Source of the DNA: Minisyncoccota bacterium
GTDB taxonomy: Bacteria > Patescibacteriota > Minisyncoccia > Phycocordibacterales > UBA9973
Length of the DNA: 64,000 bases
Direction of reading: 5' to 3'
Assembly (NCBI GenBank): GCA_041666045.1
Contig: JBAYHR010000001.1
Coordinates: forward strand, 187,391 to 251,390
How positions within the stretch are numbered: position 1 is the first letter of the stretch; every line of letters starts with the position of its first letter. Position numbers and translations under genes: made by a program. Below the pieces are notes generated by a model. It did not search any database. It was not told the DNA's origin and saw only the letters and a list, made by a program, of their open reading frames with translations. This document shows positions 1 to 64,000 of this stretch, one piece after another.

Positions 1-189
1 ACGAATAGACATTATTCGTCCTCCGATCCATTTTAATTCTTTTTTGTTTGTTAAATCATTAAAATTCTCTATAATTTTATTTATAGAAATTTCTCTTTTT
101 GATTCTGCTGGATACGGATTAATACCTCTTTGTTTTAAGAGTTCGAGCTTTTTTATTCTAGTATCCCTAATTTCATCAATTGAAGACAT
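1..189 (-). CDS. lysS: Lysyl-tRNA synthetase, N-terminal fragment (gene continues beyond the window start)
   Basis: Minus-strand translation from ATG at 187-189 gives MSSIDEIRDTRIKKLELLKQRGINPYPAESK...LKWIGGRIMSIR. This matches the class II LysRS N-terminus pattern (R-x-KL-x-L-x-x-G-I-x-PYP ... GR-M-x-R). It lies downstream of greA, the common greA-lysS arrangement. Confidence 0.6.
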   Translation of the reverse strand, partial: MSSIDEIRDTRIKKLELLKQRGINPYPAESKREISINKIIENFNDLTNKKELKWIGGRIMSIR

Positions 190-243
190 AATTTAGTTAA
201 ACATTGAAAATTATAAAGTTTTTAAAGTTAATCATCTTAAATT

Positions 244-711
244 TTAAGCAACACTTATGATTTTATAATTAACAACACCGTTTGGTGCATTAAAAGAAAT
301 ACTTTCACCTTTTGTTTTTCCAAAAAGCGCTTCACCAAATGGAGATCTGTTAGAAATTTTACCTTGTGCCATATCTGCTTCTTCTGAACCAACAATCTGA
401 TAAGTCTTTTCTTCTTTTGTTCCTTCTTTTTGAACAATTACCTTAGAACCAATACCAATAATATCTCCACTGTTTATGGATGCAACTTGTGAAGACTGAA
501 GTATTTGTTCTATTTTTTGAATACGCGCTTCAAGTTTGCCTTGATCTTCACGAGTTTGATGATATTCTGCATTCTCTGAAAGATCACCAAGTGATTTGGC
601 ATATTCCAAAGCTTCCAAAATTTCTTTACGTTTTGGACCTTTTAAATCTTTAAGTTCTTCCTCAAGCGCTTTCTTCTTTTCTTTTGTTATATAATCAATT
701 ACCTGTGTCAT
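244..711 (-). CDS. greA: Transcription elongation factor GreA
   Basis: 155 aa with an N-terminal coiled-coil and LSENAEYH motif plus a C-terminal FKBP-like domain (VASINSGDIIGIGSKV). Confidence 0.85.
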   Translation of the reverse strand: MTQVIDYITKEKKKALEEELKDLKGPKRKEILEALEYAKSLGDLSENAEYHQTREDQGKLEARIQKIEQILQSSQVASINSGDIIGIGSKVIVQKEGTKEEKTYQIVGSEEADMAQGKISNRSPFGEALFGKTKGESISFNAPNGVVNYKIISVA

Positions 712-787
712 AATACAGTAAATTCTATCTTTTTTTTATAAAAAAAACAACCCCCATGCATAAGCATAGAGGTTATAATTTATGTTT

Positions 788-1180
788 TTAATTCAACTCA
801 AACTCAATCCATTCAAATTCGAGTGAATATAAACCTTTTTCTTTTTTAAAAGAAATTTCTAAGTTAAAATCCAAATCTTTAGAAATTATTTTATGAATTT
901 TTTTTATTGATAAATCACAATAATCAAAACCCAATATATCCATAATAGAGCTGTAAAAGCTAAAGAAACTTTTTTTAGTTTTTCTAAAATGATAATCATT
1001 TACTATCATAAAAATAGTAAAAATAATTTGTTCCCCTATTTTGGAAAAAACACTATCTGAGCAACTAGAATTAAGAAAATCTTTTATTTCAGGATTTTTT
1101 GAAATTAATAAATTTTCCATTTTTTCCCTGAATTCTTTGAACTCAAGAGAAATACTCTTAGCATCACTAGTTTTTGTCAT
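788..1180 (-). CDS. Hypothetical protein
   Basis: 130-aa ORF with no recognisable motif. Confidence 0.35.
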   Translation of the reverse strand: MTKTSDAKSISLEFKEFREKMENLLISKNPEIKDFLNSSCSDSVFSKIGEQIIFTIFMIVNDYHFRKTKKSFFSFYSSIMDILGFDYCDLSIKKIHKIISKDLDFNLEISFKKEKGLYSLEFEWIEFELN

Positions 1181-1366
1181 AATTTTATTTTTTTATTGGT
1201 TTATCAAAATACTATCTTTTTTCTTCGCTTATGATAGCATATTTAAAATATATGTCAAGACATATTAACATATTAAGCATTGAAAAACTTGCCTGCATAC
1301 TCACTAAAACTAAAAAAATAAATACGTGTGCTTGCTATAAATTTTAATTATGATAATCTGTATTGT

Positions 1367-1594
1367 ATGGCAAAAACAGTTATAGAAATAAAAAAGAATC
1401 CAAATGAAAACAATACAAGTGTATTGCGTCGTTTTTCTCGCAAAATTCAAGAATCTAATATAATACAAAAAGTTAAAGGTTCTAGATATAATGAAAGAAA
1501 GGAGTCTAAACTAAAAGTTAAAAAAAGCGCAATAAGAAGAATAACTAGAAGAAAGGAAATAGAAAAACTACGCAAACTTGGAAAGATAAAATAA
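1367..1594 (+). CDS. rpsU: 30S ribosomal protein S21
   Basis: MAKTVIEIKKNPNENNTSVLRRFSRKIQES...RRITRRKEIEKLRK matches the S21 pattern (VLRRF-R, basic C-terminus). Start moved to the ATG at 1367; the track ORF began at a GTG at 1328. Confidence 0.75.
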   Translation: MAKTVIEIKKNPNENNTSVLRRFSRKIQESNIIQKVKGSRYNERKESKLKVKKSAIRRITRRKEIEKLRKLGKIK

Positions 1595-1600
1595 TACTTG

Positions 1601-1666
1601 TCCCGTTAGAAATTCAACTTATTGAAAATGAAGATAAAAATTATTAATTTAAAATTTCTAATGGGA
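1601..1666. repeat. TIR-bounded miniature palindromic element, intergenic copy (rpsU-ybeY)
   Basis: Left end tcccgttagaaatt (1601-1614) and right end aatttctaatggga (1653-1666) are reverse complements with one mismatch. The AT-rich interior ends exactly at the ybeY ATG. Same termini as the copies at 28156, 54460 and 54891. Confidence 0.6.
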
Positions 1667-2058
1667 TGTTAGATAATTTCTCTAAAATAAACAAAACAAA
1701 AGGCAAGCTCCCTAGCTTGCCTTTTGCTATCATAAAAAATGATATTTTAGGAAAAGACTATTCCCTATCATTAGCATTTGTTGAAGAAAAAAAGTCTTGT
1801 GAGTTAAATACTCTATATAGAAAAAAAAATAAATCAACAAATATTTTATCTTTTCCTTTAGATAAAAATTTTGGTGAAATAATAATATGTCCATCGGTGG
1901 TAAAACGTGAATTGAAAAAATTTGATAAAACTTTTCCTGAATTATTGGGATTTTTAGTTATCCACGGAATGCTTCATTTGAAAGGTCTAAAGCATGGTAA
2001 AAAAATGGAAAAACTTGAAAAAAAATACTTGTCCCGTACTAAATTTTTGATTAAGTGA
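1666..2058 (+). CDS. ybeY: rRNA maturation endoribonuclease YbeY
   Basis: HGMLHLKGLKH metal-binding motif (H-x3-H-x5-H); ~130 aa; adjacent to rpsU. Confidence 0.8.
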   Translation: MLDNFSKINKTKGKLPSLPFAIIKNDILGKDYSLSLAFVEEKKSCELNTLYRKKNKSTNILSFPLDKNFGEIIICPSVVKRELKKFDKTFPELLGFLVIHGMLHLKGLKHGKKMEKLEKKYLSRTKFLIK

Positions 2059-2098
2059 TATAATAATAAGTATTAATAAATAAAATTTTAGTATCGGG

Positions 2099-3262
2099 AT
2101 GATCAAAAATATTTCTGTAGGAATAGATATAGGATCCACAACCACTAGAGTTGTTGTGGGAGAATTTTTTAAGGGAGAGAAAAATCCTAAGGTTATTGGT
2201 GTGGGCGAATATGAAACAAAAGGTATACGACATGGATATGTTGTTAATCTAATTGATGCAGTAAATTCAGTAAAAAATGCCGTAAGTATTGCAGAAAAAA
2301 GTTCTGGAATAAAAATTAGACGAGCGTTTATTTCAATAAATAGCATAACTTTACGAGGAGATATGAGTTCTGGTTTGGCTATAATTTCCAAAGCTAATGG
2401 TGAAGTAACTAACTTAGATATTAATAAAGCAATTGAAGACAGTGAAGCTAATTTAAGTTTAAATAATAAAAAAATTATCCACACATTCCCCGTCTCTTTT
2501 AAACTTGATGGTAAAGAAGTATTGGGTCAACCAGAAGGAATGTCTGGCACAAAACTTGAAGTTAAAACTCTTTTTGTTACATGCTTAAGCCAACATCTAG
2601 ACGATTTATTGGCTGTAATATCAGAAGCTGGAATAGAAACAATAGATGTAATTGCTTCTCCTATATCAGGAAGTCAGATTGCATTATCAAAAAGACAAAA
2701 AATTGTAGGATCAGCTTTAGTAAATATTGGATCTGAGACAGTATCTGTATCCGTTTTTGAAAATGGATCACTTATATCACTTCACGCATTCTCAATAGGT
2801 TCATCAGATATAACAAATGATCTTGCGTTGGGTTTCAAAATTCCTCTTGAAAAAGCAGAGAACTTTAAGCATGGAAATATAACACTTGATTACCCAAAGA
2901 AAAAATTAGATGAAATCATTGGTGCACGTCTTACAGACATATTTGAATTAATCGAAAATCATTTGAAAAAAATAAAAAGAAATGAACTTCTTCCTGCTGG
3001 CATTGTATTTATAGGCGGAGGTGCAAATACTCCTAGACTTGAAGAATTATCAAAAACGATACTAAAACTTCCATCAAAAATAGGAACAACTGAAATGTTT
3101 GGCAATATAAAAACAAAACTTCGCGATTCATCTTGGTTTACTGCTTTAGGTCTTATAACATCAGATAAAGACAACGATAATTATTCAAAAGGAGGTTTAT
3201 CAAATTTTTTTAGAGATTTAAAAAACACAATAAAATCAATAACTAAACAGCTTTTACCGTAA
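2099..3262 (+). CDS. ftsA: Cell division protein FtsA
   Basis: N-terminal VGIDIGSTTTRVVVGE actin-fold phosphate-1 motif; 387 aa; immediately upstream of ftsZ. Confidence 0.9.
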   Translation: MIKNISVGIDIGSTTTRVVVGEFFKGEKNPKVIGVGEYETKGIRHGYVVNLIDAVNSVKNAVSIAEKSSGIKIRRAFISINSITLRGDMSSGLAIISKANGEVTNLDINKAIEDSEANLSLNNKKIIHTFPVSFKLDGKEVLGQPEGMSGTKLEVKTLFVTCLSQHLDDLLAVISEAGIETIDVIASPISGSQIALSKRQKIVGSALVNIGSETVSVSVFENGSLISLHAFSIGSSDITNDLALGFKIPLEKAENFKHGNITLDYPKKKLDEIIGARLTDIFELIENHLKKIKRNELLPAGIVFIGGGANTPRLEELSKTILKLPSKIGTTEMFGNIKTKLRDSSWFTALGLITSDKDNDNYSKGGLSNFFRDLKNTIKSITKQLLP

Positions 3263-3296
3263 TTTTGATAAAATATTTTATTTAATATTTTTAATG

Positions 3297-3323
3297 AAAA
3301 AAGCAAAAGTTTTGCTTTTTTTA
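3297..3323 (+). terminator. Intrinsic terminator/attenuator between ftsA and ftsZ
   Basis: Hairpin aagcaaaa-g-ttttgctt followed by a T-run. Confidence 0.55.
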
Positions 3324-3391
3324 ATTTTCTGCTATTATAGAATCTATACAAGCTAAGTAAATTTTTATTATAAAATAAATTAAAAAAATAT

Positions 3392-4672
3392 ATGCCAAAA
3401 GTAAACCCAGCAATAGAGAGTTTCGCTAGAATAAAAGTCATCGGAGTAGGAGGATCTGGAAAGAATGCTCTTAACCATATGATAAATTCAAAAGTTAAGA
3501 GTGTAGAATTTATTTGTATGAATACAGACACACAAGATTTGCACAATTCTCTTGCTGAGAAAAAAATTCATATTGGAAAAAATCTTACAAAAGGACTTGG
3601 AGCTGGGATGGATCCAGAAATTGGAAGAAAAGCAGCTGAAGAAACTAAATCTGAAATTCAAGATGTTATAAAAGGAGCTGACATGGTTTTTATTGCATGT
3701 GGAATGGGAGGAGGCACAGGCACAGGCGCAGCACCTATAGTTGCTCGTGCCGCCAAAGAACAAGGAATACTTACAGTGGCAGTTGTCACAAAACCATTTT
3801 TCTTTGAAGGTAATTTTAGATCAAAGATAGCTGATAAGGGAATCGAAGATTTAGCCAAAGAAGTTGATGCTATAATCATTATTCCAAATGATAAATTACT
3901 GCAAATTTCTGATAAAAATACAAACTTTAGAAATGCTTTTGCAACTTGTGATGACGTCCTACGCCAAGCAGTAGAAGGTATTTCAGATCTTATTACAACC
4001 CCAGGAATAATCAACGTAGACTTTGCAGATATCAGGGCAATCATGTCTGATGCAGGATCTGCTCTTATGGGTATAGGTTCAGCTTCAGGAGAAAAAAGAG
4101 CAGAAAAAGCAGCTCTTATGGCAATCAATTCCCCTCTTCTTGAAGTTTCAATCAATGGAGCAAAAGGGGTATTGTTCGCAATTTCTGGTGGTGATGACAT
4201 CACAATTCATGAAATTCAAGAAGCAGCTAAAATAATTACAGAATCAATTGATAAAGATGCCAAAGTTATTTTTGGTACTATCCATGATGATAAATTAAAG
4301 AAAGGAGAATTAAAAGTTACTGTTATTGCTACAAACTTCCCTACTGACATGCCAAGAAAAACTTTATTTACAAATACATCATACGGAGTAAATAGTGCAA
4401 GCCAAAGTACATTAAAAGAAGAAAATTCTCAAAATAATAAAAAAGAAATACATAATAACTTACAAGGTTTAAATATAAATAATACTGATTATAATAAAAA
4501 AATACCTGCCCGCAATGCTTTCAACACACCTGCCAACAACGCTTCGCGTAGCGATACAGGCTGGACTGATGCAGGCGGGGAAAAGAAACCAGAAGTTATA
4601 GAAGAAATAATTATAGACGACGCTGATGACTGGAGCGCTGTTCCAGCATTCTTAAGACGCAACAAAAAATAA
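3392..4672 (+). CDS. ftsZ: Cell division GTPase FtsZ
   Basis: Tubulin signature GGGTGTGAAPIVA, plus NTD and N-F-x-ATCDDVLRQA motifs. Long low-complexity C-terminal linker. Confidence 0.95.
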   Translation: MPKVNPAIESFARIKVIGVGGSGKNALNHMINSKVKSVEFICMNTDTQDLHNSLAEKKIHIGKNLTKGLGAGMDPEIGRKAAEETKSEIQDVIKGADMVFIACGMGGGTGTGAAPIVARAAKEQGILTVAVVTKPFFFEGNFRSKIADKGIEDLAKEVDAIIIIPNDKLLQISDKNTNFRNAFATCDDVLRQAVEGISDLITTPGIINVDFADIRAIMSDAGSALMGIGSASGEKRAEKAALMAINSPLLEVSINGAKGVLFAISGGDDITIHEIQEAAKIITESIDKDAKVIFGTIHDDKLKKGELKVTVIATNFPTDMPRKTLFTNTSYGVNSASQSTLKEENSQNNKKEIHNNLQGLNINNTDYNKKIPARNAFNTPANNASRSDTGWTDAGGEKKPEVIEEIIIDDADDWSAVPAFLRRNKK

Positions 4673-4688
4673 TTAACAACTAGAACAT

Positions 4689-5624
4689 ATGAACCTAATT
4701 CCTTATGATTTAACAATTATTGGTGGAGGACCTGCAGGCGCAGCTGCGGCTATTTACGCTTCTCGCAAACGACTAAATACACTATTTATAACTTTTGAAT
4801 TTGGCGGGCAATCTATCGTTTCAGAAAAAATTTATAATTGGATTGGAACAACTGAAATAGCTGGATCTAAATTAGCAGAAGATTTAAAAAATCACGTGAA
4901 AGCAAATGCTGGTGACTTTTTAGAAATTAAAGAAGGTTTGCAAGTAAGCTCTATTATAAAATCTAAAGAAAATTTTTCTGTAAAAACAGAATCAGGAGAA
5001 AATTTTGAAACAAAAACAATTTTGATTGCAACAGGAAGCAAACGAAGAAAATTGGATGTAAAAAATGCAGACAAACTTGAACACAAAGGTCTAACTTATT
5101 GTGCTACTTGTGATGGACCAATGTTCTCTGGAGCAGATGTTGCTGTTATTGGTGGAGGCAATGCTGCATTTGAATCTGCTGCACAATTGCTCGCCTACTG
5201 CAATTCTGTAACACTTTTAAACAGAAGCGATTCATTTAAAGCTGATCAAATAACAATAGATAAACTTTCTAAAAATCCAAAACTAAAAATTATTAAGAAT
5301 ATAGAATTTGTGGAAATATTGGGTGAAAAATTCGTAGAAGGAATAACTTACAAGGATTTAAAAACTGAAGAATTAAAGGAATTAAAAGTTACTGGAATTT
5401 TTGTTGAAATAGGACAAATTCCAAATACTAATTTTGTGAAAGATATTGTTCCACTTGATAAAATAGGTAAAATAAAAATTGATCCATGGACAGGAAAAAC
5501 TGAAACTCCTAGTATCTGGGCTGCTGGAGATTGCACTAATATTTTATATCATCAAAACAACATCGCCACTGGCGATGCTGTTAAAGCTCTAGAAGATATT
5601 TATGTAACTTTGCATACTAAGTAA
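4689..5624 (+). CDS. trxB: Thioredoxin-disulfide reductase
   Basis: GGGPAGAAAAIYA FAD motif, CATCDG redox-active CxxC, second GGGNAA NADPH motif. Confidence 0.9.
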   Translation: MNLIPYDLTIIGGGPAGAAAAIYASRKRLNTLFITFEFGGQSIVSEKIYNWIGTTEIAGSKLAEDLKNHVKANAGDFLEIKEGLQVSSIIKSKENFSVKTESGENFETKTILIATGSKRRKLDVKNADKLEHKGLTYCATCDGPMFSGADVAVIGGGNAAFESAAQLLAYCNSVTLLNRSDSFKADQITIDKLSKNPKLKIIKNIEFVEILGEKFVEGITYKDLKTEELKELKVTGIFVEIGQIPNTNFVKDIVPLDKIGKIKIDPWTGKTETPSIWAAGDCTNILYHQNNIATGDAVKALEDIYVTLHTK

Positions 5625-5625
5625 A

Positions 5626-5868
5626 TTAATTGTTATAAGGATTTTTCTCATCTTTTTCATGTGTTGATTTATATTGGTCTGGGGTAAGATTAAAATTACC
5701 AACTTCCCATTTGCCATTTACATTTTTCACTAAATTTACATCAACACCACATTCTAACGCAATCCTAGCACGCTCTTTTTCAAAAGTTGCATCATCTGCT
5801 CCTTTTAAATTATTCACATTAAATCGCTCACTTCCAGTACTATTATTTTTATTTAATTCTATATTCAT
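5626..5868 (-). CDS. Hypothetical small protein
   Basis: 80-aa ORF, no motif recognised. Confidence 0.3.
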   Translation of the reverse strand: MNIELNKNNSTGSERFNVNNLKGADDATFEKERARIALECGVDVNLVKNVNGKWEVGNFNLTPDQYKSTHEKDEKNPYNN

Positions 5869-5907
5869 AATGTATATATTATAAACTAATTATTATTTTT
5901 GTAAATG

Positions 5908-5994
5908 CGGAGATGGGAGGATTTGAACCTCCGATTGAGTTTCCCCAATGCTGGTTTTCGAAACCAGTGCCTTCAACCACTCAGCCACATCTCC
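5908..5994 (-). tRNA. tRNA-Ser (anticodon CGA)
   Basis: Reverse complement folds as: acceptor ggagatg/catctcc, anticodon stem ctggt/accag with loop ttCGAaa, long variable arm, T-arm ggagg-ttcaaat-cctcc. 87 nt, CCA not encoded. Confidence 0.8.
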
Positions 5995-6080
5995 TTTTAT
6001 TAATTTAAATCTAACATTTTTTGCCATTTTTCCAAAAATAATATAGTATATTAATTGTTATCTTCATTTTTAATAAATAT

Positions 6081-6152
6081 GGCCCTATCGTCTAACGGTT
6101 AGGACATCGGCTTTTCAAGCCGGTAATCCGGGTTCGATTCCCGGTAGGGTCA
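6081..6152 (+). tRNA. tRNA-Glu (anticodon TTC)
   Basis: Acceptor ggcccta/tagggtc, anticodon stem tcggc/gccgg with loop ttTTCaa, T-arm ccggg-ttcgatt-cccgg. 72 nt. Confidence 0.8.
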
Positions 6153-7816
6153 CCCACAGGAACAAAACGGCTTTCTAAAGCCTGAAATCCGTTTTTACAC
6201 TTATATTGCAACGTTTTTTCAGAAAATAAAAGTTCCAGAAATATTTTTCTGACAATTTCTTCTTTTTCATACGAAAGAGCGTTTTCGTAGTATGGATAAA
6301 GGGTTTTTAAGAGTTCCGAAAGTTTTCTTACTTCTTTGATTACTGCTTCCATTGCAAGGTCTGATGTGTCTTCTTCTGTCTTGATTTCATTCAATTCATA
6401 TTTTAATCTTTCTTCTTCTTTTAAATATGTTTCGGGAGTATATACTCCTGTTTTAAGCAATGTCAGTTTGTTGTTTCCCAAGTATGAAAGATTTTCTCTG
6501 ATATTCTTTTTCTTTCGTTCACCGATTTCAATTTTATTGAAACGCTTTTCTTCAAGCAGGGCAATATCAGTGTGTGCACGAGCATCAATTTCAATTAACT
6601 CATCTTCGGTAAATGATAATGATTTAATTAAGAGACCTATCTTTTTTTCAAGGAATTTAATATTGAAATTTCTGAATGAATTAGAACAGTTTTCTTTGCA
6701 ACGCACTCCATAATATAGTATTCCTTTCCTTTTGGAAGGACTAAATCCCCGATGACATTGTGCGCAACAAATAAATCCTCGATAGGGATAGTTAATTTTT
6801 ACATCATAATGAATACTTACTTTCTTTTTGTTGAGCATTATTTGCACTTTGTTGAATAATTCATCTGAAACAAGAGCCTTATGACTTTTACTCTTTATAA
6901 TACACATACCGTCACAATCGAGTAATTTGCCCGTATAAAAGGGATTCGTCAGTATCTTGTGTATGTTGTTATATGTCGCCATTCTTGCCACTTTTTCAAT
7001 CTGCATTACTTCGTCTGTTTCTTCGGCTAACATTTCATCTTCTGTACGTCTTCTTCGCATTGGTGTCATTGTAAACCCATGATCATTGGCATAGCGGGCA
7101 AGACCAGCCAGTGTCCAATCGCCAGTCGCATAAAGTTCAAAAAAATGTTTAATGAGCGGAGCACGGTCAGGGTCAAATGGTTTGTGTTCCATTGTGCCTG
7201 GATTAAGATAACCGACAGGAGCACGGTAGGTGCAAATTCCTTTTTCTCTGTTGTTTTTAATATTAAGCGACACTTTCTCACTCGTTACTCTTGAATGATG
7301 TTCTGCAAACATTCCATCAATATCCATATGCAATGCTCCTGAACTTGTTTTGTCATATTTTGCCAAGACAAAACGTATATCTATTCCTTTACGCATTAAC
7401 TTGCGTACAATAGTGTCATCTCCTTTATTTCTACTCAAACGATCCCAACAAAGAACGATTACTCCTTTAAATAATCCTTTGTTTAATAAGCTAAGCAAGC
7501 GGTAAAATTTGGGTCTGTCTATATTGTATTTAACGGAACCATCTTCATTGAAATCAAGATTAAAATCCTCTTTGAATCCAGAATGTTTTTCAGAGATTAT
7601 TCCATCTGCGCAGAAACCCTTTAAGCAAATAGGAGCAATCGAAAGAAGCTCCCTATATGCAAAACGGGCATTTTCTGATTTTTGATATTTAATTGAGTTT
7701 TTTTGATTATCCGGCTCATCCGTACTTTTGCGATTGTAGATTAAATAATATTCACGGTATTTGCCTTTTTGAACTTCTTTGATAATTGTTATTTCATTTT
7801 TATCTAAATTATTCAT
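6092..7816 (-). CDS. Large serine recombinase (resolvase/invertase N-domain + recombinase domain + zinc ribbon)
   Basis: N-terminal LIYNRKSTDE (catalytic Ser) and VLCWDRLSRN resolvase motifs; Cys cluster CCAQCHRGF...C; 574 aa. The last ~20 codons run across the 3' half of tRNA-Glu. Local GC is visibly higher than the flanks. Confidence 0.8.
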   Translation of the reverse strand: MNNLDKNEITIIKEVQKGKYREYYLIYNRKSTDEPDNQKNSIKYQKSENARFAYRELLSIAPICLKGFCADGIISEKHSGFKEDFNLDFNEDGSVKYNIDRPKFYRLLSLLNKGLFKGVIVLCWDRLSRNKGDDTIVRKLMRKGIDIRFVLAKYDKTSSGALHMDIDGMFAEHHSRVTSEKVSLNIKNNREKGICTYRAPVGYLNPGTMEHKPFDPDRAPLIKHFFELYATGDWTLAGLARYANDHGFTMTPMRRRRTEDEMLAEETDEVMQIEKVARMATYNNIHKILTNPFYTGKLLDCDGMCIIKSKSHKALVSDELFNKVQIMLNKKKVSIHYDVKINYPYRGFICCAQCHRGFSPSKRKGILYYGVRCKENCSNSFRNFNIKFLEKKIGLLIKSLSFTEDELIEIDARAHTDIALLEEKRFNKIEIGERKKKNIRENLSYLGNNKLTLLKTGVYTPETYLKEEERLKYELNEIKTEEDTSDLAMEAVIKEVRKLSELLKTLYPYYENALSYEKEEIVRKIFLELLFSEKTLQYKCKNGFQALESRFVPVGDPTGNRTRITGLKSRCPNR

Positions 7817-7976
7817 TGATTTTTTTCTCAGGCTTATATATCTGCCCGTCTTTAATCGTATAACCTTCTAAAATTAATCTTTGGTGAATGCGTTTTAGTG
7901 TATCTCCTAAATCTTTAAGCGAATCAATAGTTTCTTGGGTAAAGGCATATCGGTTGCCTTCTGACAGTTCATCCAT
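7809..7976 (-). CDS. Small ORF (55 aa) overlapping the recombinase start by 8 nt; candidate recombination directionality factor/regulator
   Basis: MDELSEGNRYAFTQETIDSLKDLGDTLKRIHQRLILEGYTIKDGQIYKPEKKINE. Its stop TAA lies inside the recombinase ATGAATAA start, suggesting translational coupling. Below the ORF-track length cutoff, so read manually. Confidence 0.3.
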   Translation of the reverse strand: MDELSEGNRYAFTQETIDSLKDLGDTLKRIHQRLILEGYTIKDGQIYKPEKKINE

Positions 7977-8219
7977 TATGTATTAGGAAAATTAGGGTTG
8001 GTAATGTACAGAAGTTTCAATAACGTGCGGGTTCGACAATCTCAAAGTTCTCTTGAAAATATCTTAACTCCGGATAAAAAGGAATGCAAGTGCGAATTAC
8101 AATTATCGGTGTTAGTTGTAAAATTTATTTCCAACATCAAATTTTTAGGCCTGTTGAGGGGCCAAAATTTGAGTCAGAATAAATTTTACAGGACTGGTGT
8201 TACATGATATACTGTAAAA

Positions 8220-8918
8220 ATGAAAATATTTAATAAAAAAATAATTATTTTAAGTTTTATCGTTGTTGCATTCTCCTTGTTAGGGTATTTGACAGTTTAT
8301 AATAAATTTTCTTCACCAAAGGAAAAGTTTGATACAAAATCTATTAATCAAAATCTGATAACTAAAGTGCCATCAGAGAGAGGCAGTACGATTACAAACG
8401 ATCCTCTTGACCCAAATGTTCTTACTTACACTTCATACAAGCTCGGAATACAATTCAGTTATTTAAAGGATGGTGGATTTAATAGTTCTTTTTTATTAAA
8501 ACCAAATGAAACTAATGATAAAATCGTTCTCGGACATGATAGTGTAATGATATTTAAAAAACTTCCCAGAGAAACAATAGAACAAACATTAAGGAGACTT
8601 TTGCCGGAACAACTTAAAAATGAAAATTGCTCTGTAATTACTGTATCTTCTTACACATCAAAATATGATTCCTATGCTATTTGGGACAAACGAGCCCCAT
8701 TACATCAAAGAGGTATTGATTCAAGGGATTATGTAGATAGTGACGGGATTTACCTTTCTAACGTTTGTAATCCTGCTATGGAACTGGATTTTATGATAGA
8801 GCCAAATTTTCCTGATACGATTTATTACATAAACCGATCTTCTCAAGATATTTCATATTGGGCGGATTCTGCACATACAAATCAATGGTGGCAAACAATA
8901 CATTTAATTGCTGATTAG
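8220..8918 (+). CDS. Hypothetical secreted/membrane-anchored protein
   Basis: N-terminal hydrophobic signal/anchor (IIILSFIVVAFSLLGYL); no domain recognised. Confidence 0.4.
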   Translation: MKIFNKKIIILSFIVVAFSLLGYLTVYNKFSSPKEKFDTKSINQNLITKVPSERGSTITNDPLDPNVLTYTSYKLGIQFSYLKDGGFNSSFLLKPNETNDKIVLGHDSVMIFKKLPRETIEQTLRRLLPEQLKNENCSVITVSSYTSKYDSYAIWDKRAPLHQRGIDSRDYVDSDGIYLSNVCNPAMELDFMIEPNFPDTIYYINRSSQDISYWADSAHTNQWWQTIHLIAD

Positions 8919-8938
8919 AAATTGTTTAATGATTGTCA

Positions 8939-11515
8939 TTATTTTTCAATTACTATTTTTTTATTAAGTATCTCATCTTCCCCTTTTAATATTAAAATGT
9001 AAACTCCTTGGTTAAAATCACTTAAATTTAATTCAATTTTATTAAAATTATGTAATTGTTCTTTATATACAATTTCTCCTAACATATTGTAGATATTTAT
9101 CTGAACATCTTTTTTCATATTCGAATTTAGGGCAATAGTAAATACTCCTGAACTTGGATTTGGATATATATTCAAAATTTTATCTTCCATTGCTAATTCT
9201 GGCACGCCAATACCCCCAAGCCCGGAAACTTCGACATGGATAAATTTGTCAGGGGTACGATTACCTTGTATATTTGGCTGTGACATATCTAAAGTTCTAT
9301 GATTAAACTTACATTTGTAATCTGTTCCCCAATTATATTCAGATACACAAATTACAGAACCTGTAACAGAGTTTACATATGCTACATGTCCATTTTCTCC
9401 AGCACCATTAATTGATGGATCAGAATGACCTTCCCACCAAGCAATAGAACCAATAGAAGGAATATTATTTACAGTAACACCATTTGCAGAAAAAATATTA
9501 TTCCAACGACAAGCATTAGATAATCTATAATCTACTCCAATAACATTGCAAATTGTTGAAATATCACTATGATCACCATCAAATATCCAATTATTAAAAG
9601 GATACTCGTTTGTGGGTAAAGTAATGGAAGTTTCTCCAAAAAACTCATTCACTTTCCAAGCTACATAAGAAACACATTGATATTTAATAAATCCCCATAT
9701 ATCGCCACCTACTAAACAAGGAGGAGCTCCTTCTCCAAAAGGAAATGTGTTTGTGTCGCATAAAATTGATTCTTCAACATTTACTGAAATAAAACTGTAA
9801 TTATTAGTATAATCAGTTTCGTTTAAATCATGTGGTGCATTTGCAATAATAATTATATACCATAAATTAGACGGGATATTTGATGGAATTGAAACTGTAA
9901 CAGTACGAGTAGTACTGCCTGTAATAGGTAAACTAGGTATATAATCATCTTTAATCCACGTGTCTATTCCTGAATTATATACATTATCATTTGATAGGAA
10001 AAAAGATGTAATTGAATTACCTGCTGTTCCGTTTCCTATATTATTTATAGTATAAGTTATTTGTGTTGAAGCTAATGGAATAAGATTAGAAATATTTACT
10101 GAAGGATATGTGATTGTTAAATCGGGTAGTATTGTTGTATTCTGTGTATATGTGCCTGTTAGATTATTTGTATTTCCATTAGTAACGGATATTGATTGAC
10201 TGTTAGGTGCAATCCATCCCGAAACTATATTGAAACCTACTGTATGATTTCCAGTTAAAACATTTGGTAAAATATAACCACTTGCATAATTACCTGTACC
10301 ATCAAGATTCCATGTTGCACCAGCACTTACCGCACCACTTGGATTAATTATTACCTTCACTGAACCATAAGTAACATTTTGTATGTAAGTACCTGTTAGA
10401 TTATTTGTATTACCGTTGGTAACCGTAATGGATTGGCTATTGGGCGAAGTCCATCCAGTAATAGAATAGAAATTAATCGTATGGTTTCCAGTAAGAATAT
10501 TATTTAAAGTTGTTCCACTATTTTGCCAACTACCTCCGTCAATATTCCATAGAGCACCCGCACTAACTGCACTGCTTGGATTGATAGTTACATGCACTGA
10601 ACCATATTGTGTTACAGGGTTAACAGTCAAATATGCATAATTGCTTTGTGCTTGGTTATTATTATTACAATTATTAATGAGACAATAATAGTTTCCTGCA
10701 TCACTAGTATTAAGGATAGGAGTAGTATATGAATTACTTGTGCTCGATGTGTTAGTAGTGTTAGTTATAAAACCACTTGGTCCATACCAAAAATAAGAAA
10801 AAGGAGGCGTTCCATTTACAGAAACATTAAATGTGGCAGTATTTCCAACTGTTTGGGTTTGAGTCTGAGGCTGTGTAACCATTGATACAGGCGTACAAGG
10901 TGTGGATGCTACATATATAAAAGAAACATTATCTAATCTTAAAGTTGATGGCAATGATGAATTTGTTGCACCATCAAATTCAATACTTAATTGTGTCCCT
11001 GCTAATAATAAATTAGGATCTGTTAAAGTATATGTTAACGTACTACCTGAAACATTTCCGATTGCCCATGGTTGTGCTGCCAAATACCAAGTGTATGGTG
11101 AATTTACAAGGGAAATAAAAGCTGTTATACCATCATGTCCTGTGGCGTTTTCAGTTCCAGTAGCATTCCAACAAAAACTTAAAGTTGCAGATGAACAATT
11201 TACAGGAATTGTGACAATTTGTTTTATCGTTCCTGATAGATTATTATCTGGTGAACCAGTAGAGTTAGCAATATAGGCATAACCAGTAGAAGGTGATCCA
11301 CATGGAGAATTAGTGTATGTTTGTCCGTAATCAAAATTACCGCTTGTTATCCAAGCAGAGTTCATTGTAGAAAAATTACCATCAATAATAAGTTCTGTTT
11401 GTGAAAAAACGTTTCCAACATATATGGTCAGAATTAAGAAAAAAAGTAAAGTTGTTTTCATAAGTGAGTTGTTATAGGCTAGTTTTATATTTTTTAAGAT
11501 TAATTTGTCATTCAA
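8939..11515 (-). CDS. Secreted multi-domain protein: signal peptide, two tandem ~90-aa beta-domain repeats, CHAP peptidoglycan hydrolase domain, T9SS-type C-terminal sorting domain
   Basis: CHAP motifs YQCVSYVAWKV (Cys) and GHVAYVNSV...SEYNW (His). C-terminal ILNIYPNPSSGVFTIALN...VQINIYNMLGEIVY...NQGVYILIL matches the Por_Secre_tail (TIGR04183) pattern. Probable true start is MKTTLLFF at 11461. Confidence 0.75.
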   Translation of the reverse strand: MNDKLILKNIKLAYNNSLMKTTLLFFLILTIYVGNVFSQTELIIDGNFSTMNSAWITSGNFDYGQTYTNSPCGSPSTGYAYIANSTGSPDNNLSGTIKQIVTIPVNCSSATLSFCWNATGTENATGHDGITAFISLVNSPYTWYLAAQPWAIGNVSGSTLTYTLTDPNLLLAGTQLSIEFDGATNSSLPSTLRLDNVSFIYVASTPCTPVSMVTQPQTQTQTVGNTATFNVSVNGTPPFSYFWYGPSGFITNTTNTSSTSNSYTTPILNTSDAGNYYCLINNCNNNNQAQSNYAYLTVNPVTQYGSVHVTINPSSAVSAGALWNIDGGSWQNSGTTLNNILTGNHTINFYSITGWTSPNSQSITVTNGNTNNLTGTYIQNVTYGSVKVIINPSGAVSAGATWNLDGTGNYASGYILPNVLTGNHTVGFNIVSGWIAPNSQSISVTNGNTNNLTGTYTQNTTILPDLTITYPSVNISNLIPLASTQITYTINNIGNGTAGNSITSFFLSNDNVYNSGIDTWIKDDYIPSLPITGSTTRTVTVSIPSNIPSNLWYIIIIANAPHDLNETDYTNNYSFISVNVEESILCDTNTFPFGEGAPPCLVGGDIWGFIKYQCVSYVAWKVNEFFGETSITLPTNEYPFNNWIFDGDHSDISTICNVIGVDYRLSNACRWNNIFSANGVTVNNIPSIGSIAWWEGHSDPSINGAGENGHVAYVNSVTGSVICVSEYNWGTDYKCKFNHRTLDMSQPNIQGNRTPDKFIHVEVSGLGGIGVPELAMEDKILNIYPNPSSGVFTIALNSNMKKDVQINIYNMLGEIVYKEQLHNFNKIELNLSDFNQGVYILILKGEDEILNKKIVIEK

Positions 11516-11640
11516 CCATTTTTACTATTATATAAAGATAAAGAATTTTAAAAAGGTAACCACTATTTCTAAAAATAATTTAGAAAATTAATGCCTACCC
11601 TCTCACTTTCCTACCTCGTTCATGCCTCCCTTCCCGCATA

Positions 11641-11689
11641 GCAAGATTGCGTATGGACTGTCAACAATGACAGCCATACGCAATCTTGC
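11641..11689. repeat. 49-bp near-perfect palindrome (22-bp arms, 4-nt loop) in intergenic region
   Basis: gcaagattgcgtatggactgtca-acaa-tgacagccatacgcaatcttgc, one bulged base. No T-run follows, so it is not a canonical terminator. Confidence 0.6.
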
Positions 11690-11818
11690 GGTGGACTCTG
11701 TCCCCCGTGCCCCCAGCAAAAACAGTTTCAATCGTAAATTGAAACTGATAAAAATAAATTTAATTTATAAGAATGCACTACCCGAAATTAAATTAACTAA
11801 ATTAAACTTGCAACAACT

Positions 11819-13252
11819 TTAATGCGAAATAATTAACTTCTGAAACATTTGCTTTTCTTTTGTTTGCACTTCAATAATATACATGCCTTGCGGTAATTGT
11901 GAAGTGTTAACTTTTACTTTATTTGCTGAATAATTTTGTTGTTTTAATAATTTACCTTCTATTGTATAAAGCTCTACTTCTTTAATAATTTGCTCATTCT
12001 CTGTTGTTATTTCAAATGAAGTGTTGGCGGGGTTAGGATAAATACTTAAATTACTTTCATTTATTATTTCGGGAATGCTATTACTTTGACTACAGGTATC
12101 AATATAAGAGCCACCAATCCATTTGGCAATTCGCAGAATACTATCACCATCAATAGTCCAAAAGCCACCACTTACATATAAAGTATCCTTATCCCATCCA
12201 ATTGCAGTTATTCTATTATCGAAATTACCGCCTAACCCGCACCATTTTGAACCATCCCATTTTGCAATATATTTTGCTGGAACACCTCCTGCATAACTGA
12301 ATATACCACCAATGTAAAGCTCACCATTATGAATTTTCATATCGTGAATTTGCCCATTATCTGATATGGAACCCGACAAACCAAGAGTACCACCTCCAAC
12401 ATCTTTCCATTGGGTTCCGTTCCACCGCTGAATAAAATTACCGACATTGCCGTCCTGAAGGTAAAATGCACCTGAAATATAAAGTTCGTCTTTATAAACC
12501 ACCATATCCTCAAGACCTGACATTCCACCGTGCATACCACCACCAACATTAACCCATGATGAACCATTAAATTTTATAATATCTGAAATAGTATCATTAT
12601 CAAAATTGCCACCAATATATAATTCATCATTATAATTCGCTATAGCTAAAACGTAATTAATGTCAGGGGTAGTCCACAGCATAGGGAAACTATTTACATC
12701 ACTCCAATTACTTCCATTCCATTTAGCAAGACTGTTAACATGAATAGTTCCAGCAGAATCAAATGTGCCACCAACATATAATTCATTGTTGATTTCTTTA
12801 AAACAATAAATAGAACCATTCACACCAGTACCAACAGTATCCCATGTTATACCGTTCCATTTAGCTATATGACGAAATTTACCAAATAAATATATGTTAT
12901 AACCACCAACATATATTTCGTTATTGTATTTTGTAATAGCAGTTACTGTAGCCCCCATATTAAGTCCAAGTGACAAAAAATTATTTCCATCCCATTTAGC
13001 AATACCACGAATATTATCAACCCCTAACAAATAAAAATATCCTCCGATATACATCTCATTTTCAATGGTGTCTTCATATATACAATTCGCACCCTCCCTA
13101 ATTCCGCCAATACCCTGCCAATTTTGTGCATTAGTAACTACAGGACTTATTATAAGCCAGAGTATAAAAAAGCGGACTAACATATTATTTGTCCTACACC
13201 AAATTCTTTGTTGGAGAGAACTCCAACAAAGAATTAAAAAACGGGTTAACAT
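11819..13252 (-). CDS. Secreted beta-propeller-like repeat protein with T9SS-type C-terminal sorting domain
   Basis: Repeated IAKWNG-x-W...LYVGG-F blades. C-terminal LSIYPNPANTSFEI...VELYTIEGKLL...QGMYIIEV matches the Por_Secre_tail pattern. Likely true start is MLVRFFILW (signal peptide) at 13183. Confidence 0.7.
   Translation of the reverse strand: MLTRFLILCWSSLQQRIWCRTNNMLVRFFILWLIISPVVTNAQNWQGIGGIREGANCIYEDTIENEMYIGGYFYLLGVDNIRGIAKWDGNNFLSLGLNMGATVTAITKYNNEIYVGGYNIYLFGKFRHIAKWNGITWDTVGTGVNGSIYCFKEINNELYVGGTFDSAGTIHVNSLAKWNGSNWSDVNSFPMLWTTPDINYVLAIANYNDELYIGGNFDNDTISDIIKFNGSSWVNVGGGMHGGMSGLEDMVVYKDELYISGAFYLQDGNVGNFIQRWNGTQWKDVGGGTLGLSGSISDNGQIHDMKIHNGELYIGGIFSYAGGVPAKYIAKWDGSKWCGLGGNFDNRITAIGWDKDTLYVSGGFWTIDGDSILRIAKWIGGSYIDTCSQSNSIPEIINESNLSIYPNPANTSFEITTENEQIIKEVELYTIEGKLLKQQNYSANKVKVNTSQLPQGMYIIEVQTKEKQMFQKLIISH
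13202..13235. repeat. 15-bp perfect inverted repeat (aattctttgttggag / ctccaacaaagaatt) flanked by direct repeats aacatattattt
   Basis: Read directly. Lies at the junction between the 1276-aa and 477-aa T9SS-type genes. Confidence 0.55.
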
Positions 13253-13253
13253 A

Positions 13254-16200
13254 TTATTTTTGTTTTATTATTTTACCCATGTGATTTTTACCTGAAATAT
13301 TTACAACTACAAAATAAATTCCATCTGAATAATCAGTTAAATTAATAGTTTTATTAAATGAACCTGCTAAATTATTAGAATTATTTTCGAATAATTTTTG
13401 TCCCATTGAATTATACACTGAAATTGTTATATTTTCTTTTTCTTTAAATTCTGCTTTTAGAGTATAAATTCCATTGCTTGGATTTGGATAAATAATAAAC
13501 GGTATTTTTGAATTAATAGTATTTTCTTCGATACCATATAAAATTGAATTTAAATCGAAACGTGCAATAAAACCATCGCTGAAATTACTGCTTGCATTTT
13601 CCCACTGTATCCATGCACCATTACCAAGATCAACAATAGGGAAAGCAGGCGTAACATAGTGCATACTACTAGTTCCTCCAACTAAATAAAGTCTATTATT
13701 GCTTGAAACAGTGCAAGCGTTTCCAAAATCATTTTCAGAACCTCCGAAATAAGTAGCCCAAATACGTTCATTATCACTAAAAGTGAATCCTAAAATATAG
13801 GCATCGCTTATATTAGAAGAATTAGCTATAGTATCCTGATTATATGCTCCGCTTAAAGATAAAGTATCTAATCCTCTTGTAGAACCTACTACAAAAAAAT
13901 AATCATATTTCATTGCAATAATATCATTTCCTGTATTAAAATCAGTATTTCCATAATATGTTGACCATAATCTATTTCCATTGTTACTGAATCTTGAAAT
14001 AAAAGTATTACTTGTACCATTAAGGGTAGTATCGCAATACGCAGGTGAACCGGGATTGTACCAAGGAAAATTTGTACTGCTTGTATTTCCTGTTATTAAT
14101 AAATTTCCACTGCCGGAAATATTTAACGCAATACCATTTTCATCACCACTTCCACCAAAATATGTTGACCAAACAATGGCATCAGAAGAGTTAAATTTTG
14201 CTATAAAAGCATCTGAAGTACCACTAATAGCATTATCAAAATAAGCACCGCTACCCGGATTAGTAACATTCATATCGTTACTTGAAACAGTACCTGTTAT
14301 AAAAACATTATCAGAATTATCTGTTTTAACGCTTGTTATCTCGTTTCCACTACTAGTCCCGGTATTAAAGAATGTTGCCCAAAGCCGTGCACCTTGCTTA
14401 GTAAACTTTGTTATTAGTCCGTCTCCTTTTGTACTATTATAATATGCACCCGGTAATGAATCTAAAGGAGTATTATTAACACTTCCTACACCAACAATAT
14501 ACAAATTATTGTTATTATCGCCAGTTATACTGCAAAAGAGGGAAGAACTATAATAAGTGTTCCAAATTATATTATTTCCGTTCGGATTCAATTCTAATAT
14601 AAAAGACCCTCCAGATGTACTGTCAACATAAGCACCAGATGGTTGTGAATTAACAGGTTGAATTGGAAAATCAGTACTACTTGCTTCTCCAACAACATAT
14701 ATATTTCCAGTAGTATTATCGGGGAAAATAGAGTATCCTACATCAAAACTTGTTCCGCCATAATATGTTACAAATTTTCGATGACCAGTATTATCGAATT
14801 TAAGAATTGTTGCATCTACATCGCCATGAAAATAATTACTTGATAAACCATTATATGGCGGAAAATTATTACTTGAAGTAAAACCTGTAATATAAGAATA
14901 TTGATTATCATTGTCGGTTTCTATGTCATGAAATCCATCGGGTACACTACCACCATAATATGTACTCCAGTCGAGATTGCCAATTTGTTGCTGTTGCTGT
15001 GTATGTCCCAAGTCAACCTGAATTATTAAAGCCTTAGCTGTATTATATGAACCAATATTAAATTGGTAATAATTATATGTGCTGTCTGTTTGCCAGTCGG
15101 CTGTCCAGCCAGTAATGGTATCGACTGTATTGTCGGTTTCCAACTGGTAAACTGTTGGTCTTTCATAAGTAATACTGCCAATGGAGCTATTTATTGTTAA
15201 TTCATTTGTAGTACCATCTAAATTAAATGAACTTGCACCGTCGTATTCCATCATAATGTCCGTAGGGTCTCCGCCCGGTTTAACAATAAAATAGTATTTT
15301 ATTCCGTTTTGGTTACTGCTGTACATTAAGTCAATGTTTGGATATAGTTCGGTAGTAACTAACTTTTTGTTACCACGTATTTCAGTAACTCCATCGGAGC
15401 AATGTGCTAAAAAGTAATTCATATATTCAGTAGTTTCTTCTAAAGGGTATGTTTTTGCATTTGTATTACATTTTGAAAATGCAACATCTATACGGTGTAA
15501 TGTATCTGTTGTGCTTATAATAGTATCAACATGTGCAAAAACAAAACTGTTACTATTTTTTCTAATATAAAATTCGGGAGAAGAATTTTTAGCATAATAT
15601 TTAATATCTGGTACAAGGTTAGTGTCTGTATCTATTATTTGTCCACTATTTTTGTAATATGAAAAACTATTTAGTGGGTCTTCACCATTGTAATCGGTAG
15701 GTGTAATAATATCTTTTTCAACATATTTTATAGTATAATATTCAAATTCACCAGGTGCAGTTTCACTTTCGCCTGTTACAACAATATCTTGATTGTTATC
15801 AATTGTAATATTTGTAACTTTATCGTTCAAATGATTTTCACCATCATTATGGATTGTCCAAATTACATTACCACTGGCATCGTATTTCATTGTATAATAA
15901 TCTGTACTGTCAATTTGCGTAAAAAAATAACCTGAGACATAAATATTTCCTGATGTGTCTATTGCCATAGCATAAGCTTCATCATCACCATCTAATGAAT
16001 CGTTAAATGTTTCGACCCATTGTTGAGTTCCACTGCTGTTATATTTTATTGTGGTAATATTTTTACCTTCTGTTGAAGAAGTTGTATAACCAGTAACATA
16101 GACATTACCAGAAGCATCAACTTTAATTCCTTTAGCAATATCATCAAGATTACTTCCACTATTATAGGTATTTTCCCAAGCTAAAGAAAGTGTTGAAGTA

Positions 16201-17084
16201 AGTTTTATTATATCGTAATTGTAACCTTGTCCGGAAACAGGTGTTGCTCCAACAATGTAAATATTACCTGATGCATCTTCAACCATATCGTTTACCTGAT
16301 CTATCCCTGTTGAACTATTCGAGCTTATAGAACCGAATCCCCAAGCACCTGTAGATTTATTAAAACTTTTACTGCACCATTTATAAGTTGTTGTGCCTGT
16401 TTGAAGTATGCCTGATACAGTTCCATTAGTACTACCAATGCTGATTTTAACTCCGGCATCGTTCAAGTTTGAAGAATGATTGTAACGACTTGCCCATTGC
16501 TGGGTTCCACTGCTGTTATATTTGATTGCCATTAAGTCAGTATTTGGAGTTGCATTATAACTGCTTCCGGTTATATAAACATCCCCGTTTGAATCAACTA
16601 CAATTTCTGCTCCTGAATCATAACTGCCTCCAGTTCCATTATAAGTTGACAGCCATTGCTGTGTACCGCTACTGTTGTATTTAATAGTGATAATATCGGC
16701 ATCGGTTGATGATGTAGTTACTGTTCCAGTAACATAGACATTTCCACTGCCATCAACATATAAACCTGCGCCAATATCCTGTCCGTTTGCACCACCGTTA
16801 TATTGTTGAATCCATTGCAATACTCCTGATGAATTATATTTGGCAGTAAGAATATCATAATTATTATTTCCGTTCATTGTTGCTCCTACTATATACACAT
16901 TGTTGCTACCATCGGTTTTGGTAACATTTTTATAAAAGAAGTTCTGCGAACCGTCTGTACTTGACCAGTCGGCGAATACTTTTAATTCGCTTTGCGAAAA
17001 AACTGTTTGAACAAAAGCCATAAGGCTTAAAAAGAAGCAAAATGCAATGCTTACTTTGATAGATTTTGTAATTGTTGTTTTCAT
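13254..17084 (-). CDS. Giant secreted SBBP beta-propeller-repeat protein with T9SS-type C-terminal sorting domain
   Basis: Signal peptide; many SBBP-like repeats (YN-SG-QW...Y-G---D-G-GL-VD-SGNVYVTG); C-terminal IYPNPSNGIYTLKAEF...ISVYNSMGQKLF...DGIYFVVV matches the Por_Secre_tail pattern. Confidence 0.75.
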   Translation of the reverse strand: MKTTITKSIKVSIAFCFFLSLMAFVQTVFSQSELKVFADWSSTDGSQNFFYKNVTKTDGSNNVYIVGATMNGNNNYDILTAKYNSSGVLQWIQQYNGGANGQDIGAGLYVDGSGNVYVTGTVTTSSTDADIITIKYNSSGTQQWLSTYNGTGGSYDSGAEIVVDSNGDVYITGSSYNATPNTDLMAIKYNSSGTQQWASRYNHSSNLNDAGVKISIGSTNGTVSGILQTGTTTYKWCSKSFNKSTGAWGFGSISSNSSTGIDQVNDMVEDASGNIYIVGATPVSGQGYNYDIIKLTSTLSLAWENTYNSGSNLDDIAKGIKVDASGNVYVTGYTTSSTEGKNITTIKYNSSGTQQWVETFNDSLDGDDEAYAMAIDTSGNIYVSGYFFTQIDSTDYYTMKYDASGNVIWTIHNDGENHLNDKVTNITIDNNQDIVVTGESETAPGEFEYYTIKYVEKDIITPTDYNGEDPLNSFSYYKNSGQIIDTDTNLVPDIKYYAKNSSPEFYIRKNSNSFVFAHVDTIISTTDTLHRIDVAFSKCNTNAKTYPLEETTEYMNYFLAHCSDGVTEIRGNKKLVTTELYPNIDLMYSSNQNGIKYYFIVKPGGDPTDIMMEYDGASSFNLDGTTNELTINSSIGSITYERPTVYQLETDNTVDTITGWTADWQTDSTYNYYQFNIGSYNTAKALIIQVDLGHTQQQQQIGNLDWSTYYGGSVPDGFHDIETDNDNQYSYITGFTSSNNFPPYNGLSSNYFHGDVDATILKFDNTGHRKFVTYYGGTSFDVGYSIFPDNTTGNIYVVGEASSTDFPIQPVNSQPSGAYVDSTSGGSFILELNPNGNNIIWNTYYSSSLFCSITGDNNNNLYIVGVGSVNNTPLDSLPGAYYNSTKGDGLITKFTKQGARLWATFFNTGTSSGNEITSVKTDNSDNVFITGTVSSNDMNVTNPGSGAYFDNAISGTSDAFIAKFNSSDAIVWSTYFGGSGDENGIALNISGSGNLLITGNTSSTNFPWYNPGSPAYCDTTLNGTSNTFISRFSNNGNRLWSTYYGNTDFNTGNDIIAMKYDYFFVVGSTRGLDTLSLSGAYNQDTIANSSNISDAYILGFTFSDNERIWATYFGGSENDFGNACTVSSNNRLYLVGGTSSMHYVTPAFPIVDLGNGAWIQWENASSNFSDGFIARFDLNSILYGIEENTINSKIPFIIYPNPSNGIYTLKAEFKEKENITISVYNSMGQKLFENNSNNLAGSFNKTINLTDYSDGIYFVVVNISGKNHMGKIIKQK

Positions 17085-17735
17085 AATTGATAATTTTTAG
17101 TTAATATAAGTTTAAAAAAAATTCAAAATTCCTTTTATGGCTTATAGTAGCGGAAATGATTAAAAGTTACCCAACAATTAAATTTTATTTTTTAAAACCT
17201 TTAAAATTTTACAAAAAAAAGGGCATGGGACATAACTGTATTCATACTGAGGCTCTCGCGAAGCCCACGTCACAAATAAGTATGCCCACGCCTTTGGCGT
17301 GAGCGTTATACTTATTATTCTAATGACGTTATAAATTTGCGAGATTCCAGTAAGAGAATAACAATAAACGCTACCAATATTTTTTAAAGAACGCATGTTA
17401 ACATTTTCATGTTTACTAAACAAAGTTACAATACTTTTATTATAATGACAAAATATTTAAAATATTTTGTTTTAAACCTAATTTTAACTTAAAAAAGGTA
17501 AAATTATCACTACTTTATAAATTCCATTAAAAAAGAGTTTGAAATTTTAAAAGGTAACCACTTTAATTCAAAGTTTATTTTATTTATATAACGTTTAAAG
17601 GGTTAAAAGTAATTCACATTCTCTTCAAATTGTCATCTGACAAGGCTTTTAGAAGGACGATAATAAATCATAAATCAGGGTGCAGAAAAGGTGTTTAATT
17701 AGGTGCAGAAATTTTTCCTTGATTTTTTCAATTTG

Positions 17736-17767
17736 CATAAAAAGAAAAGAGAGGCAACTGCCTCTCT
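17736..17767 (-). terminator. Intrinsic terminator (minus strand) immediately downstream of the tRNA-like element
   Basis: Perfect 8-bp stem agagaggc-aact-gcctctct followed on the minus strand by tttctttttat. Confidence 0.5.
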
Positions 17768-17774
17768 TTCAAGT

Positions 17775-17830
17775 ACCCCGGACCGGAATCGAACCGGTAC
17801 AGCCTTTGGGGCCACAGGATTTTAAGTCCT
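17775..17830 (-). ncRNA. tRNA-like element: 3' portion only (anticodon-like stem-loop cttaaaa, long variable region, canonical T-arm accgg-ttcgatt-ccggt, 3' acceptor-like ccgggg)
   Basis: Minus-strand reading aggacttaaaatcct...ggccccaaaggctgtaccggttcgattccggtccgggg. The T-loop is canonical, but no matching D-arm or 5' acceptor strand could be found upstream. Either a degenerate tRNA(Leu-TAA-like), a tRNA 3' fragment from an old integration, or an unusual ncRNA. Confidence 0.3.
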
Positions 17831-18125
17831 TTTGTATTTATTAATATAAATACGATACAGCCCATTGTTTCTATGTTTAGCGCAAAACGATACACCTCAT
17901 AAGGTGCAGTAGCAAGGTGCGGAAAATCTTATTTTCCACTCATTTTTTTAATTAATATTTCTAGTGTTTCTATACTAAGTTTGATATCATTTTTATATGA
18001 ATAAAGTTTCGTAAGCCAAATTGATAGGTCACCATTTCGTGCTAGCACGAGAAGTATACTAGAAGCCTTCCATTTTAGTGGCTTTTTATATGTTTAAGAA
18101 AACTTAAAAATGCTAGAATACAACT

Positions 18126-18890
18126 ATGACAGAAGAAATAAATATTCTTTTAAAGTTTAACAAGGAACTACATGATCTTGTAGATACTAAACTACAGCTT
18201 GATATTACTGATGGTGATAACAAGGCTTTTTTCACTGCGTTCGCAATGGGTAAAGCATTCAAGACAGATGAAGCCATTGGTCTTCTCTGCAGAAGCGGAT
18301 ATGGTGAGGATGCTTTTATGCTCGCTCGCACATTATTTGAATTAATGGTCACTACTGCTTATATTCTTCAAGATACTACTGAAGATCGTTTAACTCGGTA
18401 TGCAAATCACGACTGGGTTACCAGAAAACAAATGTATGACTATGTAGTTTCAAATGAATCCTTACTTGCTGGATTAAACAAAGAAATTAAATCTGGCAAC
18501 AGACCAGACACAGTTGCAGAAGTAGAAGCTGAATATAAAAAAGTGATGGATAAATACAAATACCAAAACGGTACTTGGTCTGACAAGAGTATCAAGGACA
18601 TGTCCGAATCAATCGAAAGACTCGATGCTTACAACACGGTTTACCGATTACAGTGTACTTTGGGTCATACAAACGCCAGAAGCATTAATGAATATGTGAA
18701 TGTTACCGAAGAAGGAACTATTTTAAATATCGGACCAAACTGGGATCTTGTAAAAAATACCTTAGTGATAACGTTTGACTGTTTCTTTCATATCACTCAA
18801 GAAGCAAATAGTAAGTTTGGATGGGGGCTAGAAGATACCTTAGAAGAAATATCGAAAAAATGGGCAGAAGAAGTTGGTAATTTAAAGTAA
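18126..18890 (+). CDS. Uncharacterised all-alpha protein, first gene of the DUF4238 operon; possible HEPN-like domain
   Basis: 254 aa. C-terminal region YRLQCTLGHTNARS fits an R-x6-H HEPN-type motif. Its stop is 4 nt before the next gene. Confidence 0.45.
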   Translation: MTEEINILLKFNKELHDLVDTKLQLDITDGDNKAFFTAFAMGKAFKTDEAIGLLCRSGYGEDAFMLARTLFELMVTTAYILQDTTEDRLTRYANHDWVTRKQMYDYVVSNESLLAGLNKEIKSGNRPDTVAEVEAEYKKVMDKYKYQNGTWSDKSIKDMSESIERLDAYNTVYRLQCTLGHTNARSINEYVNVTEEGTILNIGPNWDLVKNTLVITFDCFFHITQEANSKFGWGLEDTLEEISKKWAEEVGNLK

Positions 18891-18894
18891 AACA

Positions 18895-19863
18895 ATGACA
18901 AACAGTAAAAAACATCATCACTATATACCACAATTTTACATTAATGGATTTACTAATCACAAAGGTGAAGTTTTTGTTCTTGAACATTCAACAGGTAAGA
19001 TAAATAAGCAAAGTAAATACGGAACATTCCATAAATATAAATTTTATACAGTAGACTTTTCTAAACACAAAGAACGAGATCCCGAATCGGCTCAAAAAAT
19101 TAAAAAGGCTTTAGGTATAGAAAATGTAGACACAAGTAATGTAAAAAAATACCCCGATATGATAGAAGATTTGTTAGGTGATTCAGAGACTGTTTCTGCT
19201 CCTATAATTAAGAAGTTAATTGAGGGTAAACAAATCTCTTCGACAGAAAAAATTGAACTCTCGACTTTTATAGCACTAATGTACACAAAAACTCCATCCT
19301 TCCACAATTTTGCCTCTGAAATGGAAAAGCAAATGATGAACAAAAGTATAAAGAAACTATTTTTAGAAAAAGAAAAAGTAAAAGATCTTTATAATAAAAT
19401 GCTGGCAGAAGGCTATGAGGATAAAATTGATGTACAAGAACTTTTTAAACTTGTTGAAGAAGATAGATATAAAATTGAAATACCAAAAGAATTGACTATA
19501 CAAACGATGCTAATTGGAACAAGTGTTATAGATAGGATTTTGTATAACAAAACATGGTTGATAATGGAAGCACCTTCTACAACTAGTTTTATAACAAATG
19601 ATCAGCCGGTATTTATGAATCATCCCCTTGTGAATAAATATGGCCCATTTAGTGTTGGAGTTGGCACGTCAAAAGTAGAAATCATTTTTCCACTTTCTAA
19701 AGAGCTTTTATTGATTATGAAGGATACTCCAAAAGGAAATATGATTATGCATAAAAAAATTGATCGGACGAAAGTACGTGATTTAAATAAATTAATTTTT
19801 GCTCGCTCTGGCGATTATGTTATTGCTCGTGATTTTGCCTTAATAAAGAAATTAATGAAATAA
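18895..19863 (+). CDS. DUF4238-family protein (paralog 1)
   Basis: N-terminal HHHYIPQFYINGF matches the DUF4238 signature H-Y-h-P-Q-F-Y-L-x-x-F; internal SFITNDQPVF matches the family's SDNPV motif. 322 aa. Confidence 0.65.
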   Translation: MTNSKKHHHYIPQFYINGFTNHKGEVFVLEHSTGKINKQSKYGTFHKYKFYTVDFSKHKERDPESAQKIKKALGIENVDTSNVKKYPDMIEDLLGDSETVSAPIIKKLIEGKQISSTEKIELSTFIALMYTKTPSFHNFASEMEKQMMNKSIKKLFLEKEKVKDLYNKMLAEGYEDKIDVQELFKLVEEDRYKIEIPKELTIQTMLIGTSVIDRILYNKTWLIMEAPSTTSFITNDQPVFMNHPLVNKYGPFSVGVGTSKVEIIFPLSKELLLIMKDTPKGNMIMHKKIDRTKVRDLNKLIFARSGDYVIARDFALIKKLMK

Positions 19864-19865
19864 GT

Positions 19866-20939
19866 ATGAATACATTATTTTTAAAATTTAATATGTATAG
19901 AAACTATTCAGGTAAAAAATTCATGAATTATGTTTTTAGAAACCGTCTTGGTAAAACCATATGGACGACAAGATTGATTATTTTCATAATGAATATTCTA
20001 GACAGAAATCAGGTCTACGTAAATACTGGTGATGTAGATAATTTTGATCATTACGTACCACAATTATTACTTAACAGATGGAGAATCTCAGAAACAGGAG
20101 AAAACAAAAATAAAATATTCTTCTGGTCTAAAATAAATAAAACTATTAAACCTAAAAGTATTAAGAAGGTTGCAGGAGAAATAAATTGGGATACAAGTTC
20201 AGCTGATGGTAAACCAAGCGACTATATAAGTAAAAAACTATATGCGGAAGTTTTAGAACAAAAAGCTAGTTATATAATAAAATATGTAAATACTAATAAA
20301 ACCCCTGAATTAACTTTTTTAGAAGAATCTACTCTTTCAGTTTTTGTGGCTCATCAAATTATAAGAGTTCCTAATTTTAGAAAAACACTTAATAGATTTT
20401 TATCCTTGGGTTATTCTAAAGGGCTTATTTCAAAAGAAGAACTAGGAAGTAAAAAGGTATTAATAGAAAAAGTAGCAAAAAATACTATTAATATTACCTA
20501 CGATCAGTTAGATAAAGAAAAACCACTGTTTGTTTTAAAAGGAGCGAAACAACAAGAATCTCTTATATCGTTAGTTGTTGCAGATGATATAGCTGAAAAA
20601 ATTTACAGAACAAGGCATTTAAAATTTTTAGAAATATCTGAGGAATATGAAAATGAATTTGTTATTTCTGATAATCCGGTAGTTTTTCTAGATATGGGAA
20701 GAAAAACTATCTTAAATCATATACCATGGTGGGAGGTAGGAATAGAAAAATTTATAATCTTTATGCCAATTTCTCCTAAAAAAGCACTTCTATATTCACC
20801 AATAAAAGATGAACAGGATCTACCAATAAAAGAATTTATTGATTTATTAAATTTTGGACAATATACAAACTGTTCAGAAGGAGTATTTAGTAAAAAAGAA
20901 ACAATAATTCAAAAACATTTGAAATATTATGATTTGTAA
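19866..20939 (+). CDS. DUF4238-family protein (paralog 2, divergent)
   Basis: DHYVPQLLLNRW and FVISDNPVVFL motifs. Starts 3 nt after paralog 1's stop; an alternative start is ATG 19989 (MNILDRNQ). Confidence 0.6.
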   Translation: MNTLFLKFNMYRNYSGKKFMNYVFRNRLGKTIWTTRLIIFIMNILDRNQVYVNTGDVDNFDHYVPQLLLNRWRISETGENKNKIFFWSKINKTIKPKSIKKVAGEINWDTSSADGKPSDYISKKLYAEVLEQKASYIIKYVNTNKTPELTFLEESTLSVFVAHQIIRVPNFRKTLNRFLSLGYSKGLISKEELGSKKVLIEKVAKNTINITYDQLDKEKPLFVLKGAKQQESLISLVVADDIAEKIYRTRHLKFLEISEEYENEFVISDNPVVFLDMGRKTILNHIPWWEVGIEKFIIFMPISPKKALLYSPIKDEQDLPIKEFIDLLNFGQYTNCSEGVFSKKETIIQKHLKYYDL

Positions 20940-20985
20940 TATAGATTTATTTTGGTACAAAGAAAATTTTTAAAACTCTAAAAAG

Positions 20986-22800
20986 TTATTTACTTAACAA
21001 TTCAGTATTCCAAGAAGAAATTACTCCTTGTATATTTGCAACCCAGTCATCTGAATTATTATTATCATTTGTACTATTAGCAATTTTTTCAACCAATTCT
21101 TTTAAATAACTATGAGCAAAGTATTTTCCACCTTCTCTCATTACTCGTAGTGTTTTTAATAAACCAACAAATTGTGAAATTGTAATTGGGGCAATTTTTT
21201 GTCGACTACCTTTATAACCAATAGTATTTGCAATGTAAAAAGTTTCAGCACTATCAATATGGATTGATGGAGCAATGAATATACAATACGAATCATCATT
21301 ATTTTTTTCAAAATCTCGTAAATGTCGCATAACTGGCTGGCCTTCATTAAACCATTGATCACGTCCATTCAACATTGTAACTTCACAAATCATATTAAAA
21401 TTACTGTAATAACATTCAATATCAGCCATTCCCCCAGGAGCAGTTGAAGTTGGTTCATTATCATCACCAACTGGATAATTAGGCTTAATTTCCTTTGCAT
21501 CATTTAATGCATGAAGTCCCATAGTTGAAAGATACTCTAATAACAAAGGACGATTTTCTGCATTATATATATTTTCTAATTGATCAATATATTGAGTAAT
21601 TGAATCAATTGGTTGTGATTTTCTGTGGTTATCTTTCTCCTGTAAATCTTTACGTATAATTCTTAATTCTTCAATATATGAATTCAATTTAGTTTCAGAC
21701 ATCACAGAAATATCTTTAATTTTTTGGACAACTAGACCAAGTGTACCTTGTAATATTTTTATTTCATCATAAACTTCTATTGCTATTTTACTTAACTTTT
21801 CTTTTGTTAACCAAGGTAAAATCGGTAAACTATCATTGGACATATAATTAAGATAAGCATCTCTATCAGTAAACTCCTTAGCTTTATAAAACTCATTCTC
21901 AAACAATGCTTCAATCTCTGTGTGACGATTTGGCTCTAAGTCAACATAAAATCCATTACCACGAATACGAATAAACTTTGTTAAACGAAAATATCTAATA
22001 GCATTATCGCCATAATCTTTCAAATTCGTTAGTAATTTATTGATTTTAGTTTTTTCTCTTGTATTTAAAAAATTAATAGCAAAATTTAAACGAAAATTAT
22101 CACGAATTTTTTTACGTTCTTGTTTATTTTTATTTTTTTGCAAATCTCGTAATTCAATAATTTTATTTGCATAATTTTCAATATCAGTATATTTAACTAA
22201 TGAAGGAACAAAAAATGAAAATTCTCTTTTACTTAATCCGACTGGATTATTACCACGACTTGTTTCAAGTTCATTAACTTTACTTATTAATTTAAGCATT
22301 GCTACAAAAGGTACGACATTATAATCACCATTATTACTAAAATCATCATTGGCAGGATTTGGTATCTGCCATTTTATAAATGATTTTAGAAAAACATCAC
22401 CGGCATCTTTTTCACTCGCAATGAGTTTTTTGCCAAGATCGGTAATTTTGACTATCCCATTATCAATAAAAGCAAATCCAAACTTTGTAAGTGGATTAAT
22501 TGACTGACGACCTCTCATTGAAAAATCTTTATAATTTTTAATTTCAATAATACGATCGACGATTTGATCACTAATTTCATTATCAACATTATTAATTAGG
22601 TCAATAATTTCTCTTGGTAAGCGATTGTAAAACTGTTGGTTTCCAAAACCATACAATCTATCTTTAATTAAAATTTTTTGATATTTTTCTTGATTATCAT
22701 TATTCCATTCCTGATTTTCAAGTAACTGTAAAGAAATCAAAAAACTTCTTAATCTTTCAGGGTTTCTAACAGTTGTTGTAATTGACCATGCCTTTAACAT
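20986..22800 (-). CDS. Putative Type IIS restriction endonuclease (FokI/AlwI-family-like)
   Basis: 604 aa, directly downstream of and co-oriented with a fused double m6A MTase, as for FokI (~587 aa). Candidate acidic nuclease cluster GGMADIECYY...ICEVTML. No sequence-level confirmation was possible. Confidence 0.5.
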   Translation of the reverse strand: MLKAWSITTTVRNPERLRSFLISLQLLENQEWNNDNQEKYQKILIKDRLYGFGNQQFYNRLPREIIDLINNVDNEISDQIVDRIIEIKNYKDFSMRGRQSINPLTKFGFAFIDNGIVKITDLGKKLIASEKDAGDVFLKSFIKWQIPNPANDDFSNNGDYNVVPFVAMLKLISKVNELETSRGNNPVGLSKREFSFFVPSLVKYTDIENYANKIIELRDLQKNKNKQERKKIRDNFRLNFAINFLNTREKTKINKLLTNLKDYGDNAIRYFRLTKFIRIRGNGFYVDLEPNRHTEIEALFENEFYKAKEFTDRDAYLNYMSNDSLPILPWLTKEKLSKIAIEVYDEIKILQGTLGLVVQKIKDISVMSETKLNSYIEELRIIRKDLQEKDNHRKSQPIDSITQYIDQLENIYNAENRPLLLEYLSTMGLHALNDAKEIKPNYPVGDDNEPTSTAPGGMADIECYYSNFNMICEVTMLNGRDQWFNEGQPVMRHLRDFEKNNDDSYCIFIAPSIHIDSAETFYIANTIGYKGSRQKIAPITISQFVGLLKTLRVMREGGKYFAHSYLKELVEKIANSTNDNNNSDDWVANIQGVISSWNTELLSK

Positions 22801-22820
22801 GGTCTAATTATACCATAAAA

Positions 22821-24827
22821 TCAATAATTCGTAATCAGAACTTCTATTGTTATATTGTTTTTTGCAGTAGAATGATAATTTGAATTTTTATAATTATAAT
22901 TTAATTTATTAATTTTGAAATTATTTTTTTTAACCCAATTTTTCATTATTTCATTGGTTTTACCCTTATGCTCCAAAACATTTGATAGAGCAAAGCGAAC
23001 TCCCTTTTTATTTAAGCGTGTAAGCAAAGAATATAAATCTTTTTCATCTTGTTCAGTCCAACCACCCAATTCATTATAACTTGCTAGCCCCAATAAATAA
23101 GGTGGGTCTAAATAAACAAAATCATCTTTTTGTAAATTTTCTTTTTCTATTTCTCTAAAGTCTTGAGTTTTGAAAACTATCTTTTTTTCATTAGAAATTT
23201 GATTAAAGCTTGCAACATTTTTTCTTAAACTACCATTATAATCTCGCTTGCCGACCGGTAAATTAAAGCCTCCATTACTATTAAAACGAATTTGATTATT
23301 GAATGAGTAAAGAATCAACACTAACAATAGATCTATTCTCGTTTTGTTTTTATTAAATTCATTACGTAATTTCAAAAAAGAATTCTTATTATATTGCCCA
23401 AGCCCCACAGAACTATCGGCATTATAGTGAGAATACCCTTTGATATAACTTTGACTTAATTCAAATTTATCAATTATATTGATAATTCCTTGATTTAAAT
23501 CTTCAAAATTATTATTCTGAATTAGTTTTAATAAATTAACAACGTATCTATTTTTTTCTAAACAAACAATATTTTTAGCTGTAGCATTAATACCAACATT
23601 TGCACCACCAGAAAATACGTCATAAAATACATTTATTTCGTTTGGAAATAATTTTACGATTTGTGGTAATAATTTATGTTTTCCACCAGTATAATTAAGA
23701 GGAGATTTTACAAAGCCGTTTTGAACAGGATTGTTTTTTGAAGCAATAACTAATTTTTGAGTTCTTTTTGCAACATTAACTTTACAAAGAAAAATCCTCT
23801 CTTTTAAATTGTCCTTGCTAGATTTTCCAGTTGTAAATTGTTTAAAATCAGTTTCAAAAATACGAACATCTCCTTTTCTTTTTAACGCCGATAAAATTTC
23901 ATGGTCACTAATTCGCGATTGAGATCGTGCATTTCCTGATGTTCCCATATCATTATATGAAACTAAAATATATTTTGCATTAATATTATCTATCAAATCA
24001 CAAAAAGCAACACCGGCTGATTTCATATTGTATTTGCTTTTAATATGAGAACGATCAATTTTTTTTGCAACTCCAAAAACCTTTTCTTTTTTCCATGTAG
24101 CTACATTTTCAAGTAAATGATATGCGTCAGAGTATTGACGAGAGTTGTATGGTGGATCAATATAAACAATATCAGCTTTTATCTTTTTTACCAATTCGTT
24201 GGCGTCACTTTTATAAATTTCTGCGGAATATTTAGAATTTTTTATATCAAGTGGAAGTAAAAATAGTTTTTTATCGGGGATATCAATTTTTCTATAAGCA
24301 TCATAGTGTCCAACAGTATTAGCGATTTTATCAAAAGCATAGATTAAAGAAGTTAATAAATATGATTTTTCTCGTTTTGTAATTATTTTTTTTTCAAACA
24401 ATTTTTCAATATCATCCCTAATTACTCCTATTTTTTTTGAATTAGTTGTATTAAAATAGGTATTAGAAAAATTATTTGAAAAATAATTATTGCTATATTT
24501 TTTTAAATCAAGTTTATTGTAAAAATTTAATCGTTCTTTAAGTTTATCTTCTCTTATTATATCTCTACCGAAAAATGCATTATAGATATAATTATTTGAA
24601 TCGAGAATATCATTAACGATTATTTTTGAACGACTATGGAAATGATTTGCAACCGTACCAGTACCAGCAAAGATATCAGCAAATGATTCAAATTGTATGT
24701 TTTCAGTTTCTAAAATATTATCAATAAAACTAAGTAACTTAGTTTTTGAGCCAAGATAACGTCTTTGATTAATAGAAATTATTTTATTTCCAAAGTATGC
24801 ATCGTTCATATATAAATAGTATATCAC
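22821..24827 (-). CDS. Fused tandem N6-adenine DNA methyltransferase (two D12/Dam-class domains, M.FokI-like; Type IIS modification enzyme)
   Basis: Domain 1 has RRYLGSKTKLL, FAGTGTV and VYIDPPYNS. Domain 2 has NYTGGKHKLL, FSGGANVG and VYLDPPYLL. 668 aa. Confidence 0.85.
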   Translation of the reverse strand: MIYYLYMNDAYFGNKIISINQRRYLGSKTKLLSFIDNILETENIQFESFADIFAGTGTVANHFHSRSKIIVNDILDSNNYIYNAFFGRDIIREDKLKERLNFYNKLDLKKYSNNYFSNNFSNTYFNTTNSKKIGVIRDDIEKLFEKKIITKREKSYLLTSLIYAFDKIANTVGHYDAYRKIDIPDKKLFLLPLDIKNSKYSAEIYKSDANELVKKIKADIVYIDPPYNSRQYSDAYHLLENVATWKKEKVFGVAKKIDRSHIKSKYNMKSAGVAFCDLIDNINAKYILVSYNDMGTSGNARSQSRISDHEILSALKRKGDVRIFETDFKQFTTGKSSKDNLKERIFLCKVNVAKRTQKLVIASKNNPVQNGFVKSPLNYTGGKHKLLPQIVKLFPNEINVFYDVFSGGANVGINATAKNIVCLEKNRYVVNLLKLIQNNNFEDLNQGIINIIDKFELSQSYIKGYSHYNADSSVGLGQYNKNSFLKLRNEFNKNKTRIDLLLVLILYSFNNQIRFNSNGGFNLPVGKRDYNGSLRKNVASFNQISNEKKIVFKTQDFREIEKENLQKDDFVYLDPPYLLGLASYNELGGWTEQDEKDLYSLLTRLNKKGVRFALSNVLEHKGKTNEIMKNWVKKNNFKINKLNYNYKNSNYHSTAKNNITIEVLITNY

Positions 24828-24994
24828 ATTATATTAAAAGCAATAAATAAATACTGTTTTAATTTAAAAAAAGTATCAAATGATTTATAAAAATAACATT
24901 ATAAATTGTTTAAGAAATTAAATTTTTATAATCAAATTCTTTTAAAACAATAATTAAAATAAAATATATACAGGTATTTTTTATATATTTTTAA

Positions 24995-25030
24995 TAAAAA
25001 AACGCCGATCAAAAATCAGCGTTTTTTGTA
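24995..25030 (-). terminator. Intrinsic terminator after the 161-aa membrane protein gene (bidirectional A/T runs)
   Basis: Imperfect hairpin cgccgat-caaaa-atcagcg flanked by an A-run and a T-run. Confidence 0.45.
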
Positions 25031-25033
25031 AAT

Positions 25034-25519
25034 TTATTTTTCTAAATCTTTTATTTCTTTATCCAGCTCTTTATTGTATTTTTTACTATCTTTAAAGAAA
25101 ATAAAAAGAGCATACATAAGACAAATTATGCCTAAACTAGAAAAAATATAAAAAATAAAATCATTGTCTATATAAAAACCATAGACAATAAATCCTAATA
25201 GGATTAATGCAACACCTAACCAAATAAAGAATAAAATTCTTTTCTCTTCTTTTATAAAAGAAAAATACTCTAAATACATTAATTTAATTTTTTTAATATA
25301 TTTATTTTCATAAATCTCTAACATCAGACAAAGAAAATAAAATAAAAAAAACATTCCTATTGTGCCCATAAATACCATAATAACAGTATTTATAATACTT
25401 TTTTCAAAGCAATTTGCCACTATGGCAATTACTAAAAAAAATATACCAAGAAAAAAACTTACTGCAATCTTCTGCTCTTTTCTTTTTAATTCAGATTCAA
25501 CTTTTACAATGTCTATCAT
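25034..25519 (-). CDS. Hypothetical 4-TM membrane protein
   Basis: 161 aa with four hydrophobic helices. Paired with the upstream 65-aa ORF, 11-nt gap. Confidence 0.45.
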   Translation of the reverse strand: MIDIVKVESELKRKEQKIAVSFFLGIFFLVIAIVANCFEKSIINTVIMVFMGTIGMFFLFYFLCLMLEIYENKYIKKIKLMYLEYFSFIKEEKRILFFIWLGVALILLGFIVYGFYIDNDFIFYIFSSLGIICLMYALFIFFKDSKKYNKELDKEIKDLEK

Positions 25520-25530
25520 AATAATTAGAT

Positions 25531-25728
25531 TTAAGGGGTTTTTATTTTTGATCTTTTCTCTTCAATTATAGTTTTTTTTGTTTTTTCATTTATAATAAAA
25601 TTATATTTTTTTTTGATATTCTCAGGTATATACATTTTATTAAATGCTGCTTTTCTTGCTTCAAATAAAACATCTTCAATTGAATTTAATGGTTCAACTT
25701 CTATTGGTTTAATTTTTTTATTTTTCAT
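25531..25728 (-). CDS. Hypothetical small soluble protein, partner of the 4-TM protein
   Basis: 65-aa, Lys-rich ORF. Confidence 0.35.
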   Translation of the reverse strand: MKNKKIKPIEVEPLNSIEDVLFEARKAAFNKMYIPENIKKKYNFIINEKTKKTIIEEKRSKIKTP

Positions 25729-25854
25729 ATATATTTAATTTTTAAAAGTTTTTACACCGGACAAATTTAATAAAAGCATACCATATAAGTATTAAAAAGT
25801 AAATAGATAATTTACCCTTGAAAATATAGATTTTATTCGCTATAATCTTCAAAC

Positions 25855-26607
25855 ATGCAAAAAGATAGAAAAATTAAAATTGTCATTTTAGCAGCTGGAA
25901 AAGGAAAAAGAATGCAAAGTGATTTGCCAAAAGTTTTGGCACCTCTTAAAGGTAAACACATGATCAAGCACGTAATAGAATCTATCAAAGAAATTCATGA
26001 CGAAAAACCTTATGCAATAATCGGACACATGGCAGAATTAGTTCAAAAAGAACTTGGAGATTTATGTTTTTATGTATTACAAAAAGACCAACTTGGCACA
26101 GGTCATGCCGTTTCTTGCGCTAAAGGAGACTGCCAAGGAGCAGAAGACATCGTAGTTTTATCTGGTGATCAACCTTTCATAAAAGCTGAAACTATAAAAA
26201 ATTTAATTGAAAAACATTTAAATTCTGGAGCTAAAATAACTTTCACTACAACAATACTCCCAGACTTCTCTGATTGGAGAAAAGCATTTATTGCATTCGG
26301 AAGAATTTTAAGAAAAAATGGAGAAGTTGTAGGTATCCGTGAATATAAAGACGCTAGTGAAGAAGAAAGAAAAATAAAAGAAGTAAATGCTGGATGTTAT
26401 ATTTTTAATGCAGAGTGGCTTTGGAAAAATCTAGAAAAAATAAAAAATGAAAATATTCAAAAAGAATATTATTTAACAGATCTATTCCACATAGCTTCGG
26501 AAAATAATGAAAAAATAGAAACAATAACGATAGAACCTCACGAAGCCTTAGGAGCAAATACAAAAGAAGAATTAGAAATATTAGAAAACTTTCCTGTAAA
26601 AAAGTAA
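25855..26607 (+). CDS. Sugar-1-phosphate nucleotidyltransferase (GlmU N-terminal uridyltransferase domain only)
   Basis: IVILAAGKGKRMQSDLPKVL and LGTGHAV motifs. Only 250 aa, so there is no acetyltransferase LbH domain. Confidence 0.7.
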   Translation: MQKDRKIKIVILAAGKGKRMQSDLPKVLAPLKGKHMIKHVIESIKEIHDEKPYAIIGHMAELVQKELGDLCFYVLQKDQLGTGHAVSCAKGDCQGAEDIVVLSGDQPFIKAETIKNLIEKHLNSGAKITFTTTILPDFSDWRKAFIAFGRILRKNGEVVGIREYKDASEEERKIKEVNAGCYIFNAEWLWKNLEKIKNENIQKEYYLTDLFHIASENNEKIETITIEPHEALGANTKEELEILENFPVKK

Positions 26608-26691
26608 ATTTTGCTAAAATTTTATCTTCGGAATATAATAAAAGTCTTAATAGTTTAATTTCCCGCCCTGCGCGAGAAGAATTTTAAAAAT

Positions 26692-27909
26692 ATGCAAAAC
26701 CCATTTCAAAATGCGATGTCTCAGCTAGACAAAGTCGCAAAAATTAAAAATTTCAGTGAAGAATTTATTGCTCGCTTACGCCAACCAGATCGTGATATAA
26801 GAATCTCAATCCCAGTAAAGATGGACAATGGCACAACAAAAATATTTGAAGGATATAGAGTTGAATACAATAATGCACTCGGACCTTATAAAGGCGGAAT
26901 CAGATACCACCAAGAGACAGAAATAAATGAAGTTAAAGCTCTCGCATTTTGGATGGCTCTTAAATGTGCTGTCGCTGGCATACCAATGGGTGGAGGAAAA
27001 GGCGGAATCACAGTTAACCCAAAAGAGTTGTCTAAAGGAGAACTTGAAAGACTTTCACGTGGATGGGTTCAAAAACTTTCAGATATTTTAGGACCAAAGA
27101 AAGATGTTCCAGCACCAGATGTAAATACAACTCCAGAAATAATGGCTTGGATGAATGATGAATATCAAAAAATTACTGGGGACACAACTGGAGCAATGAT
27201 CACAGGCAAGCCTCTTGATAAAGGCGGTTCAGAAGGCCGAGGCACAGCTACAGCTCAAGGAGGATTCTTTGTTTTTGAAGCCCTTAAAAAAGAGTTAAAC
27301 TTACCTGAAAAATGTAATGTTGCAATTCAAGGTTTCGGAAATGCAGGAAGTTATGCTGCACTTATTTGGAGTAAAGCGGGACACAATATCGTAGCAATCT
27401 CAGATTCAAAAGGCGGAATTTATAATGCCAATGGTCTTGATGTAGAAAAATTAATGGAATACAAGAAAAGTACTGGTTCCCTTTCAGGATTTCCAGAATC
27501 TAAAGAGATAACAAATGAAGAGCTTTTAGAGACTGAATGTGACCTTCTAATCCCTGCTGCATTTGAAAATCAGATAACTAGTGCAAATGCTGATAAAGTC
27601 AAAGCTAAAGCGATTTTAGAGCTTGCTAATGGCCCTATAGCACCTGAAGCAGATGAAATATTATTCTCAAAAAATATTCCAATAGTGCCAGATATTTTGG
27701 CAAATTCTGGAGGTGTGACAGTGTCATATTTCGAATGGGATCAAAATCTTAAAAATGAACATTGGAGTGAAAAAGAAGTATTCGATAAACTACAACCAAT
27801 GCTCGATGATTCTGCTAAAAAAATCTTAGCAAAAGCAAAAGAATCAAATACAGACCTCCGCCGTGGCGCATTCATCCTAGCACTCGAAAGAATTCAAGAA
27901 AAAATGTAA
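26692..27909 (+). CDS. gdhA: Glutamate dehydrogenase
   Basis: KGGIRYH and GIPMGGGKGG catalytic region; GFGNAGSY NAD(P)-binding motif. Confidence 0.9.
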   Translation: MQNPFQNAMSQLDKVAKIKNFSEEFIARLRQPDRDIRISIPVKMDNGTTKIFEGYRVEYNNALGPYKGGIRYHQETEINEVKALAFWMALKCAVAGIPMGGGKGGITVNPKELSKGELERLSRGWVQKLSDILGPKKDVPAPDVNTTPEIMAWMNDEYQKITGDTTGAMITGKPLDKGGSEGRGTATAQGGFFVFEALKKELNLPEKCNVAIQGFGNAGSYAALIWSKAGHNIVAISDSKGGIYNANGLDVEKLMEYKKSTGSLSGFPESKEITNEELLETECDLLIPAAFENQITSANADKVKAKAILELANGPIAPEADEILFSKNIPIVPDILANSGGVTVSYFEWDQNLKNEHWSEKEVFDKLQPMLDDSAKKILAKAKESNTDLRRGAFILALERIQEKM

Positions 27910-27922
27910 TCAAAAATGTTTT

Positions 27923-29023
27923 ATGAAGATACTTTCGATAGAAACATCCTGTGACGAAACTGGAATAAGTGTTTTAGAAATAAAGGGTGGGAAAAAGCCA
28001 GTTTTTGAAATTCTCGCTAATAGTTTAAATTCACAAATAAAAATCCATGCACCATTTGGTGGTGTATTCCCAATGCTCGCTAAACGAGAACACATTAAAA
28101 ATTTACCTATATTACTTGAGAGAACTTTAAAAAAGGCTAAGTTAAATAAACCTGATCCCATTAGAAGTAAAGACCCACTGCGAGCCCTCGCGACCTCTAA
28201 CGGGATAAATTTAATAGCTGTAACTTCTGGCCCGGGATTAGAACCAGCTCTTTGGACAGGTATAGTTTTCGCAAAAGAACTTTCTAAAAAATGGAACGTT
28301 CCAGTAATTCCAATAAATCATATGGAAGGACACATACTTTCTGTGTTTGGAAAAAATAAAGGTAAATTCCAAATTCCTAAAATAAACTTCCCTATTCTTT
28401 CCCTTCTTGTTTCTGGAGGACATACAGAACTTGTATTATCCAAAGACTGGATGAAATATAAAATAATCGGAGAGACATTGGACGACGCAGCTGGAGAAGC
28501 TTTTGACAAAGTTGCAAGAATGCTCGAACTTCCATATCCAGGTGGACCAGAGATATCTCGCTTGGCAGAGCAAGAGAGAAAAACAAAAAAAATACCAAAT
28601 TTTTCTCTTCCCCGCCCAATGATATATACTAAAAATTTTGATTTTTCTTTTTCAGGATTAAAAACTGCTGTACTTTATTTGATTAGAAAAATTGGAAAAC
28701 TAGACGATAAAATAAAAAAAGAAATTGCATGTGAATTTGAAAATGCAGTTGTTGAAACCTTAGTTCATAAAACAAAGAAAGCTATTGAAAAATATAATAT
28801 CAAAACTGTAATAGTGGCAGGTGGAGTATCTTCAAATAAACATTTACGAAAAGAAATAAAAAAAATGATTGGAAGTAATCAAACTTTAATTTTTCCAGAA
28901 AAAAATCTTTCTACTGATAATTCAATTATGATAGGAATAGTTGGATACTTTAAATTTTTAGCAAAAAATGGAAAAATTCCTAAATCACCTAAAATAAAAG
29001 CAGATGGAAATCTACGATTCTAA
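27923..29023 (+). CDS. tsaD: tRNA N6-adenosine threonylcarbamoyltransferase TsaD (Kae1/OSGEP family)
   Basis: MKILSIETSCDETGISVL N-terminus; HMEGH and SGGHTEL metal-binding motifs; GVSSN. Carries an in-frame palindromic-element insertion at 28156-28205. Confidence 0.9.
   Translation: MKILSIETSCDETGISVLEIKGGKKPVFEILANSLNSQIKIHAPFGGVFPMLAKREHIKNLPILLERTLKKAKLNKPDPIRSKDPLRALATSNGINLIAVTSGPGLEPALWTGIVFAKELSKKWNVPVIPINHMEGHILSVFGKNKGKFQIPKINFPILSLLVSGGHTELVLSKDWMKYKIIGETLDDAAGEAFDKVARMLELPYPGGPEISRLAEQERKTKKIPNFSLPRPMIYTKNFDFSFSGLKTAVLYLIRKIGKLDDKIKKEIACEFENAVVETLVHKTKKAIEKYNIKTVIVAGGVSSNKHLRKEIKKMIGSNQTLIFPEKNLSTDNSIMIGIVGYFKFLAKNGKIPKSPKIKADGNLRF
28156..28205. repeat. TIR-bounded palindromic element inserted in-frame in tsaD
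   Basis: tcccattagaag ... cactgcgagccctcgcgacc ... tctaacggga. GC-rich core with internal hairpin gcgag-cc-ctcgc. Encodes the extra TsaD loop PIRSKDPLRALATSNG. Confidence 0.65.
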
Positions 29024-29059
29024 GTAGAAAATACTTATATTATATGATATTATTTAAGT

Positions 29060-31246
29060 ATGGAAATTAATGAAAAGTTATTAAAACCATACGAACCACA
29101 AGAAACTGAAGAAAAGATTCTTAAACTTTGGGAAGAAAGTGGTTTTTTTAATCCTGATGTTTGTATAGAAAAAGGTATCACAAGTAAAGATGCAGAAGTT
29201 TTTTCAATGGTTTTACCACCTCCTAATGTTACCGGGAATCTACATACTGGCCATGCTTTAATGCTCATAATAGAAGACATTATGGTACGCCACGCTCGAA
29301 TGAAAGGACTTAAAACATTATGGCTCCCTGGCACAGATCATGCAGCCATAGCAACACAATCAAAAGTTCAGAAAATTTTAGAAAAAGAAGGAATAAAGAA
29401 AAGTGATCTTGGACGTGAAGAATTTTTAAAACGCGTAGAAAAATTCGCACAAGATTCTCACGACACGATAATAAATCAAGCAAAAAAAATGGGAGCTTCT
29501 CTTGACTGGTCACGCGAAGCTTTCACTTTAGATGAAAAAAGAAATCTCGCAGTTAAAACAGCATTTAAAAAAATGTACGATGAGGGATTGATTTATCGTG
29601 GAAATAGAATTGTAAATTGGGATCCAAAAGGACAAACTGTTATATCTGACGATGAAATCGTTTACGAAGAAAGAAAAGCAAAATTTTATACTTTCAAATA
29701 TTCAAAAGACTTCCCTATTTCAATATCTACAAGTCGCCCTGAAACAAAAATTGGTGATGTTGCAGTAGCTGTACATCCAGAAGATACTCGTTATAAAGAA
29801 TACGTTGGAAAAACTTATACAATAGAAGATTTTTGTGGAGTAAAATTAGAAATAAAAATCATTGCTGATAAAGAAGTTGATCAAGCTTTTGGTACAGGAG
29901 CGCTTGGCGTAACACCAGCACATTCTATGATTGACTGGGAAATGGCTGATAGACATGAATTACCTCGTCCACAAGTTATAAATGAATTTGCAAAAATGTC
30001 TGTAGGTGGAGAAAATTTACTTGGTAAAAAAACAATTGAAGCTAGAGAAATAATAGTTCTATGGTTAAAAAATGAAAATTTATTAGAAAAAGAAGAAGAA
30101 ATAAACCAAAACGTTTCAACAGCTGAAAGAACTGGAGCTGTAATTGAACCATTACCAAAACTCCAGTGGTTTATTAATGTAAATAAAAAAATTCCAAACC
30201 GTGAAAATAAAAGTCTTAAAGAATTAATGCTTGAACCTGTGCGAGATGGAAAAATAAAAATACTGCCAAATCATTTTGAAAAAGTATATTTTAATTGGAT
30301 TGAAAACTTGCGTGATTGGTGTATTTCTCGCCAAATATGGTATGGACATAGAATTCCTGTATGGTACCGTAAAAACGAGATATATTGCAATATAGAAGCT
30401 CCTAAGGGAGAAGATTGGGAACAAGATGAAGATACATTAGATACTTGGTTCTCTTCTGGACTTTGGACTTTTTCAACTCTCGGTTGGCCAGAAAAGACAG
30501 AGGATCTAAAAAATTATCACCCAACAACAATGTTAGAAACTGGGCATGACATTCTCTTCTTCTGGATTGCTCGTATGATTCTAATGTCACAATATTTATT
30601 AGGAGAAATACCTTTCAAAAATGTCTATCTACATGGAATGATACGTACTGCTGATGGTAAAAAAATGACAAAATCACTTGGCGAAAAAGCGATAGATCCA
30701 CTAGATATTATTTCTAAATATGGAAATGACGCTCTACGTCTAGCTATGATCATAGGAAATACTCCTGGTAATGATTTAAAATTAAACGAAAATGATATTC
30801 GTGGTTATGCGAAATTTTCAAATAAAATATGGAATGCCTCACGATTCGTTTTAGAAAAAATAAATGACCTAGATATTAAAAATTTACCTTCTCTTGATGA
30901 AGAAGACGGTATTTCACAAAAAGAATTAGAAGATTTATTAAAAGAAATTTCAAAAGAAATGAACGAATTTAGATTTTCTCTTGTCGCGGAAAAACTATAT
31001 CATTATTTTTGGCATACTTTTGCAGACATAATCATTGAACGTTCAAAGAAAAAAATAATGGAAAACAATAATTCAGATTCAGCAAAAGCTCTATTGTATA
31101 TACAACTAAAATCATTGCTAAAATCATTGCATCCATTTATTCCATTCATCACAGAAGAAGTTTGGTCTATGTTCCCAACTGAAAATAAAAAATTATTAAT
31201 GGTTGAGAAATGGCCCTTCGACTTAGCTCAGGATAAACCTATTTAA
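29060..31246 (+). CDS. valS: Valyl-tRNA synthetase (short form lacking the C-terminal coiled-coil)
   Basis: PPPNVTGNLHTGHA (HIGH) and KMTKSLGE (KMSKS) motifs; 728 aa. Confidence 0.9.
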   Translation: MEINEKLLKPYEPQETEEKILKLWEESGFFNPDVCIEKGITSKDAEVFSMVLPPPNVTGNLHTGHALMLIIEDIMVRHARMKGLKTLWLPGTDHAAIATQSKVQKILEKEGIKKSDLGREEFLKRVEKFAQDSHDTIINQAKKMGASLDWSREAFTLDEKRNLAVKTAFKKMYDEGLIYRGNRIVNWDPKGQTVISDDEIVYEERKAKFYTFKYSKDFPISISTSRPETKIGDVAVAVHPEDTRYKEYVGKTYTIEDFCGVKLEIKIIADKEVDQAFGTGALGVTPAHSMIDWEMADRHELPRPQVINEFAKMSVGGENLLGKKTIEAREIIVLWLKNENLLEKEEEINQNVSTAERTGAVIEPLPKLQWFINVNKKIPNRENKSLKELMLEPVRDGKIKILPNHFEKVYFNWIENLRDWCISRQIWYGHRIPVWYRKNEIYCNIEAPKGEDWEQDEDTLDTWFSSGLWTFSTLGWPEKTEDLKNYHPTTMLETGHDILFFWIARMILMSQYLLGEIPFKNVYLHGMIRTADGKKMTKSLGEKAIDPLDIISKYGNDALRLAMIIGNTPGNDLKLNENDIRGYAKFSNKIWNASRFVLEKINDLDIKNLPSLDEEDGISQKELEDLLKEISKEMNEFRFSLVAEKLYHYFWHTFADIIIERSKKKIMENNNSDSAKALLYIQLKSLLKSLHPFIPFITEEVWSMFPTENKKLLMVEKWPFDLAQDKPI

Positions 31247-31249
31247 AAA

Positions 31250-31954
31250 ATGACTACTGATCCAAAAATTTTATTTATTGCGCTTTTTGGTGGAATTGTA
31301 CCAGCTTTGTTTTGGCTTTGGTTTTGGCTTAAAGAAAATCAAGAAAAACCTGAACCGAAGGGACTTTTAACTATTTGTTTTATTATAGGTATGATATCGG
31401 TCATATTTGTATTACCTATTCAAAAATTTATACAAACAAATGTAGATTCACACCAACTACAAATAATAAGTTGGGCAAGTGTTGAGGAACTAATGAAATA
31501 TCTTGTAGCTATGCTTATTTTATACAAAACAACACATATTAGGGAACCTATAGATTGGCCTATTTTATTAATAACAGTAGCATTAGGCTTTGCAGCGCTT
31601 GAAAATTCACTATTCCTTATAAAACCTTTAACTTTAAATCAAGCCACAGTCGGACTTCTTACAGGACAACTAAGATTTCTTGGATCTACTCTTTTACACG
31701 CTGTTTCAAGCGGAATTGTAGGTATTGCATTAGGACTTTCTTTTAATATGAATCTAACCGTAAAAAAAATATACCTTTTAGTTGGACTTATTCTAGCAAT
31801 ATCCTTGCATAGTGTCTTTAATTTTTTTATAATGGATAATAGTGGAAGCAATTTTTTGAGAGTGTTTGCTTTCTTGTGGGTCGTCACAATTATTATTATG
31901 TTACTTTTTGAAAAGATAAGAAGAATGAATAAAAAAGTTAACATCGTTTATTAA
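31250..31954 (+). CDS. PrsW-family intramembrane metalloprotease-like protein
   Basis: Multi-TM protein with EELMKYL (EExxK), FAALEN and LHAVSSG motifs. Confidence 0.55.
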   Translation: MTTDPKILFIALFGGIVPALFWLWFWLKENQEKPEPKGLLTICFIIGMISVIFVLPIQKFIQTNVDSHQLQIISWASVEELMKYLVAMLILYKTTHIREPIDWPILLITVALGFAALENSLFLIKPLTLNQATVGLLTGQLRFLGSTLLHAVSSGIVGIALGLSFNMNLTVKKIYLLVGLILAISLHSVFNFFIMDNSGSNFLRVFAFLWVVTIIIMLLFEKIRRMNKKVNIVY

Positions 31955-31967
31955 AAATAAATATTTT

Positions 31968-32429
31968 ATGCAAAATAAAAAAAGAAGTTTTTTTGAAAAA
32001 TTAACTGGAAGCATTCGTGCTGAAGAAAATAATGAAGAATTTAAAAAAATATCCGTAAAAGAGGACAAGTCTAATGACTGGATGGAGGAAGAAAATCAAG
32101 AAGCAGAATTAACTGTTGACGTATATCAAACACCAACAGAGATAATAATACAAACGATGGTAGCAGGCGTAAAACCGGAAGATATAGAGCTAACTATTGC
32201 GCGAGATATGATAACTATTCGTGGCAAGCGTGAAGAAAGCAGAAAAGTAGAAGAAGATAATTATTTCAGCAAGGAACTTTATTGGGGAGCGTTTTCACGT
32301 ACAATTCTTCTTCCCCAAGAAATAGAACCTGAAGAATCTGAAGCTACAGAAAAACATGGACTGCTAACTATTAAACTTGAAAAAATAGACAAAGAAAAAA
32401 AGACTAGCGTAAAAATAAAATCTATTTAA
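31968..32429 (+). CDS. Hsp20/alpha-crystallin small heat-shock protein
   Basis: Alpha-crystallin domain (AELTVDVYQT...IRGKRE...G-F-R---LP...G-LTI-L); 153 aa. Confidence 0.8.
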   Translation: MQNKKRSFFEKLTGSIRAEENNEEFKKISVKEDKSNDWMEEENQEAELTVDVYQTPTEIIIQTMVAGVKPEDIELTIARDMITIRGKREESRKVEEDNYFSKELYWGAFSRTILLPQEIEPEESEATEKHGLLTIKLEKIDKEKKTSVKIKSI

Positions 32430-32442
32430 ATAAAATAAAAAA

Positions 32443-32468
32443 AACACCAGCGATGGTGTTTTTTTTAT
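32443..32468 (+). terminator. Intrinsic terminator after hsp20
   Basis: aacacca-gcga-tggtgtt followed by tttttttt. Confidence 0.6.
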
Positions 32469-32573
32469 GTGCCAAGAAATTTTTAATTTCTAAAATTGAC
32501 AAATATATAACATTATTATAATATTTATTAATAATTAACGTAGCTCTTTGAAAACAAATAAAAACAAATAATT

Positions 32574-33131
32574 ATGGAAGAAACTAAAAAATTTTTAGAC
32601 ATTCTGTTAAACCAGGAAGTTCAATTTGAATTACACTCTGAAAATTTCCGCTTAATCCCTGAAATTGGAACAGCCGGCAAAGAAAAACTTAAAAAGATTC
32701 TTAAAGATCTTGCTTGGAGACATATGAAAAATGACGACCATGACATGGCTTATCATATATCTCAGATTATTGGCATACGGACCTTAGACATTATGTTGGA
32801 AGTCGGTCTTATTGATGTATTCATAAGGTTGGAAAAAGAAAAGATTGATAGTATTATCAAAGCTATGGGGTTTAGTAAAGAAGGTCTGTCTAAGGATATT
32901 CAGGACGCCCTAATAATAGGAGCAGGTAAAGCTATACTGGACGACTATAGTTTTAGTCAACTGAAAGGCTTTAAACACATCCTCAGAATCCCAATATGGG
33001 AAAGCCAAGAAATTATTGATACTATCAAAAAATTACCTATTGGACATTGCAATCCAAAATGGCGTTCCAAAGAATTTCCTAAATTAATTAGATTTCTAAA
33101 AAATTCAGCATTGGTGGAAAAAAATAAATAA
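32574..33131 (+). CDS. Hypothetical protein
   Basis: 185-aa ORF; no motif recognised. Confidence 0.4.
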   Translation: MEETKKFLDILLNQEVQFELHSENFRLIPEIGTAGKEKLKKILKDLAWRHMKNDDHDMAYHISQIIGIRTLDIMLEVGLIDVFIRLEKEKIDSIIKAMGFSKEGLSKDIQDALIIGAGKAILDDYSFSQLKGFKHILRIPIWESQEIIDTIKKLPIGHCNPKWRSKEFPKLIRFLKNSALVEKNK

Positions 33132-33150
33132 CCAACAACAACAACAAAAA

Positions 33151-33177
33151 AGATGAGCATAAGCTCATCTTTTTTTA
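33151..33177 (+). terminator. Intrinsic terminator
   Basis: agatgagc-ataa-gctcatct followed by ttttttt. Confidence 0.65.
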
Positions 33178-33249
33178 TTAACAATTTTTTAAAAAATATA
33201 TTATATAACCGCACATAAAACAAAAAACTCCCGTAAGGGTGTTTTTTGT

Positions 33250-34119
33250 TTATCCTAATGGAACAACATTAGAAATATATTTTTGTTCTGGATATTCTTT
33301 TCTTAATTTTTCAATATCCCCATCTTCCATTTTCCAATCTACTGCATTTAAATTTTCTTTTAAATGCTCAATGGATCTTGTTTTTGATAAAGTTAAAACA
33401 TACGGTTGAGATATAAGCCAATTAATAGCAATTTGAGCTGGGGTTTTCTTATATTTATTACACATTTCCTTAATAATAACTGGAACATCGTCAAGTAAGT
33501 TTCCTTTACCAATAGGCCTCCAAGCAACTAAAAATATATTGTTCTTTTGACAATATTCTAATAAACCACTATTTTCTGGTTCACGAAATTCTAGATTATA
33601 ATGGACTTGATCACAAACAATTTTATTTTTTGTATAAGATTGAGCTTCTTTTAAATGTTCTTTCCCGAAATTAGCTACTCCTATATTTTTTATAAGACCT
33701 TGTTCTAATAAATCATCCAATGCTTTCATTGTTTGTTTTAAATCAAAATTAGAATTATATCTATGTAATAAAAACAAATCTAAATATGAAATTTGTAATC
33801 TTTCTAAACTTTTTTTACAAGATTCAATAATCTTTTCATAAGCCATATTATCTGCATGAACTTTTGAAACAATAAAAAATTTAGAGCGATCAAAATCCTT
33901 AATTGCTTTACCAATTAAAATTTCTGAATATCCATTTGCGTAACTTTCTGCTGTGTCTATGTGAGTAATTCCTAAATTAATAGCAGACTTAATCGCTAAA
34001 ATATCAGCTTCGTCGTCATTAGAAAGATCATGTTCACCTCCTCCACCCATTTGCCATGTCCCTAATCCAAATACTGGCATTTCAAAACCTGTTTCTAATT
34101 TTTTAATTGGAATCGACAT
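33250..34119 (-). CDS. Aldo/keto reductase
   Basis: MPVFGLGTWQMGG N-terminus, IDTAESYANG, and the AKR catalytic tetrad context; 289 aa. Confidence 0.85.
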   Translation of the reverse strand: MSIPIKKLETGFEMPVFGLGTWQMGGGGEHDLSNDDEADILAIKSAINLGITHIDTAESYANGYSEILIGKAIKDFDRSKFFIVSKVHADNMAYEKIIESCKKSLERLQISYLDLFLLHRYNSNFDLKQTMKALDDLLEQGLIKNIGVANFGKEHLKEAQSYTKNKIVCDQVHYNLEFREPENSGLLEYCQKNNIFLVAWRPIGKGNLLDDVPVIIKEMCNKYKKTPAQIAINWLISQPYVLTLSKTRSIEHLKENLNAVDWKMEDGDIEKLRKEYPEQKYISNVVPLG

Positions 34120-34138
34120 AGATATTTATTTTTTTATG

Positions 34139-34211
34139 TGCCGAGGACCAGAGTTGAACTGGTGACATCTCCCTCTTCAGGGGAGCGCTCTACCAACTGA
34201 GCTACCTCGGC
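34139..34211 (-). tRNA. tRNA-Phe (anticodon GAA)
   Basis: RC reads gccgagg-ta-gctcagttggtagagc-g-ctccc-ctGAAga-gggag-atgtc-accag-ttcaact-ctggt-cctcggc-a. Confidence 0.85.
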
Positions 34212-34217
34212 ATTATT

Positions 34218-34475
34218 TTAAAAAGGAAGTTTATTCCCTAATGTTTTTATTTGATTTAAACTCGCTCCTGAATCCTTAATAAAAGTTTGTATATTTTCTA
34301 CATAAGGCTGAAGGAAATAAAAGGAACCTACACCAATACCAATAATAATCATCCAATACATAAAACGCAAAAAAGATGTAACCTTTTGTGAACGTCTGAT
34401 ATGCCTAAGCATTTTATTATTTTGATCAGCAAGTTCATATGTATCTCGTAACAATTGTTTTGATTCAGGATCCAT
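34218..34475 (-). CDS. Hypothetical small membrane protein
   Basis: 85 aa with one TM segment. Confidence 0.35.
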   Translation of the reverse strand: MDPESKQLLRDTYELADQNNKMLRHIRRSQKVTSFLRFMYWMIIIGIGVGSFYFLQPYVENIQTFIKDSGASLNQIKTLGNKLPF

Positions 34476-34619
34476 CCCATTAAAAATTTTAACTAATAAT
34501 ATTTAATCTTTAAACAAAGTCCCATGAATTTTTAACGGGACAGGTAGGAGTATTTTAGCATAGACAAATAAAAAAGCCAATTTTAAAAATTAGCTTTTTT
34601 ATGTTAGATTATTGATATT

Positions 34620-34691
34620 GCTCTCGTAGTTAAATGGATATAACAACTCCGTCCTAAGGAGTAATTGTAGGTTCGATTCCTGCCGAGAGCA
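34620..34691 (+). tRNA. tRNA-Arg (anticodon CCT)
   Basis: gctctcg-ta-gttaaatggatataac-a-actcc-gtCCTaa-ggagt-aattg-taggttcgattcctgc-cgagagc-a. Confidence 0.85.
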
Positions 34692-34700
34692 CTATATAAA

Positions 34701-34934
34701 TTAAATAAGTCCCAATTTTCTTGCTACTTCAGTTTTATTGAATCCTACTGCCCAATCCCCGTCTATCACTATCACAGGCACACCCATTTGTCCTGTTAGT
34801 GTAACCATTTCTTTTCTTTTTTCTAAATCACTTGCCACATCATACTCTGTATAAGTAATTTTATTATCATTAAAGAAATCTTTTGCCATGTGACAAAAAT
34901 GACATGTTGGTGTTGAATAAATTTCTACTTTTTT
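34701..34934 (-). CDS. Glutaredoxin-like protein (NrdH/Grx family)
   Basis: MKKVEIYSTPTCHFCHMAKDFF with the CxxC redox motif; GVPVIVIDG. Confidence 0.65.
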   Translation of the reverse strand, partial: KKVEIYSTPTCHFCHMAKDFFNDNKITYTEYDVASDLEKRKEMVTLTGQMGVPVIVIDGDWAVGFNKTEVARKLGLI

Positions 34935-35024
34935 CATAAAATTTTGATTCTGCGGAATCATGTCGCGTAAGTCAAATTAACGCGACACATTAATTATTAA
35001 TAATGCTTCTATTTTACCATATTG

Positions 35025-35095
35025 TGCGGGATACGAGAATCGAACTCGTGTCTCAACCTTGGGAAGGTCGCATGCTACCACTATACCAATCCCGC
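35025..35095 (-). tRNA. tRNA-Gly (anticodon CCC)
   Basis: RC reads gcgggat-tg-gtatagtggtagcat-g-cgacc-ttCCCaa-ggttg-agac-acgag-ttcgatt-ctcgt-atcccgc-a. Confidence 0.85.
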
Positions 35096-35099
35096 AAAT

Positions 35100-35897
35100 T
35101 TAAAGCGGATTTATTTTAAAATCTTTAATATGTTTTTCAGCTTCTAAAATTCCTTTTTCCATTATTTCAACAGCTTCTAATGGATGCTTGCCAGTAGCGC
35201 TTTCTTCAGACAACATAACTGCATCAGCTCCATTTAATATTGCATAAGCAATATCAGTAATTTCAGCACGAGTAGGTAAAATATTTTCAGTCATTGAAAG
35301 CATCATCTGCGTTGCCACAATTACCGGCTTCCCTGCTTTTTTACATTTTTCAATTATATCCTTTTCAATAAAAGGAATTTGTTCAAGTGGAATTTCATTT
35401 CCTAAATCACCTCTTGCAACCATAATTGCATCTGATACTTTTATAATTTCATCTAAATTATCTAATGCTACCTTTCTTTCAATTTTAGCAATAATTGGAA
35501 TAATTTTTCCAAATTCTTGCATTTTTTCTCTTAGTTTCAAAATGTCATTTGCGTTACCAACATAAGACATAGCGACATAATCAACACCTTGTTCAATCCC
35601 AAATTTTAAATCAGCTAAATCTTTTTCAGTTATTATTTCTACTGCGCCTTCTTTAAATTCATGACCAGTTTTTTCTTGAACTCTAGGACCAGAAAGGTCT
35701 TGAATTATAGGAATAACTCTTCCTGCTTCTTTTGCACAGTCTCTAATATTTTTAATATATTCAGCGTGTTCCTCGTGAGTTCCCCAAGAAAAATTTAAAC
35801 GAACCGCATCCATTTGATGCGCAATCATTTCTTTAATCATTTCTTTACTTTTTGTCGCTGGCCCAATGGTCGCCACAATTTGTGCTTTACTTGACAT
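35100..35897 (-). CDS. pyk: Pyruvate kinase, domain-minimal form (barrel domain only)
   Basis: [10 protein letters not shown]-terminus, MVARGDLG and [16 protein letters not shown] motifs. Only 265 aa, so the B cap and C-terminal regulatory domain are missing. Confidence 0.75.
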
Positions 35898-35901
35898 TTT
35901 T

Positions 35902-37164
35902 TTATTTTAAATTGGTTATTAATTTTAATCTATCATATTTCACTTTTCTTTCGGGTTTTTCTGGAGCACCAGCTTTTAAACCAAAACAGCCAAATGCATA
36001 AGCTAAATCGGCTATAAAATCATCATCAGTTTCCCCACTTCTATGGCTTACAATCATTTCTATATTATTTTTTCTAGCCAATTGCATAGTTTCCAAAGTT
36101 TCAGACAATGTGCCAATTTGATTTGGTTTTATAATCATTGCATTTATACTTCCCTTTTCTATGGCTTGTTTTAAAAGAATTTTATTTGTTACAGTTAAAT
36201 CATCTCCAACTACTATTAATTTATCATTAAAATCTCTCAGTTCTTTAAAACCTTCAAAATCTTCTTCATCAAAAGGATCTTCAATGGAAAACAAACTAAA
36301 CTCCTTAATTAAAGAATTATAAATATTCATTAATTCTTCTTTAGAAATATTTTTTCCATCCACACTATAAAATCCTTTATCAACATTATAAAAAGAAGAA
36401 GAAGCAACATCTAAAGCCAAATGAACTTTTCCTAAAAGATAATTCTGTCTTATTGATTCAGTTAAATATATAAGAGGTTTTTTAATATCACTTATTTTTG
36501 GCGCAAAACCTCCTTCATCACCTAAAACAATAGACTCTCCTCCTAAATCTTTATTTATAATTTCTCTCAAAGTATTTTGAATTTTTATTCCAATTTCAAT
36601 TGCTTCTGACACATCCTCTGTATCTGGCACAACATGATATTCTTGAAAAGCTAAATCATTTATCGCTTGTCCTGAACCTGTCGAATGGACATGCTTCCCA
36701 CCGTTTATTAAATTCATATAAAGATAAGGAACTTTTCGTGAAGGTCGGAGCTTCGCAAGAGTTTGCAAATATTCAAAAACTTCTTTTCCAGAAACTTTTG
36801 CTGCAACCTTAGCACAAGCTATACTAACTCCAATCATAGAATTACCCCCTAAATTATCTTTATTTGGTGTACCATCCAAGTCAATCATAATTTTGTCTAT
36901 TTCTTTTTGATTTAAAATATCTTTGCCGATTAAAACTGGAGCAATAACAGTATTAACCTTTTTAATTGCATTTTTAACACCTTTTCCATCCTCATCTCTT
37001 AATTCGTGAGCTTCATGCGCTCCAGTGCTTGCCCCAGATGGCACAGAAAAACTATCAGAAATATCCCCAACAAAAACACTAACTTTTAATGTTGGATTTC
37101 CTCGTGAATCTTTTATTTCTTCAGCTTTTACATCACTAATTTTATAAATTTTTTCTTTTACCAT
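35902..37164 (-). CDS. eno: Enolase
   Basis: [22 protein letters not shown] and SHRSGETDD motifs; 420 aa. Confidence 0.95.
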
Positions 37165-37203
37165 AACCTTTTAATTTTAGCATATTTTTGATAGTATTAA
37201 AAT

Positions 37204-38343
37204 ATGTTTGATAAATTAATTAAAATAAGAAACTGGATAATAAAAGTGATATATAAATATGTGCTAAAGCCCATATTTTTTAAATTTGACCCAGAAGATG
37301 TTCATGATCATATGACATCTGCAGGTGTTTTTCTTGGTAAATATACCTTAACAAAAAAATTAACTAAATTATTTTTTAAATATTCTAATCCAGCTTTGGA
37401 ACAAAAAATTCTTGGTATAAATTTTAAAAATCCAATAGGTCTTTCTGCGGGTTTCGACAAAAATGCAGAATTAACAGACATTTTACCAGAAGTTGGTTTT
37501 GGTTTTGAAGAAGTTGGTTCTATAACTGGTGAATACTGCTCTGGTAATCCAAGACCAAGACTTTGGAGATTAAAAAAATCTAAATCATTAGCAGTTTATT
37601 ATGGATTAAAAAATGATGGATGTGAAACTATTTCAAAAAGATTACAAAATAAGACCCGTTCGGCTAGCTCAGGGCAAGCTTTTAATATACCAATAGGTAT
37701 AAGTATTGCAAAAACCAATTGTAAAGAAACAGTTGATACTAATAAAGCTATCGAAGATTATTTCAAGGCTTATATAACTTTCCAAAATATTGGTGACTAT
37801 ATAACAATAAATATAAGTTGCCCGAACGCTTTTGGAGGTCAGCCTTTTACCGACAGCAAAAAACTTGAAGCTTTAATGGAAAAAATTATGTCAGTTCCAA
37901 AAACAAAACCGATTTTTATTAAAGTGTCCCCTGATTTAAATAAACAAGAAATCGATGAAGTAATTAATGTTGCAGAAAAATTTAAAATAGATGGTTTTAT
38001 TTGCACCAATTTAACAAAAAATCGTAATAATAAAAATATTAAAGATAAAAATATTCCAGAAGTTGGCGGATTAAGCGGAAAGGTTGTAGACAGTATGTCT
38101 GATGATTTAATCAAATATGTTTATAAAAAAACAAATGGCAAATTTGTAATTATAGGTGTCGGCGGAGTATTTTCTGCAGAAGATGCTTATAGAAAAATAA
38201 AAGCGGGAGCTTCACTCATACAACTCATCACAGGAATGATTTTTGAAGGACCTCAATTAATAAGTGAAATAAACTTAGGCTTAGTAAAACTCCTAAAAGC
38301 TGATAGTTATAAAAATATCTCTGAAGCTATAGGAAAAGAATAA
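37204..38343 (+). CDS. pyrD: Dihydroorotate dehydrogenase (quinone-type, class 2-like)
   Basis: EVGFGFEEVGSITGE, ISCPNAFGGQ and VGGLSGKVV motifs. Confidence 0.75.
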   Translation: MFDKLIKIRNWIIKVIYKYVLKPIFFKFDPEDVHDHMTSAGVFLGKYTLTKKLTKLFFKYSNPALEQKILGINFKNPIGLSAGFDKNAELTDILPEVGFGFEEVGSITGEYCSGNPRPRLWRLKKSKSLAVYYGLKNDGCETISKRLQNKTRSASSGQAFNIPIGISIAKTNCKETVDTNKAIEDYFKAYITFQNIGDYITINISCPNAFGGQPFTDSKKLEALMEKIMSVPKTKPIFIKVSPDLNKQEIDEVINVAEKFKIDGFICTNLTKNRNNKNIKDKNIPEVGGLSGKVVDSMSDDLIKYVYKKTNGKFVIIGVGGVFSAEDAYRKIKAGASLIQLITGMIFEGPQLISEINLGLVKLLKADSYKNISEAIGKE

Positions 38344-38384
38344 CAGTCGCACAACCTCCTTTGGGACATAGGTTATACAAGAGT

Positions 38385-38412
38385 TTGTCGATATAAAATG
38401 TCATGCTATAAT
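38385..38412 (+). promoter_or_regulatory. Sigma70-like promoter (TTGTCG-16nt-TATAAT) for the downstream methyltransferase gene
   Basis: Near-consensus -35 and -10 hexamers with a 16-nt spacer. This implies the real start is ATG 38437, not the track start at 38398. Confidence 0.5.
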
Positions 38413-38436
38413 ATTACTGTAAATAATTGTAAAATT

Positions 38437-39153
38437 ATGGAAAACATATTTAAGAATATTTTTAACAAAAAACCAAATGTTGAAAAGCGAGTCAAGGACG
38501 ATGAACAGAATAAACTCGCTGGGCAGTATCGACAAAACAGTATTGAGCATCCACACCAGCCGGCTGGTGGTCGAGATTTAAAGACATATGAATCTCAACT
38601 GCTTTTTGACAAAAATGAATTAAAAGGTAAAAGAGTTTTGGATTTGGGGGCTGGGCCAGAAGTGAAGATTGCAAAAGAATTAAAAGAATCAGAAATTACG
38701 AGTGATGTTGTTTCATTGAGTCCAGATTTTGCCGTTGAAAAACATTTAAAAAAAGCCAAAGAATCATTTCCAGAAGGTAAATTCGAATTTGGGTTAGGGC
38801 AAAATATGCCATTCCCGGATAAATCTTTCGATGTTGTACTCGCGTCGCATATAGATGAATATTTATCCCGGGAAGATTTTTTTAAGGTAATCGCGGAGAT
38901 GGCTAGGGTACTCAAGGATGGTGGTTGGGCCAAGATTGGTCCAACGGTTGATATCCCTGGCGATTGGAATGCATATGAAAGTATTAGAGAAAACCAAGAA
39001 TTATTTTCTAGTCTGACTGAATTGCATGTCGATGTTACTAAAGAACTCGTATCAGAAATGGGCTTGATGTCAGTTAAAGATGGCTATGGCAACAGATTCG
39101 AAACGCCATTTTTTAATATCGTGCTCAAAAAGAAACCCAATTTAAATTACTAA
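38437..39153 (+). CDS. Class I SAM-dependent methyltransferase
   Basis: VLDLGAGPEVK motif I. Contains the GC-rich 16-bp perfect palindrome caccagccggctggtg at 38554-38569, in-frame. Confidence 0.6.
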   Translation: MENIFKNIFNKKPNVEKRVKDDEQNKLAGQYRQNSIEHPHQPAGGRDLKTYESQLLFDKNELKGKRVLDLGAGPEVKIAKELKESEITSDVVSLSPDFAVEKHLKKAKESFPEGKFEFGLGQNMPFPDKSFDVVLASHIDEYLSREDFFKVIAEMARVLKDGGWAKIGPTVDIPGDWNAYESIRENQELFSSLTELHVDVTKELVSEMGLMSVKDGYGNRFETPFFNIVLKKKPNLNY

Positions 39154-39172
39154 TCAGAGGAATGTATTAAAA

Positions 39173-40447
39173 TTATTTTCTAGTTAAAAGAATCATCAAA
39201 TCTGAAACATTTGAACCTGTTGCCCCAGTCATAATCATATCACCAGATTTTTGGAATACTGGATAAGCGTCAAAACGGTCAATATAATCATCAAGATTTA
39301 ACCTTATTTTTTCTATTTTTTCTAAGGTAATTTTATCAATCACAGCCCCCGCAGAATCACCATTATCCATACCATCTGACGCAAGAGACAAGAATACCGA
39401 ATTTTCATCAACAAGCTTCATCTTAAGCGCTCTGAGGCCCATAAATAGGTTCCTACCACCACTTCCACCCTTCTTTGTAACCTCAAGTTTTGGCTCTCCT
39501 GCTGCAAGAACAACAGTATTATCTCTTTGTGCTTTAAATATTTTTTTTAAGGCTTCGTCTATTTCTTCATAAAGTTCAGTAGAAACAATATTAGTTTCAA
39601 AACCAAGTTCTTTCGCTTTTTTATCCATAGCCTCTACTGCAGTTTTATTTGAAACTAAAACAAAATTATTAACCTTTTTAAAATATTTGTCATCCTTAGG
39701 TGTCTCAACTAAATTAAATTTTCCTAAATTATTTTCATCAATTACTTTTTGAATATCAGTTACAGTTGTCTCATCTTTATAAGTTGGACCAGAAGCAACT
39801 TCATTAAAATTATCTCCTGGAACATCAGAAAAAATAAGACCGATAACGGTAGCTGGATAAGCAATCTTAGCTAAACCTCCGCCCTTAAGAACAGATAAAT
39901 GTTTGCGTACGTTATTCATTTCATTTATCGTCTTGCCAGTCTTTAAAAAATTATCATAAATATTTTGCCCTTGCACACATTCTTCTTCTGAAGAACATAA
40001 AAGCGCAGAGCCTCCTCCAGAAACAATAGCAATAAGAAGATCATCCTCATTAGATTTATCTGCTATTTCTAATATTTTTTTACCAGGCTCTATATTAACT
40101 TTAGATGGTCGAGGATGAGTCCCTGCAAATGTTTGTATATAATCACAACTAACTTTATGAAGGCCAATTACAACTCCTTCTTTAATTTTATTACCAAGTA
40201 TTTTTTCTAAAGCCAAAGCTCCATCACAAGACGCCTTACCAAAACCAACTACTTTTATTCTTTTAAATTTAGATAAATCAAAACTTTCATTATTTATTTT
40301 AAAAATATTATTCTCTAATTTAATAGAATTTAATATTACTTTTTCAGTATTTATAGAATCAAAACCAACTTCTGCTATTTCCAAAACCAATCTACGATTT
40401 TCTGTAATTGCTAAATCATTAAAATTTTTAATTCGATTTTCTGTCAT
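39173..40447 (-). CDS. Glycerate kinase (MOFRL family)
   Basis: KHLSVLKGGGLA and IVSGGGSALL motifs; 424 aa. Confidence 0.7.
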   Translation of the reverse strand: MTENRIKNFNDLAITENRRLVLEIAEVGFDSINTEKVILNSIKLENNIFKINNESFDLSKFKRIKVVGFGKASCDGALALEKILGNKIKEGVVIGLHKVSCDYIQTFAGTHPRPSKVNIEPGKKILEIADKSNEDDLLIAIVSGGGSALLCSSEEECVQGQNIYDNFLKTGKTINEMNNVRKHLSVLKGGGLAKIAYPATVIGLIFSDVPGDNFNEVASGPTYKDETTVTDIQKVIDENNLGKFNLVETPKDDKYFKKVNNFVLVSNKTAVEAMDKKAKELGFETNIVSTELYEEIDEALKKIFKAQRDNTVVLAAGEPKLEVTKKGGSGGRNLFMGLRALKMKLVDENSVFLSLASDGMDNGDSAGAVIDKITLEKIEKIRLNLDDYIDRFDAYPVFQKSGDMIMTGATGSNVSDLMILLTRK

Positions 40448-40452
40448 TTTTT

Positions 40453-41460
40453 TTATTTAACTAAATTTTGAAAATTACCAGAAATAAAACCTTTAATATT
40501 TTCTATTGTGGTTTTTAAAATATCTCCTTCCGCTTCTTTAGAATAAAAAGCTATATGGGGAGTAACAATAACATTTGGCATTTCCATCAATAAATGGTCT
40601 TCAACTAATATTTTGTAATCAACCTTTTCTTTGTTATTTCCATTAAATATTTCATTTTCTATTTTTAAATCTCTTTCTCCTTCTAAAACATCCAATCCCG
40701 CACCTGCAATAATCCCATTTTTAATTCCACCTATTAAAGCTTCTGTATCTACCAATGCACCACGGGCAGTATTTATCATTAAAACTCCTTTTTTCATTTT
40801 AGAAATATTATCCTTATTTATTAAATGATAATTTTCTTTTGTATAAGGTGTATGCAGTGTCACAATATCAGCTTCTGAAACAACTTCTTCTAATGTTTTA
40901 TATGTGACATTATTTTCTTTTGCAAAAGCTAAATCTGGATGAGGATCTGTTGCCACAACTTTCATATTAAAACCTCTAGCTATTTTTATTAAATTCTTTC
41001 CAATTCTTCCTGTTCCAACCACACCAATAGTTTTTTCATTTAAATCAAAACCTTCAAAAGATTTAGAAAAATTAAAATCATTTGTTTCTCTTATATAATT
41101 ATTTGCTTTTAAAACATTTCTTGAAAGATTCAACATTAAAGCAAAAGCAAATTCAGCAACAGTATGAGCTCCATAAGCAGGAACATTTGAAACAACAATT
41201 CCCTTTTGTGCGCAATATTTTAAATCAATATGCTCAAAACCAGTTGAACGTGTAATAATAAATTTTAAATTTGGCAACAAATCTAAGGCCTCTTTATTTA
41301 ACAAAGAATTAATAAAAACAGAAATTATTTCACAATCCTTTGCTTTACTAATATTATCTTTATCTAACTTTTCCTTACAAAAAGAAATCTCGCAGTCATT
41401 AAAAGAATTCTTCAAGATAGACTCATCTACTGCAGGTGATTCAAAAAATATTATTTTCAT
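40453..41460 (-). CDS. D-isomer-specific 2-hydroxyacid dehydrogenase
   Basis: GVVGTGRIGK NAD-binding motif; catalytic His context PHIAF. Confidence 0.8.
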   Translation of the reverse strand: MKIIFFESPAVDESILKNSFNDCEISFCKEKLDKDNISKAKDCEIISVFINSLLNKEALDLLPNLKFIITRSTGFEHIDLKYCAQKGIVVSNVPAYGAHTVAEFAFALMLNLSRNVLKANNYIRETNDFNFSKSFEGFDLNEKTIGVVGTGRIGKNLIKIARGFNMKVVATDPHPDLAFAKENNVTYKTLEEVVSEADIVTLHTPYTKENYHLINKDNISKMKKGVLMINTARGALVDTEALIGGIKNGIIAGAGLDVLEGERDLKIENEIFNGNNKEKVDYKILVEDHLLMEMPNVIVTPHIAFYSKEAEGDILKTTIENIKGFISGNFQNLVK

Positions 41461-41472
41461 AGCTTAATTATA

Positions 41473-41700
41473 TCATATTTTATCTTCTACAACTAAAAGC
41501 TTATGAGGATGGTGATGGCCATTTATTATTCTTATTTTACTTTTTGAAATATTAAAATATGAAGCTAAAAGCTCTATAATTTTCTTATTTGCCATATTTT
41601 TTTCTGCTTTTTCTTTAACTGAAATTATAAATTGATCAGGTGATTTTTGAATTATACTTTCCTTTTTTACTCCAACTGTAACTATTGCTTTAATATACAT
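41473..41700 (-). CDS. DUF167 (YggU) family protein
   Basis: 75-aa sequence typical of YggU-like proteins. Confidence 0.45.
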   Translation of the reverse strand: MYIKAIVTVGVKKESIIQKSPDQFIISVKEKAEKNMANKKIIELLASYFNISKSKIRIINGHHHPHKLLVVEDKI

Positions 41701-42078
41701 TTATTTAAATAAATTTTTTAAAAAAGAAAAGAAACCTTTAGCTTCTTCACCTTTTTTAACTTCTGATAAATTTTTGTCCTCTACCACAACAATAATATCC
41801 TCCCCTTCTTTTGCTAAACCAAACTTATTACGAATACTTTCTTCTATTCCTTTATCTGTATTTAAACTGGCAATATCAGATGAAAGTTTTTGTTTATCTT
41901 TTTGCAATTCATTAATTTTATCTTCCACTATTTTCCTATTTTTAACAGTATCCTGCATTTTATCAAAAAGACTCACCATATTCCAAATAAAAAAAAGAAC
42001 CAAAATAACTAAAAGAAATAAAACTGGCTTAGATTGCACTATGTTTTTAAATTTATTGCTTTTTTGAAAATTTTTCAT
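41701..42078 (-). CDS. Septum formation initiator (FtsB/DivIC-like)
   Basis: N-terminal TM segment followed by a coiled-coil (KINELQKDKQKLSSDIASL). Confidence 0.5.
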   Translation of the reverse strand: MKNFQKSNKFKNIVQSKPVLFLLVILVLFFIWNMVSLFDKMQDTVKNRKIVEDKINELQKDKQKLSSDIASLNTDKGIEESIRNKFGLAKEGEDIIVVVEDKNLSEVKKGEEAKGFFSFLKNLFK

Positions 42079-42212
42079 ATTATGCTAATATTATTACATG
42101 CTTTTCGATAAAAAACATCAAAAGAAAATACAAGTTATTTGGTCAGTCGTATGCATTCTCATAATAATAAGTATGATTTTGCTTTACTCTCCAATATTTC
42201 GTTTAAAGTAAA

Positions 42213-44027
42213 TCAATCATTCCCAGACCGCATCATTTTAAGAAACACATCCTGGGTGATGTTAATTTTTGCGTTTTCTTTCATTCTAGCTTTTCCTCTT
42301 TTCTGCTTTTCGAGAAGCTTTTTCTTGCGACTTACATCCCCACCACCAACAACCTTACTACCATGCATTAAAACATCTTTACGAAAAGAAGAAACAGTTT
42401 TTGAGGAAATAATCCTTCCTAATGCTTTTCCCTGAATTTTAAAAGCAATCTGCTGACGTGGAATAATATTATGTAATTTTTCAACAACTTTTTCCGCTTC
42501 TTCTTCTGCCCTTTTTTTAGAAATAACACGAGAAAATGCCGGCATAACTTCATCAGCAACAATCAAATCAAGTCTGGTAACATTAGCTTCACGCATCTCA
42601 CCTATTTCATAAGAAATTGATCCGTAACCAGATGAAGTGCTTTTTAATTCATCAAAAAAATTACGCATAAGTTCACGTAAAGGCATTTTTACAGAAATAA
42701 CAGAACGGCTATCCCCAAAATTTTCTGTTTCACCAACCTCACCCTCATGATCAAAAAGGAGTTGCATAATATTGCCTAAATATTTTGCTGGACTTATTAT
42801 TTTCAAATTAACCCATGGTTCAAATACAGTTTGTATATTACCATCATCAGGAAAAAAATATGGAGAGTAAATTTTTTCTTTTTTTCCATTTTTCATTATC
42901 ACTTCATATGTTATGGACGGCGTTGTTATGACCAATTTCAAATTAAATTCACGCTTCAATCGCTCAGTAATTATTTCTAAATGCAACATTCCCAAGAATC
43001 CACATCTAAAACCTCTTCCAAGAGAACCTGAAGATTCTTCTTCATATGAAAAAGCTGAATCTGAAAGCTTTAATTTTCCTAATGATAATTTAAGTTCTAA
43101 AAAATCATCTGCATCTTCTGGAAAAATAGAAGCCCAAACAACAGGTCTAGGTTGCATATAACCAGGCAAAGCTGGCAATGGATTTTTGAATTTAGTTATT
43201 GTATCTCCAACACTCGCTATACCAGGCTTCTTTATTCCTGTAACTATATATCCGGTATCACCAGATGAAAGAAATTCACATGGAGTTTCTTCGGGTGAAA
43301 AAGTTCCAACTTCAAGAGAATTAAACTTCTCATTTGATACAGAAAAAATTAAATTTTCACCACGAGTTATTTTTCCATCTAAAACACGAACAAAAACTAT
43401 AACTCCTTTATGATTTGAATATTTAAAATCAAAGACAAGAGCGCGGAAATTATTATCACCTTGATAAGTTTCTTTTGGTGAAGGAATTTGTTTTATAACT
43501 TCATTTAAAAGATTTTCTACTCCTTCTCCCGTACGCCCTGAAACCAATATAATTTCATTTGGATCACAATTTAAAAGCTTAACTACTTCATCCTTTACCT
43601 CTTCTACTCTTGATAATGGAGAATCAATCTTAGAAAGCACAGGTATAATTTTAAGTCCGCCATCACGAGCCATATTCAGTGTGGTAAGTGTCTGAGCCTG
43701 AACACCTTGAGTTGAATCAACAAGCAAAATAGAACCCTCAACAGCTTTTAATGCTCTAGAAACTTCATAAGAAAAATCTATATGCCCAGGTGTATCAATT
43801 AAATTTAAAATATAATTTTCATTATTATATTTATATTCCATTCGAACTGGTTGCATTTTAATTGTAATACCGCGTTCTCTTTCAAGATCCATAGAATCAA
43901 GCACTTGATCACGCATTTTTCGCATTTCTATTGTATGTGTTATCTCAAGCATTCTGTCCGCCAAAGTGCTTTTACCATGATCAATATGAGCTATAATTGA
44001 AAAATTTCTTATATACTTTAAATCCAT
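42213..44027 (-). CDS. lepA: Elongation factor 4
   Basis: IRNFSIIAHIDHGKSTLADR G1 motif, DTPGHIDF; ~600 aa LepA architecture. Confidence 0.95.
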   Translation of the reverse strand: MDLKYIRNFSIIAHIDHGKSTLADRMLEITHTIEMRKMRDQVLDSMDLERERGITIKMQPVRMEYKYNNENYILNLIDTPGHIDFSYEVSRALKAVEGSILLVDSTQGVQAQTLTTLNMARDGGLKIIPVLSKIDSPLSRVEEVKDEVVKLLNCDPNEIILVSGRTGEGVENLLNEVIKQIPSPKETYQGDNNFRALVFDFKYSNHKGVIVFVRVLDGKITRGENLIFSVSNEKFNSLEVGTFSPEETPCEFLSSGDTGYIVTGIKKPGIASVGDTITKFKNPLPALPGYMQPRPVVWASIFPEDADDFLELKLSLGKLKLSDSAFSYEEESSGSLGRGFRCGFLGMLHLEIITERLKREFNLKLVITTPSITYEVIMKNGKKEKIYSPYFFPDDGNIQTVFEPWVNLKIISPAKYLGNIMQLLFDHEGEVGETENFGDSRSVISVKMPLRELMRNFFDELKSTSSGYGSISYEIGEMREANVTRLDLIVADEVMPAFSRVISKKRAEEEAEKVVEKLHNIIPRQQIAFKIQGKALGRIISSKTVSSFRKDVLMHGSKVVGGGDVSRKKKLLEKQKRGKARMKENAKINITQDVFLKMMRSGND

Positions 44028-44057
44028 AAAGATATCTTAACAGAAAAATCCTTAATA

Positions 44058-45737
44058 TTAAAGTCCTTCTTGAACTGGAGCTATAACTTTTGCGCGCCAG
44101 AATTTAGTTTTTAAAACTTTTATTAATTCTTTTAATTCTTCATTTTTAAGCAAATAAAGTACTAAAACTCCTGTTAAAATTCCAAGAATTCCAGAAATAA
44201 AACCTTGAAAAAATATTCCAAAGAAAGTTGTTGTTCCAAAAATTGGAGAAAAAATATTTAAACTTAAATAAGCTATAAATCCTATAAAAAATGACGCGCC
44301 CAAACTTTGAAAAAAAGTCTTGATAATAAATTGTTCTTTTTTTATAAAATCTTTTTTTATAAAAAACCAAAGAAGAATAAAATTTATTATCGTGCCTAAT
44401 GAATACGCCAAAGGAAGCATTAACACTTCGGTACCAGAGATATCAGACACTTTTAATAAAGATTCAATAAAATATTGAAAAGCGGAATACTGTTTAAAAA
44501 TATACAAAAATAAATAAGAAAATAAAACAATGGATAAAGAAGAAATAAAATTTATTAAAAGCGGTCTTTTGGTATTGCCTCCCGCATAATATGCTCTTGC
44601 AAATAAAGCGATAAGTCCTTGCGCAACTATGGAAATTGAAAAAATAGCAAGCGATGCTGCGACAAGACGTGTATTTTCCCAAGAAAAAGATCCTGAACCT
44701 AAAATAACACGCACTATTTGCGCGCGAAGAACAATAAAAAGAAAAGTTATTGGCAAAGACCAAAATATAATTTGTCTTGCGGCAGATTTTAAATGAATTT
44801 TAAAATCATCTATTTTGCCAGAAGAATATGATTTAGTAAGAGTTGGAAAAGCAGCTACAGCATAAGAAAGGCCTATTATTCCAAGAGGTACTGATTGCAA
44901 ATTAAGAGAAAGATTAAAAATTGAAATAGATCCTCCTTTTAAAAAAGAAGCGAAAGAAATAATTAATATTAAAGCAATGTTGTTAAAAGAAAGACCTAAT
45001 GTTCTTGGAAGTGAAATAAGAACCGCTTTTTTAATATCTTTAAAATTAATTGAAAATGAAAATTTTGGAGCAAAACCACATCCGGAAGAAGCAAACGCTT
45101 GAATTAAAAAATGCATTAAAGCGCCCAATACAACACCCATAGCAAGTCCATAAATACCAAAAATTGGATAAATAAACAAAACTCCCAAAATTATTCCGAA
45201 ATTATAAAAGATAGGACTCAACGCATAAATAAAAAACTTGCGGAAAAGTTGAGTTATTGTTCCAAATAAATTTGAAAACCCCAAAAGAATTGGAGAAAGA
45301 AGCATTATGCGAGAAAGTTCAATAACCTTTTCTTGCATCACAGATGAAAAGCCCGGAGCAATTAGAAAAACAATATATGGCATTAAAATAAAAGCAATAA
45401 AAGATACAGATACTATTGCAATAAAAAATACTGTAAAAATATCATTTAAAAATTTCTTTGCCTCTTCTGTAACTTTTTCACCAGACATTTTGCTTACTAT
45501 AAATGGGATAAGAACAGTTATTGAAGCAAGAGATGCGATAGATATAAATATCAAATCAGGTATTCTAAATGCGGCATAATAAGCATCAAGCGATGCTGAT
45601 GGTCCTATAAAATGCGCAATAAAACGATCTCGAAATAACCCTAAAATCTGAGACAAAAAAGCAAAAACACCCAATAAAACAGCAGCTTGGTTTATACTTC
45701 CAAATTCTTTGCCAAAAACCCTTAAAATTTTATTCAT
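44058..45737 (-). CDS. murJ: Lipid II flippase MurJ (MviN)
   Basis: Polytopic protein with LSQILGLFRDRFIAHFIGPSASLDAYYAAFRIPD N-terminal signature. Confidence 0.8.
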   Translation of the reverse strand: MNKILRVFGKEFGSINQAAVLLGVFAFLSQILGLFRDRFIAHFIGPSASLDAYYAAFRIPDLIFISIASLASITVLIPFIVSKMSGEKVTEEAKKFLNDIFTVFFIAIVSVSFIAFILMPYIVFLIAPGFSSVMQEKVIELSRIMLLSPILLGFSNLFGTITQLFRKFFIYALSPIFYNFGIILGVLFIYPIFGIYGLAMGVVLGALMHFLIQAFASSGCGFAPKFSFSINFKDIKKAVLISLPRTLGLSFNNIALILIISFASFLKGGSISIFNLSLNLQSVPLGIIGLSYAVAAFPTLTKSYSSGKIDDFKIHLKSAARQIIFWSLPITFLFIVLRAQIVRVILGSGSFSWENTRLVAASLAIFSISIVAQGLIALFARAYYAGGNTKRPLLINFISSLSIVLFSYLFLYIFKQYSAFQYFIESLLKVSDISGTEVLMLPLAYSLGTIINFILLWFFIKKDFIKKEQFIIKTFFQSLGASFFIGFIAYLSLNIFSPIFGTTTFFGIFFQGFISGILGILTGVLVLYLLKNEELKELIKVLKTKFWRAKVIAPVQEGL

Positions 45738-45755
45738 TCTTTTTTACTTTTTTGT

Positions 45756-47846
45756 TTAATTATTGTTATCTTTTTTAGTATTATCTTTTGAGTTATTGAC
45801 ATTTACAGAAGAAACATTTTTCAAAGAATTAACATATTGTATTAAATCTTTATCTTGTGGAAAAAACAAAAGCGCGGTTTCAGCATAAGAAAGCGCCTCT
45901 GCGTTATTACCTTGCATTTTTGATATTTGAGAAAGAATAATAAATGCGTCTATATAATCTCCCTTAAGGGATAAAGCTTCTTTGGCATAATTTTTCGCAT
46001 CTTCTATTTTACCACCCGAAAAAGAAGAACGAGCTAAATTAATTTTAAGTCCAGGATTAATAGGATTTAATTCTGATGCTTTTTTATAAGCGTCTACAGC
46101 ATTATCATAAGCTCCTTGTACTCCAATAGGACCTACTGTATCATACACAAAACCAAGCATTTTAAAATTTAAATAATTTGCGGGATTAAATGCTATTGCA
46201 TTTTGAGCTCCAGCTATTGCTTGATCATAACTTGCTTGTAATTCTTTCTTTTCTATTTCAGAAATAGATTGACCTTTAGAAACCAAAGAATTTAATTTAG
46301 CAATATATACTTGAGAATAAGCGCGAAAATATAAATCATTTGAATAAAGAGCAATCGCTTTATTTATATACAATTCTGCATCAGGCATAGTTTGAGCTGA
46401 AAAAGTTTTTTGAAAATAAACAACTGAAGCAAAACGTTCCATATATTTAAATCCTGCTGAGGCAGTTATTACCATAATAATAACAAGAACAAGTATAGAG
46501 AAAAAACTTTTACGTGGATCATCTAATAAAGAAAAAGATATTTCTCCTTTTGTTTTATTGGCACAATATAAACCTATAAATATTCCAAGAAATGCAAAAG
46601 CTAAAAGAAACAAAGCTAATCCTACAGGATAAATAAAAGATGAAATAAATAAATAAATAGACATTATAAAGAATAAATTTATCTCTGAGTTTAATGTATT
46701 TTTTTTATTTGCAACAAAAAGAGATTTAAACCCAGCAATAAGCATAAGAATAAAAAATATAACAAAAGCTAAAATTCCCAAAGATCCATTTGTAATTGCA
46801 AAAGTTGGCAAGAATCCTGAACCAAAATTAAAAGATGTATCCCAAAAACGAGTAGAGTTAATTACAGATGGTTTATACATATCCCAGTTTTCAGTAAATC
46901 TATTTGGACCAGCTCCTAAAATAGGATCTTTTACTAAAACATTTTTAGCAACAGACATAGTAGAAGTAAGAGATGGTCTAATCTCAAGGTTTGAAACACC
47001 TAAACGATTTGGTAAAAATCCTCCAATAAATTGCCCTGCTATAATAAATAGAAGAGAAATCATAATAATAGAAAAAGAAACAGCTGGAAAAACTCTTTTA
47101 TTTATCTCTCCTTGTTTTGCACCTGCAAAAAAAGAAACTTTATAAACAAAAAGAAATAAAGAAAAAATTCCTAATATCCACCAAATTGCAGGAAAATTAA
47201 CTATTATAGCCAAAAAAACTGACAAAATCATTAAAATACCAAAAAATAATTTCATTCTTTTTGATATTAAAAAAAATTCAATAATAAAAAGAGAGATAAT
47301 AACAGAAAGTCCAATAAAAATTCCAAGCGTATTCCATGATCCTAAAATATTATCGGTCTTTCCTCCTAAAACTCCTAATGATAATATCTTTGGCATAAAT
47401 ATGTGAAAAATTTGAAATATAAACAAAAATAAAGAAGAAATAACTACTCCTTTTAAAACTATTTTTGCTTTCTTTACATCTCTCAAAACAATAGAAGATA
47501 TAAGCATTAAAAGAAAGGCAGAAAGCATAAAATAAAAAGTTCCAGTATCAAACATTATTCCAAAAAAAGAAACTTTTGGAACTGAAGAAAAAAGAGCAGA
47601 TAAAAGAAAAGATAAAACTATTCCAAAGCCAGCAACTAAAAGCCAAGATTTCGGCAAAATAATTTTTCCATCAGAAAAACGCGCTGCAGTCCAAAAAATA
47701 ATTGAAATTGCCAAGCCTATTATTAAAAGCAAACCTTTTGAAGTTTCTATCGGTATTTTTGTAAAAGGTAAAAAGAAAATTGGTAATAAAACGATCACTG
47801 AAAAAAGTGACCAAAAAGAAATTCTGTCTAAAATATTTGATAACAT
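45756..47846 (-). CDS. Polytopic membrane protein (O-antigen ligase/Wzy-like) with C-terminal TPR repeats
   Basis: ~12 TM segments followed by several TPR-like repeats (AIAFNPANYL..., AYKKASELNP..., AKEALSLKGD...). Confidence 0.5.
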   Translation of the reverse strand: MLSNILDRISFWSLFSVIVLLPIFFLPFTKIPIETSKGLLLIIGLAISIIFWTAARFSDGKIILPKSWLLVAGFGIVLSFLLSALFSSVPKVSFFGIMFDTGTFYFMLSAFLLMLISSIVLRDVKKAKIVLKGVVISSLFLFIFQIFHIFMPKILSLGVLGGKTDNILGSWNTLGIFIGLSVIISLFIIEFFLISKRMKLFFGILMILSVFLAIIVNFPAIWWILGIFSLFLFVYKVSFFAGAKQGEINKRVFPAVSFSIIMISLLFIIAGQFIGGFLPNRLGVSNLEIRPSLTSTMSVAKNVLVKDPILGAGPNRFTENWDMYKPSVINSTRFWDTSFNFGSGFLPTFAITNGSLGILAFVIFFILMLIAGFKSLFVANKKNTLNSEINLFFIMSIYLFISSFIYPVGLALFLLAFAFLGIFIGLYCANKTKGEISFSLLDDPRKSFFSILVLVIIMVITASAGFKYMERFASVVYFQKTFSAQTMPDAELYINKAIALYSNDLYFRAYSQVYIAKLNSLVSKGQSISEIEKKELQASYDQAIAGAQNAIAFNPANYLNFKMLGFVYDTVGPIGVQGAYDNAVDAYKKASELNPINPGLKINLARSSFSGGKIEDAKNYAKEALSLKGDYIDAFIILSQISKMQGNNAEALSYAETALLFFPQDKDLIQYVNSLKNVSSVNVNNSKDNTKKDNNN

Positions 47847-47959
47847 AATTATTTTTTAAAAAAAATTAATAAATAAAAACACATTACGACTCTTAATCCT
47901 AATATTATACTATAGTTTAATTTAAAAACGCAAACCTGCGCACTTAAACATTAGACTAT

Positions 47960-49768
47960 TTAATCAGAATCAACACAATTAAATACTGGTCCGTCATCAA
48001 CCCATAAATTTCCTGTTGTTGTAACGCAAACCATTCCAAGATTAGTTCCCGGATTTACAACCGGCAAACTAGATACATTTAATGTTCCATTAATTGTTAA
48101 AATTTGACTGGCTGGAGTGGAATTAAATTCTCCATAAATCAAAGAGCTAGTTCTGCTTGTTGCTTCGTCTGTTCTTCCTTGATTATCTATAAATAATTTA
48201 TTACTTCCTGTTTCATAATATCCTGCTTGATAACCAAGAAATACATTCCCTGCGCCAATTAAATTTAATTTTCCAGCTTCATATCCTAATACTGTATTAT
48301 ATTGTCCTGTTGTATTGGAAACACCAGCATTATTCCCAATAAAAACATTTTTACCACCTGTTGTATTACCTTGTCCTGCATAATAACCAAAAGCAGTATT
48401 ATCTCCCCCTGTTGTATTATTTTGAAGTGAACTTGAACCAATAGCAGTATTACTAGTTCCTGTTGTATTATTTTCCAAACTTGATTGACCAATTGCAACA
48501 TTCATACCACCACTAGTATTAGTAATTAATGCTCTATTACCAACAGCTATATTATAATTGCCTGTTGTATTGTAATACAATGTTGATGCACCAAGTGCAA
48601 TATTATTATATCCAGATGTATTAGAATATCCTGCGCCATTTCCTATAAAAGAATTAGCGTAGCCATCTACATTACTATATCCAGATATATTTCCTAAAAA
48701 TGTATTCAAGTTTCCCGTTGTATTTCCATATCCGCTCTGATATCCCACAAAAGTATTTGGGGTTCCTGTGGTATTGCTATACCCGGCTTGATAACCCATT
48801 GTTGTATTATTGTCAGCAGTATTTTGAACTAATGATTCAGAGCCTATTGCCGTATTTCCGTTTCCAATTATATTGCTGCTAAGCGAAGTAAATCCAATAC
48901 CTACATTGTTTGTTCCTGTTGTGTTCGCATTCAAAGAGCTTGATCCAATCGCTGTATTAGATTGTCCCAATGTATTTGAATAAAGCGACAAATTTCCAAT
49001 TGCTGTATTGTCAGTTCCTGTGCTATTTGTAAAACCGCTCTGATAACCTGCAAAAGTGTTTGAAGAGCCTGTTGAATTTGTATATCCCGCTTGATAGCCA
49101 AGAAAAGTATTCAGAGTTCCTGTTGTGTTTGAATATCCTGCTTGATAACCTATCGCTATATTGTCAGACGCTGTTGTGTTTGAATAAAGCGCTTGATTGC
49201 CGATTGCTAAATTTTGTTTTCCAGTGCTTGTGCTTGTCGGCTGGTTTAAATATAATGTTCTGTATCCAATTGCCACATTTTCACTATTCCATGCAGTGCT
49301 AGCATTGCTGAATGATTGCGTATACAACGCTTCATTTCCTATTGCAGTATTTTTGCTTGCTGTTATATTTCCATATCCACTTTTATAACCAATAAAAGTA
49401 TTATCTGTATCTACACCATCTGTGGCAATACCAGCTTGATAACCTAAAATAGTATCTCCAGAACTGTCAACTTCTCCAGCTTTTTGATTATTAACTTTAA
49501 TATTGAATGGCACATCGTTTGTCGTGCCGATAAATTTAGTCGCGTCTGACACATCTCCCTCTAAAGACCAACCAGTTGGAATAGTCACAACACAATCAGC
49601 GCTACTGCCAGGATCACAAGCAGGATTAAGAGTCGCTCCAGGAGCAAAACCTCCATCTGGTGGAGTGTCAGCAGCAAATGAATGAAAAGTAGTTGCAAAC
49701 ACAACTAAAAAACCAAGAGCTAAAATTGAAACTAAATGCTTTTTAAAAATATGTTTTATTAAATTCAT
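47960..49768 (-). CDS. Secreted repeat protein with ~22 tandem 17-aa Hep_Hag/YadA-head-like repeats
   Basis: Signal peptide, then repeats of the form N-T-A-I-G-Y-Q-A-G-Y-S-N-T-T-G-x-x. Ends with a Cys-containing C-terminal domain and no obvious membrane anchor. Confidence 0.6.
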   Translation of the reverse strand: MNLIKHIFKKHLVSILALGFLVVFATTFHSFAADTPPDGGFAPGATLNPACDPGSSADCVVTIPTGWSLEGDVSDATKFIGTTNDVPFNIKVNNQKAGEVDSSGDTILGYQAGIATDGVDTDNTFIGYKSGYGNITASKNTAIGNEALYTQSFSNASTAWNSENVAIGYRTLYLNQPTSTSTGKQNLAIGNQALYSNTTASDNIAIGYQAGYSNTTGTLNTFLGYQAGYTNSTGSSNTFAGYQSGFTNSTGTDNTAIGNLSLYSNTLGQSNTAIGSSSLNANTTGTNNVGIGFTSLSSNIIGNGNTAIGSESLVQNTADNNTTMGYQAGYSNTTGTPNTFVGYQSGYGNTTGNLNTFLGNISGYSNVDGYANSFIGNGAGYSNTSGYNNIALGASTLYYNTTGNYNIAVGNRALITNTSGGMNVAIGQSSLENNTTGTSNTAIGSSSLQNNTTGGDNTAFGYYAGQGNTTGGKNVFIGNNAGVSNTTGQYNTVLGYEAGKLNLIGAGNVFLGYQAGYYETGSNKLFIDNQGRTDEATSRTSSLIYGEFNSTPASQILTINGTLNVSSLPVVNPGTNLGMVCVTTTGNLWVDDGPVFNCVDSD

Positions 49769-49795
49769 ACTGCTAATATTATACTATAAAATAAA

Positions 49796-52732
49796 TTAAA
49801 CAACAATGTTAATAAGTCTATTTTTAACGTAAATTATTTTCTTTATATCTAAACTGGGTAAGAATTTTTTAACTGTTTCATTTTGTACAGCTCTTTCTTT
49901 TATCTCATCCTCTTTTTCATTTGCTTGTATCATCATTTCAGCTCTAACTTTTCCATTTACTTGCACTGCAATTTTTACTTCTTCATCTTTTATTAATCTC
50001 TCGTCCCATTTAGGCCATTTGGAAAAATTTATACTCTTACAGGCAAGACCTGTTAAAAAAACAGGTCTTGCCTGTTGCAATTGTTGCCATAATTCTTCTG
50101 TCACATGCGGAGCAAATGGCGCTAAAATTTGTAGAAATTTTTTAAAATCTTCTTTTTCAATATAATCTGATTTTTCCATTTCTGTAGCTAAAATCATCAA
50201 AGCAGAAACTGCAGTATTAAAACGCATTGCTTCTATATCCTCAGAAACTTTTTTAATAGTTTTATGTAAAAGTTTTAAAACAGAAGAATTCTGAAGCGAA
50301 GCAGATGAAGAATTTTGAGAAAACCCTCGCTTCAATTCTCCGAGGGCGTATTTTCCAAAATTCTTCATCTGCTTCGCCATCACTTTCTCCCCAATTCTCC
50401 AAACTTTTTCTATAAATCTTCTTGGACCAATTATACTTTCTGTACTCCACGCAACAGGTTCTTCAAATGGCCCCATAAACATTTCATAAACACGCAAAGT
50501 ATCTGCGCCATAAGTTTTCACAATACTGTCTGGATTCACAACATTTCCCAAAGACTTTGACATCTTCACTCCACCTTCACCCATGATAAGTCCATGCGAA
50601 GTTCTTTTTTTGTATGGCTCAGAAGTTGGTACAAGTTTTAAATCATATAAAAATTTATGCCAAAATCTTGAATATAAAAGGTGAAGAGTTGTATGTTCCA
50701 TTCCACCATTGTACCAATCCACCCCGCCGGTCTGGCGGGGCGAGCCGTCTAACCAATATTTTAATTTTTTCTTATCAGCAAAAACTTTTTTATTTTTTGG
50801 ATCACAATAACGCAAATAGTACCATGAACTTCCAGCCCAGTTTGGCATAGTATCTGTTTCTCTTTTTGCAGGACCTTTGCATTTAGGACATTTTGTATTT
50901 ACCCATTTTGAAATACCAGCCAAAGGTGATTCCCCTGTATCTGTTAATTTATAACTTTTAACTTCTGGTAATTTTAATGGCAAATCTTTTTCTGGAATCG
51001 GTACGAGTCCGCATTTCTCACAATTAATTAAAGGAATAGGTTCACCCCAATATCTCTGACGAGAAAAAACCCAATCACGAAGTTTATATTTCGTAACAAT
51101 TTTTCCCCCAACAAATTCTGTTATTTTTTTTCTAGCATCTTCTGAATCTAATTTATCAAATTTTTCAGAATTAATTAAAACTCCATCTTTTGTAAGATAA
51201 TTTTTACCTTCAAATAAACTAAAATCATAAAGTTCTTTTGCATCATTAATTTTTTGTTTAGCTTCTTCATAACTCAACCAGAGAATTTCATGCAATAATT
51301 TTTCTTCTTCCGCTATTTCATACTGTTTTTCATCAATTAGTTCTAGTTCAATTAAATTACATAATAATCGCCTATTTTCTTTTTTATGTGGATGATAAAA
51401 ATGAGATTGAGTTGTTAATCCTAAATCACGAACAAATTTTGTTTTATATCCCGTTTCTTCAAAAACTTCGCGTATTGCCGTATCACCAGCTTTTTCATTT
51501 TGTTCTATACCACCATAAACTTTTGAAATTTCATTGAAAGCTTTTGCAAATAGAAAAAGATATTTACCATCAGATGGTCTTCTCACAAAAACAGCAACAG
51601 CATGTCTTTCTTTTTCATCTGTTTTTGATTCTCCAAAAACTGGAATAATAACTTGTTTTATTTGTAAATTATATTTCTTCGCAAATTCAAAATCTCTTTC
51701 ATCGTGAGCTGGCACTGCCATAACTGCCCCTGTCCCATAACCAGCTAAAACATAATCAGCGATCCATACTGAAACCTCTTCGTTATTCGCAGGATTAATT
51801 GCTTTTATTCCTTTTAATTCTACTCCAGTTTTTTCTTTCCCTTCCGCAGTTCTTTCCATTTCAGACTTTTTCTTTACATCAGAAATATATTTTAAAACTT
51901 CATTTTTATTTTCAACTTTCTCCAATAACTCATTTACAAGAGAATGTTCTGGTGCAAGCACAACATAAGTCACACCAAACAAAGTATCGGCACGAGTCGT
52001 AAAAACTTTAATTCGTAATTCGTAATTCGTAATTTTAAATTCTATCTCTGCTCCTTCACTTCTCCCTATCCAATTTCTTTGTGACAATTTTACACGTAGA
52101 GGATAATCTACTAAATCCAAATCTTTATCTAAACGATCTGCATATTTTGTAATAGCGAGCATCCATTGTTCTTTCATTCTTCTTTCTGTTTGCTCTCCAC
52201 ATCGTTCACATTTTCCATCTATCACTTCTTCATTTGCTAAACCGATTTTATCTTTTGGACACCAATTTATAGGAATCTCTGCTTTATATGCAAGACCTTT
52301 TTTATAAAATTGTAAAAATATCCATTGAGTCCATTTATAATATTCTGGATCAGTAGTATTTATTTCTCTATTCCAATCAAAAGAAATACCAAGCATTTGT
52401 ATTTGCTTACGAAAATTATCTGTATTTTTTTTAGTTACAATCTTTGGATGAATTCCAGTTTTAATAGCATAATTTTCAGTTGGCAAACCAAAAGCATCCC
52501 AACCGATTGGAAAAAGTACATTATAACCTTCTAATCTACGCTTTCTAGAAATAACATCCATTGCAATATAAGGTCTTGGATGCCCAACATGAAGCCCATC
52601 TCCAGATGGATATGGAAATTCAACTAAAGAATAGAACTTTTTTCCTTTTCCGTCTTTTGCTTTATAAATTCCTTTTTTCTCCCATTCTTTCTGCCACTTT
52701 TTTTCAATTTTTTTATGATCGTAACTTTTCAT
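49796..52732 (-). CDS. leuS: Leucyl-tRNA synthetase with an inserted Nudix hydrolase domain
   Basis: HVGHPRPY (HIGH) and KMSKSLGN motifs; editing-domain markers TRADTLFGVTYVVLAPEH and GTGAVMAVPAHDERDFEFA. After the editing domain there is an extra ~140 aa with a perfect Nudix box GGIEQNEKAGDTAIREVFEETGY. Confidence 0.9.
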   Translation of the reverse strand: MKSYDHKKIEKKWQKEWEKKGIYKAKDGKGKKFYSLVEFPYPSGDGLHVGHPRPYIAMDVISRKRRLEGYNVLFPIGWDAFGLPTENYAIKTGIHPKIVTKKNTDNFRKQIQMLGISFDWNREINTTDPEYYKWTQWIFLQFYKKGLAYKAEIPINWCPKDKIGLANEEVIDGKCERCGEQTERRMKEQWMLAITKYADRLDKDLDLVDYPLRVKLSQRNWIGRSEGAEIEFKITNYELRIKVFTTRADTLFGVTYVVLAPEHSLVNELLEKVENKNEVLKYISDVKKKSEMERTAEGKEKTGVELKGIKAINPANNEEVSVWIADYVLAGYGTGAVMAVPAHDERDFEFAKKYNLQIKQVIIPVFGESKTDEKERHAVAVFVRRPSDGKYLFLFAKAFNEISKVYGGIEQNEKAGDTAIREVFEETGYKTKFVRDLGLTTQSHFYHPHKKENRRLLCNLIELELIDEKQYEIAEEEKLLHEILWLSYEEAKQKINDAKELYDFSLFEGKNYLTKDGVLINSEKFDKLDSEDARKKITEFVGGKIVTKYKLRDWVFSRQRYWGEPIPLINCEKCGLVPIPEKDLPLKLPEVKSYKLTDTGESPLAGISKWVNTKCPKCKGPAKRETDTMPNWAGSSWYYLRYCDPKNKKVFADKKKLKYWLDGSPRQTGGVDWYNGGMEHTTLHLLYSRFWHKFLYDLKLVPTSEPYKKRTSHGLIMGEGGVKMSKSLGNVVNPDSIVKTYGADTLRVYEMFMGPFEEPVAWSTESIIGPRRFIEKVWRIGEKVMAKQMKNFGKYALGELKRGFSQNSSSASLQNSSVLKLLHKTIKKVSEDIEAMRFNTAVSALMILATEMEKSDYIEKEDFKKFLQILAPFAPHVTEELWQQLQQARPVFLTGLACKSINFSKWPKWDERLIKDEEVKIAVQVNGKVRAEMMIQANEKEDEIKERAVQNETVKKFLPSLDIKKIIYVKNRLINIVV

Positions 52733-52752
52733 TCGTAATTGATAATTTGTAA

Positions 52753-53796
52753 TTAGTTTTTAAGTACTTTTGGGTAAGGTGGGTATAGATCTTTATCTAT
52801 AGTACGTTCAAAACAAGTCCTTCCTGTTTGATGATCCCAAGATTCATTAGAACCCCCAGGTCCTGGATAAGGATAAGATGACACAGCAATATCTCTTTCA
52901 CTATACATTGGCACTACTCCTCCATAATTTTTATATTCATTCCATCCTTTTGGCATTGGTAACGAGAAATCTGCACACAATTGGAAAGTTAATTTATTTT
53001 TATCTAAAACATTGTATTCATATTTTTTACCTTTTTCAAATTCTGGTTCAACTGGTAAAGAAAAACCTGACAGTGGATTTGCAAGAACACCTAAATCTTC
53101 TGGTAATTTTTCTTTTTGTTGCCAGTAATTAATTACCTGATATTGAATACTTTGTAAATCACTTACACGTCTATCATCTAGTCTAAGAGATCTTTGTTTT
53201 GCAGGACTTCCCATAATTACAAAACTATAACTAATAGCAAAAACAACTAAAACAATACCAGCGATAGGATTGATAAATTTATTTAACTTCTTAATTATTT
53301 CTCTACCAGTCCAAAATTCAGAAATAAAGAAATATTTTCCTATTATTGCAGCTGTTACGAAAGTAATTAATATTTTATAAATAAATCTGTTTGTTATTTC
53401 TCCAGCAACAAAGAATTTTACTAAAGTAACTAAATCTATAACGACAACCACAGCTGAAAGAAATAAAATAAGATATATAACCCATTTTTTTATAACTACA
53501 TCAATAGAACCCATTTCACCTTGTGTATATTTTTTCCAAAAATAAGAAACTAATAGGAAAATTGGAAAGAAAATAATAAGTGTCGCAAGAGCTACTCGAA
53601 TACTTTCATAATTGTAAGTAGAATATCCATATTGATAATTAGAGTTAAGAACATCAGGAAATTTTTTATCTAAAGTGCTAAAAACAAGATTAAGAAACGA
53701 AACTACTGAAGTTATCAATGTTGCTAAAAGACCTAAACATAAAAAGAAAAAACCTGGATTTAATTTGCTTTTTTGAGCATTTACTTGAGTTTCCAT
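52753..53796 (-). CDS. Hypothetical polytopic membrane protein with C-terminal extracellular domain
   Basis: Several TM helices; no domain recognised. Confidence 0.4.
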   Translation of the reverse strand: METQVNAQKSKLNPGFFFLCLGLLATLITSVVSFLNLVFSTLDKKFPDVLNSNYQYGYSTYNYESIRVALATLIIFFPIFLLVSYFWKKYTQGEMGSIDVVIKKWVIYLILFLSAVVVVIDLVTLVKFFVAGEITNRFIYKILITFVTAAIIGKYFFISEFWTGREIIKKLNKFINPIAGIVLVVFAISYSFVIMGSPAKQRSLRLDDRRVSDLQSIQYQVINYWQQKEKLPEDLGVLANPLSGFSLPVEPEFEKGKKYEYNVLDKNKLTFQLCADFSLPMPKGWNEYKNYGGVVPMYSERDIAVSSYPYPGPGGSNESWDHQTGRTCFERTIDKDLYPPYPKVLKN

Positions 53797-53839
53797 ATAA
53801 AAATATTATTTATTAATAAGAGAAATTATATCATATTTT

Positions 53840-54775
53840 CTATGATTCCCAAACTGCAGTGTTAGCTAATGATATGAGCCGATCATTGCTTTTTTCCACT
53901 AAACAAAGCTCCCCTTGTTTAACTTCTCCTTTAAAATCTTTCATAGCATCTCTGAGCGCACAGCCGAGAGACAAAGACGAGGAATCTATCGCATATGAAG
54001 TTAAAATCACAAAAAGTGGATTATCGCTTAAAACTTTTTTCACCCCCGCCAAAAGCTTTGGTAAACTTTCTTCTATTTTCCAAGTCTCACCTTTTGGTCC
54101 TCTGCCAAACTTTGGCGGATCCATTATTACTGCATCGTATTTATTTCCTCTTTTTGCTTCACGTTCTAAAAATTTTAAAACATCATCACAAATAATTCTC
54201 ATAGGCATTTTTTCTAATCCTGACAATATCTGATTTTCTTTTGCTATAGATAAACTTTGCTTTGAAGCATCAAGATGAGTTACCTCTGCTCCAGCACGCA
54301 AAGCAAACAAACTTGCAACACCTGTGTAGCCAAATAAATTTAAAAATTTAATTGGTCTTTTTTCTTTCTTTATTTTACTTTCTATAAAATCCCAATGACT
54401 TGCCTGCTCTGGAAAAAAACCAAAATGTCTAAAGGGGGTTGGGGAAACAAAAAATTTAATCCCATTAGAGGCGGAAGCACACTGCGAGCCCTCGTGGCCT
54501 CTAACAGGACAAGTATCTCCATATGACATAATCCACTTTTCAGGAATATCCGAATTAATCTTCCATCCACCTTTAGCTCCAGTCTTAGAACTCCAAAATT
54601 TTCCATCCGCTTTCTCCCATTCACTTTTATTTAAAGTCTTTTTCCAAACAGCATCTTCAAAAGGTCTAATAAAAGTATATTTTCCAAATCTTTCTAGTCT
54701 TTCACCCTCTCCAGTATCAAGTATTTCATAATCAATCCAATTCTCTGGAGTAAAAATTTTTATTTCATTTTTCAT
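53840..54775 (-). CDS. Class I SAM-dependent rRNA methyltransferase (RlmI/RlmK-like)
   Basis: LNLFGYTGVASL and VIMDPPKFGRG (DPPxF) motifs. Carries an in-frame palindromic-element insertion. Confidence 0.6.
   Translation of the reverse strand: MKNEIKIFTPENWIDYEILDTGEGERLERFGKYTFIRPFEDAVWKKTLNKSEWEKADGKFWSSKTGAKGGWKINSDIPEKWIMSYGDTCPVRGHEGSQCASASNGIKFFVSPTPFRHFGFFPEQASHWDFIESKIKKEKRPIKFLNLFGYTGVASLFALRAGAEVTHLDASKQSLSIAKENQILSGLEKMPMRIICDDVLKFLEREAKRGNKYDAVIMDPPKFGRGPKGETWKIEESLPKLLAGVKKVLSDNPLFVILTSYAIDSSSLSLGCALRDAMKDFKGEVKQGELCLVEKSNDRLISLANTAVWES
54460..54509. repeat. TIR-bounded palindromic element inserted in-frame in the rlmI-like gene
   Basis: tcccattagagg...cactgcgagccctcgtggcc...tctaacagga. 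~90% identical to the tsaD copy and the same 50-bp length. Confidence 0.65.
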
Positions 54776-54777
54776 AT

Positions 54778-55377
54778 TTATATATTACCACGTAAAACTT
54801 CTATTTCACCTTTTTTATTAATCTTTATTAAAGTTGATGGCTTTGATTTTAATGTTCCACCTGATAAGTAAAAATCTACATTATTCCCAATCCCGTTAGA
54901 AGCCTCCCTCGCAAGCATGCGAGTGTTACGGTCACCTTTGGGAGACCTGCTTCTAACGGGACCGAAATATTCTTTTGCTTGTTTAATATTTTCAGCTGGC
55001 TTTAACCCTTCAGGATTTGCTGAAGGAGCAACTAATGGCCCAGTCTTTTTAAGTATTTCTACCAAACTCTTTTTTGCAGGTAATCTAAAAGCTATATTAT
55101 TTAAAATAACACTCACTTTCCCCGACCAAACTTTTTCTAGCATTCTCCTATTCGCGCGAATTAGCCTATTAGAAATACCAAACTTTTCTAAATCCTTAAT
55201 AGAAGAAATTAAAACTATCATTTTTTTCTTCTTATCTCTATTTTTTATTTTATATATTCTATTTATAGCCTTGCGAGAAAAAGCACTTCCAACTAAACCA
55301 TACAAAGTATCTGTCGGCATTATTCCTATTCCATCATTTTTAAGAATCTTTATTATTTCGTTTTCTTTATCTTCCAT
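54778..55377 (-). CDS. tsaC: L-threonylcarbamoyladenylate synthase (YrdC/TsaC family)
   Basis: IMPTDTLYGL and APSANPEG motifs; 199 aa. Carries an in-frame palindromic-element insertion. Confidence 0.7.
   Translation of the reverse strand: MEDKENEIIKILKNDGIGIMPTDTLYGLVGSAFSRKAINRIYKIKNRDKKKKMIVLISSIKDLEKFGISNRLIRANRRMLEKVWSGKVSVILNNIAFRLPAKKSLVEILKKTGPLVAPSANPEGLKPAENIKQAKEYFGPVRSRSPKGDRNTRMLAREASNGIGNNVDFYLSGGTLKSKPSTLIKINKKGEIEVLRGNI
54891..54961. repeat. TIR-bounded palindromic element (71 bp) inserted in-frame in tsaC
   Basis: Perfect 12-bp TIRs tcccgttagaag / cttctaacggga. Internal hairpin ctcgca-agca-tgcgag and a cctttggga motif. Confidence 0.7.
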
Positions 55378-55381
55378 AAAT

Positions 55382-56539
55382 TTATTTCAAATCAATTAAA
55401 GTATTCTGCTTATAAAATTTTTTTAATATTTTATAAGTTATGAACAATCCTGGTAACGCAAAAACTATTATAAATTTTAATGGAACACCTAAACTAAAAA
55501 GGATTGCACTTAACGTAAGTGATATCATTGCCCCAATATCCCACCCAACTTCACCGAAAAAATGAAACCATAAAGTATTAGAACTTCTCTTTGCCATATT
55601 ATAAAGACCAACATTAAAAGAACTTAGATAAAATGTCATACCAAACGCAATTAAAACATCAGTAATAATAATCTCAGGAATTGTTTTTACTAAAAATGCT
55701 CGTAATAATATAACTACTCCTATTGATATCAGACCGATATAAGTAACACGTTTTCCGTTTCCTTTGTCAATAAAATATCCTAAAAAATAAAAAAGTACAA
55801 TTATACTCAACGATTCAAAAGCAACAAGTCCACCAAAGGTTGTATAATTTCCGACAAGATAAAAAAGTACAATTGTCCACACAAATGCATGCATATATAA
55901 AATACCATCACCAATCATCATTATCATTCCATGTTTATCAATTGATTGTATTGCTTCTTTCCATATTATTATTTTCCCTGGTAAAACATCTTTAGCAAAA
56001 AACAATGGAATTGCTGACAAAAGCATTACTATGGATGCAATAAAATAAAGAGACCAAAATCCAAAATGTGTTATCATAATTCCTCCAACAAATGGAGCCA
56101 TGGTTTTTAAAAATGTAACAAATCCAAATTGTACACATATTTGTTTTCCTCGATTTTGTTCATCCCCAGCGGTTGCATAATATGAATGATAAGGTAACCA
56201 ATAAGTAATATCGCATATAGCTAAATAAAAAATATAAAAATAAAAATAATTGTTTATTCCATTTATTTTTGTAAGGACAATAAAAAGCATACTGCCTAAA
56301 ATAACGCCAATAATAAGAGCACGTCTTAATCCTATTTTTTCTGACAATAACATTGAAAAGGGTCGCAATATAAAACGTAAAAATAAACTCCCTGCCCACG
56401 CCAAAGCAACAATTGGAAATGATATTCCAAGACTTAATAAATATACAGCTCCAAACACATCAAAAATATTATTACTAAAACGACATAGCCCAGCATGCAA
56501 ATTCAGAAGATTTATATTTTTATTTTTAAAAGGCTCCAT
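55382..56539 (-). CDS. MFS-type transporter
   Basis: 385 aa with ~12 TM helices. Confidence 0.55.
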   Translation of the reverse strand: MEPFKNKNINLLNLHAGLCRFSNNIFDVFGAVYLLSLGISFPIVALAWAGSLFLRFILRPFSMLLSEKIGLRRALIIGVILGSMLFIVLTKINGINNYFYFYIFYLAICDITYWLPYHSYYATAGDEQNRGKQICVQFGFVTFLKTMAPFVGGIMITHFGFWSLYFIASIVMLLSAIPLFFAKDVLPGKIIIWKEAIQSIDKHGMIMMIGDGILYMHAFVWTIVLFYLVGNYTTFGGLVAFESLSIIVLFYFLGYFIDKGNGKRVTYIGLISIGVVILLRAFLVKTIPEIIITDVLIAFGMTFYLSSFNVGLYNMAKRSSNTLWFHFFGEVGWDIGAMISLTLSAILFSLGVPLKFIIVFALPGLFITYKILKKFYKQNTLIDLK

Positions 56540-56540
56540 A

Positions 56541-57530
56541 TTAAATTTTAAACTCTACGACATCGCCATCTTTTACTATATATTCCTTTCCTTCAGTACG
56601 AACCAACCCTTTTGCTCGTGCATTTGCATATGACCCAGAATCTAATAAATCTTTCCAATTTATAACTTCTGCTCTTATAAATTTATCTTTAAAATCAGTA
56701 TGTATAGCCATACCAGCGACAGGCGCAGTAGATCCTATCTTTATAGTCCATGCACGTGTTTCGTCTTCTCCAGTAGTCAAAAAAGTTTCAAGTCCTAAAA
56801 GCTCATAGCTTTTTTTTATTAAATCATCAAAACCTTTTTCAAACACAGGATCAACTTTTACTGAAATACCCGGCAAATTTGTTTCAACATTTTCATTAGC
56901 TTCTGAAACATTCAAAACATAAAGCATCGGTTTTAATGTAAGCAAATTTAAAGATTTTATTTTAAATTTCTCTTCTTCATTTAAAACAGCTTCAGTTGCC
57001 ATCTTACCTTCTTCTAAAACTTTTTCTAATTTTCTTAAAATACTTTCTTCTAAAATTATATCTTTATCTCCTTTTTTAACCTCTCTTTGGATATTAGAAA
57101 TTCTTTTAGAAACTATTTCCATATCCGATAAAACCAATTCTAAATTTATAACTCCAATATCTTGGTTTGGGTCAACTTTATTTGCCACGTGAATCACAGA
57201 ATTATCTTGAAATGTTCTAACAACGTGCGCTATTGCATCTACTTCACGAATATTTGATAAAAATTTATTTCCAAGCCCTTCACCTTTTGACGCGCCAGCC
57301 ACAAGTCCAGCAATATCCACAAATTCAATAACTGCCGGAATAGTTTTTTTTGATTTAGAAAATTCAGTAAGTTTCCAAATACGCTCATCAGGCACAGGAA
57401 CAATACCCACAGAAGGATCTATGGTACAAAAAGGATAATTTTCTGCTGGTACACTTTTTTTAGTAAGAGCATTAAAAAGCGTTGATTTCCCAACATTAGG
57501 TAGGCCCACAATTCCGATTGATAATGACAT
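56541..57530 (-). CDS. ychF: Ribosome-binding ATPase YchF (Obg-like)
   Basis: IGIVGLPNVGKSTLFNALT P-loop, DIAGLV, and a TGS-like C-terminus. Confidence 0.9.
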   Translation of the reverse strand: MSLSIGIVGLPNVGKSTLFNALTKKSVPAENYPFCTIDPSVGIVPVPDERIWKLTEFSKSKKTIPAVIEFVDIAGLVAGASKGEGLGNKFLSNIREVDAIAHVVRTFQDNSVIHVANKVDPNQDIGVINLELVLSDMEIVSKRISNIQREVKKGDKDIILEESILRKLEKVLEEGKMATEAVLNEEEKFKIKSLNLLTLKPMLYVLNVSEANENVETNLPGISVKVDPVFEKGFDDLIKKSYELLGLETFLTTGEDETRAWTIKIGSTAPVAGMAIHTDFKDKFIRAEVINWKDLLDSGSYANARAKGLVRTEGKEYIVKDGDVVEFKI

Positions 57531-57562
57531 TACAATAATATATCAGATTTTTATAAAAATAG

Positions 57563-57778
57563 TTAAGTTAATTTTTTTAACTCGCTTTCGTATTTCTTCA
57601 TTACTTCCATAGAAGCGGTCATTTGATCCATTCCATTCTTCGTTTTCTCTTTTATTTCAAGCGCGATAGTTTTAAAAAGCTCTGGATTTTTCTCCATCAT
57701 AGTTATAACCATATCAACTTGCGCCTCTGGCACACCCTGAGAACGCAACATTTTTTTAAGTAGAAAATTTTTAAACAT
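57563..57778 (-). CDS. Hypothetical small protein
   Basis: 71-aa ORF. Confidence 0.3.
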   Translation of the reverse strand: MFKNFLLKKMLRSQGVPEAQVDMVITMMEKNPELFKTIALEIKEKTKNGMDQMTASMEVMKKYESELKKLT

Positions 57779-57784
57779 ATATTA

Positions 57785-58000
57785 TTAAGCAGGTAATTCT
57801 GGTTTAAAAGTATCAATTTCACAATTGCCTTCACAAGTCTTTCCACAATTTTCACATTTCTTTAAAATACTAAGATGCTTTCCATCTGTGCAATTACACC
57901 CAATAAGATCATTATCATAATTAGAACAAGTTGTAACACTACAAACTCCTGATGTTTCCGACACACCGCCACATTCCCCTGTACATACATAATGTTTCAT
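57785..58000 (-). CDS. Small cysteine-rich protein (12 Cys in 71 aa)
   Basis: CTGEC, CSVTTC, CNC and CENCGKTCEGNC clusters. Confidence 0.4.
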   Translation of the reverse strand: MKHYVCTGECGGVSETSGVCSVTTCSNYDNDLIGCNCTDGKHLSILKKCENCGKTCEGNCEIDTFKPELPA

Positions 58001-58054
58001 AAAATTTTAATTTTAAACTAAATAATAAACGACGTGCATATTATATCATAAAAA

Positions 58055-59563
58055 TTACTCATCTAAAATTTCAAAATCATTTCCTTCTTTTATATTTGAA
58101 ACACTTCCTTTTTTACGAATAAAATAAACACCAACACCCACTAAAGCCAACAAAACACCAAAAATTCCAAAAAATAAATAATTATTTGTTCCTTTTATTT
58201 GCGTATCACCAAGTACAGCTATCGCAGATAAATCAGTATCAGAAATTTGTGCTTGATTTGTTGTATCTGGCATTTTATCTTCCACTGTATTTTCAATTTC
58301 ATTTTTTATCGCATAATTTTTTACAGAAGTTTTAACAGGTTCTACAACAATTTCATTGTTACTAAATAAAGAATTGTAATCAAATACAATCTCCCCCGTT
58401 CCTGAAATAAGTTTTAAATTCTTTTCATCTCCCAAAACAAAACCTGTAATTTTTCCTGAAATAGTTATAGCTTTTTTAGACATAATTACACTATTTTTTG
58501 GAAAAACAAAAACTTTCCCATTTGCATTCAATGTCCACTTTGAAATATCAATTTCATAATTTGAATTATTTGTAAGCTCAACAAAAAAATCTTTTGCATC
58601 ACCAACTTTAGAAATTGAAACTGTCATAGGCACAACTTTAATTATAATTTTATTTACAGCATCAGGTGTATCTAAAAAATAATTTGAATAATATTCCATA
58701 GATACTGGATACTCGCCAGAATAAAGATAAGTATGATTAAATTTAGTAAAATTATTATTCTGCTCTAATGAACTGCCATCACCAAAATTCCAAAAAATCT
58801 TTCCAAGAACAAGATTTTCATTTGAATATCCTAAAATACTAGATTTAAATTCTAAGGGTTGCCCTATAAAAGCTAAAGTTTTGGTTAAAATTTTAGCTTT
58901 CATGGTTGGATTTTTTATTGTAGTTTTTGTTTCAGTTGTAGTTTCAGTAGAAAAATCTTCATTTGTATTTGTATCTGTATTATTATCTTCAATGTTGTTA
59001 GTGATATTAGTGTCATCATTATTACCAGTATTAGTCGTATTATCACTCCCAGAAGAAGATTCATTGGAAGCTCCAGGAGTTGGAGAACCAGCTTTCCATT
59101 CCCCATTAATTAATTGCAAAGAATTGCCGTCACCAGCTGCTCCAATACTTGTAGTATAAGTTAATTCATCTTTAATAGATAAAGAAGAATCTTTTAATGC
59201 AAGAAATTCTCCTGGATCATTATTTAAAGAAAAACTGCTATCAAAAATAGTACCTAAAAAATTAGACCAATCAATTAAAAATTTCTGTGGATTACCAACT
59301 ACAATTGCATAACTATTTGCTCCTAAAGAATTTTCCCCCTGAAAAACAGCAATAGAATGATTAGTATTTGCTTCATTTAATTTCCACCCTGATAAATCTA
59401 TCGACTCACTACCATTATTATATATCTCTATCCACTCTCTATCAGTATCGGATCCTTCAACGTCATACATTATTTCATTTATAATTACACTCGCACTAGA
59501 ATATTTAAAGCCAAAAAAGAAAACAATACCTACCAAAACAAAAATTATTCTTGATTTAGACAT
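58055..59563 (-). CDS. Cell-surface protein with two lamin-tail domains and a C-terminal TM anchor
   Basis: INEIMYDVEGSDTDREWIEIYNNGSESIDLSGWKL and FVELTNNSNYEIDISKWTL LTD signatures; signal peptide; C-terminal hydrophobic helix. Confidence 0.65.
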   Translation of the reverse strand: MSKSRIIFVLVGIVFFFGFKYSSASVIINEIMYDVEGSDTDREWIEIYNNGSESIDLSGWKLNEANTNHSIAVFQGENSLGANSYAIVVGNPQKFLIDWSNFLGTIFDSSFSLNNDPGEFLALKDSSLSIKDELTYTTSIGAAGDGNSLQLINGEWKAGSPTPGASNESSSGSDNTTNTGNNDDTNITNNIEDNNTDTNTNEDFSTETTTETKTTIKNPTMKAKILTKTLAFIGQPLEFKSSILGYSNENLVLGKIFWNFGDGSSLEQNNNFTKFNHTYLYSGEYPVSMEYYSNYFLDTPDAVNKIIIKVVPMTVSISKVGDAKDFFVELTNNSNYEIDISKWTLNANGKVFVFPKNSVIMSKKAITISGKITGFVLGDEKNLKLISGTGEIVFDYNSLFSNNEIVVEPVKTSVKNYAIKNEIENTVEDKMPDTTNQAQISDTDLSAIAVLGDTQIKGTNNYLFFGIFGVLLALVGVGVYFIRKKGSVSNIKEGNDFEILDE

Positions 59564-59607
59564 AATAAAATCATTTTAATATTTTTATAATATGCTATAA
59601 TAATATC

Positions 59608-60618
59608 ATGAAAAAAATAGATTTTCTAGCAATTGGGGATATTGTCATAGATGCTTTTATAAAATTAAAAGATGCGCACGTTCATAAAGGTATTGATGAT
59701 TCTGAAAGTTCAGAATTGTGTATTCGTTTTGGAGACAAAGTTCCTTATGAATCTGTTGATATTATAACTGCTGTCGGCAATAGCCCAAACGCAGCTGTCT
59801 CTGCTTCAAGACTTGGTTTATCTTCTGCTGTTATGACAAATATTGGTAACGATAAAAATGGACAAGATTGTTTAGATAAGCTTAGAGAGGAAAAAATTGA
59901 TACAACTTTTGTAAAAACAGAAGAAGGTAAAAAGACAAATTATCATTATGTACTCTGGTATGGGGTTGAGCGTACAATTTTAATAAAACATGAAAATTTT
60001 AATTATGAATGGACAAATACAAAAAAATCACAAGACTATCATTCTCCATCTTGGATTTATTTAAGTTCATTAGGAGAAAATTCTCTACAATTTCACACTG
60101 AGATAGCAGATTATTTAAAAAGACATATAAATGTAAAATTAGCCTTTCAGCCTGGAACTTTCCAAATAAGTCTCGGCACAGAAAAATTAAAAGATATTTA
60201 TGCGCGCACAGAGATATTCTTTTGTAATGTAGAAGAAGCTGAGAAAATTTTAGGAATTAAAAATAAAGATATAAAAATCCTTTCTACTGGTATTCATAAA
60301 TTAGGACCAAAAATAGTTTCAATCAGCGATGGACCCAATGGAGCTTATGCATCTGATGGAGAAAATATTTATTTCACACCAATGTATCCTGACATAGCAG
60401 CACCAGTTGATCGCACAGGCGCAGGAGATGCATTCTCTTCAACATTTACATCAGCTCTAGCACTCGGGAAAACTATTCCTGAAGCATTATCTTGGGGACC
60501 AATTAATTCTATGTCTGTAGTTCAAAAAATCGGTGCACAAGAAGGTCTGCTTTCAAAAGAAAAATTAGAAAAATACCTCAAAACCGCTCCAAAAGATTAT
60601 AAACTAACAAAAATATAA
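59608..60618 (+). CDS. PfkB-family carbohydrate kinase
   Basis: DRTGAGDAF catalytic motif; ribokinase-like fold. Confidence 0.8.
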   Translation: MKKIDFLAIGDIVIDAFIKLKDAHVHKGIDDSESSELCIRFGDKVPYESVDIITAVGNSPNAAVSASRLGLSSAVMTNIGNDKNGQDCLDKLREEKIDTTFVKTEEGKKTNYHYVLWYGVERTILIKHENFNYEWTNTKKSQDYHSPSWIYLSSLGENSLQFHTEIADYLKRHINVKLAFQPGTFQISLGTEKLKDIYARTEIFFCNVEEAEKILGIKNKDIKILSTGIHKLGPKIVSISDGPNGAYASDGENIYFTPMYPDIAAPVDRTGAGDAFSSTFTSALALGKTIPEALSWGPINSMSVVQKIGAQEGLLSKEKLEKYLKTAPKDYKLTKI

Positions 60619-60810
60619 ATTTATGGTTAAACCTTTTCAAATTTTTAAAAAATCTACTAATCTTAATTCAAGAGAAGCACAACGGACTGAAAATACAGTT
60701 TTAGAAGAAAATAAAATTATAGGCACAAATTTTGATGATGAAATTAGTAAAATTCAAAAACTAAAAGATGAGGGTAAAAAAGATGAGATAGAAAAACTTA
60801 TAGAAAGTAA

Positions 60811-61809
60811 TTAAAATTTTCTACTTAAAACTTTCTTAACAGCTTCTTTAATAGAATCTTTACCCATACCATAATGTTCTATCAATTCGTCTGGGGTTCC
60901 TGATTGGCCAAATTTATCTTTTACTCCTACGAATTCTATTGGCACAGGAAATTTTCGTGCGACAACTTCTGCCACTGCTGAACCCATTCCCCCAGCTATC
61001 TGATGCTCTTCCACTGTTACCAATGCTTTAGTTTCTTTTGCGAGTTTTAAAATAGAATCTTCATCGATAGGTTTGATAGAAAACAAATTCATAACTTTAG
61101 TTTTTATCCCTTCAGCTTCCAATTCTTTCGCAGCGAGTAATGCACGATAAATCAAAGCTCCAGTCGCCACAATCCCAACTTCTGCTAACCCCACATCTGG
61201 CATCCAAAAAATCTGCGCTTTGTTTATTTCAAAAGGAGTTTCTTCTGTAGTTATAACTGGCGTCTTCTCACGAGCAAGACGAATATATGCAGGGCTCTTT
61301 GTTTTCGCTAAAGCCATAGTCACCTTTTTTGCTTCAATTGCATCACAAGGAGAAAATACATCCATATTTGGCATCACCCGCATCAAAGCAATATCTTCTA
61401 TAGCTTGGTGCGTCCCTCCATCAGGACCGACAGAAACTCCAGCATGACTTCCCACTATCACAACTTTTCTATCATTGTATGCGATAGTTGTTCTGATTTG
61501 TTCCCAATTTCTTCCTGGAGAAAACATCGCATAACTTGAAACAAAAGGAATCTTTCCCATCGCCGACATTCCACTTGCAACTGTCACTAAATTTTGTTCA
61601 GCCACTCCAACTTCCACAAATCTTTCAGGAAATTTTTCTTTAAAAAAATGCATCTGTGTACTTTCAGTCAAATCTCCGCACAGAGCAACAACATTTTCAT
61701 CTTGCTCACCCGCTAGCAACAACCCTTGCCCAAAACCTTTTCGGATTGGAACTTGTTCAACATCTGCGTTGAAAATTTTTGGATTTAATTTTAATTCTGG
61801 ATTAAGCAT
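60811..61809 (-). CDS. Transketolase, C-terminal subunit
   Basis: Pyrimidine-binding and C-terminal domains (FVEVGVAEQN, GPDGGTHQ). Confidence 0.85.
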   Translation of the reverse strand: MLNPELKLNPKIFNADVEQVPIRKGFGQGLLLAGEQDENVVALCGDLTESTQMHFFKEKFPERFVEVGVAEQNLVTVASGMSAMGKIPFVSSYAMFSPGRNWEQIRTTIAYNDRKVVIVGSHAGVSVGPDGGTHQAIEDIALMRVMPNMDVFSPCDAIEAKKVTMALAKTKSPAYIRLAREKTPVITTEETPFEINKAQIFWMPDVGLAEVGIVATGALIYRALLAAKELEAEGIKTKVMNLFSIKPIDEDSILKLAKETKALVTVEEHQIAGGMGSAVAEVVARKFPVPIEFVGVKDKFGQSGTPDELIEHYGMGKDSIKEAVKKVLSRKF

Positions 61810-61810
61810 T

Positions 61811-62659
61811 TTATATTGGTCTGTTATCTCTTAATTCTTTTAATGCCATCTCTCCTTCTTCTTTTGTTGGAGGTTTACCGTGCCATTTATAATCTCTCTC
61901 CCAAGCTTTCACTCCTTTCCCTGGAATCGTATGAGCAATAATAACTGTTGGCTTTTCGGCTATCGCTTGAGCTTCTTCTACTGCTTCATTGAGCGCGCGA
62001 AAATCGTGTCCAGAAACTTCTATCACATGCCAATTAAATGCTCTCCATTTATCTGCTATTGGTTCTAGTGGCATCACATCTTCAGTATTACCGTCTATCT
62101 GAATATTATTTCTATCAACAATTGCAATTAAATTTCTTAATTTATTTTTTCCTGCCAACATCATTCCTTCCCAAGTATTTCCTTCATCATGCTCACCATC
62201 AGACATAAAACAATAAATAAATCTTTCTTTGTCTTGTCCATTAATTCTATCAGCAAGCGCCATGCCAACTGCTTGCGAAAGCCCTGCGCCAAGTGGCCCT
62301 GAAGAATTTTCAACGAAAGGTAAATATTCTCTATGTGGATGCCCTTGCAAACGAGAGCCAAATTTTCTTAAAGTTTTTAATTCTTCAACTGGAAAATATC
62401 CAGAATGCGCCATAGCAGAATATAACACTGGACAAATATGGCCATTTGATAAAACTAATCTATCCCGCTCTACCCAAGCTGGATTTTTTGGATCATGTTT
62501 TAAAACGTGAAAATAAAATAAAGTAAAAATATCTGCCATACCAAGCGGTCCTGCAGTATGTCCACTTCCTGCTTCTACAAGCATTTCAATAATAGACTGA
62601 CGAATATCATTTGCTTTTATTTGAAGTTCTTTATTTTTTATTTCAGATAAGTAAGCCAT
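61811..62659 (-). CDS. Transketolase, N-terminal (TPP-binding) subunit
   Basis: GSGHTAGPLGMADIF and the GDG TPP-binding motif (SDGEHDEGNTWE). Confidence 0.85.
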   Translation of the reverse strand: MAYLSEIKNKELQIKANDIRQSIIEMLVEAGSGHTAGPLGMADIFTLFYFHVLKHDPKNPAWVERDRLVLSNGHICPVLYSAMAHSGYFPVEELKTLRKFGSRLQGHPHREYLPFVENSSGPLGAGLSQAVGMALADRINGQDKERFIYCFMSDGEHDEGNTWEGMMLAGKNKLRNLIAIVDRNNIQIDGNTEDVMPLEPIADKWRAFNWHVIEVSGHDFRALNEAVEEAQAIAEKPTVIIAHTIPGKGVKAWERDYKWHGKPPTKEEGEMALKELRDNRPI

Positions 62660-62714
62660 TAAAATAATTATACACTTTTATATAAAATAAAAAAAGATTG
62701 CCATGTAGACAATC

Positions 62715-63020
62715 TTATTCTTTCAACTCTTTTAATAAGAGTTTACTTTTGTTTTTAATAATTTCTTGTATTTTTTCTTGAGCAATTTCAGTTAATCTAT
62801 ATACTTTCGTCTCATGACCTGGTTCATCACAACCACAATCAAGTTCTATAATATCATTATAAATAAGACAATTTACTTCATTATAAAATATAAGTAATTG
62901 ATTATTATTCAAACCATAATATAAAGAACATTGATCAATTGCTATATTAACAACAACTTCAGCTCTTACTTTATACATACAAGTAATTATTGCAACAATA
63001 CGATCAATTGATACTTTCAT
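62715..63020 (-). CDS. Hypothetical protein
   Basis: 101-aa ORF. Confidence 0.35.
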   Translation of the reverse strand: MKVSIDRIVAIITCMYKVRAEVVVNIAIDQCSLYYGLNNNQLLIFYNEVNCLIYNDIIELDCGCDEPGHETKVYRLTEIAQEKIQEIIKNKSKLLLKELKE

Positions 63021-63097
63021 TTTTACAAAGTTTTGATTCTAAAAAGAGAGTACCATAAATACTAAAACACCTCAACAATATAAAAATATTCTAAGAT

Positions 63098-63817
63098 TTA
63101 TCCTAAATTTTCCAACACAGAAATAGTTTCTCTTATGTCTTCGGCTTTCAAAAGCAAAGATCCAGCGACGAGCCTATCTGCTCCAGCTTCTAGGAGCTTT
63201 TGCGCAGTTTCAAAATTTACTCCCCCATCAACTGAAATTATCAGATCAGGATATTTTTCTTTTAAAATTTTTATATTATTCAAAACTCTTTCGTCAAAAG
63301 GTTGTCCTTGAAAACCAATTTTTTCTATACCCATGCATTGCACAAAATCTACACTATTCACTAAAGAAAAAATTTGTTCGATTGGCGTCGTAGTATTTAT
63401 CGCAATACCTATCTGTATAGCATCACGAATATATACATCTATCCCTTCTATAAAATCTTTAAATTCATTTAAATCCCCCACGGCCTCAATATGAAAAACA
63501 ATTCTTTTGGGAGCAAGCTTTGTATAAATATCAAAATTAGAAACTGCATCAGAAACCATTAGATCAAGTTCAAAATCAATATCTTCCCAAAAAGGCATTC
63601 CTTCTTGTTCATTTAAAATTCTTTGAAAATGTTCATCTAATTCATTTTCTATAAAATCCCTCGACTCTGCTCGGGATAAAAACGGCCACGTGACCGTTTT
63701 TACAAAAATACCATCACACAAATCTATCTGAACAACAGGAAGAATCCCTCGCACTAATGCGATCTTATTCTTCATGTCTTCATAATTTCTAGATAATATT
63801 GCGGGAATTATTTCCAT
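63098..63817 (-). CDS. rpe: Ribulose-phosphate 3-epimerase-like protein
   Basis: IDLCDGIFV, HIEAV and ISVDGGVN motifs of the Rpe TIM barrel. Confidence 0.7.
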   Translation of the reverse strand: MEIIPAILSRNYEDMKNKIALVRGILPVVQIDLCDGIFVKTVTWPFLSRAESRDFIENELDEHFQRILNEQEGMPFWEDIDFELDLMVSDAVSNFDIYTKLAPKRIVFHIEAVGDLNEFKDFIEGIDVYIRDAIQIGIAINTTTPIEQIFSLVNSVDFVQCMGIEKIGFQGQPFDERVLNNIKILKEKYPDLIISVDGGVNFETAQKLLEAGADRLVAGSLLLKAEDIRETISVLENLG

Positions 63818-63831
63818 ACGATTATTTTATA

Positions 63832-64000
63832 TTACTCCACTGTAACTGATTTAGCTAGATTTCTAGGTTGATCTACGTTGCAATCACGAAACCTAGCAAT
63901 ATGATAAGCTAATAATTGAAGAGGAATTACAGAAATTAAAGGAGATAAAGATTCATCAATTTCTGGTATTTCAATCAAATGATCATAAAGTTTTGGAGAA
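63832..64000 (-). CDS. glmS: Glutamine--fructose-6-phosphate aminotransferase, C-terminal fragment (gene continues beyond the window end)
   Basis: Minus-strand translation ends ...[31 protein letters not shown], the characteristic GlmS C-terminus. Confidence 0.6.

Follow-up and report, generated by a model that had tools for sequence, protein, structure and literature searches.

What is the short palindrome that lies within an intact tsaD gene, and how did it come to be there? A sequence-only reading of the 64,000-nt stretch of DNA analyzed here (the window) had proposed that it is one of four copies of a mobile, DNA-level palindromic unit that resembles Rickettsia palindromic elements (RPEs) and is tolerated in frame within genes. 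It had also suggested that further copies and their target-site duplications be sought, that orthologues be aligned, and that each copy be folded. These analyses were performed as described below, and the proposed mobile unit is upheld by 4-bp duplications, by empty sites, and by the presence of the same subfamily elsewhere in orthologues.

Indeed, all four copies are present in the window, along with two others, one at the start of an 85-aa ORF and one with variant ends at the start of ftsA, which brings the number to six (Table 1). The gapped pattern TCCCRTTARA-N28-55-TYTAAYGGGA matches the window four times, compared with 0.00 matches in 100 dinucleotide shuffles, and the methyltransferase copy escapes this pattern by one mismatch only (AGGA). 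Taken by itself, the 10-mer does not reach significance (11 window matches versus 5.9 expected); all good matches to it fall in inverted pairs that are 50 to 71 bp apart. The three genic copies are GC-rich, as had been noticed, with an interior GC content of 0.58 to 0.67 versus approximately 0.31 for the window, and the two 50-bp copies in tsaD and in the methyltransferase gene do carry the common 15-mer cactgcgagccctcg. Their host ORFs are intact and match TsaD, Sua5/YrdC (TsaC), and an RlmI-like SAM methyltransferase. The hosts had been grouped as essential genes, and RlmI is not known to be essential. Two of the hosts had been noted to belong to the t6A pathway; nothing was found tying the family to t6A, and its many host genes are unrelated.

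Table 1. Positions of the six element copies in the window, with flanking tetranucleotides where these are included in the interval.
Feature	Position	Strand	Context
tsaD copy, 50 bp	28156..28205	+	within tsaD 27923-29023 (+)
Methyltransferase copy, 50 bp (54460-54509), plus non-duplicated CAAG (54510-13)	54460..54513	+	within RlmI-like gene 53840-54775 (-)
tsaC/Sua5 copy, 71 bp	54891..54961	.	within tsaC/Sua5 54778-55377 (-)
ybeY copy, AT-rich, 66 bp (1601-1666), plus CTTG flank (1597-1600)	1597..1666	+	start-codon insertion
ftsA copy, variant ends: CTTG + TCCCGTACTAAA...TTTAGTATCGGGA (2032-2099)	2028..2099	+	ends on ftsA start codon
85-aa ORF copy, AT-rich, 66 bp (34475-34540), plus CCTG flank (34541-44, minus strand)	34475..34544	-	start-codon insertion

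The sequence-only reading had set against itself the possibility that there are no further copies and that the ends are not significant. Neither is the case, given the shuffles above and a scan of species-representative genomes with the end pattern that returned at least 120 loci. The other condition named there, that the segments be ancestral features of the proteins, fails as well, since the closest orthologues have no such inserts. Among the matches listed, approximately 74 loci are labeled CPR/Patescibacteria, 13 Omnitrophota, and 13 Planctomycetota. Carriage by phages was rejected, because only 7 matches were found in 2.9 million viral contigs. Members of the family have conserved 10-bp inverted-repeat ends, TCCCGTTAGA...TCTAACGGGA, and the consensus TCCCRTTAGA / TCTAAYGGGA is common to more than 130 copies, as is expected of MITEs, which share terminal inverted repeats. 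These ends are lengthened to approximately 13 bp by three variable positions that are still complementary (AGC/GCT, GAC/GTC, AAT/ATT, CCT/AGG). The elements are 45 to 170 bp long and have no coding capacity of their own, again in keeping with the short non-coding units of MITEs, and their interiors are unrelated from one subfamily to another. The conservation of the ends across phyla is unusually strict for an insertion-sequence family. This 20-base end signature provides a simple handle with which to mask or catalogue the family in metagenomes.

Evidence of transposition was found at the junctions. Perfect 4-bp target-site duplications flank 80 of 141 copies, whereas 5-bp repeats flank 3 of 141 and shifted controls give 0 to 3 of 141. 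The duplicated targets are varied and include TGAA, TTGA, TAAA, and TGAG, among others. The presence/absence polymorphism typical of MITEs is likewise seen, in that relatives have intact empty sites. For the window, empty sites were found at all six positions in the relatives L122 to L125, whose host proteins are 86 to 93% identical, and the inserted length at each site equals the element plus 4 nt (+54, +54, +75, +70, +70, and +72 nt). In the window itself, all six copies lack a perfect duplication; their flanks are degenerate or replaced, and four of the six carry a recurrent one-sided CTTG or CCTG flank, while the corresponding empty sites lack CTTG. This one-sided flank is not predicted by a plain cut-and-fill model. 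Element-in-element composites also exist among the collected loci. The duplications, empty sites, and nested copies point to a family of non-autonomous transposons (MITEs), and we conclude that the copies very probably are non-autonomous DNA transposons of a MITE superfamily that persist either translated in frame or on start codons.

The copies on start codons form a class that is absent from the sequence-only reading and is the more unusual feature. The copy near ybeY had been described as intergenic, but it ends exactly on the ybeY start codon: it splits this codon after the A, ahead of the TG, and its terminal A serves as the first base of the ATG at position 1666. The empty site in L122 reads ...aaatagt|ATGTTGG..., and the copy gives a DNA fold z-score of −3.1. 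Similarly, the ftsA copy (z = −4.1) terminates on the ftsA start codon at position 2099, and its empty site in L122 reads ...gaaaaat|ATGATCAG.... The copy before the 85-aa ORF (34218-34475, minus strand; z = −3.3) also splits its start codon after the A, ahead of the TG. Its empty sites in L122 to L124 have the arrangement TTGGCT-17 nt-TAAAAT-actcct-ATGAAT, a layout that, judged from its motifs and spacing, looks like a leaderless-mRNA promoter. In the window, the ATG of each start-codon copy lies directly behind the hairpin without a Shine-Dalgarno-like motif.

This placement is not confined to the window. Family-wide, 35 of the 74 copies with perfect duplications occupy a start-codon position, versus 1.5 expected from the same 4-mer at the same loci, and the ATG is rebuilt from the last A of the element and the duplicated TG. 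The start-codon habit is an unusual feature of the family. Stop codons were considered as a second preferred target and rejected, because just 3 of 73 copies fit. How far translation initiation can put up with a hairpin in its path, or make use of it, is put to a natural test by the start-codon copies, among which both leaderless and coupled initiation are represented. In genome annotation, the inserts give rise to false N-terminal extensions or to start signals that appear to be missing.

One could extend the transposon interpretation to propose that insertion is mechanistically aimed at gene starts, with the cue being, for instance, the downstream edge of the RNA-polymerase open complex where genes are leaderless, or some other mark of the start site. 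The elements would then be mobile translation-start cassettes that rebuild the ATG, link the old start with the new by coupling or fusion, and supply an anti-sequestering hairpin, in some cases along with a GGAGG (Shine-Dalgarno-like) sequence. They would be moved by a piggyBac/IS1380-like enzyme that carries along the donor 4-nt flank. Such carry-over would account for the recurrent one-sided CTTG. We hold this extension only tentatively and think it improbable; if true, it would make the family the first in bacteria whose transposons are specific for start codons.

A different view of the same copies, and of those on start codons above all, is that they are primarily functional RNAs: mobile 5′-leader or translation-control hairpins that switch between two folds and are kept for regulating the downstream gene, with transposition merely the means of spread. 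Several features would suit such a role. The start-codon copies face one way relative to the gene, and an internal G-rich box (CGGGA) able to pair with the left end occurs on the sense strand in 25 of 42 of them, versus 0 of 42 for its complement. In 29 of 42 copies, compared with 13.8 ± 2.7 when the interior is shuffled, the frame from the retained start continues up to the rebuilt ATG or joins it in a fusion, and several Omnitrophota copies place GGAGG approximately 11 nt before the rebuilt ATG. In addition, G-U pairs join the ends in the sense RNA of the CPR AT-rich class, and the ends are conserved across phyla. However, the same features are equally expected if selection just purges copies that silence genes. 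Moreover, AT-rich interiors have no excess structure (mean z of approximately −0.1), the copies lie upstream of unrelated genes with no common theme, and genic copies are found in both orientations. Rfam 15 at its gathering threshold identifies only five tRNAs and no element family in the window, and permissive Rfam scans of two element regions gave chance-level matches only. We therefore consider a regulatory RNA role doubtful as the reason for the presence of these copies. The comparison of sense G-U with antisense A·C pairing as a sign of RNA function was dropped, because it derives from one always same-facing, non-independent subfamily and is contradicted by the tsaD copy.

The transposon interpretation also explains what is seen within genes. 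The tsaD copy and 4 flanking bp add 54 nt, or 18 aa (D-PIRSKDPLRALATSNG-I), that are missing from the nearest orthologues both as protein (P0002, P0003) and as DNA (L122 to L124). In L133, a member of the same subfamily occupies this position in tsaD between perfect TAGA duplicates, which rules out TTGA, a duplication that the protein context ID...ID had suggested. The ends of the window copy are decayed (DNA fold z = −1.8). AlphaFold models the insert with low confidence, as a loop (pLDDT below 50 at residues 77 to 88) between the helix at 50 to 71 and the strand at 97 to 102.

The methyltransferase copy likewise adds 54 nt, or 18 aa (TCPVRGHEGSQCASASNG), and its CAAG flank becomes CTTG when read in the coding direction. 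On the plus strand, the cores of this copy and of the tsaD copy point in one direction, so that this copy is opposite to its own host gene. The empty site in L125 reads ...aaagac|attaaa..., and the nearest orthologue, P0122, lacks the insert (293 aa versus 311), whereas the orthologues P0131 and P0182 carry the same subfamily at another, N-terminal site. The tsaC copy adds 75 nt, or 25 aa, between the coding-strand flanks TCGG and TTGG, and its perfect inverted ends, previously given as 12 bp, extend to 13 bp. It is missing from the nearest tsaC orthologues, and the empty site in L125 reads ...tattttggtaataat...; other tsaC orthologues are occupied at this position, YFG|...|IG, by 71-bp or 50-bp subfamilies. 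The different occupants of the tsaC site, like the other site used in methyltransferase orthologues and the L133 copy in tsaD, speak for independent insertions. The sites in tsaC and in tsaD both look like hot spots where inserts are tolerated and would mark loops that accept arbitrary peptides.

The tsaC copy folds into a 13-bp stem with inner hairpins (z = −7.2), and compensatory base changes were found in these helices in other members of its 71-bp subfamily. These helices were compared sequence by sequence, as a MAFFT alignment was structurally inconsistent. Some GC-rich subfamilies similarly keep inner hairpins through compensatory changes. Such changes hint at selection on a single-stranded fold, which is not needed by a purely selfish double-stranded DNA element.

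The sequence-only reading had the copies translated on different strands and in different frames. The strands do differ, as the tsaD and methyltransferase copies have opposite orientations, but all three genic copies use one phase relative to their ends, T|CCY|RTT|AGA ... TCT|AAY|GGG|A. The third phase meets TAG or TAA in the ends, and the two oppositely oriented copies therefore share a phase (P-V/I-R...S-N-G); opposite-strand translation of the two 50-bp copies gives ...LRALA... and ...EGSQ.... An example of the peptides predicted from the inserts is SKDPLRALATSNGINLIAVTSGPGLEPALWTGIVFAK. If these inserts are retained in protein as predicted, many CPR proteins would be lengthened by 18 to 25 residues, which may explain part of the length variation among the compared CPR orthologues (TsaD, 345 to 424 aa).

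We reasoned that the inserts need not reach the protein if the elements were eliminated or passed over at the level of RNA or of translation, either as protein-spliced mini-introns whose exon ends are joined by the terminal stem or as bypass elements such as those of T4 gene 60 and the mitochondrial ‘byps’. The 13-bp terminal stem would juxtapose both junctions, two copies are 50 nt long, like the gene 60 gap, and an ATG behind a hairpin with no Shine-Dalgarno-like motif would be hard to translate as it stands. Removal would, however, free the elements from constraints on length and stop codons, yet 19 of the 21 copies spanned by long open frames have a length of 2 mod 3, such that the element plus 4 bp is divisible by 3, and they are stop-free in the host frame. 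Across the family, only two open phases are used (15 versus 4 copies) and the closed phase with TAG or TAA never is. Where AT-rich, stop-containing subfamilies were seen in open frames, they formed N-terminal fusions at start codons, with none deep inside ORFs, and two orientations would yield different RNAs. Removal is therefore highly improbable. A further reading, in which the segments are protein loops of ancestral or convergent origin (a P-V-R...S-N-G module), or else palindromes or terminators that arose by chance, with no mobile element involved, is already refuted by the data. It could draw on the recurrence of P[VI]R...SNG peptide ends in three proteins and of the tsaC and tsaD sites in distant orthologues. 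Against it stand the absence of the inserts from the closest orthologues, the presence of the same ends in non-coding, stop-filled copies, the different interior peptides that opposite DNA orientations yield, the 4-bp duplications, and shuffles with 0.00 expected matches.

The MITE interpretation gives the following course of events. An enzyme supplied in trans must recognize the ends, and each insertion adds the element plus 4 bp; these 4 bp usually duplicate the target and, in the lineage of this genome, are often the recurrent CTTG or CCTG on one side. As the pattern of surviving copies shows, survival within a gene requires that the element plus 4 bp be a multiple of 3 and that the phase avoid the TAG or TAA of the ends; the surviving insert is then predicted from the reading frame to be translated as an extra loop of 18 to 25 aa in TsaD, TsaC, and the methyltransferase. 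The second class, AT-rich and directional, is placed exactly between the first and second bases of the start codon. There, translation from the retained upstream start may fuse in frame, may stop at the right-end TAA located 4 nt before the new ATG, or may stop at an overlapping ATGA. The internal CGGGA box, by pairing with the left end, together with GGAGG in some Omnitrophota copies, may keep the new start usable.

Candidates for the mobilizing enzyme were sought near the copies. Pfam scans of the window ORFs revealed no DDE transposase, and a large serine recombinase beside tRNA genes in the window was rejected because it would not make inverted-repeat ends with 4-bp duplications. No autonomous partner was found between end pairs 1 to 3 kb apart in L017, L041, L047, and L103, where the ORFs are ordinary housekeeping genes, and apparently unpaired ends in L111 and L127 turned out to be further short copies. 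An all-versus-all BLASTP comparison of 555 ORFs from the at least 120 loci gave only housekeeping clusters and no shared transposase. In the literature, no paper describing the family was found (the end sequence matched only primer-like coincidences), and nothing relevant was found on MITEs in CPR/Patescibacteria or on MITEs with start codons or leaderless genes. Ends that cross phyla, no visible transposase, and genomes of approximately 1 Mb with few insertion sequences raise the question of what moves the elements.

Known bacterial MITEs include Correia/CREE of Neisseria, RUP and BOX of pneumococcus, and Nezha of cyanobacteria. Like them, the present elements are short and non-coding, have terminal inverted repeats and a fixed-length duplication, exist in many copies, are polymorphic between related genomes, can form hairpins, and sometimes carry promoter or translation signals or lie inside ORFs. 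Unlike usual MITEs, they combine unrelated interiors with ends that stay conserved in three phyla or more, can be as short as 45 to 50 bp, have a duplication of 4 bp rather than TA, sit exactly on start codons with the ATG rebuilt in approximately half of the intact copies, and colonize very small CPR genomes. No partner insertion sequence with these ends was found in the window or at the collected loci.

RPEs are approximately 100 to 150 bp long and restricted to Rickettsia, and no mobilizing enzyme is known for them. Ogata and colleagues are said to have described them in 2000 as lying in frame within protein-coding genes. Like RPEs, the present elements are palindromic repeats in frame within genes, including housekeeping genes, and by their reading frames are predicted to be translated as extra surface segments. 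Unlike RPEs, they are 45 to 170 bp long, occur in CPR, Omnitrophota, and Planctomycetota, and have clear 10- to 13-bp ends and 4-bp duplications. To our knowledge, the start-codon class has no RPE counterpart. The likeness is one of in-frame behavior only. Our assignment is to a new MITE superfamily with RPE-like behavior that is probably not a member of the RPEs.

The ends of piggyBac are TTAA-CCCTAGAAAG..., and IS1380 elements have ‘CC’ ends and duplications of 4 to 5 bp. The present family shares the 4-bp duplication, its ends begin (T)CCC and contain TAGAA, and the one-sided, non-target CTTG flank would fit carry-over of a donor 4-nt flank as in piggyBac. In contrast to piggyBac, the targets are not TTAA, and no such transposase was found near the copies. 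Kinship with IS1380/piggyBac is a lead only, as so short a likeness between ends could be due to chance.

Finally, integron attC sites and the IS200/IS605-derived REP and PATE elements are also imperfect palindromes of 50 to 140 nt with conserved ends and a variable center. They are thought to act as folded single strands and create no 4-bp duplication. Identity with attC was rejected because the order of the boxes is reversed (GTTAGA on the 5′ side and TCTAAC on the 3′ side, versus RYYYAAC...GTTRRRY) and because the copies are dispersed singly in genes, with duplications, rather than forming an integrase-adjacent array. An IS200/IS605 type (REP/PATE) was rejected because most copies have perfect 4-bp duplications of varied sequence. 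The CTTG-flanked subset is only superficially like REP/PATE (no inverted-repeat ends, insertion 3′ of a fixed tetranucleotide).

The four element copies that the sequence-only reading had proposed are all present in the window, which belongs to a metagenomic contig of 265 kb with proteins labeled Candidatus Paceibacterota (CPR/Patescibacteria) by NCBI. The copies in tsaD and in the gene for an RlmI-like SAM methyltransferase, each 50 bp long, have the 15-mer cactgcgagccctcg in common as claimed, and the perfect inverted ends reported for the tsaC copy are borne out with a length of 13 bp. The count of four is nevertheless incomplete, as two further window copies had been overlooked. The bare 10-mer end is not significant alone (11 window matches at ≤1 mismatch versus 5.9 expected). 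Each good 10-mer match is half of an inverted pair with a spacing of 50 to 71 bp, and the gapped pattern yields 4 window matches versus 0.00 in 100 dinucleotide shuffles, wherein the terminal similarity exceeds the shuffled background.

All six window sites are empty in relatives whose host proteins are 86 to 93% identical, and the inserted length relative to the empty site equals element + 4 bp at every site. Among the listed loci, a perfect 4-bp direct repeat flanks 80 of 141 copies (about 0.55 expected by chance), and a 5-bp repeat flanks 3 of 141, with shifted controls giving 0 to 3. The 50-bp subfamily also occupies another, N-terminal site in two methyltransferase orthologues (P0131 and P0182), and the same YFG/.../IG site in TsaC orthologues is occupied by 50-bp or 71-bp subfamilies. 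A TsaD orthologue that is only about 62% identical (locus L133) carries a pristine 50-bp copy in the same loop, flanked by a perfect TAGA duplication. Finally, nested element-in-element composites of 156 to 171 bp exist in 5 to 6 loci, and their outer element retains a TGAA or TTCA duplication. These duplications, empty sites, independent insertions, and nesting are together what defines a non-autonomous transposon (MITE).

Coordinates of element copies, insertion sites, and neighboring features (L-numbers are loci from other genomes; L122 to L125 are from close relatives)
Feature	Locus	Coordinates	Site empty in	Insertion (nt)	Fold z
tsaD copy, mismatched ends	window	28156-28205	L122-L124	+54	-1.8
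Methyltransferase copy, mismatched ends	window	54460-54509	L125	+54	-1.0
tsaC copy	window	54891-54961	L125	+75	-7.2
Overlooked copy at 85-aa ORF	window	34475-34540	L122-L124	+70	
Overlooked variant-end copy at ftsA start codon, TCCCGTACTAAA...TTTAGTATCGGGA; sister family	window	2032-2099			
ybeY site (copy 1601-1666)	window		L122	+70	
ftsA site (copy 2032-2099)	window		L122	+72	
Altered-end sister-family copy	L017	5455-5555			
Altered-end sister-family copy	L023	5908-6009			
Altered-end sister-family copy	L047	4983-5085			
Nested composite	L013	4620-4789			
Nested composite	L015	3211-3381			
Nested composite	L034	1659-1828			
Nested composite	L035	1965-2134			
Nested composite	L071	7140-7295			
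Nested composite	L103	412-581			
tsaD-loop hairpin	L122	about 10215-10240			
tsaD-loop hairpin	L123	about 1745-1765			
Genomic island	window	5900-25600			
Island: tRNA-Ser and tRNA-Glu	window	5907-6156			
Island: large serine recombinase	window	6092-7816			
Island: three proteins with type IX secretion sorting domain	window	8939-17084			
Island: DUF5677 gene, two DUF4238 genes	window				
Island: AlwI-like restriction enzyme and D12-class methyltransferase	window	20986-24827			
Leucyl-tRNA synthetase gene (-)	window	49796-52732			

One feature of the flanks is unexplained by simple cut-and-fill. Four of the 6 window copies have one 4-bp flank that is not copied from the target, as do about 20 copies in other CPR genomes; the recurrent non-target flanks are CTTG (18 cases) and CCTG (5 cases). 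The total insertion for such copies is still element + 4 when compared with empty sites. At start codons, the non-target flank is always on the gene-upstream side, and the old ATG is thereby lost. In the transposition chemistry of piggyBac, the donor's 4-nt flank is carried on the 5′ overhang. By analogy, a donor flank carried over in this manner could, after replication, yield one daughter duplex in which the element is bordered by donor flank at one end and by target sequence at the opposite end.

At least 120 loci match the pattern TCCCRTTAGA-N28-55-TCTAAYGGGA in a scan of one genome per species. The matches listed include about 74 loci from CPR/Patescibacteria, 13 each from Omnitrophota and Planctomycetota, 8 from other phyla, and 12 unclassified, where phylum labels are taken from record titles and many MAG labels are approximate. 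We estimate that about 60 matches would arise by chance in 596 Gb at equal base frequencies. Because chance matches would mostly hit large common phyla, which are nearly absent among the matches listed, the enrichment in the listed phyla is not due to chance. One copy resides on a contig of 1.1 kb that was assigned to a Nanoarchaeota bin (L113, JBBSXY010000071.1), which is probably a binning error and would otherwise be the sole archaeal occurrence among the matches listed.

The listed loci hold about 135 to 141 copies of 45 to 75 bp, along with longer copies of 100 to 170 bp. Conservation is limited to the outer 10 bp; the next three end positions are variable yet complementary (AGC/GCT, GAC/GTC, AAT/ATT, CCT/AGG), and the interiors constitute mutually unrelated subfamilies, wherein both window types (50-bp and 71-bp) are found again in other genomes. 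Sister families with altered ends also exist, one with CCCCGTTAGA...TCTAACGGGG and the other represented in the window, and the superfamily is therefore wider than the pattern searched.

Intact copies fold as single strands far better than shuffled controls, including three AT-rich window copies with z-scores of -3.1 to -4.1. The AT-rich interiors have no excess structure (mean z -0.1), and the GC-rich interiors have a mean z of -1.3, with 31% below -2. Several subfamilies carry two inner hairpins. The helices of the 71-bp subfamily stay paired via double changes (e.g., CGCCC/GGGCG versus CTCCC/GGGAG; TCGCA/TGCGA versus TCTCG/CGAGA, TGCCG/CGGCA, and TGTCC/GGACA). These paired changes reflect either selection on a single-stranded DNA or RNA form or template-switch correction of imperfect palindromes. 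A search of Rfam gave no family match for the element.

A class of copies that the sequence-only reading did not foresee is located on start codons. When pre-insertion sites are rebuilt, 35 of 74 copies with perfect duplications lie exactly on a start codon (...NTGNN-element-TGNN...) as called by ORF criteria, versus 1.5 expected from random hits on those 4-mers within those loci, where these statistics describe surviving copies rather than insertion events. For three window cases (ybeY, ftsA, and the 85-aa ORF), the start is also supported by how the genes are called in relatives. Of all occurrences of the full NTGNN 5-mer, only about 21% are start-like. Among the 73 copies with longer flanks, 35 are on a start codon, 26 are intergenic or other, 9 are inside an ORF, and 3 are at a stop codon.

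At these sites, an ATG is rebuilt from the last A of the element and the duplicated TG, including at genes that had begun with GTG or TTG (L082, L108, L097). Read from the retained upstream start, a copy with a length of 2 mod 3 gives an in-frame N-terminal extension. If the length is 0 mod 3, that frame meets the right-end TAA 4 nt ahead of the new ATG, and if it is 1 mod 3, GGA-TGA overlaps the ATG, provided that the duplication begins with TGA. One of these three outcomes occurs in 29 of 42 copies versus 13.8 ± 2.7 with shuffled interiors (maximum of 22 in 1000 trials). The copies are also directional: 25 of 42 carry a G-rich box, usually CGGGA, on the sense strand, where its complement occurs in 0 of 42. 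This box can pair with the left end. In several Omnitrophota copies, GGAGG precedes the ATG by about 11 nt. As an added layer, this class might have a primary regulatory-RNA role. Each feature in favor of that role would be expected to the same degree if selection removed copies that silence genes.

In relatives, the empty 85-aa ORF site has the arrangement TTGGCT-17 nt-TAAAAT-6 nt-ATG, which by its match to consensus is a putative leaderless-mRNA promoter layout. A -10-like box 4 to 8 nt upstream is present at 23 of 62 colonized starts, a somewhat higher share than the 163 of 715 among control starts. The start-codon bias reflects either active targeting or, in genomes this compact, the persistence of whichever insertions do the least harm. 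The next base is C in all six intergenic copies with a TTGA duplication (L010, L016, L036, L051, L054, L072). This gaTTGA-element-TTGAC pattern is consistent with either a target preference of ~7 bp (GATTGAC) or insertion into -35 boxes that are then rebuilt.

Copies inside genes obey a reading-frame rule that the ends impose. As read from the end sequence, the phases T-CCC-GTT-AGA ... TCT-AAC-GGG-A and xTC-CCG-TTA-GA. ... CTA-ACG-GGA are open, and TCC-CGT-TAG and ..TC-TAA are closed. An open frame that extends 50 codons or more to either side runs through 21 copies. Of these, 19 have a length of 2 mod 3, and thus element + 4 bp is divisible by 3; 15 copies use the first open phase and 4 use the second. 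Stop codons are rare in these copies because they are GC-rich. The host ORFs in the window are intact and match TsaD, Sua5/YrdC (TsaC), and the methyltransferase. The proposal that copies are read in different frames fails for the window, wherein the first phase (P-[VI]-R ... S-N-G-I) is shared by all three genic copies. The accompanying proposal of different strands stands: the tsaD and methyltransferase cores have the same orientation on the + strand and their host genes are opposite, and the same element DNA encodes ...DPLRALA... within one host gene and ...HEGSQCA... within its counterpart.

An AlphaFold model of TsaD, with a mean pLDDT of 77, shows the insert as a loop between helix 50-71 and strand 97-102, with pLDDT <50 at residues 77-88, in a region whose length also varies among orthologues. 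That genic copies would be translated, as loops, is argued chiefly from their strict rule on length and stop codons, and this rule makes removal of the element from RNA, or its bypass in translation, unlikely. No tie to the t6A pathway, to which tsaD and tsaC belong, was found for the element, which occupies many unrelated genes; the sites in tsaC and tsaD resemble permissive loops whose sequence fits the target preference as well.

The tsaD loop of element-free relatives carries a short perfect hairpin (CGCTATG-CAAGA-CATAGCG or TGCGAGG-CAAGA-CCTCGCA) whose stems differ by compensatory changes. It is similar to the core of the 50-bp element and could be either what remains of a copy or a short palindrome of its own. 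Other in-frame inserts of 20 to 40 aa, lacking the PVR...SNG signature, occur at different sites in orthologues of TsaD (P0003, P0104, P0106; alignment A1 columns 234-270; e.g., ...SQADEP...) and the methyltransferase (P0124, P0126, P0127, P0131, P0134, P0168; e.g., ...SRVLGLGPDQLENFPNSS...), and thus CPR proteins may host further families of inserted elements.

The elements insert with a 4-bp stagger, vary between close relatives, and persist only at frame-compatible or start-codon positions. An enzyme acting in trans presumably binds the 10- to 13-bp ends, and genes bearing start-codon copies would be kept expressed via fusion, termination-reinitiation, a freed 3′ arm, or the element's own Shine-Dalgarno-like motif. 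No transposase for the element was found in the window, near the listed loci (at least 120), or between distant end pairs, and phage carriage is rare. The shuffle statistics, wide distribution, evidence for mobility, and reading rules of genic copies exclude both a peptide module and chance as explanations.

The likeness to Rickettsia palindromic elements noted in the sequence-only reading holds for the behavior of genic copies, but membership in that family is unsupported because the hosts, size, and clear ends with duplications differ, a comparison of traits rather than of sequences. The element agrees with a MITE in all testable respects except a known autonomous partner. Its 4-bp duplication and (T)CCC...TAGAA ends recall IS1380 and piggyBac, a likeness that might serve as a lead. 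No published description of the family was found in the literature searched, which lacked most subscription journals and did not cover ISfinder. We rate the element as a MITE superfamily that has the same conserved ends in different phyla, coding-adapted subfamilies, and a start-codon class.

The window also holds a genomic island of about 19 kb, with GC down to 0.225, that is absent from syntenic L122, wherein a thioredoxin-reductase-like gene is followed almost directly by an NTP-transferase gene. In the leucyl-tRNA synthetase, a NUDIX hydrolase domain (residues 376-498) lies directly after the editing domain, which is an unusual fusion or insertion.
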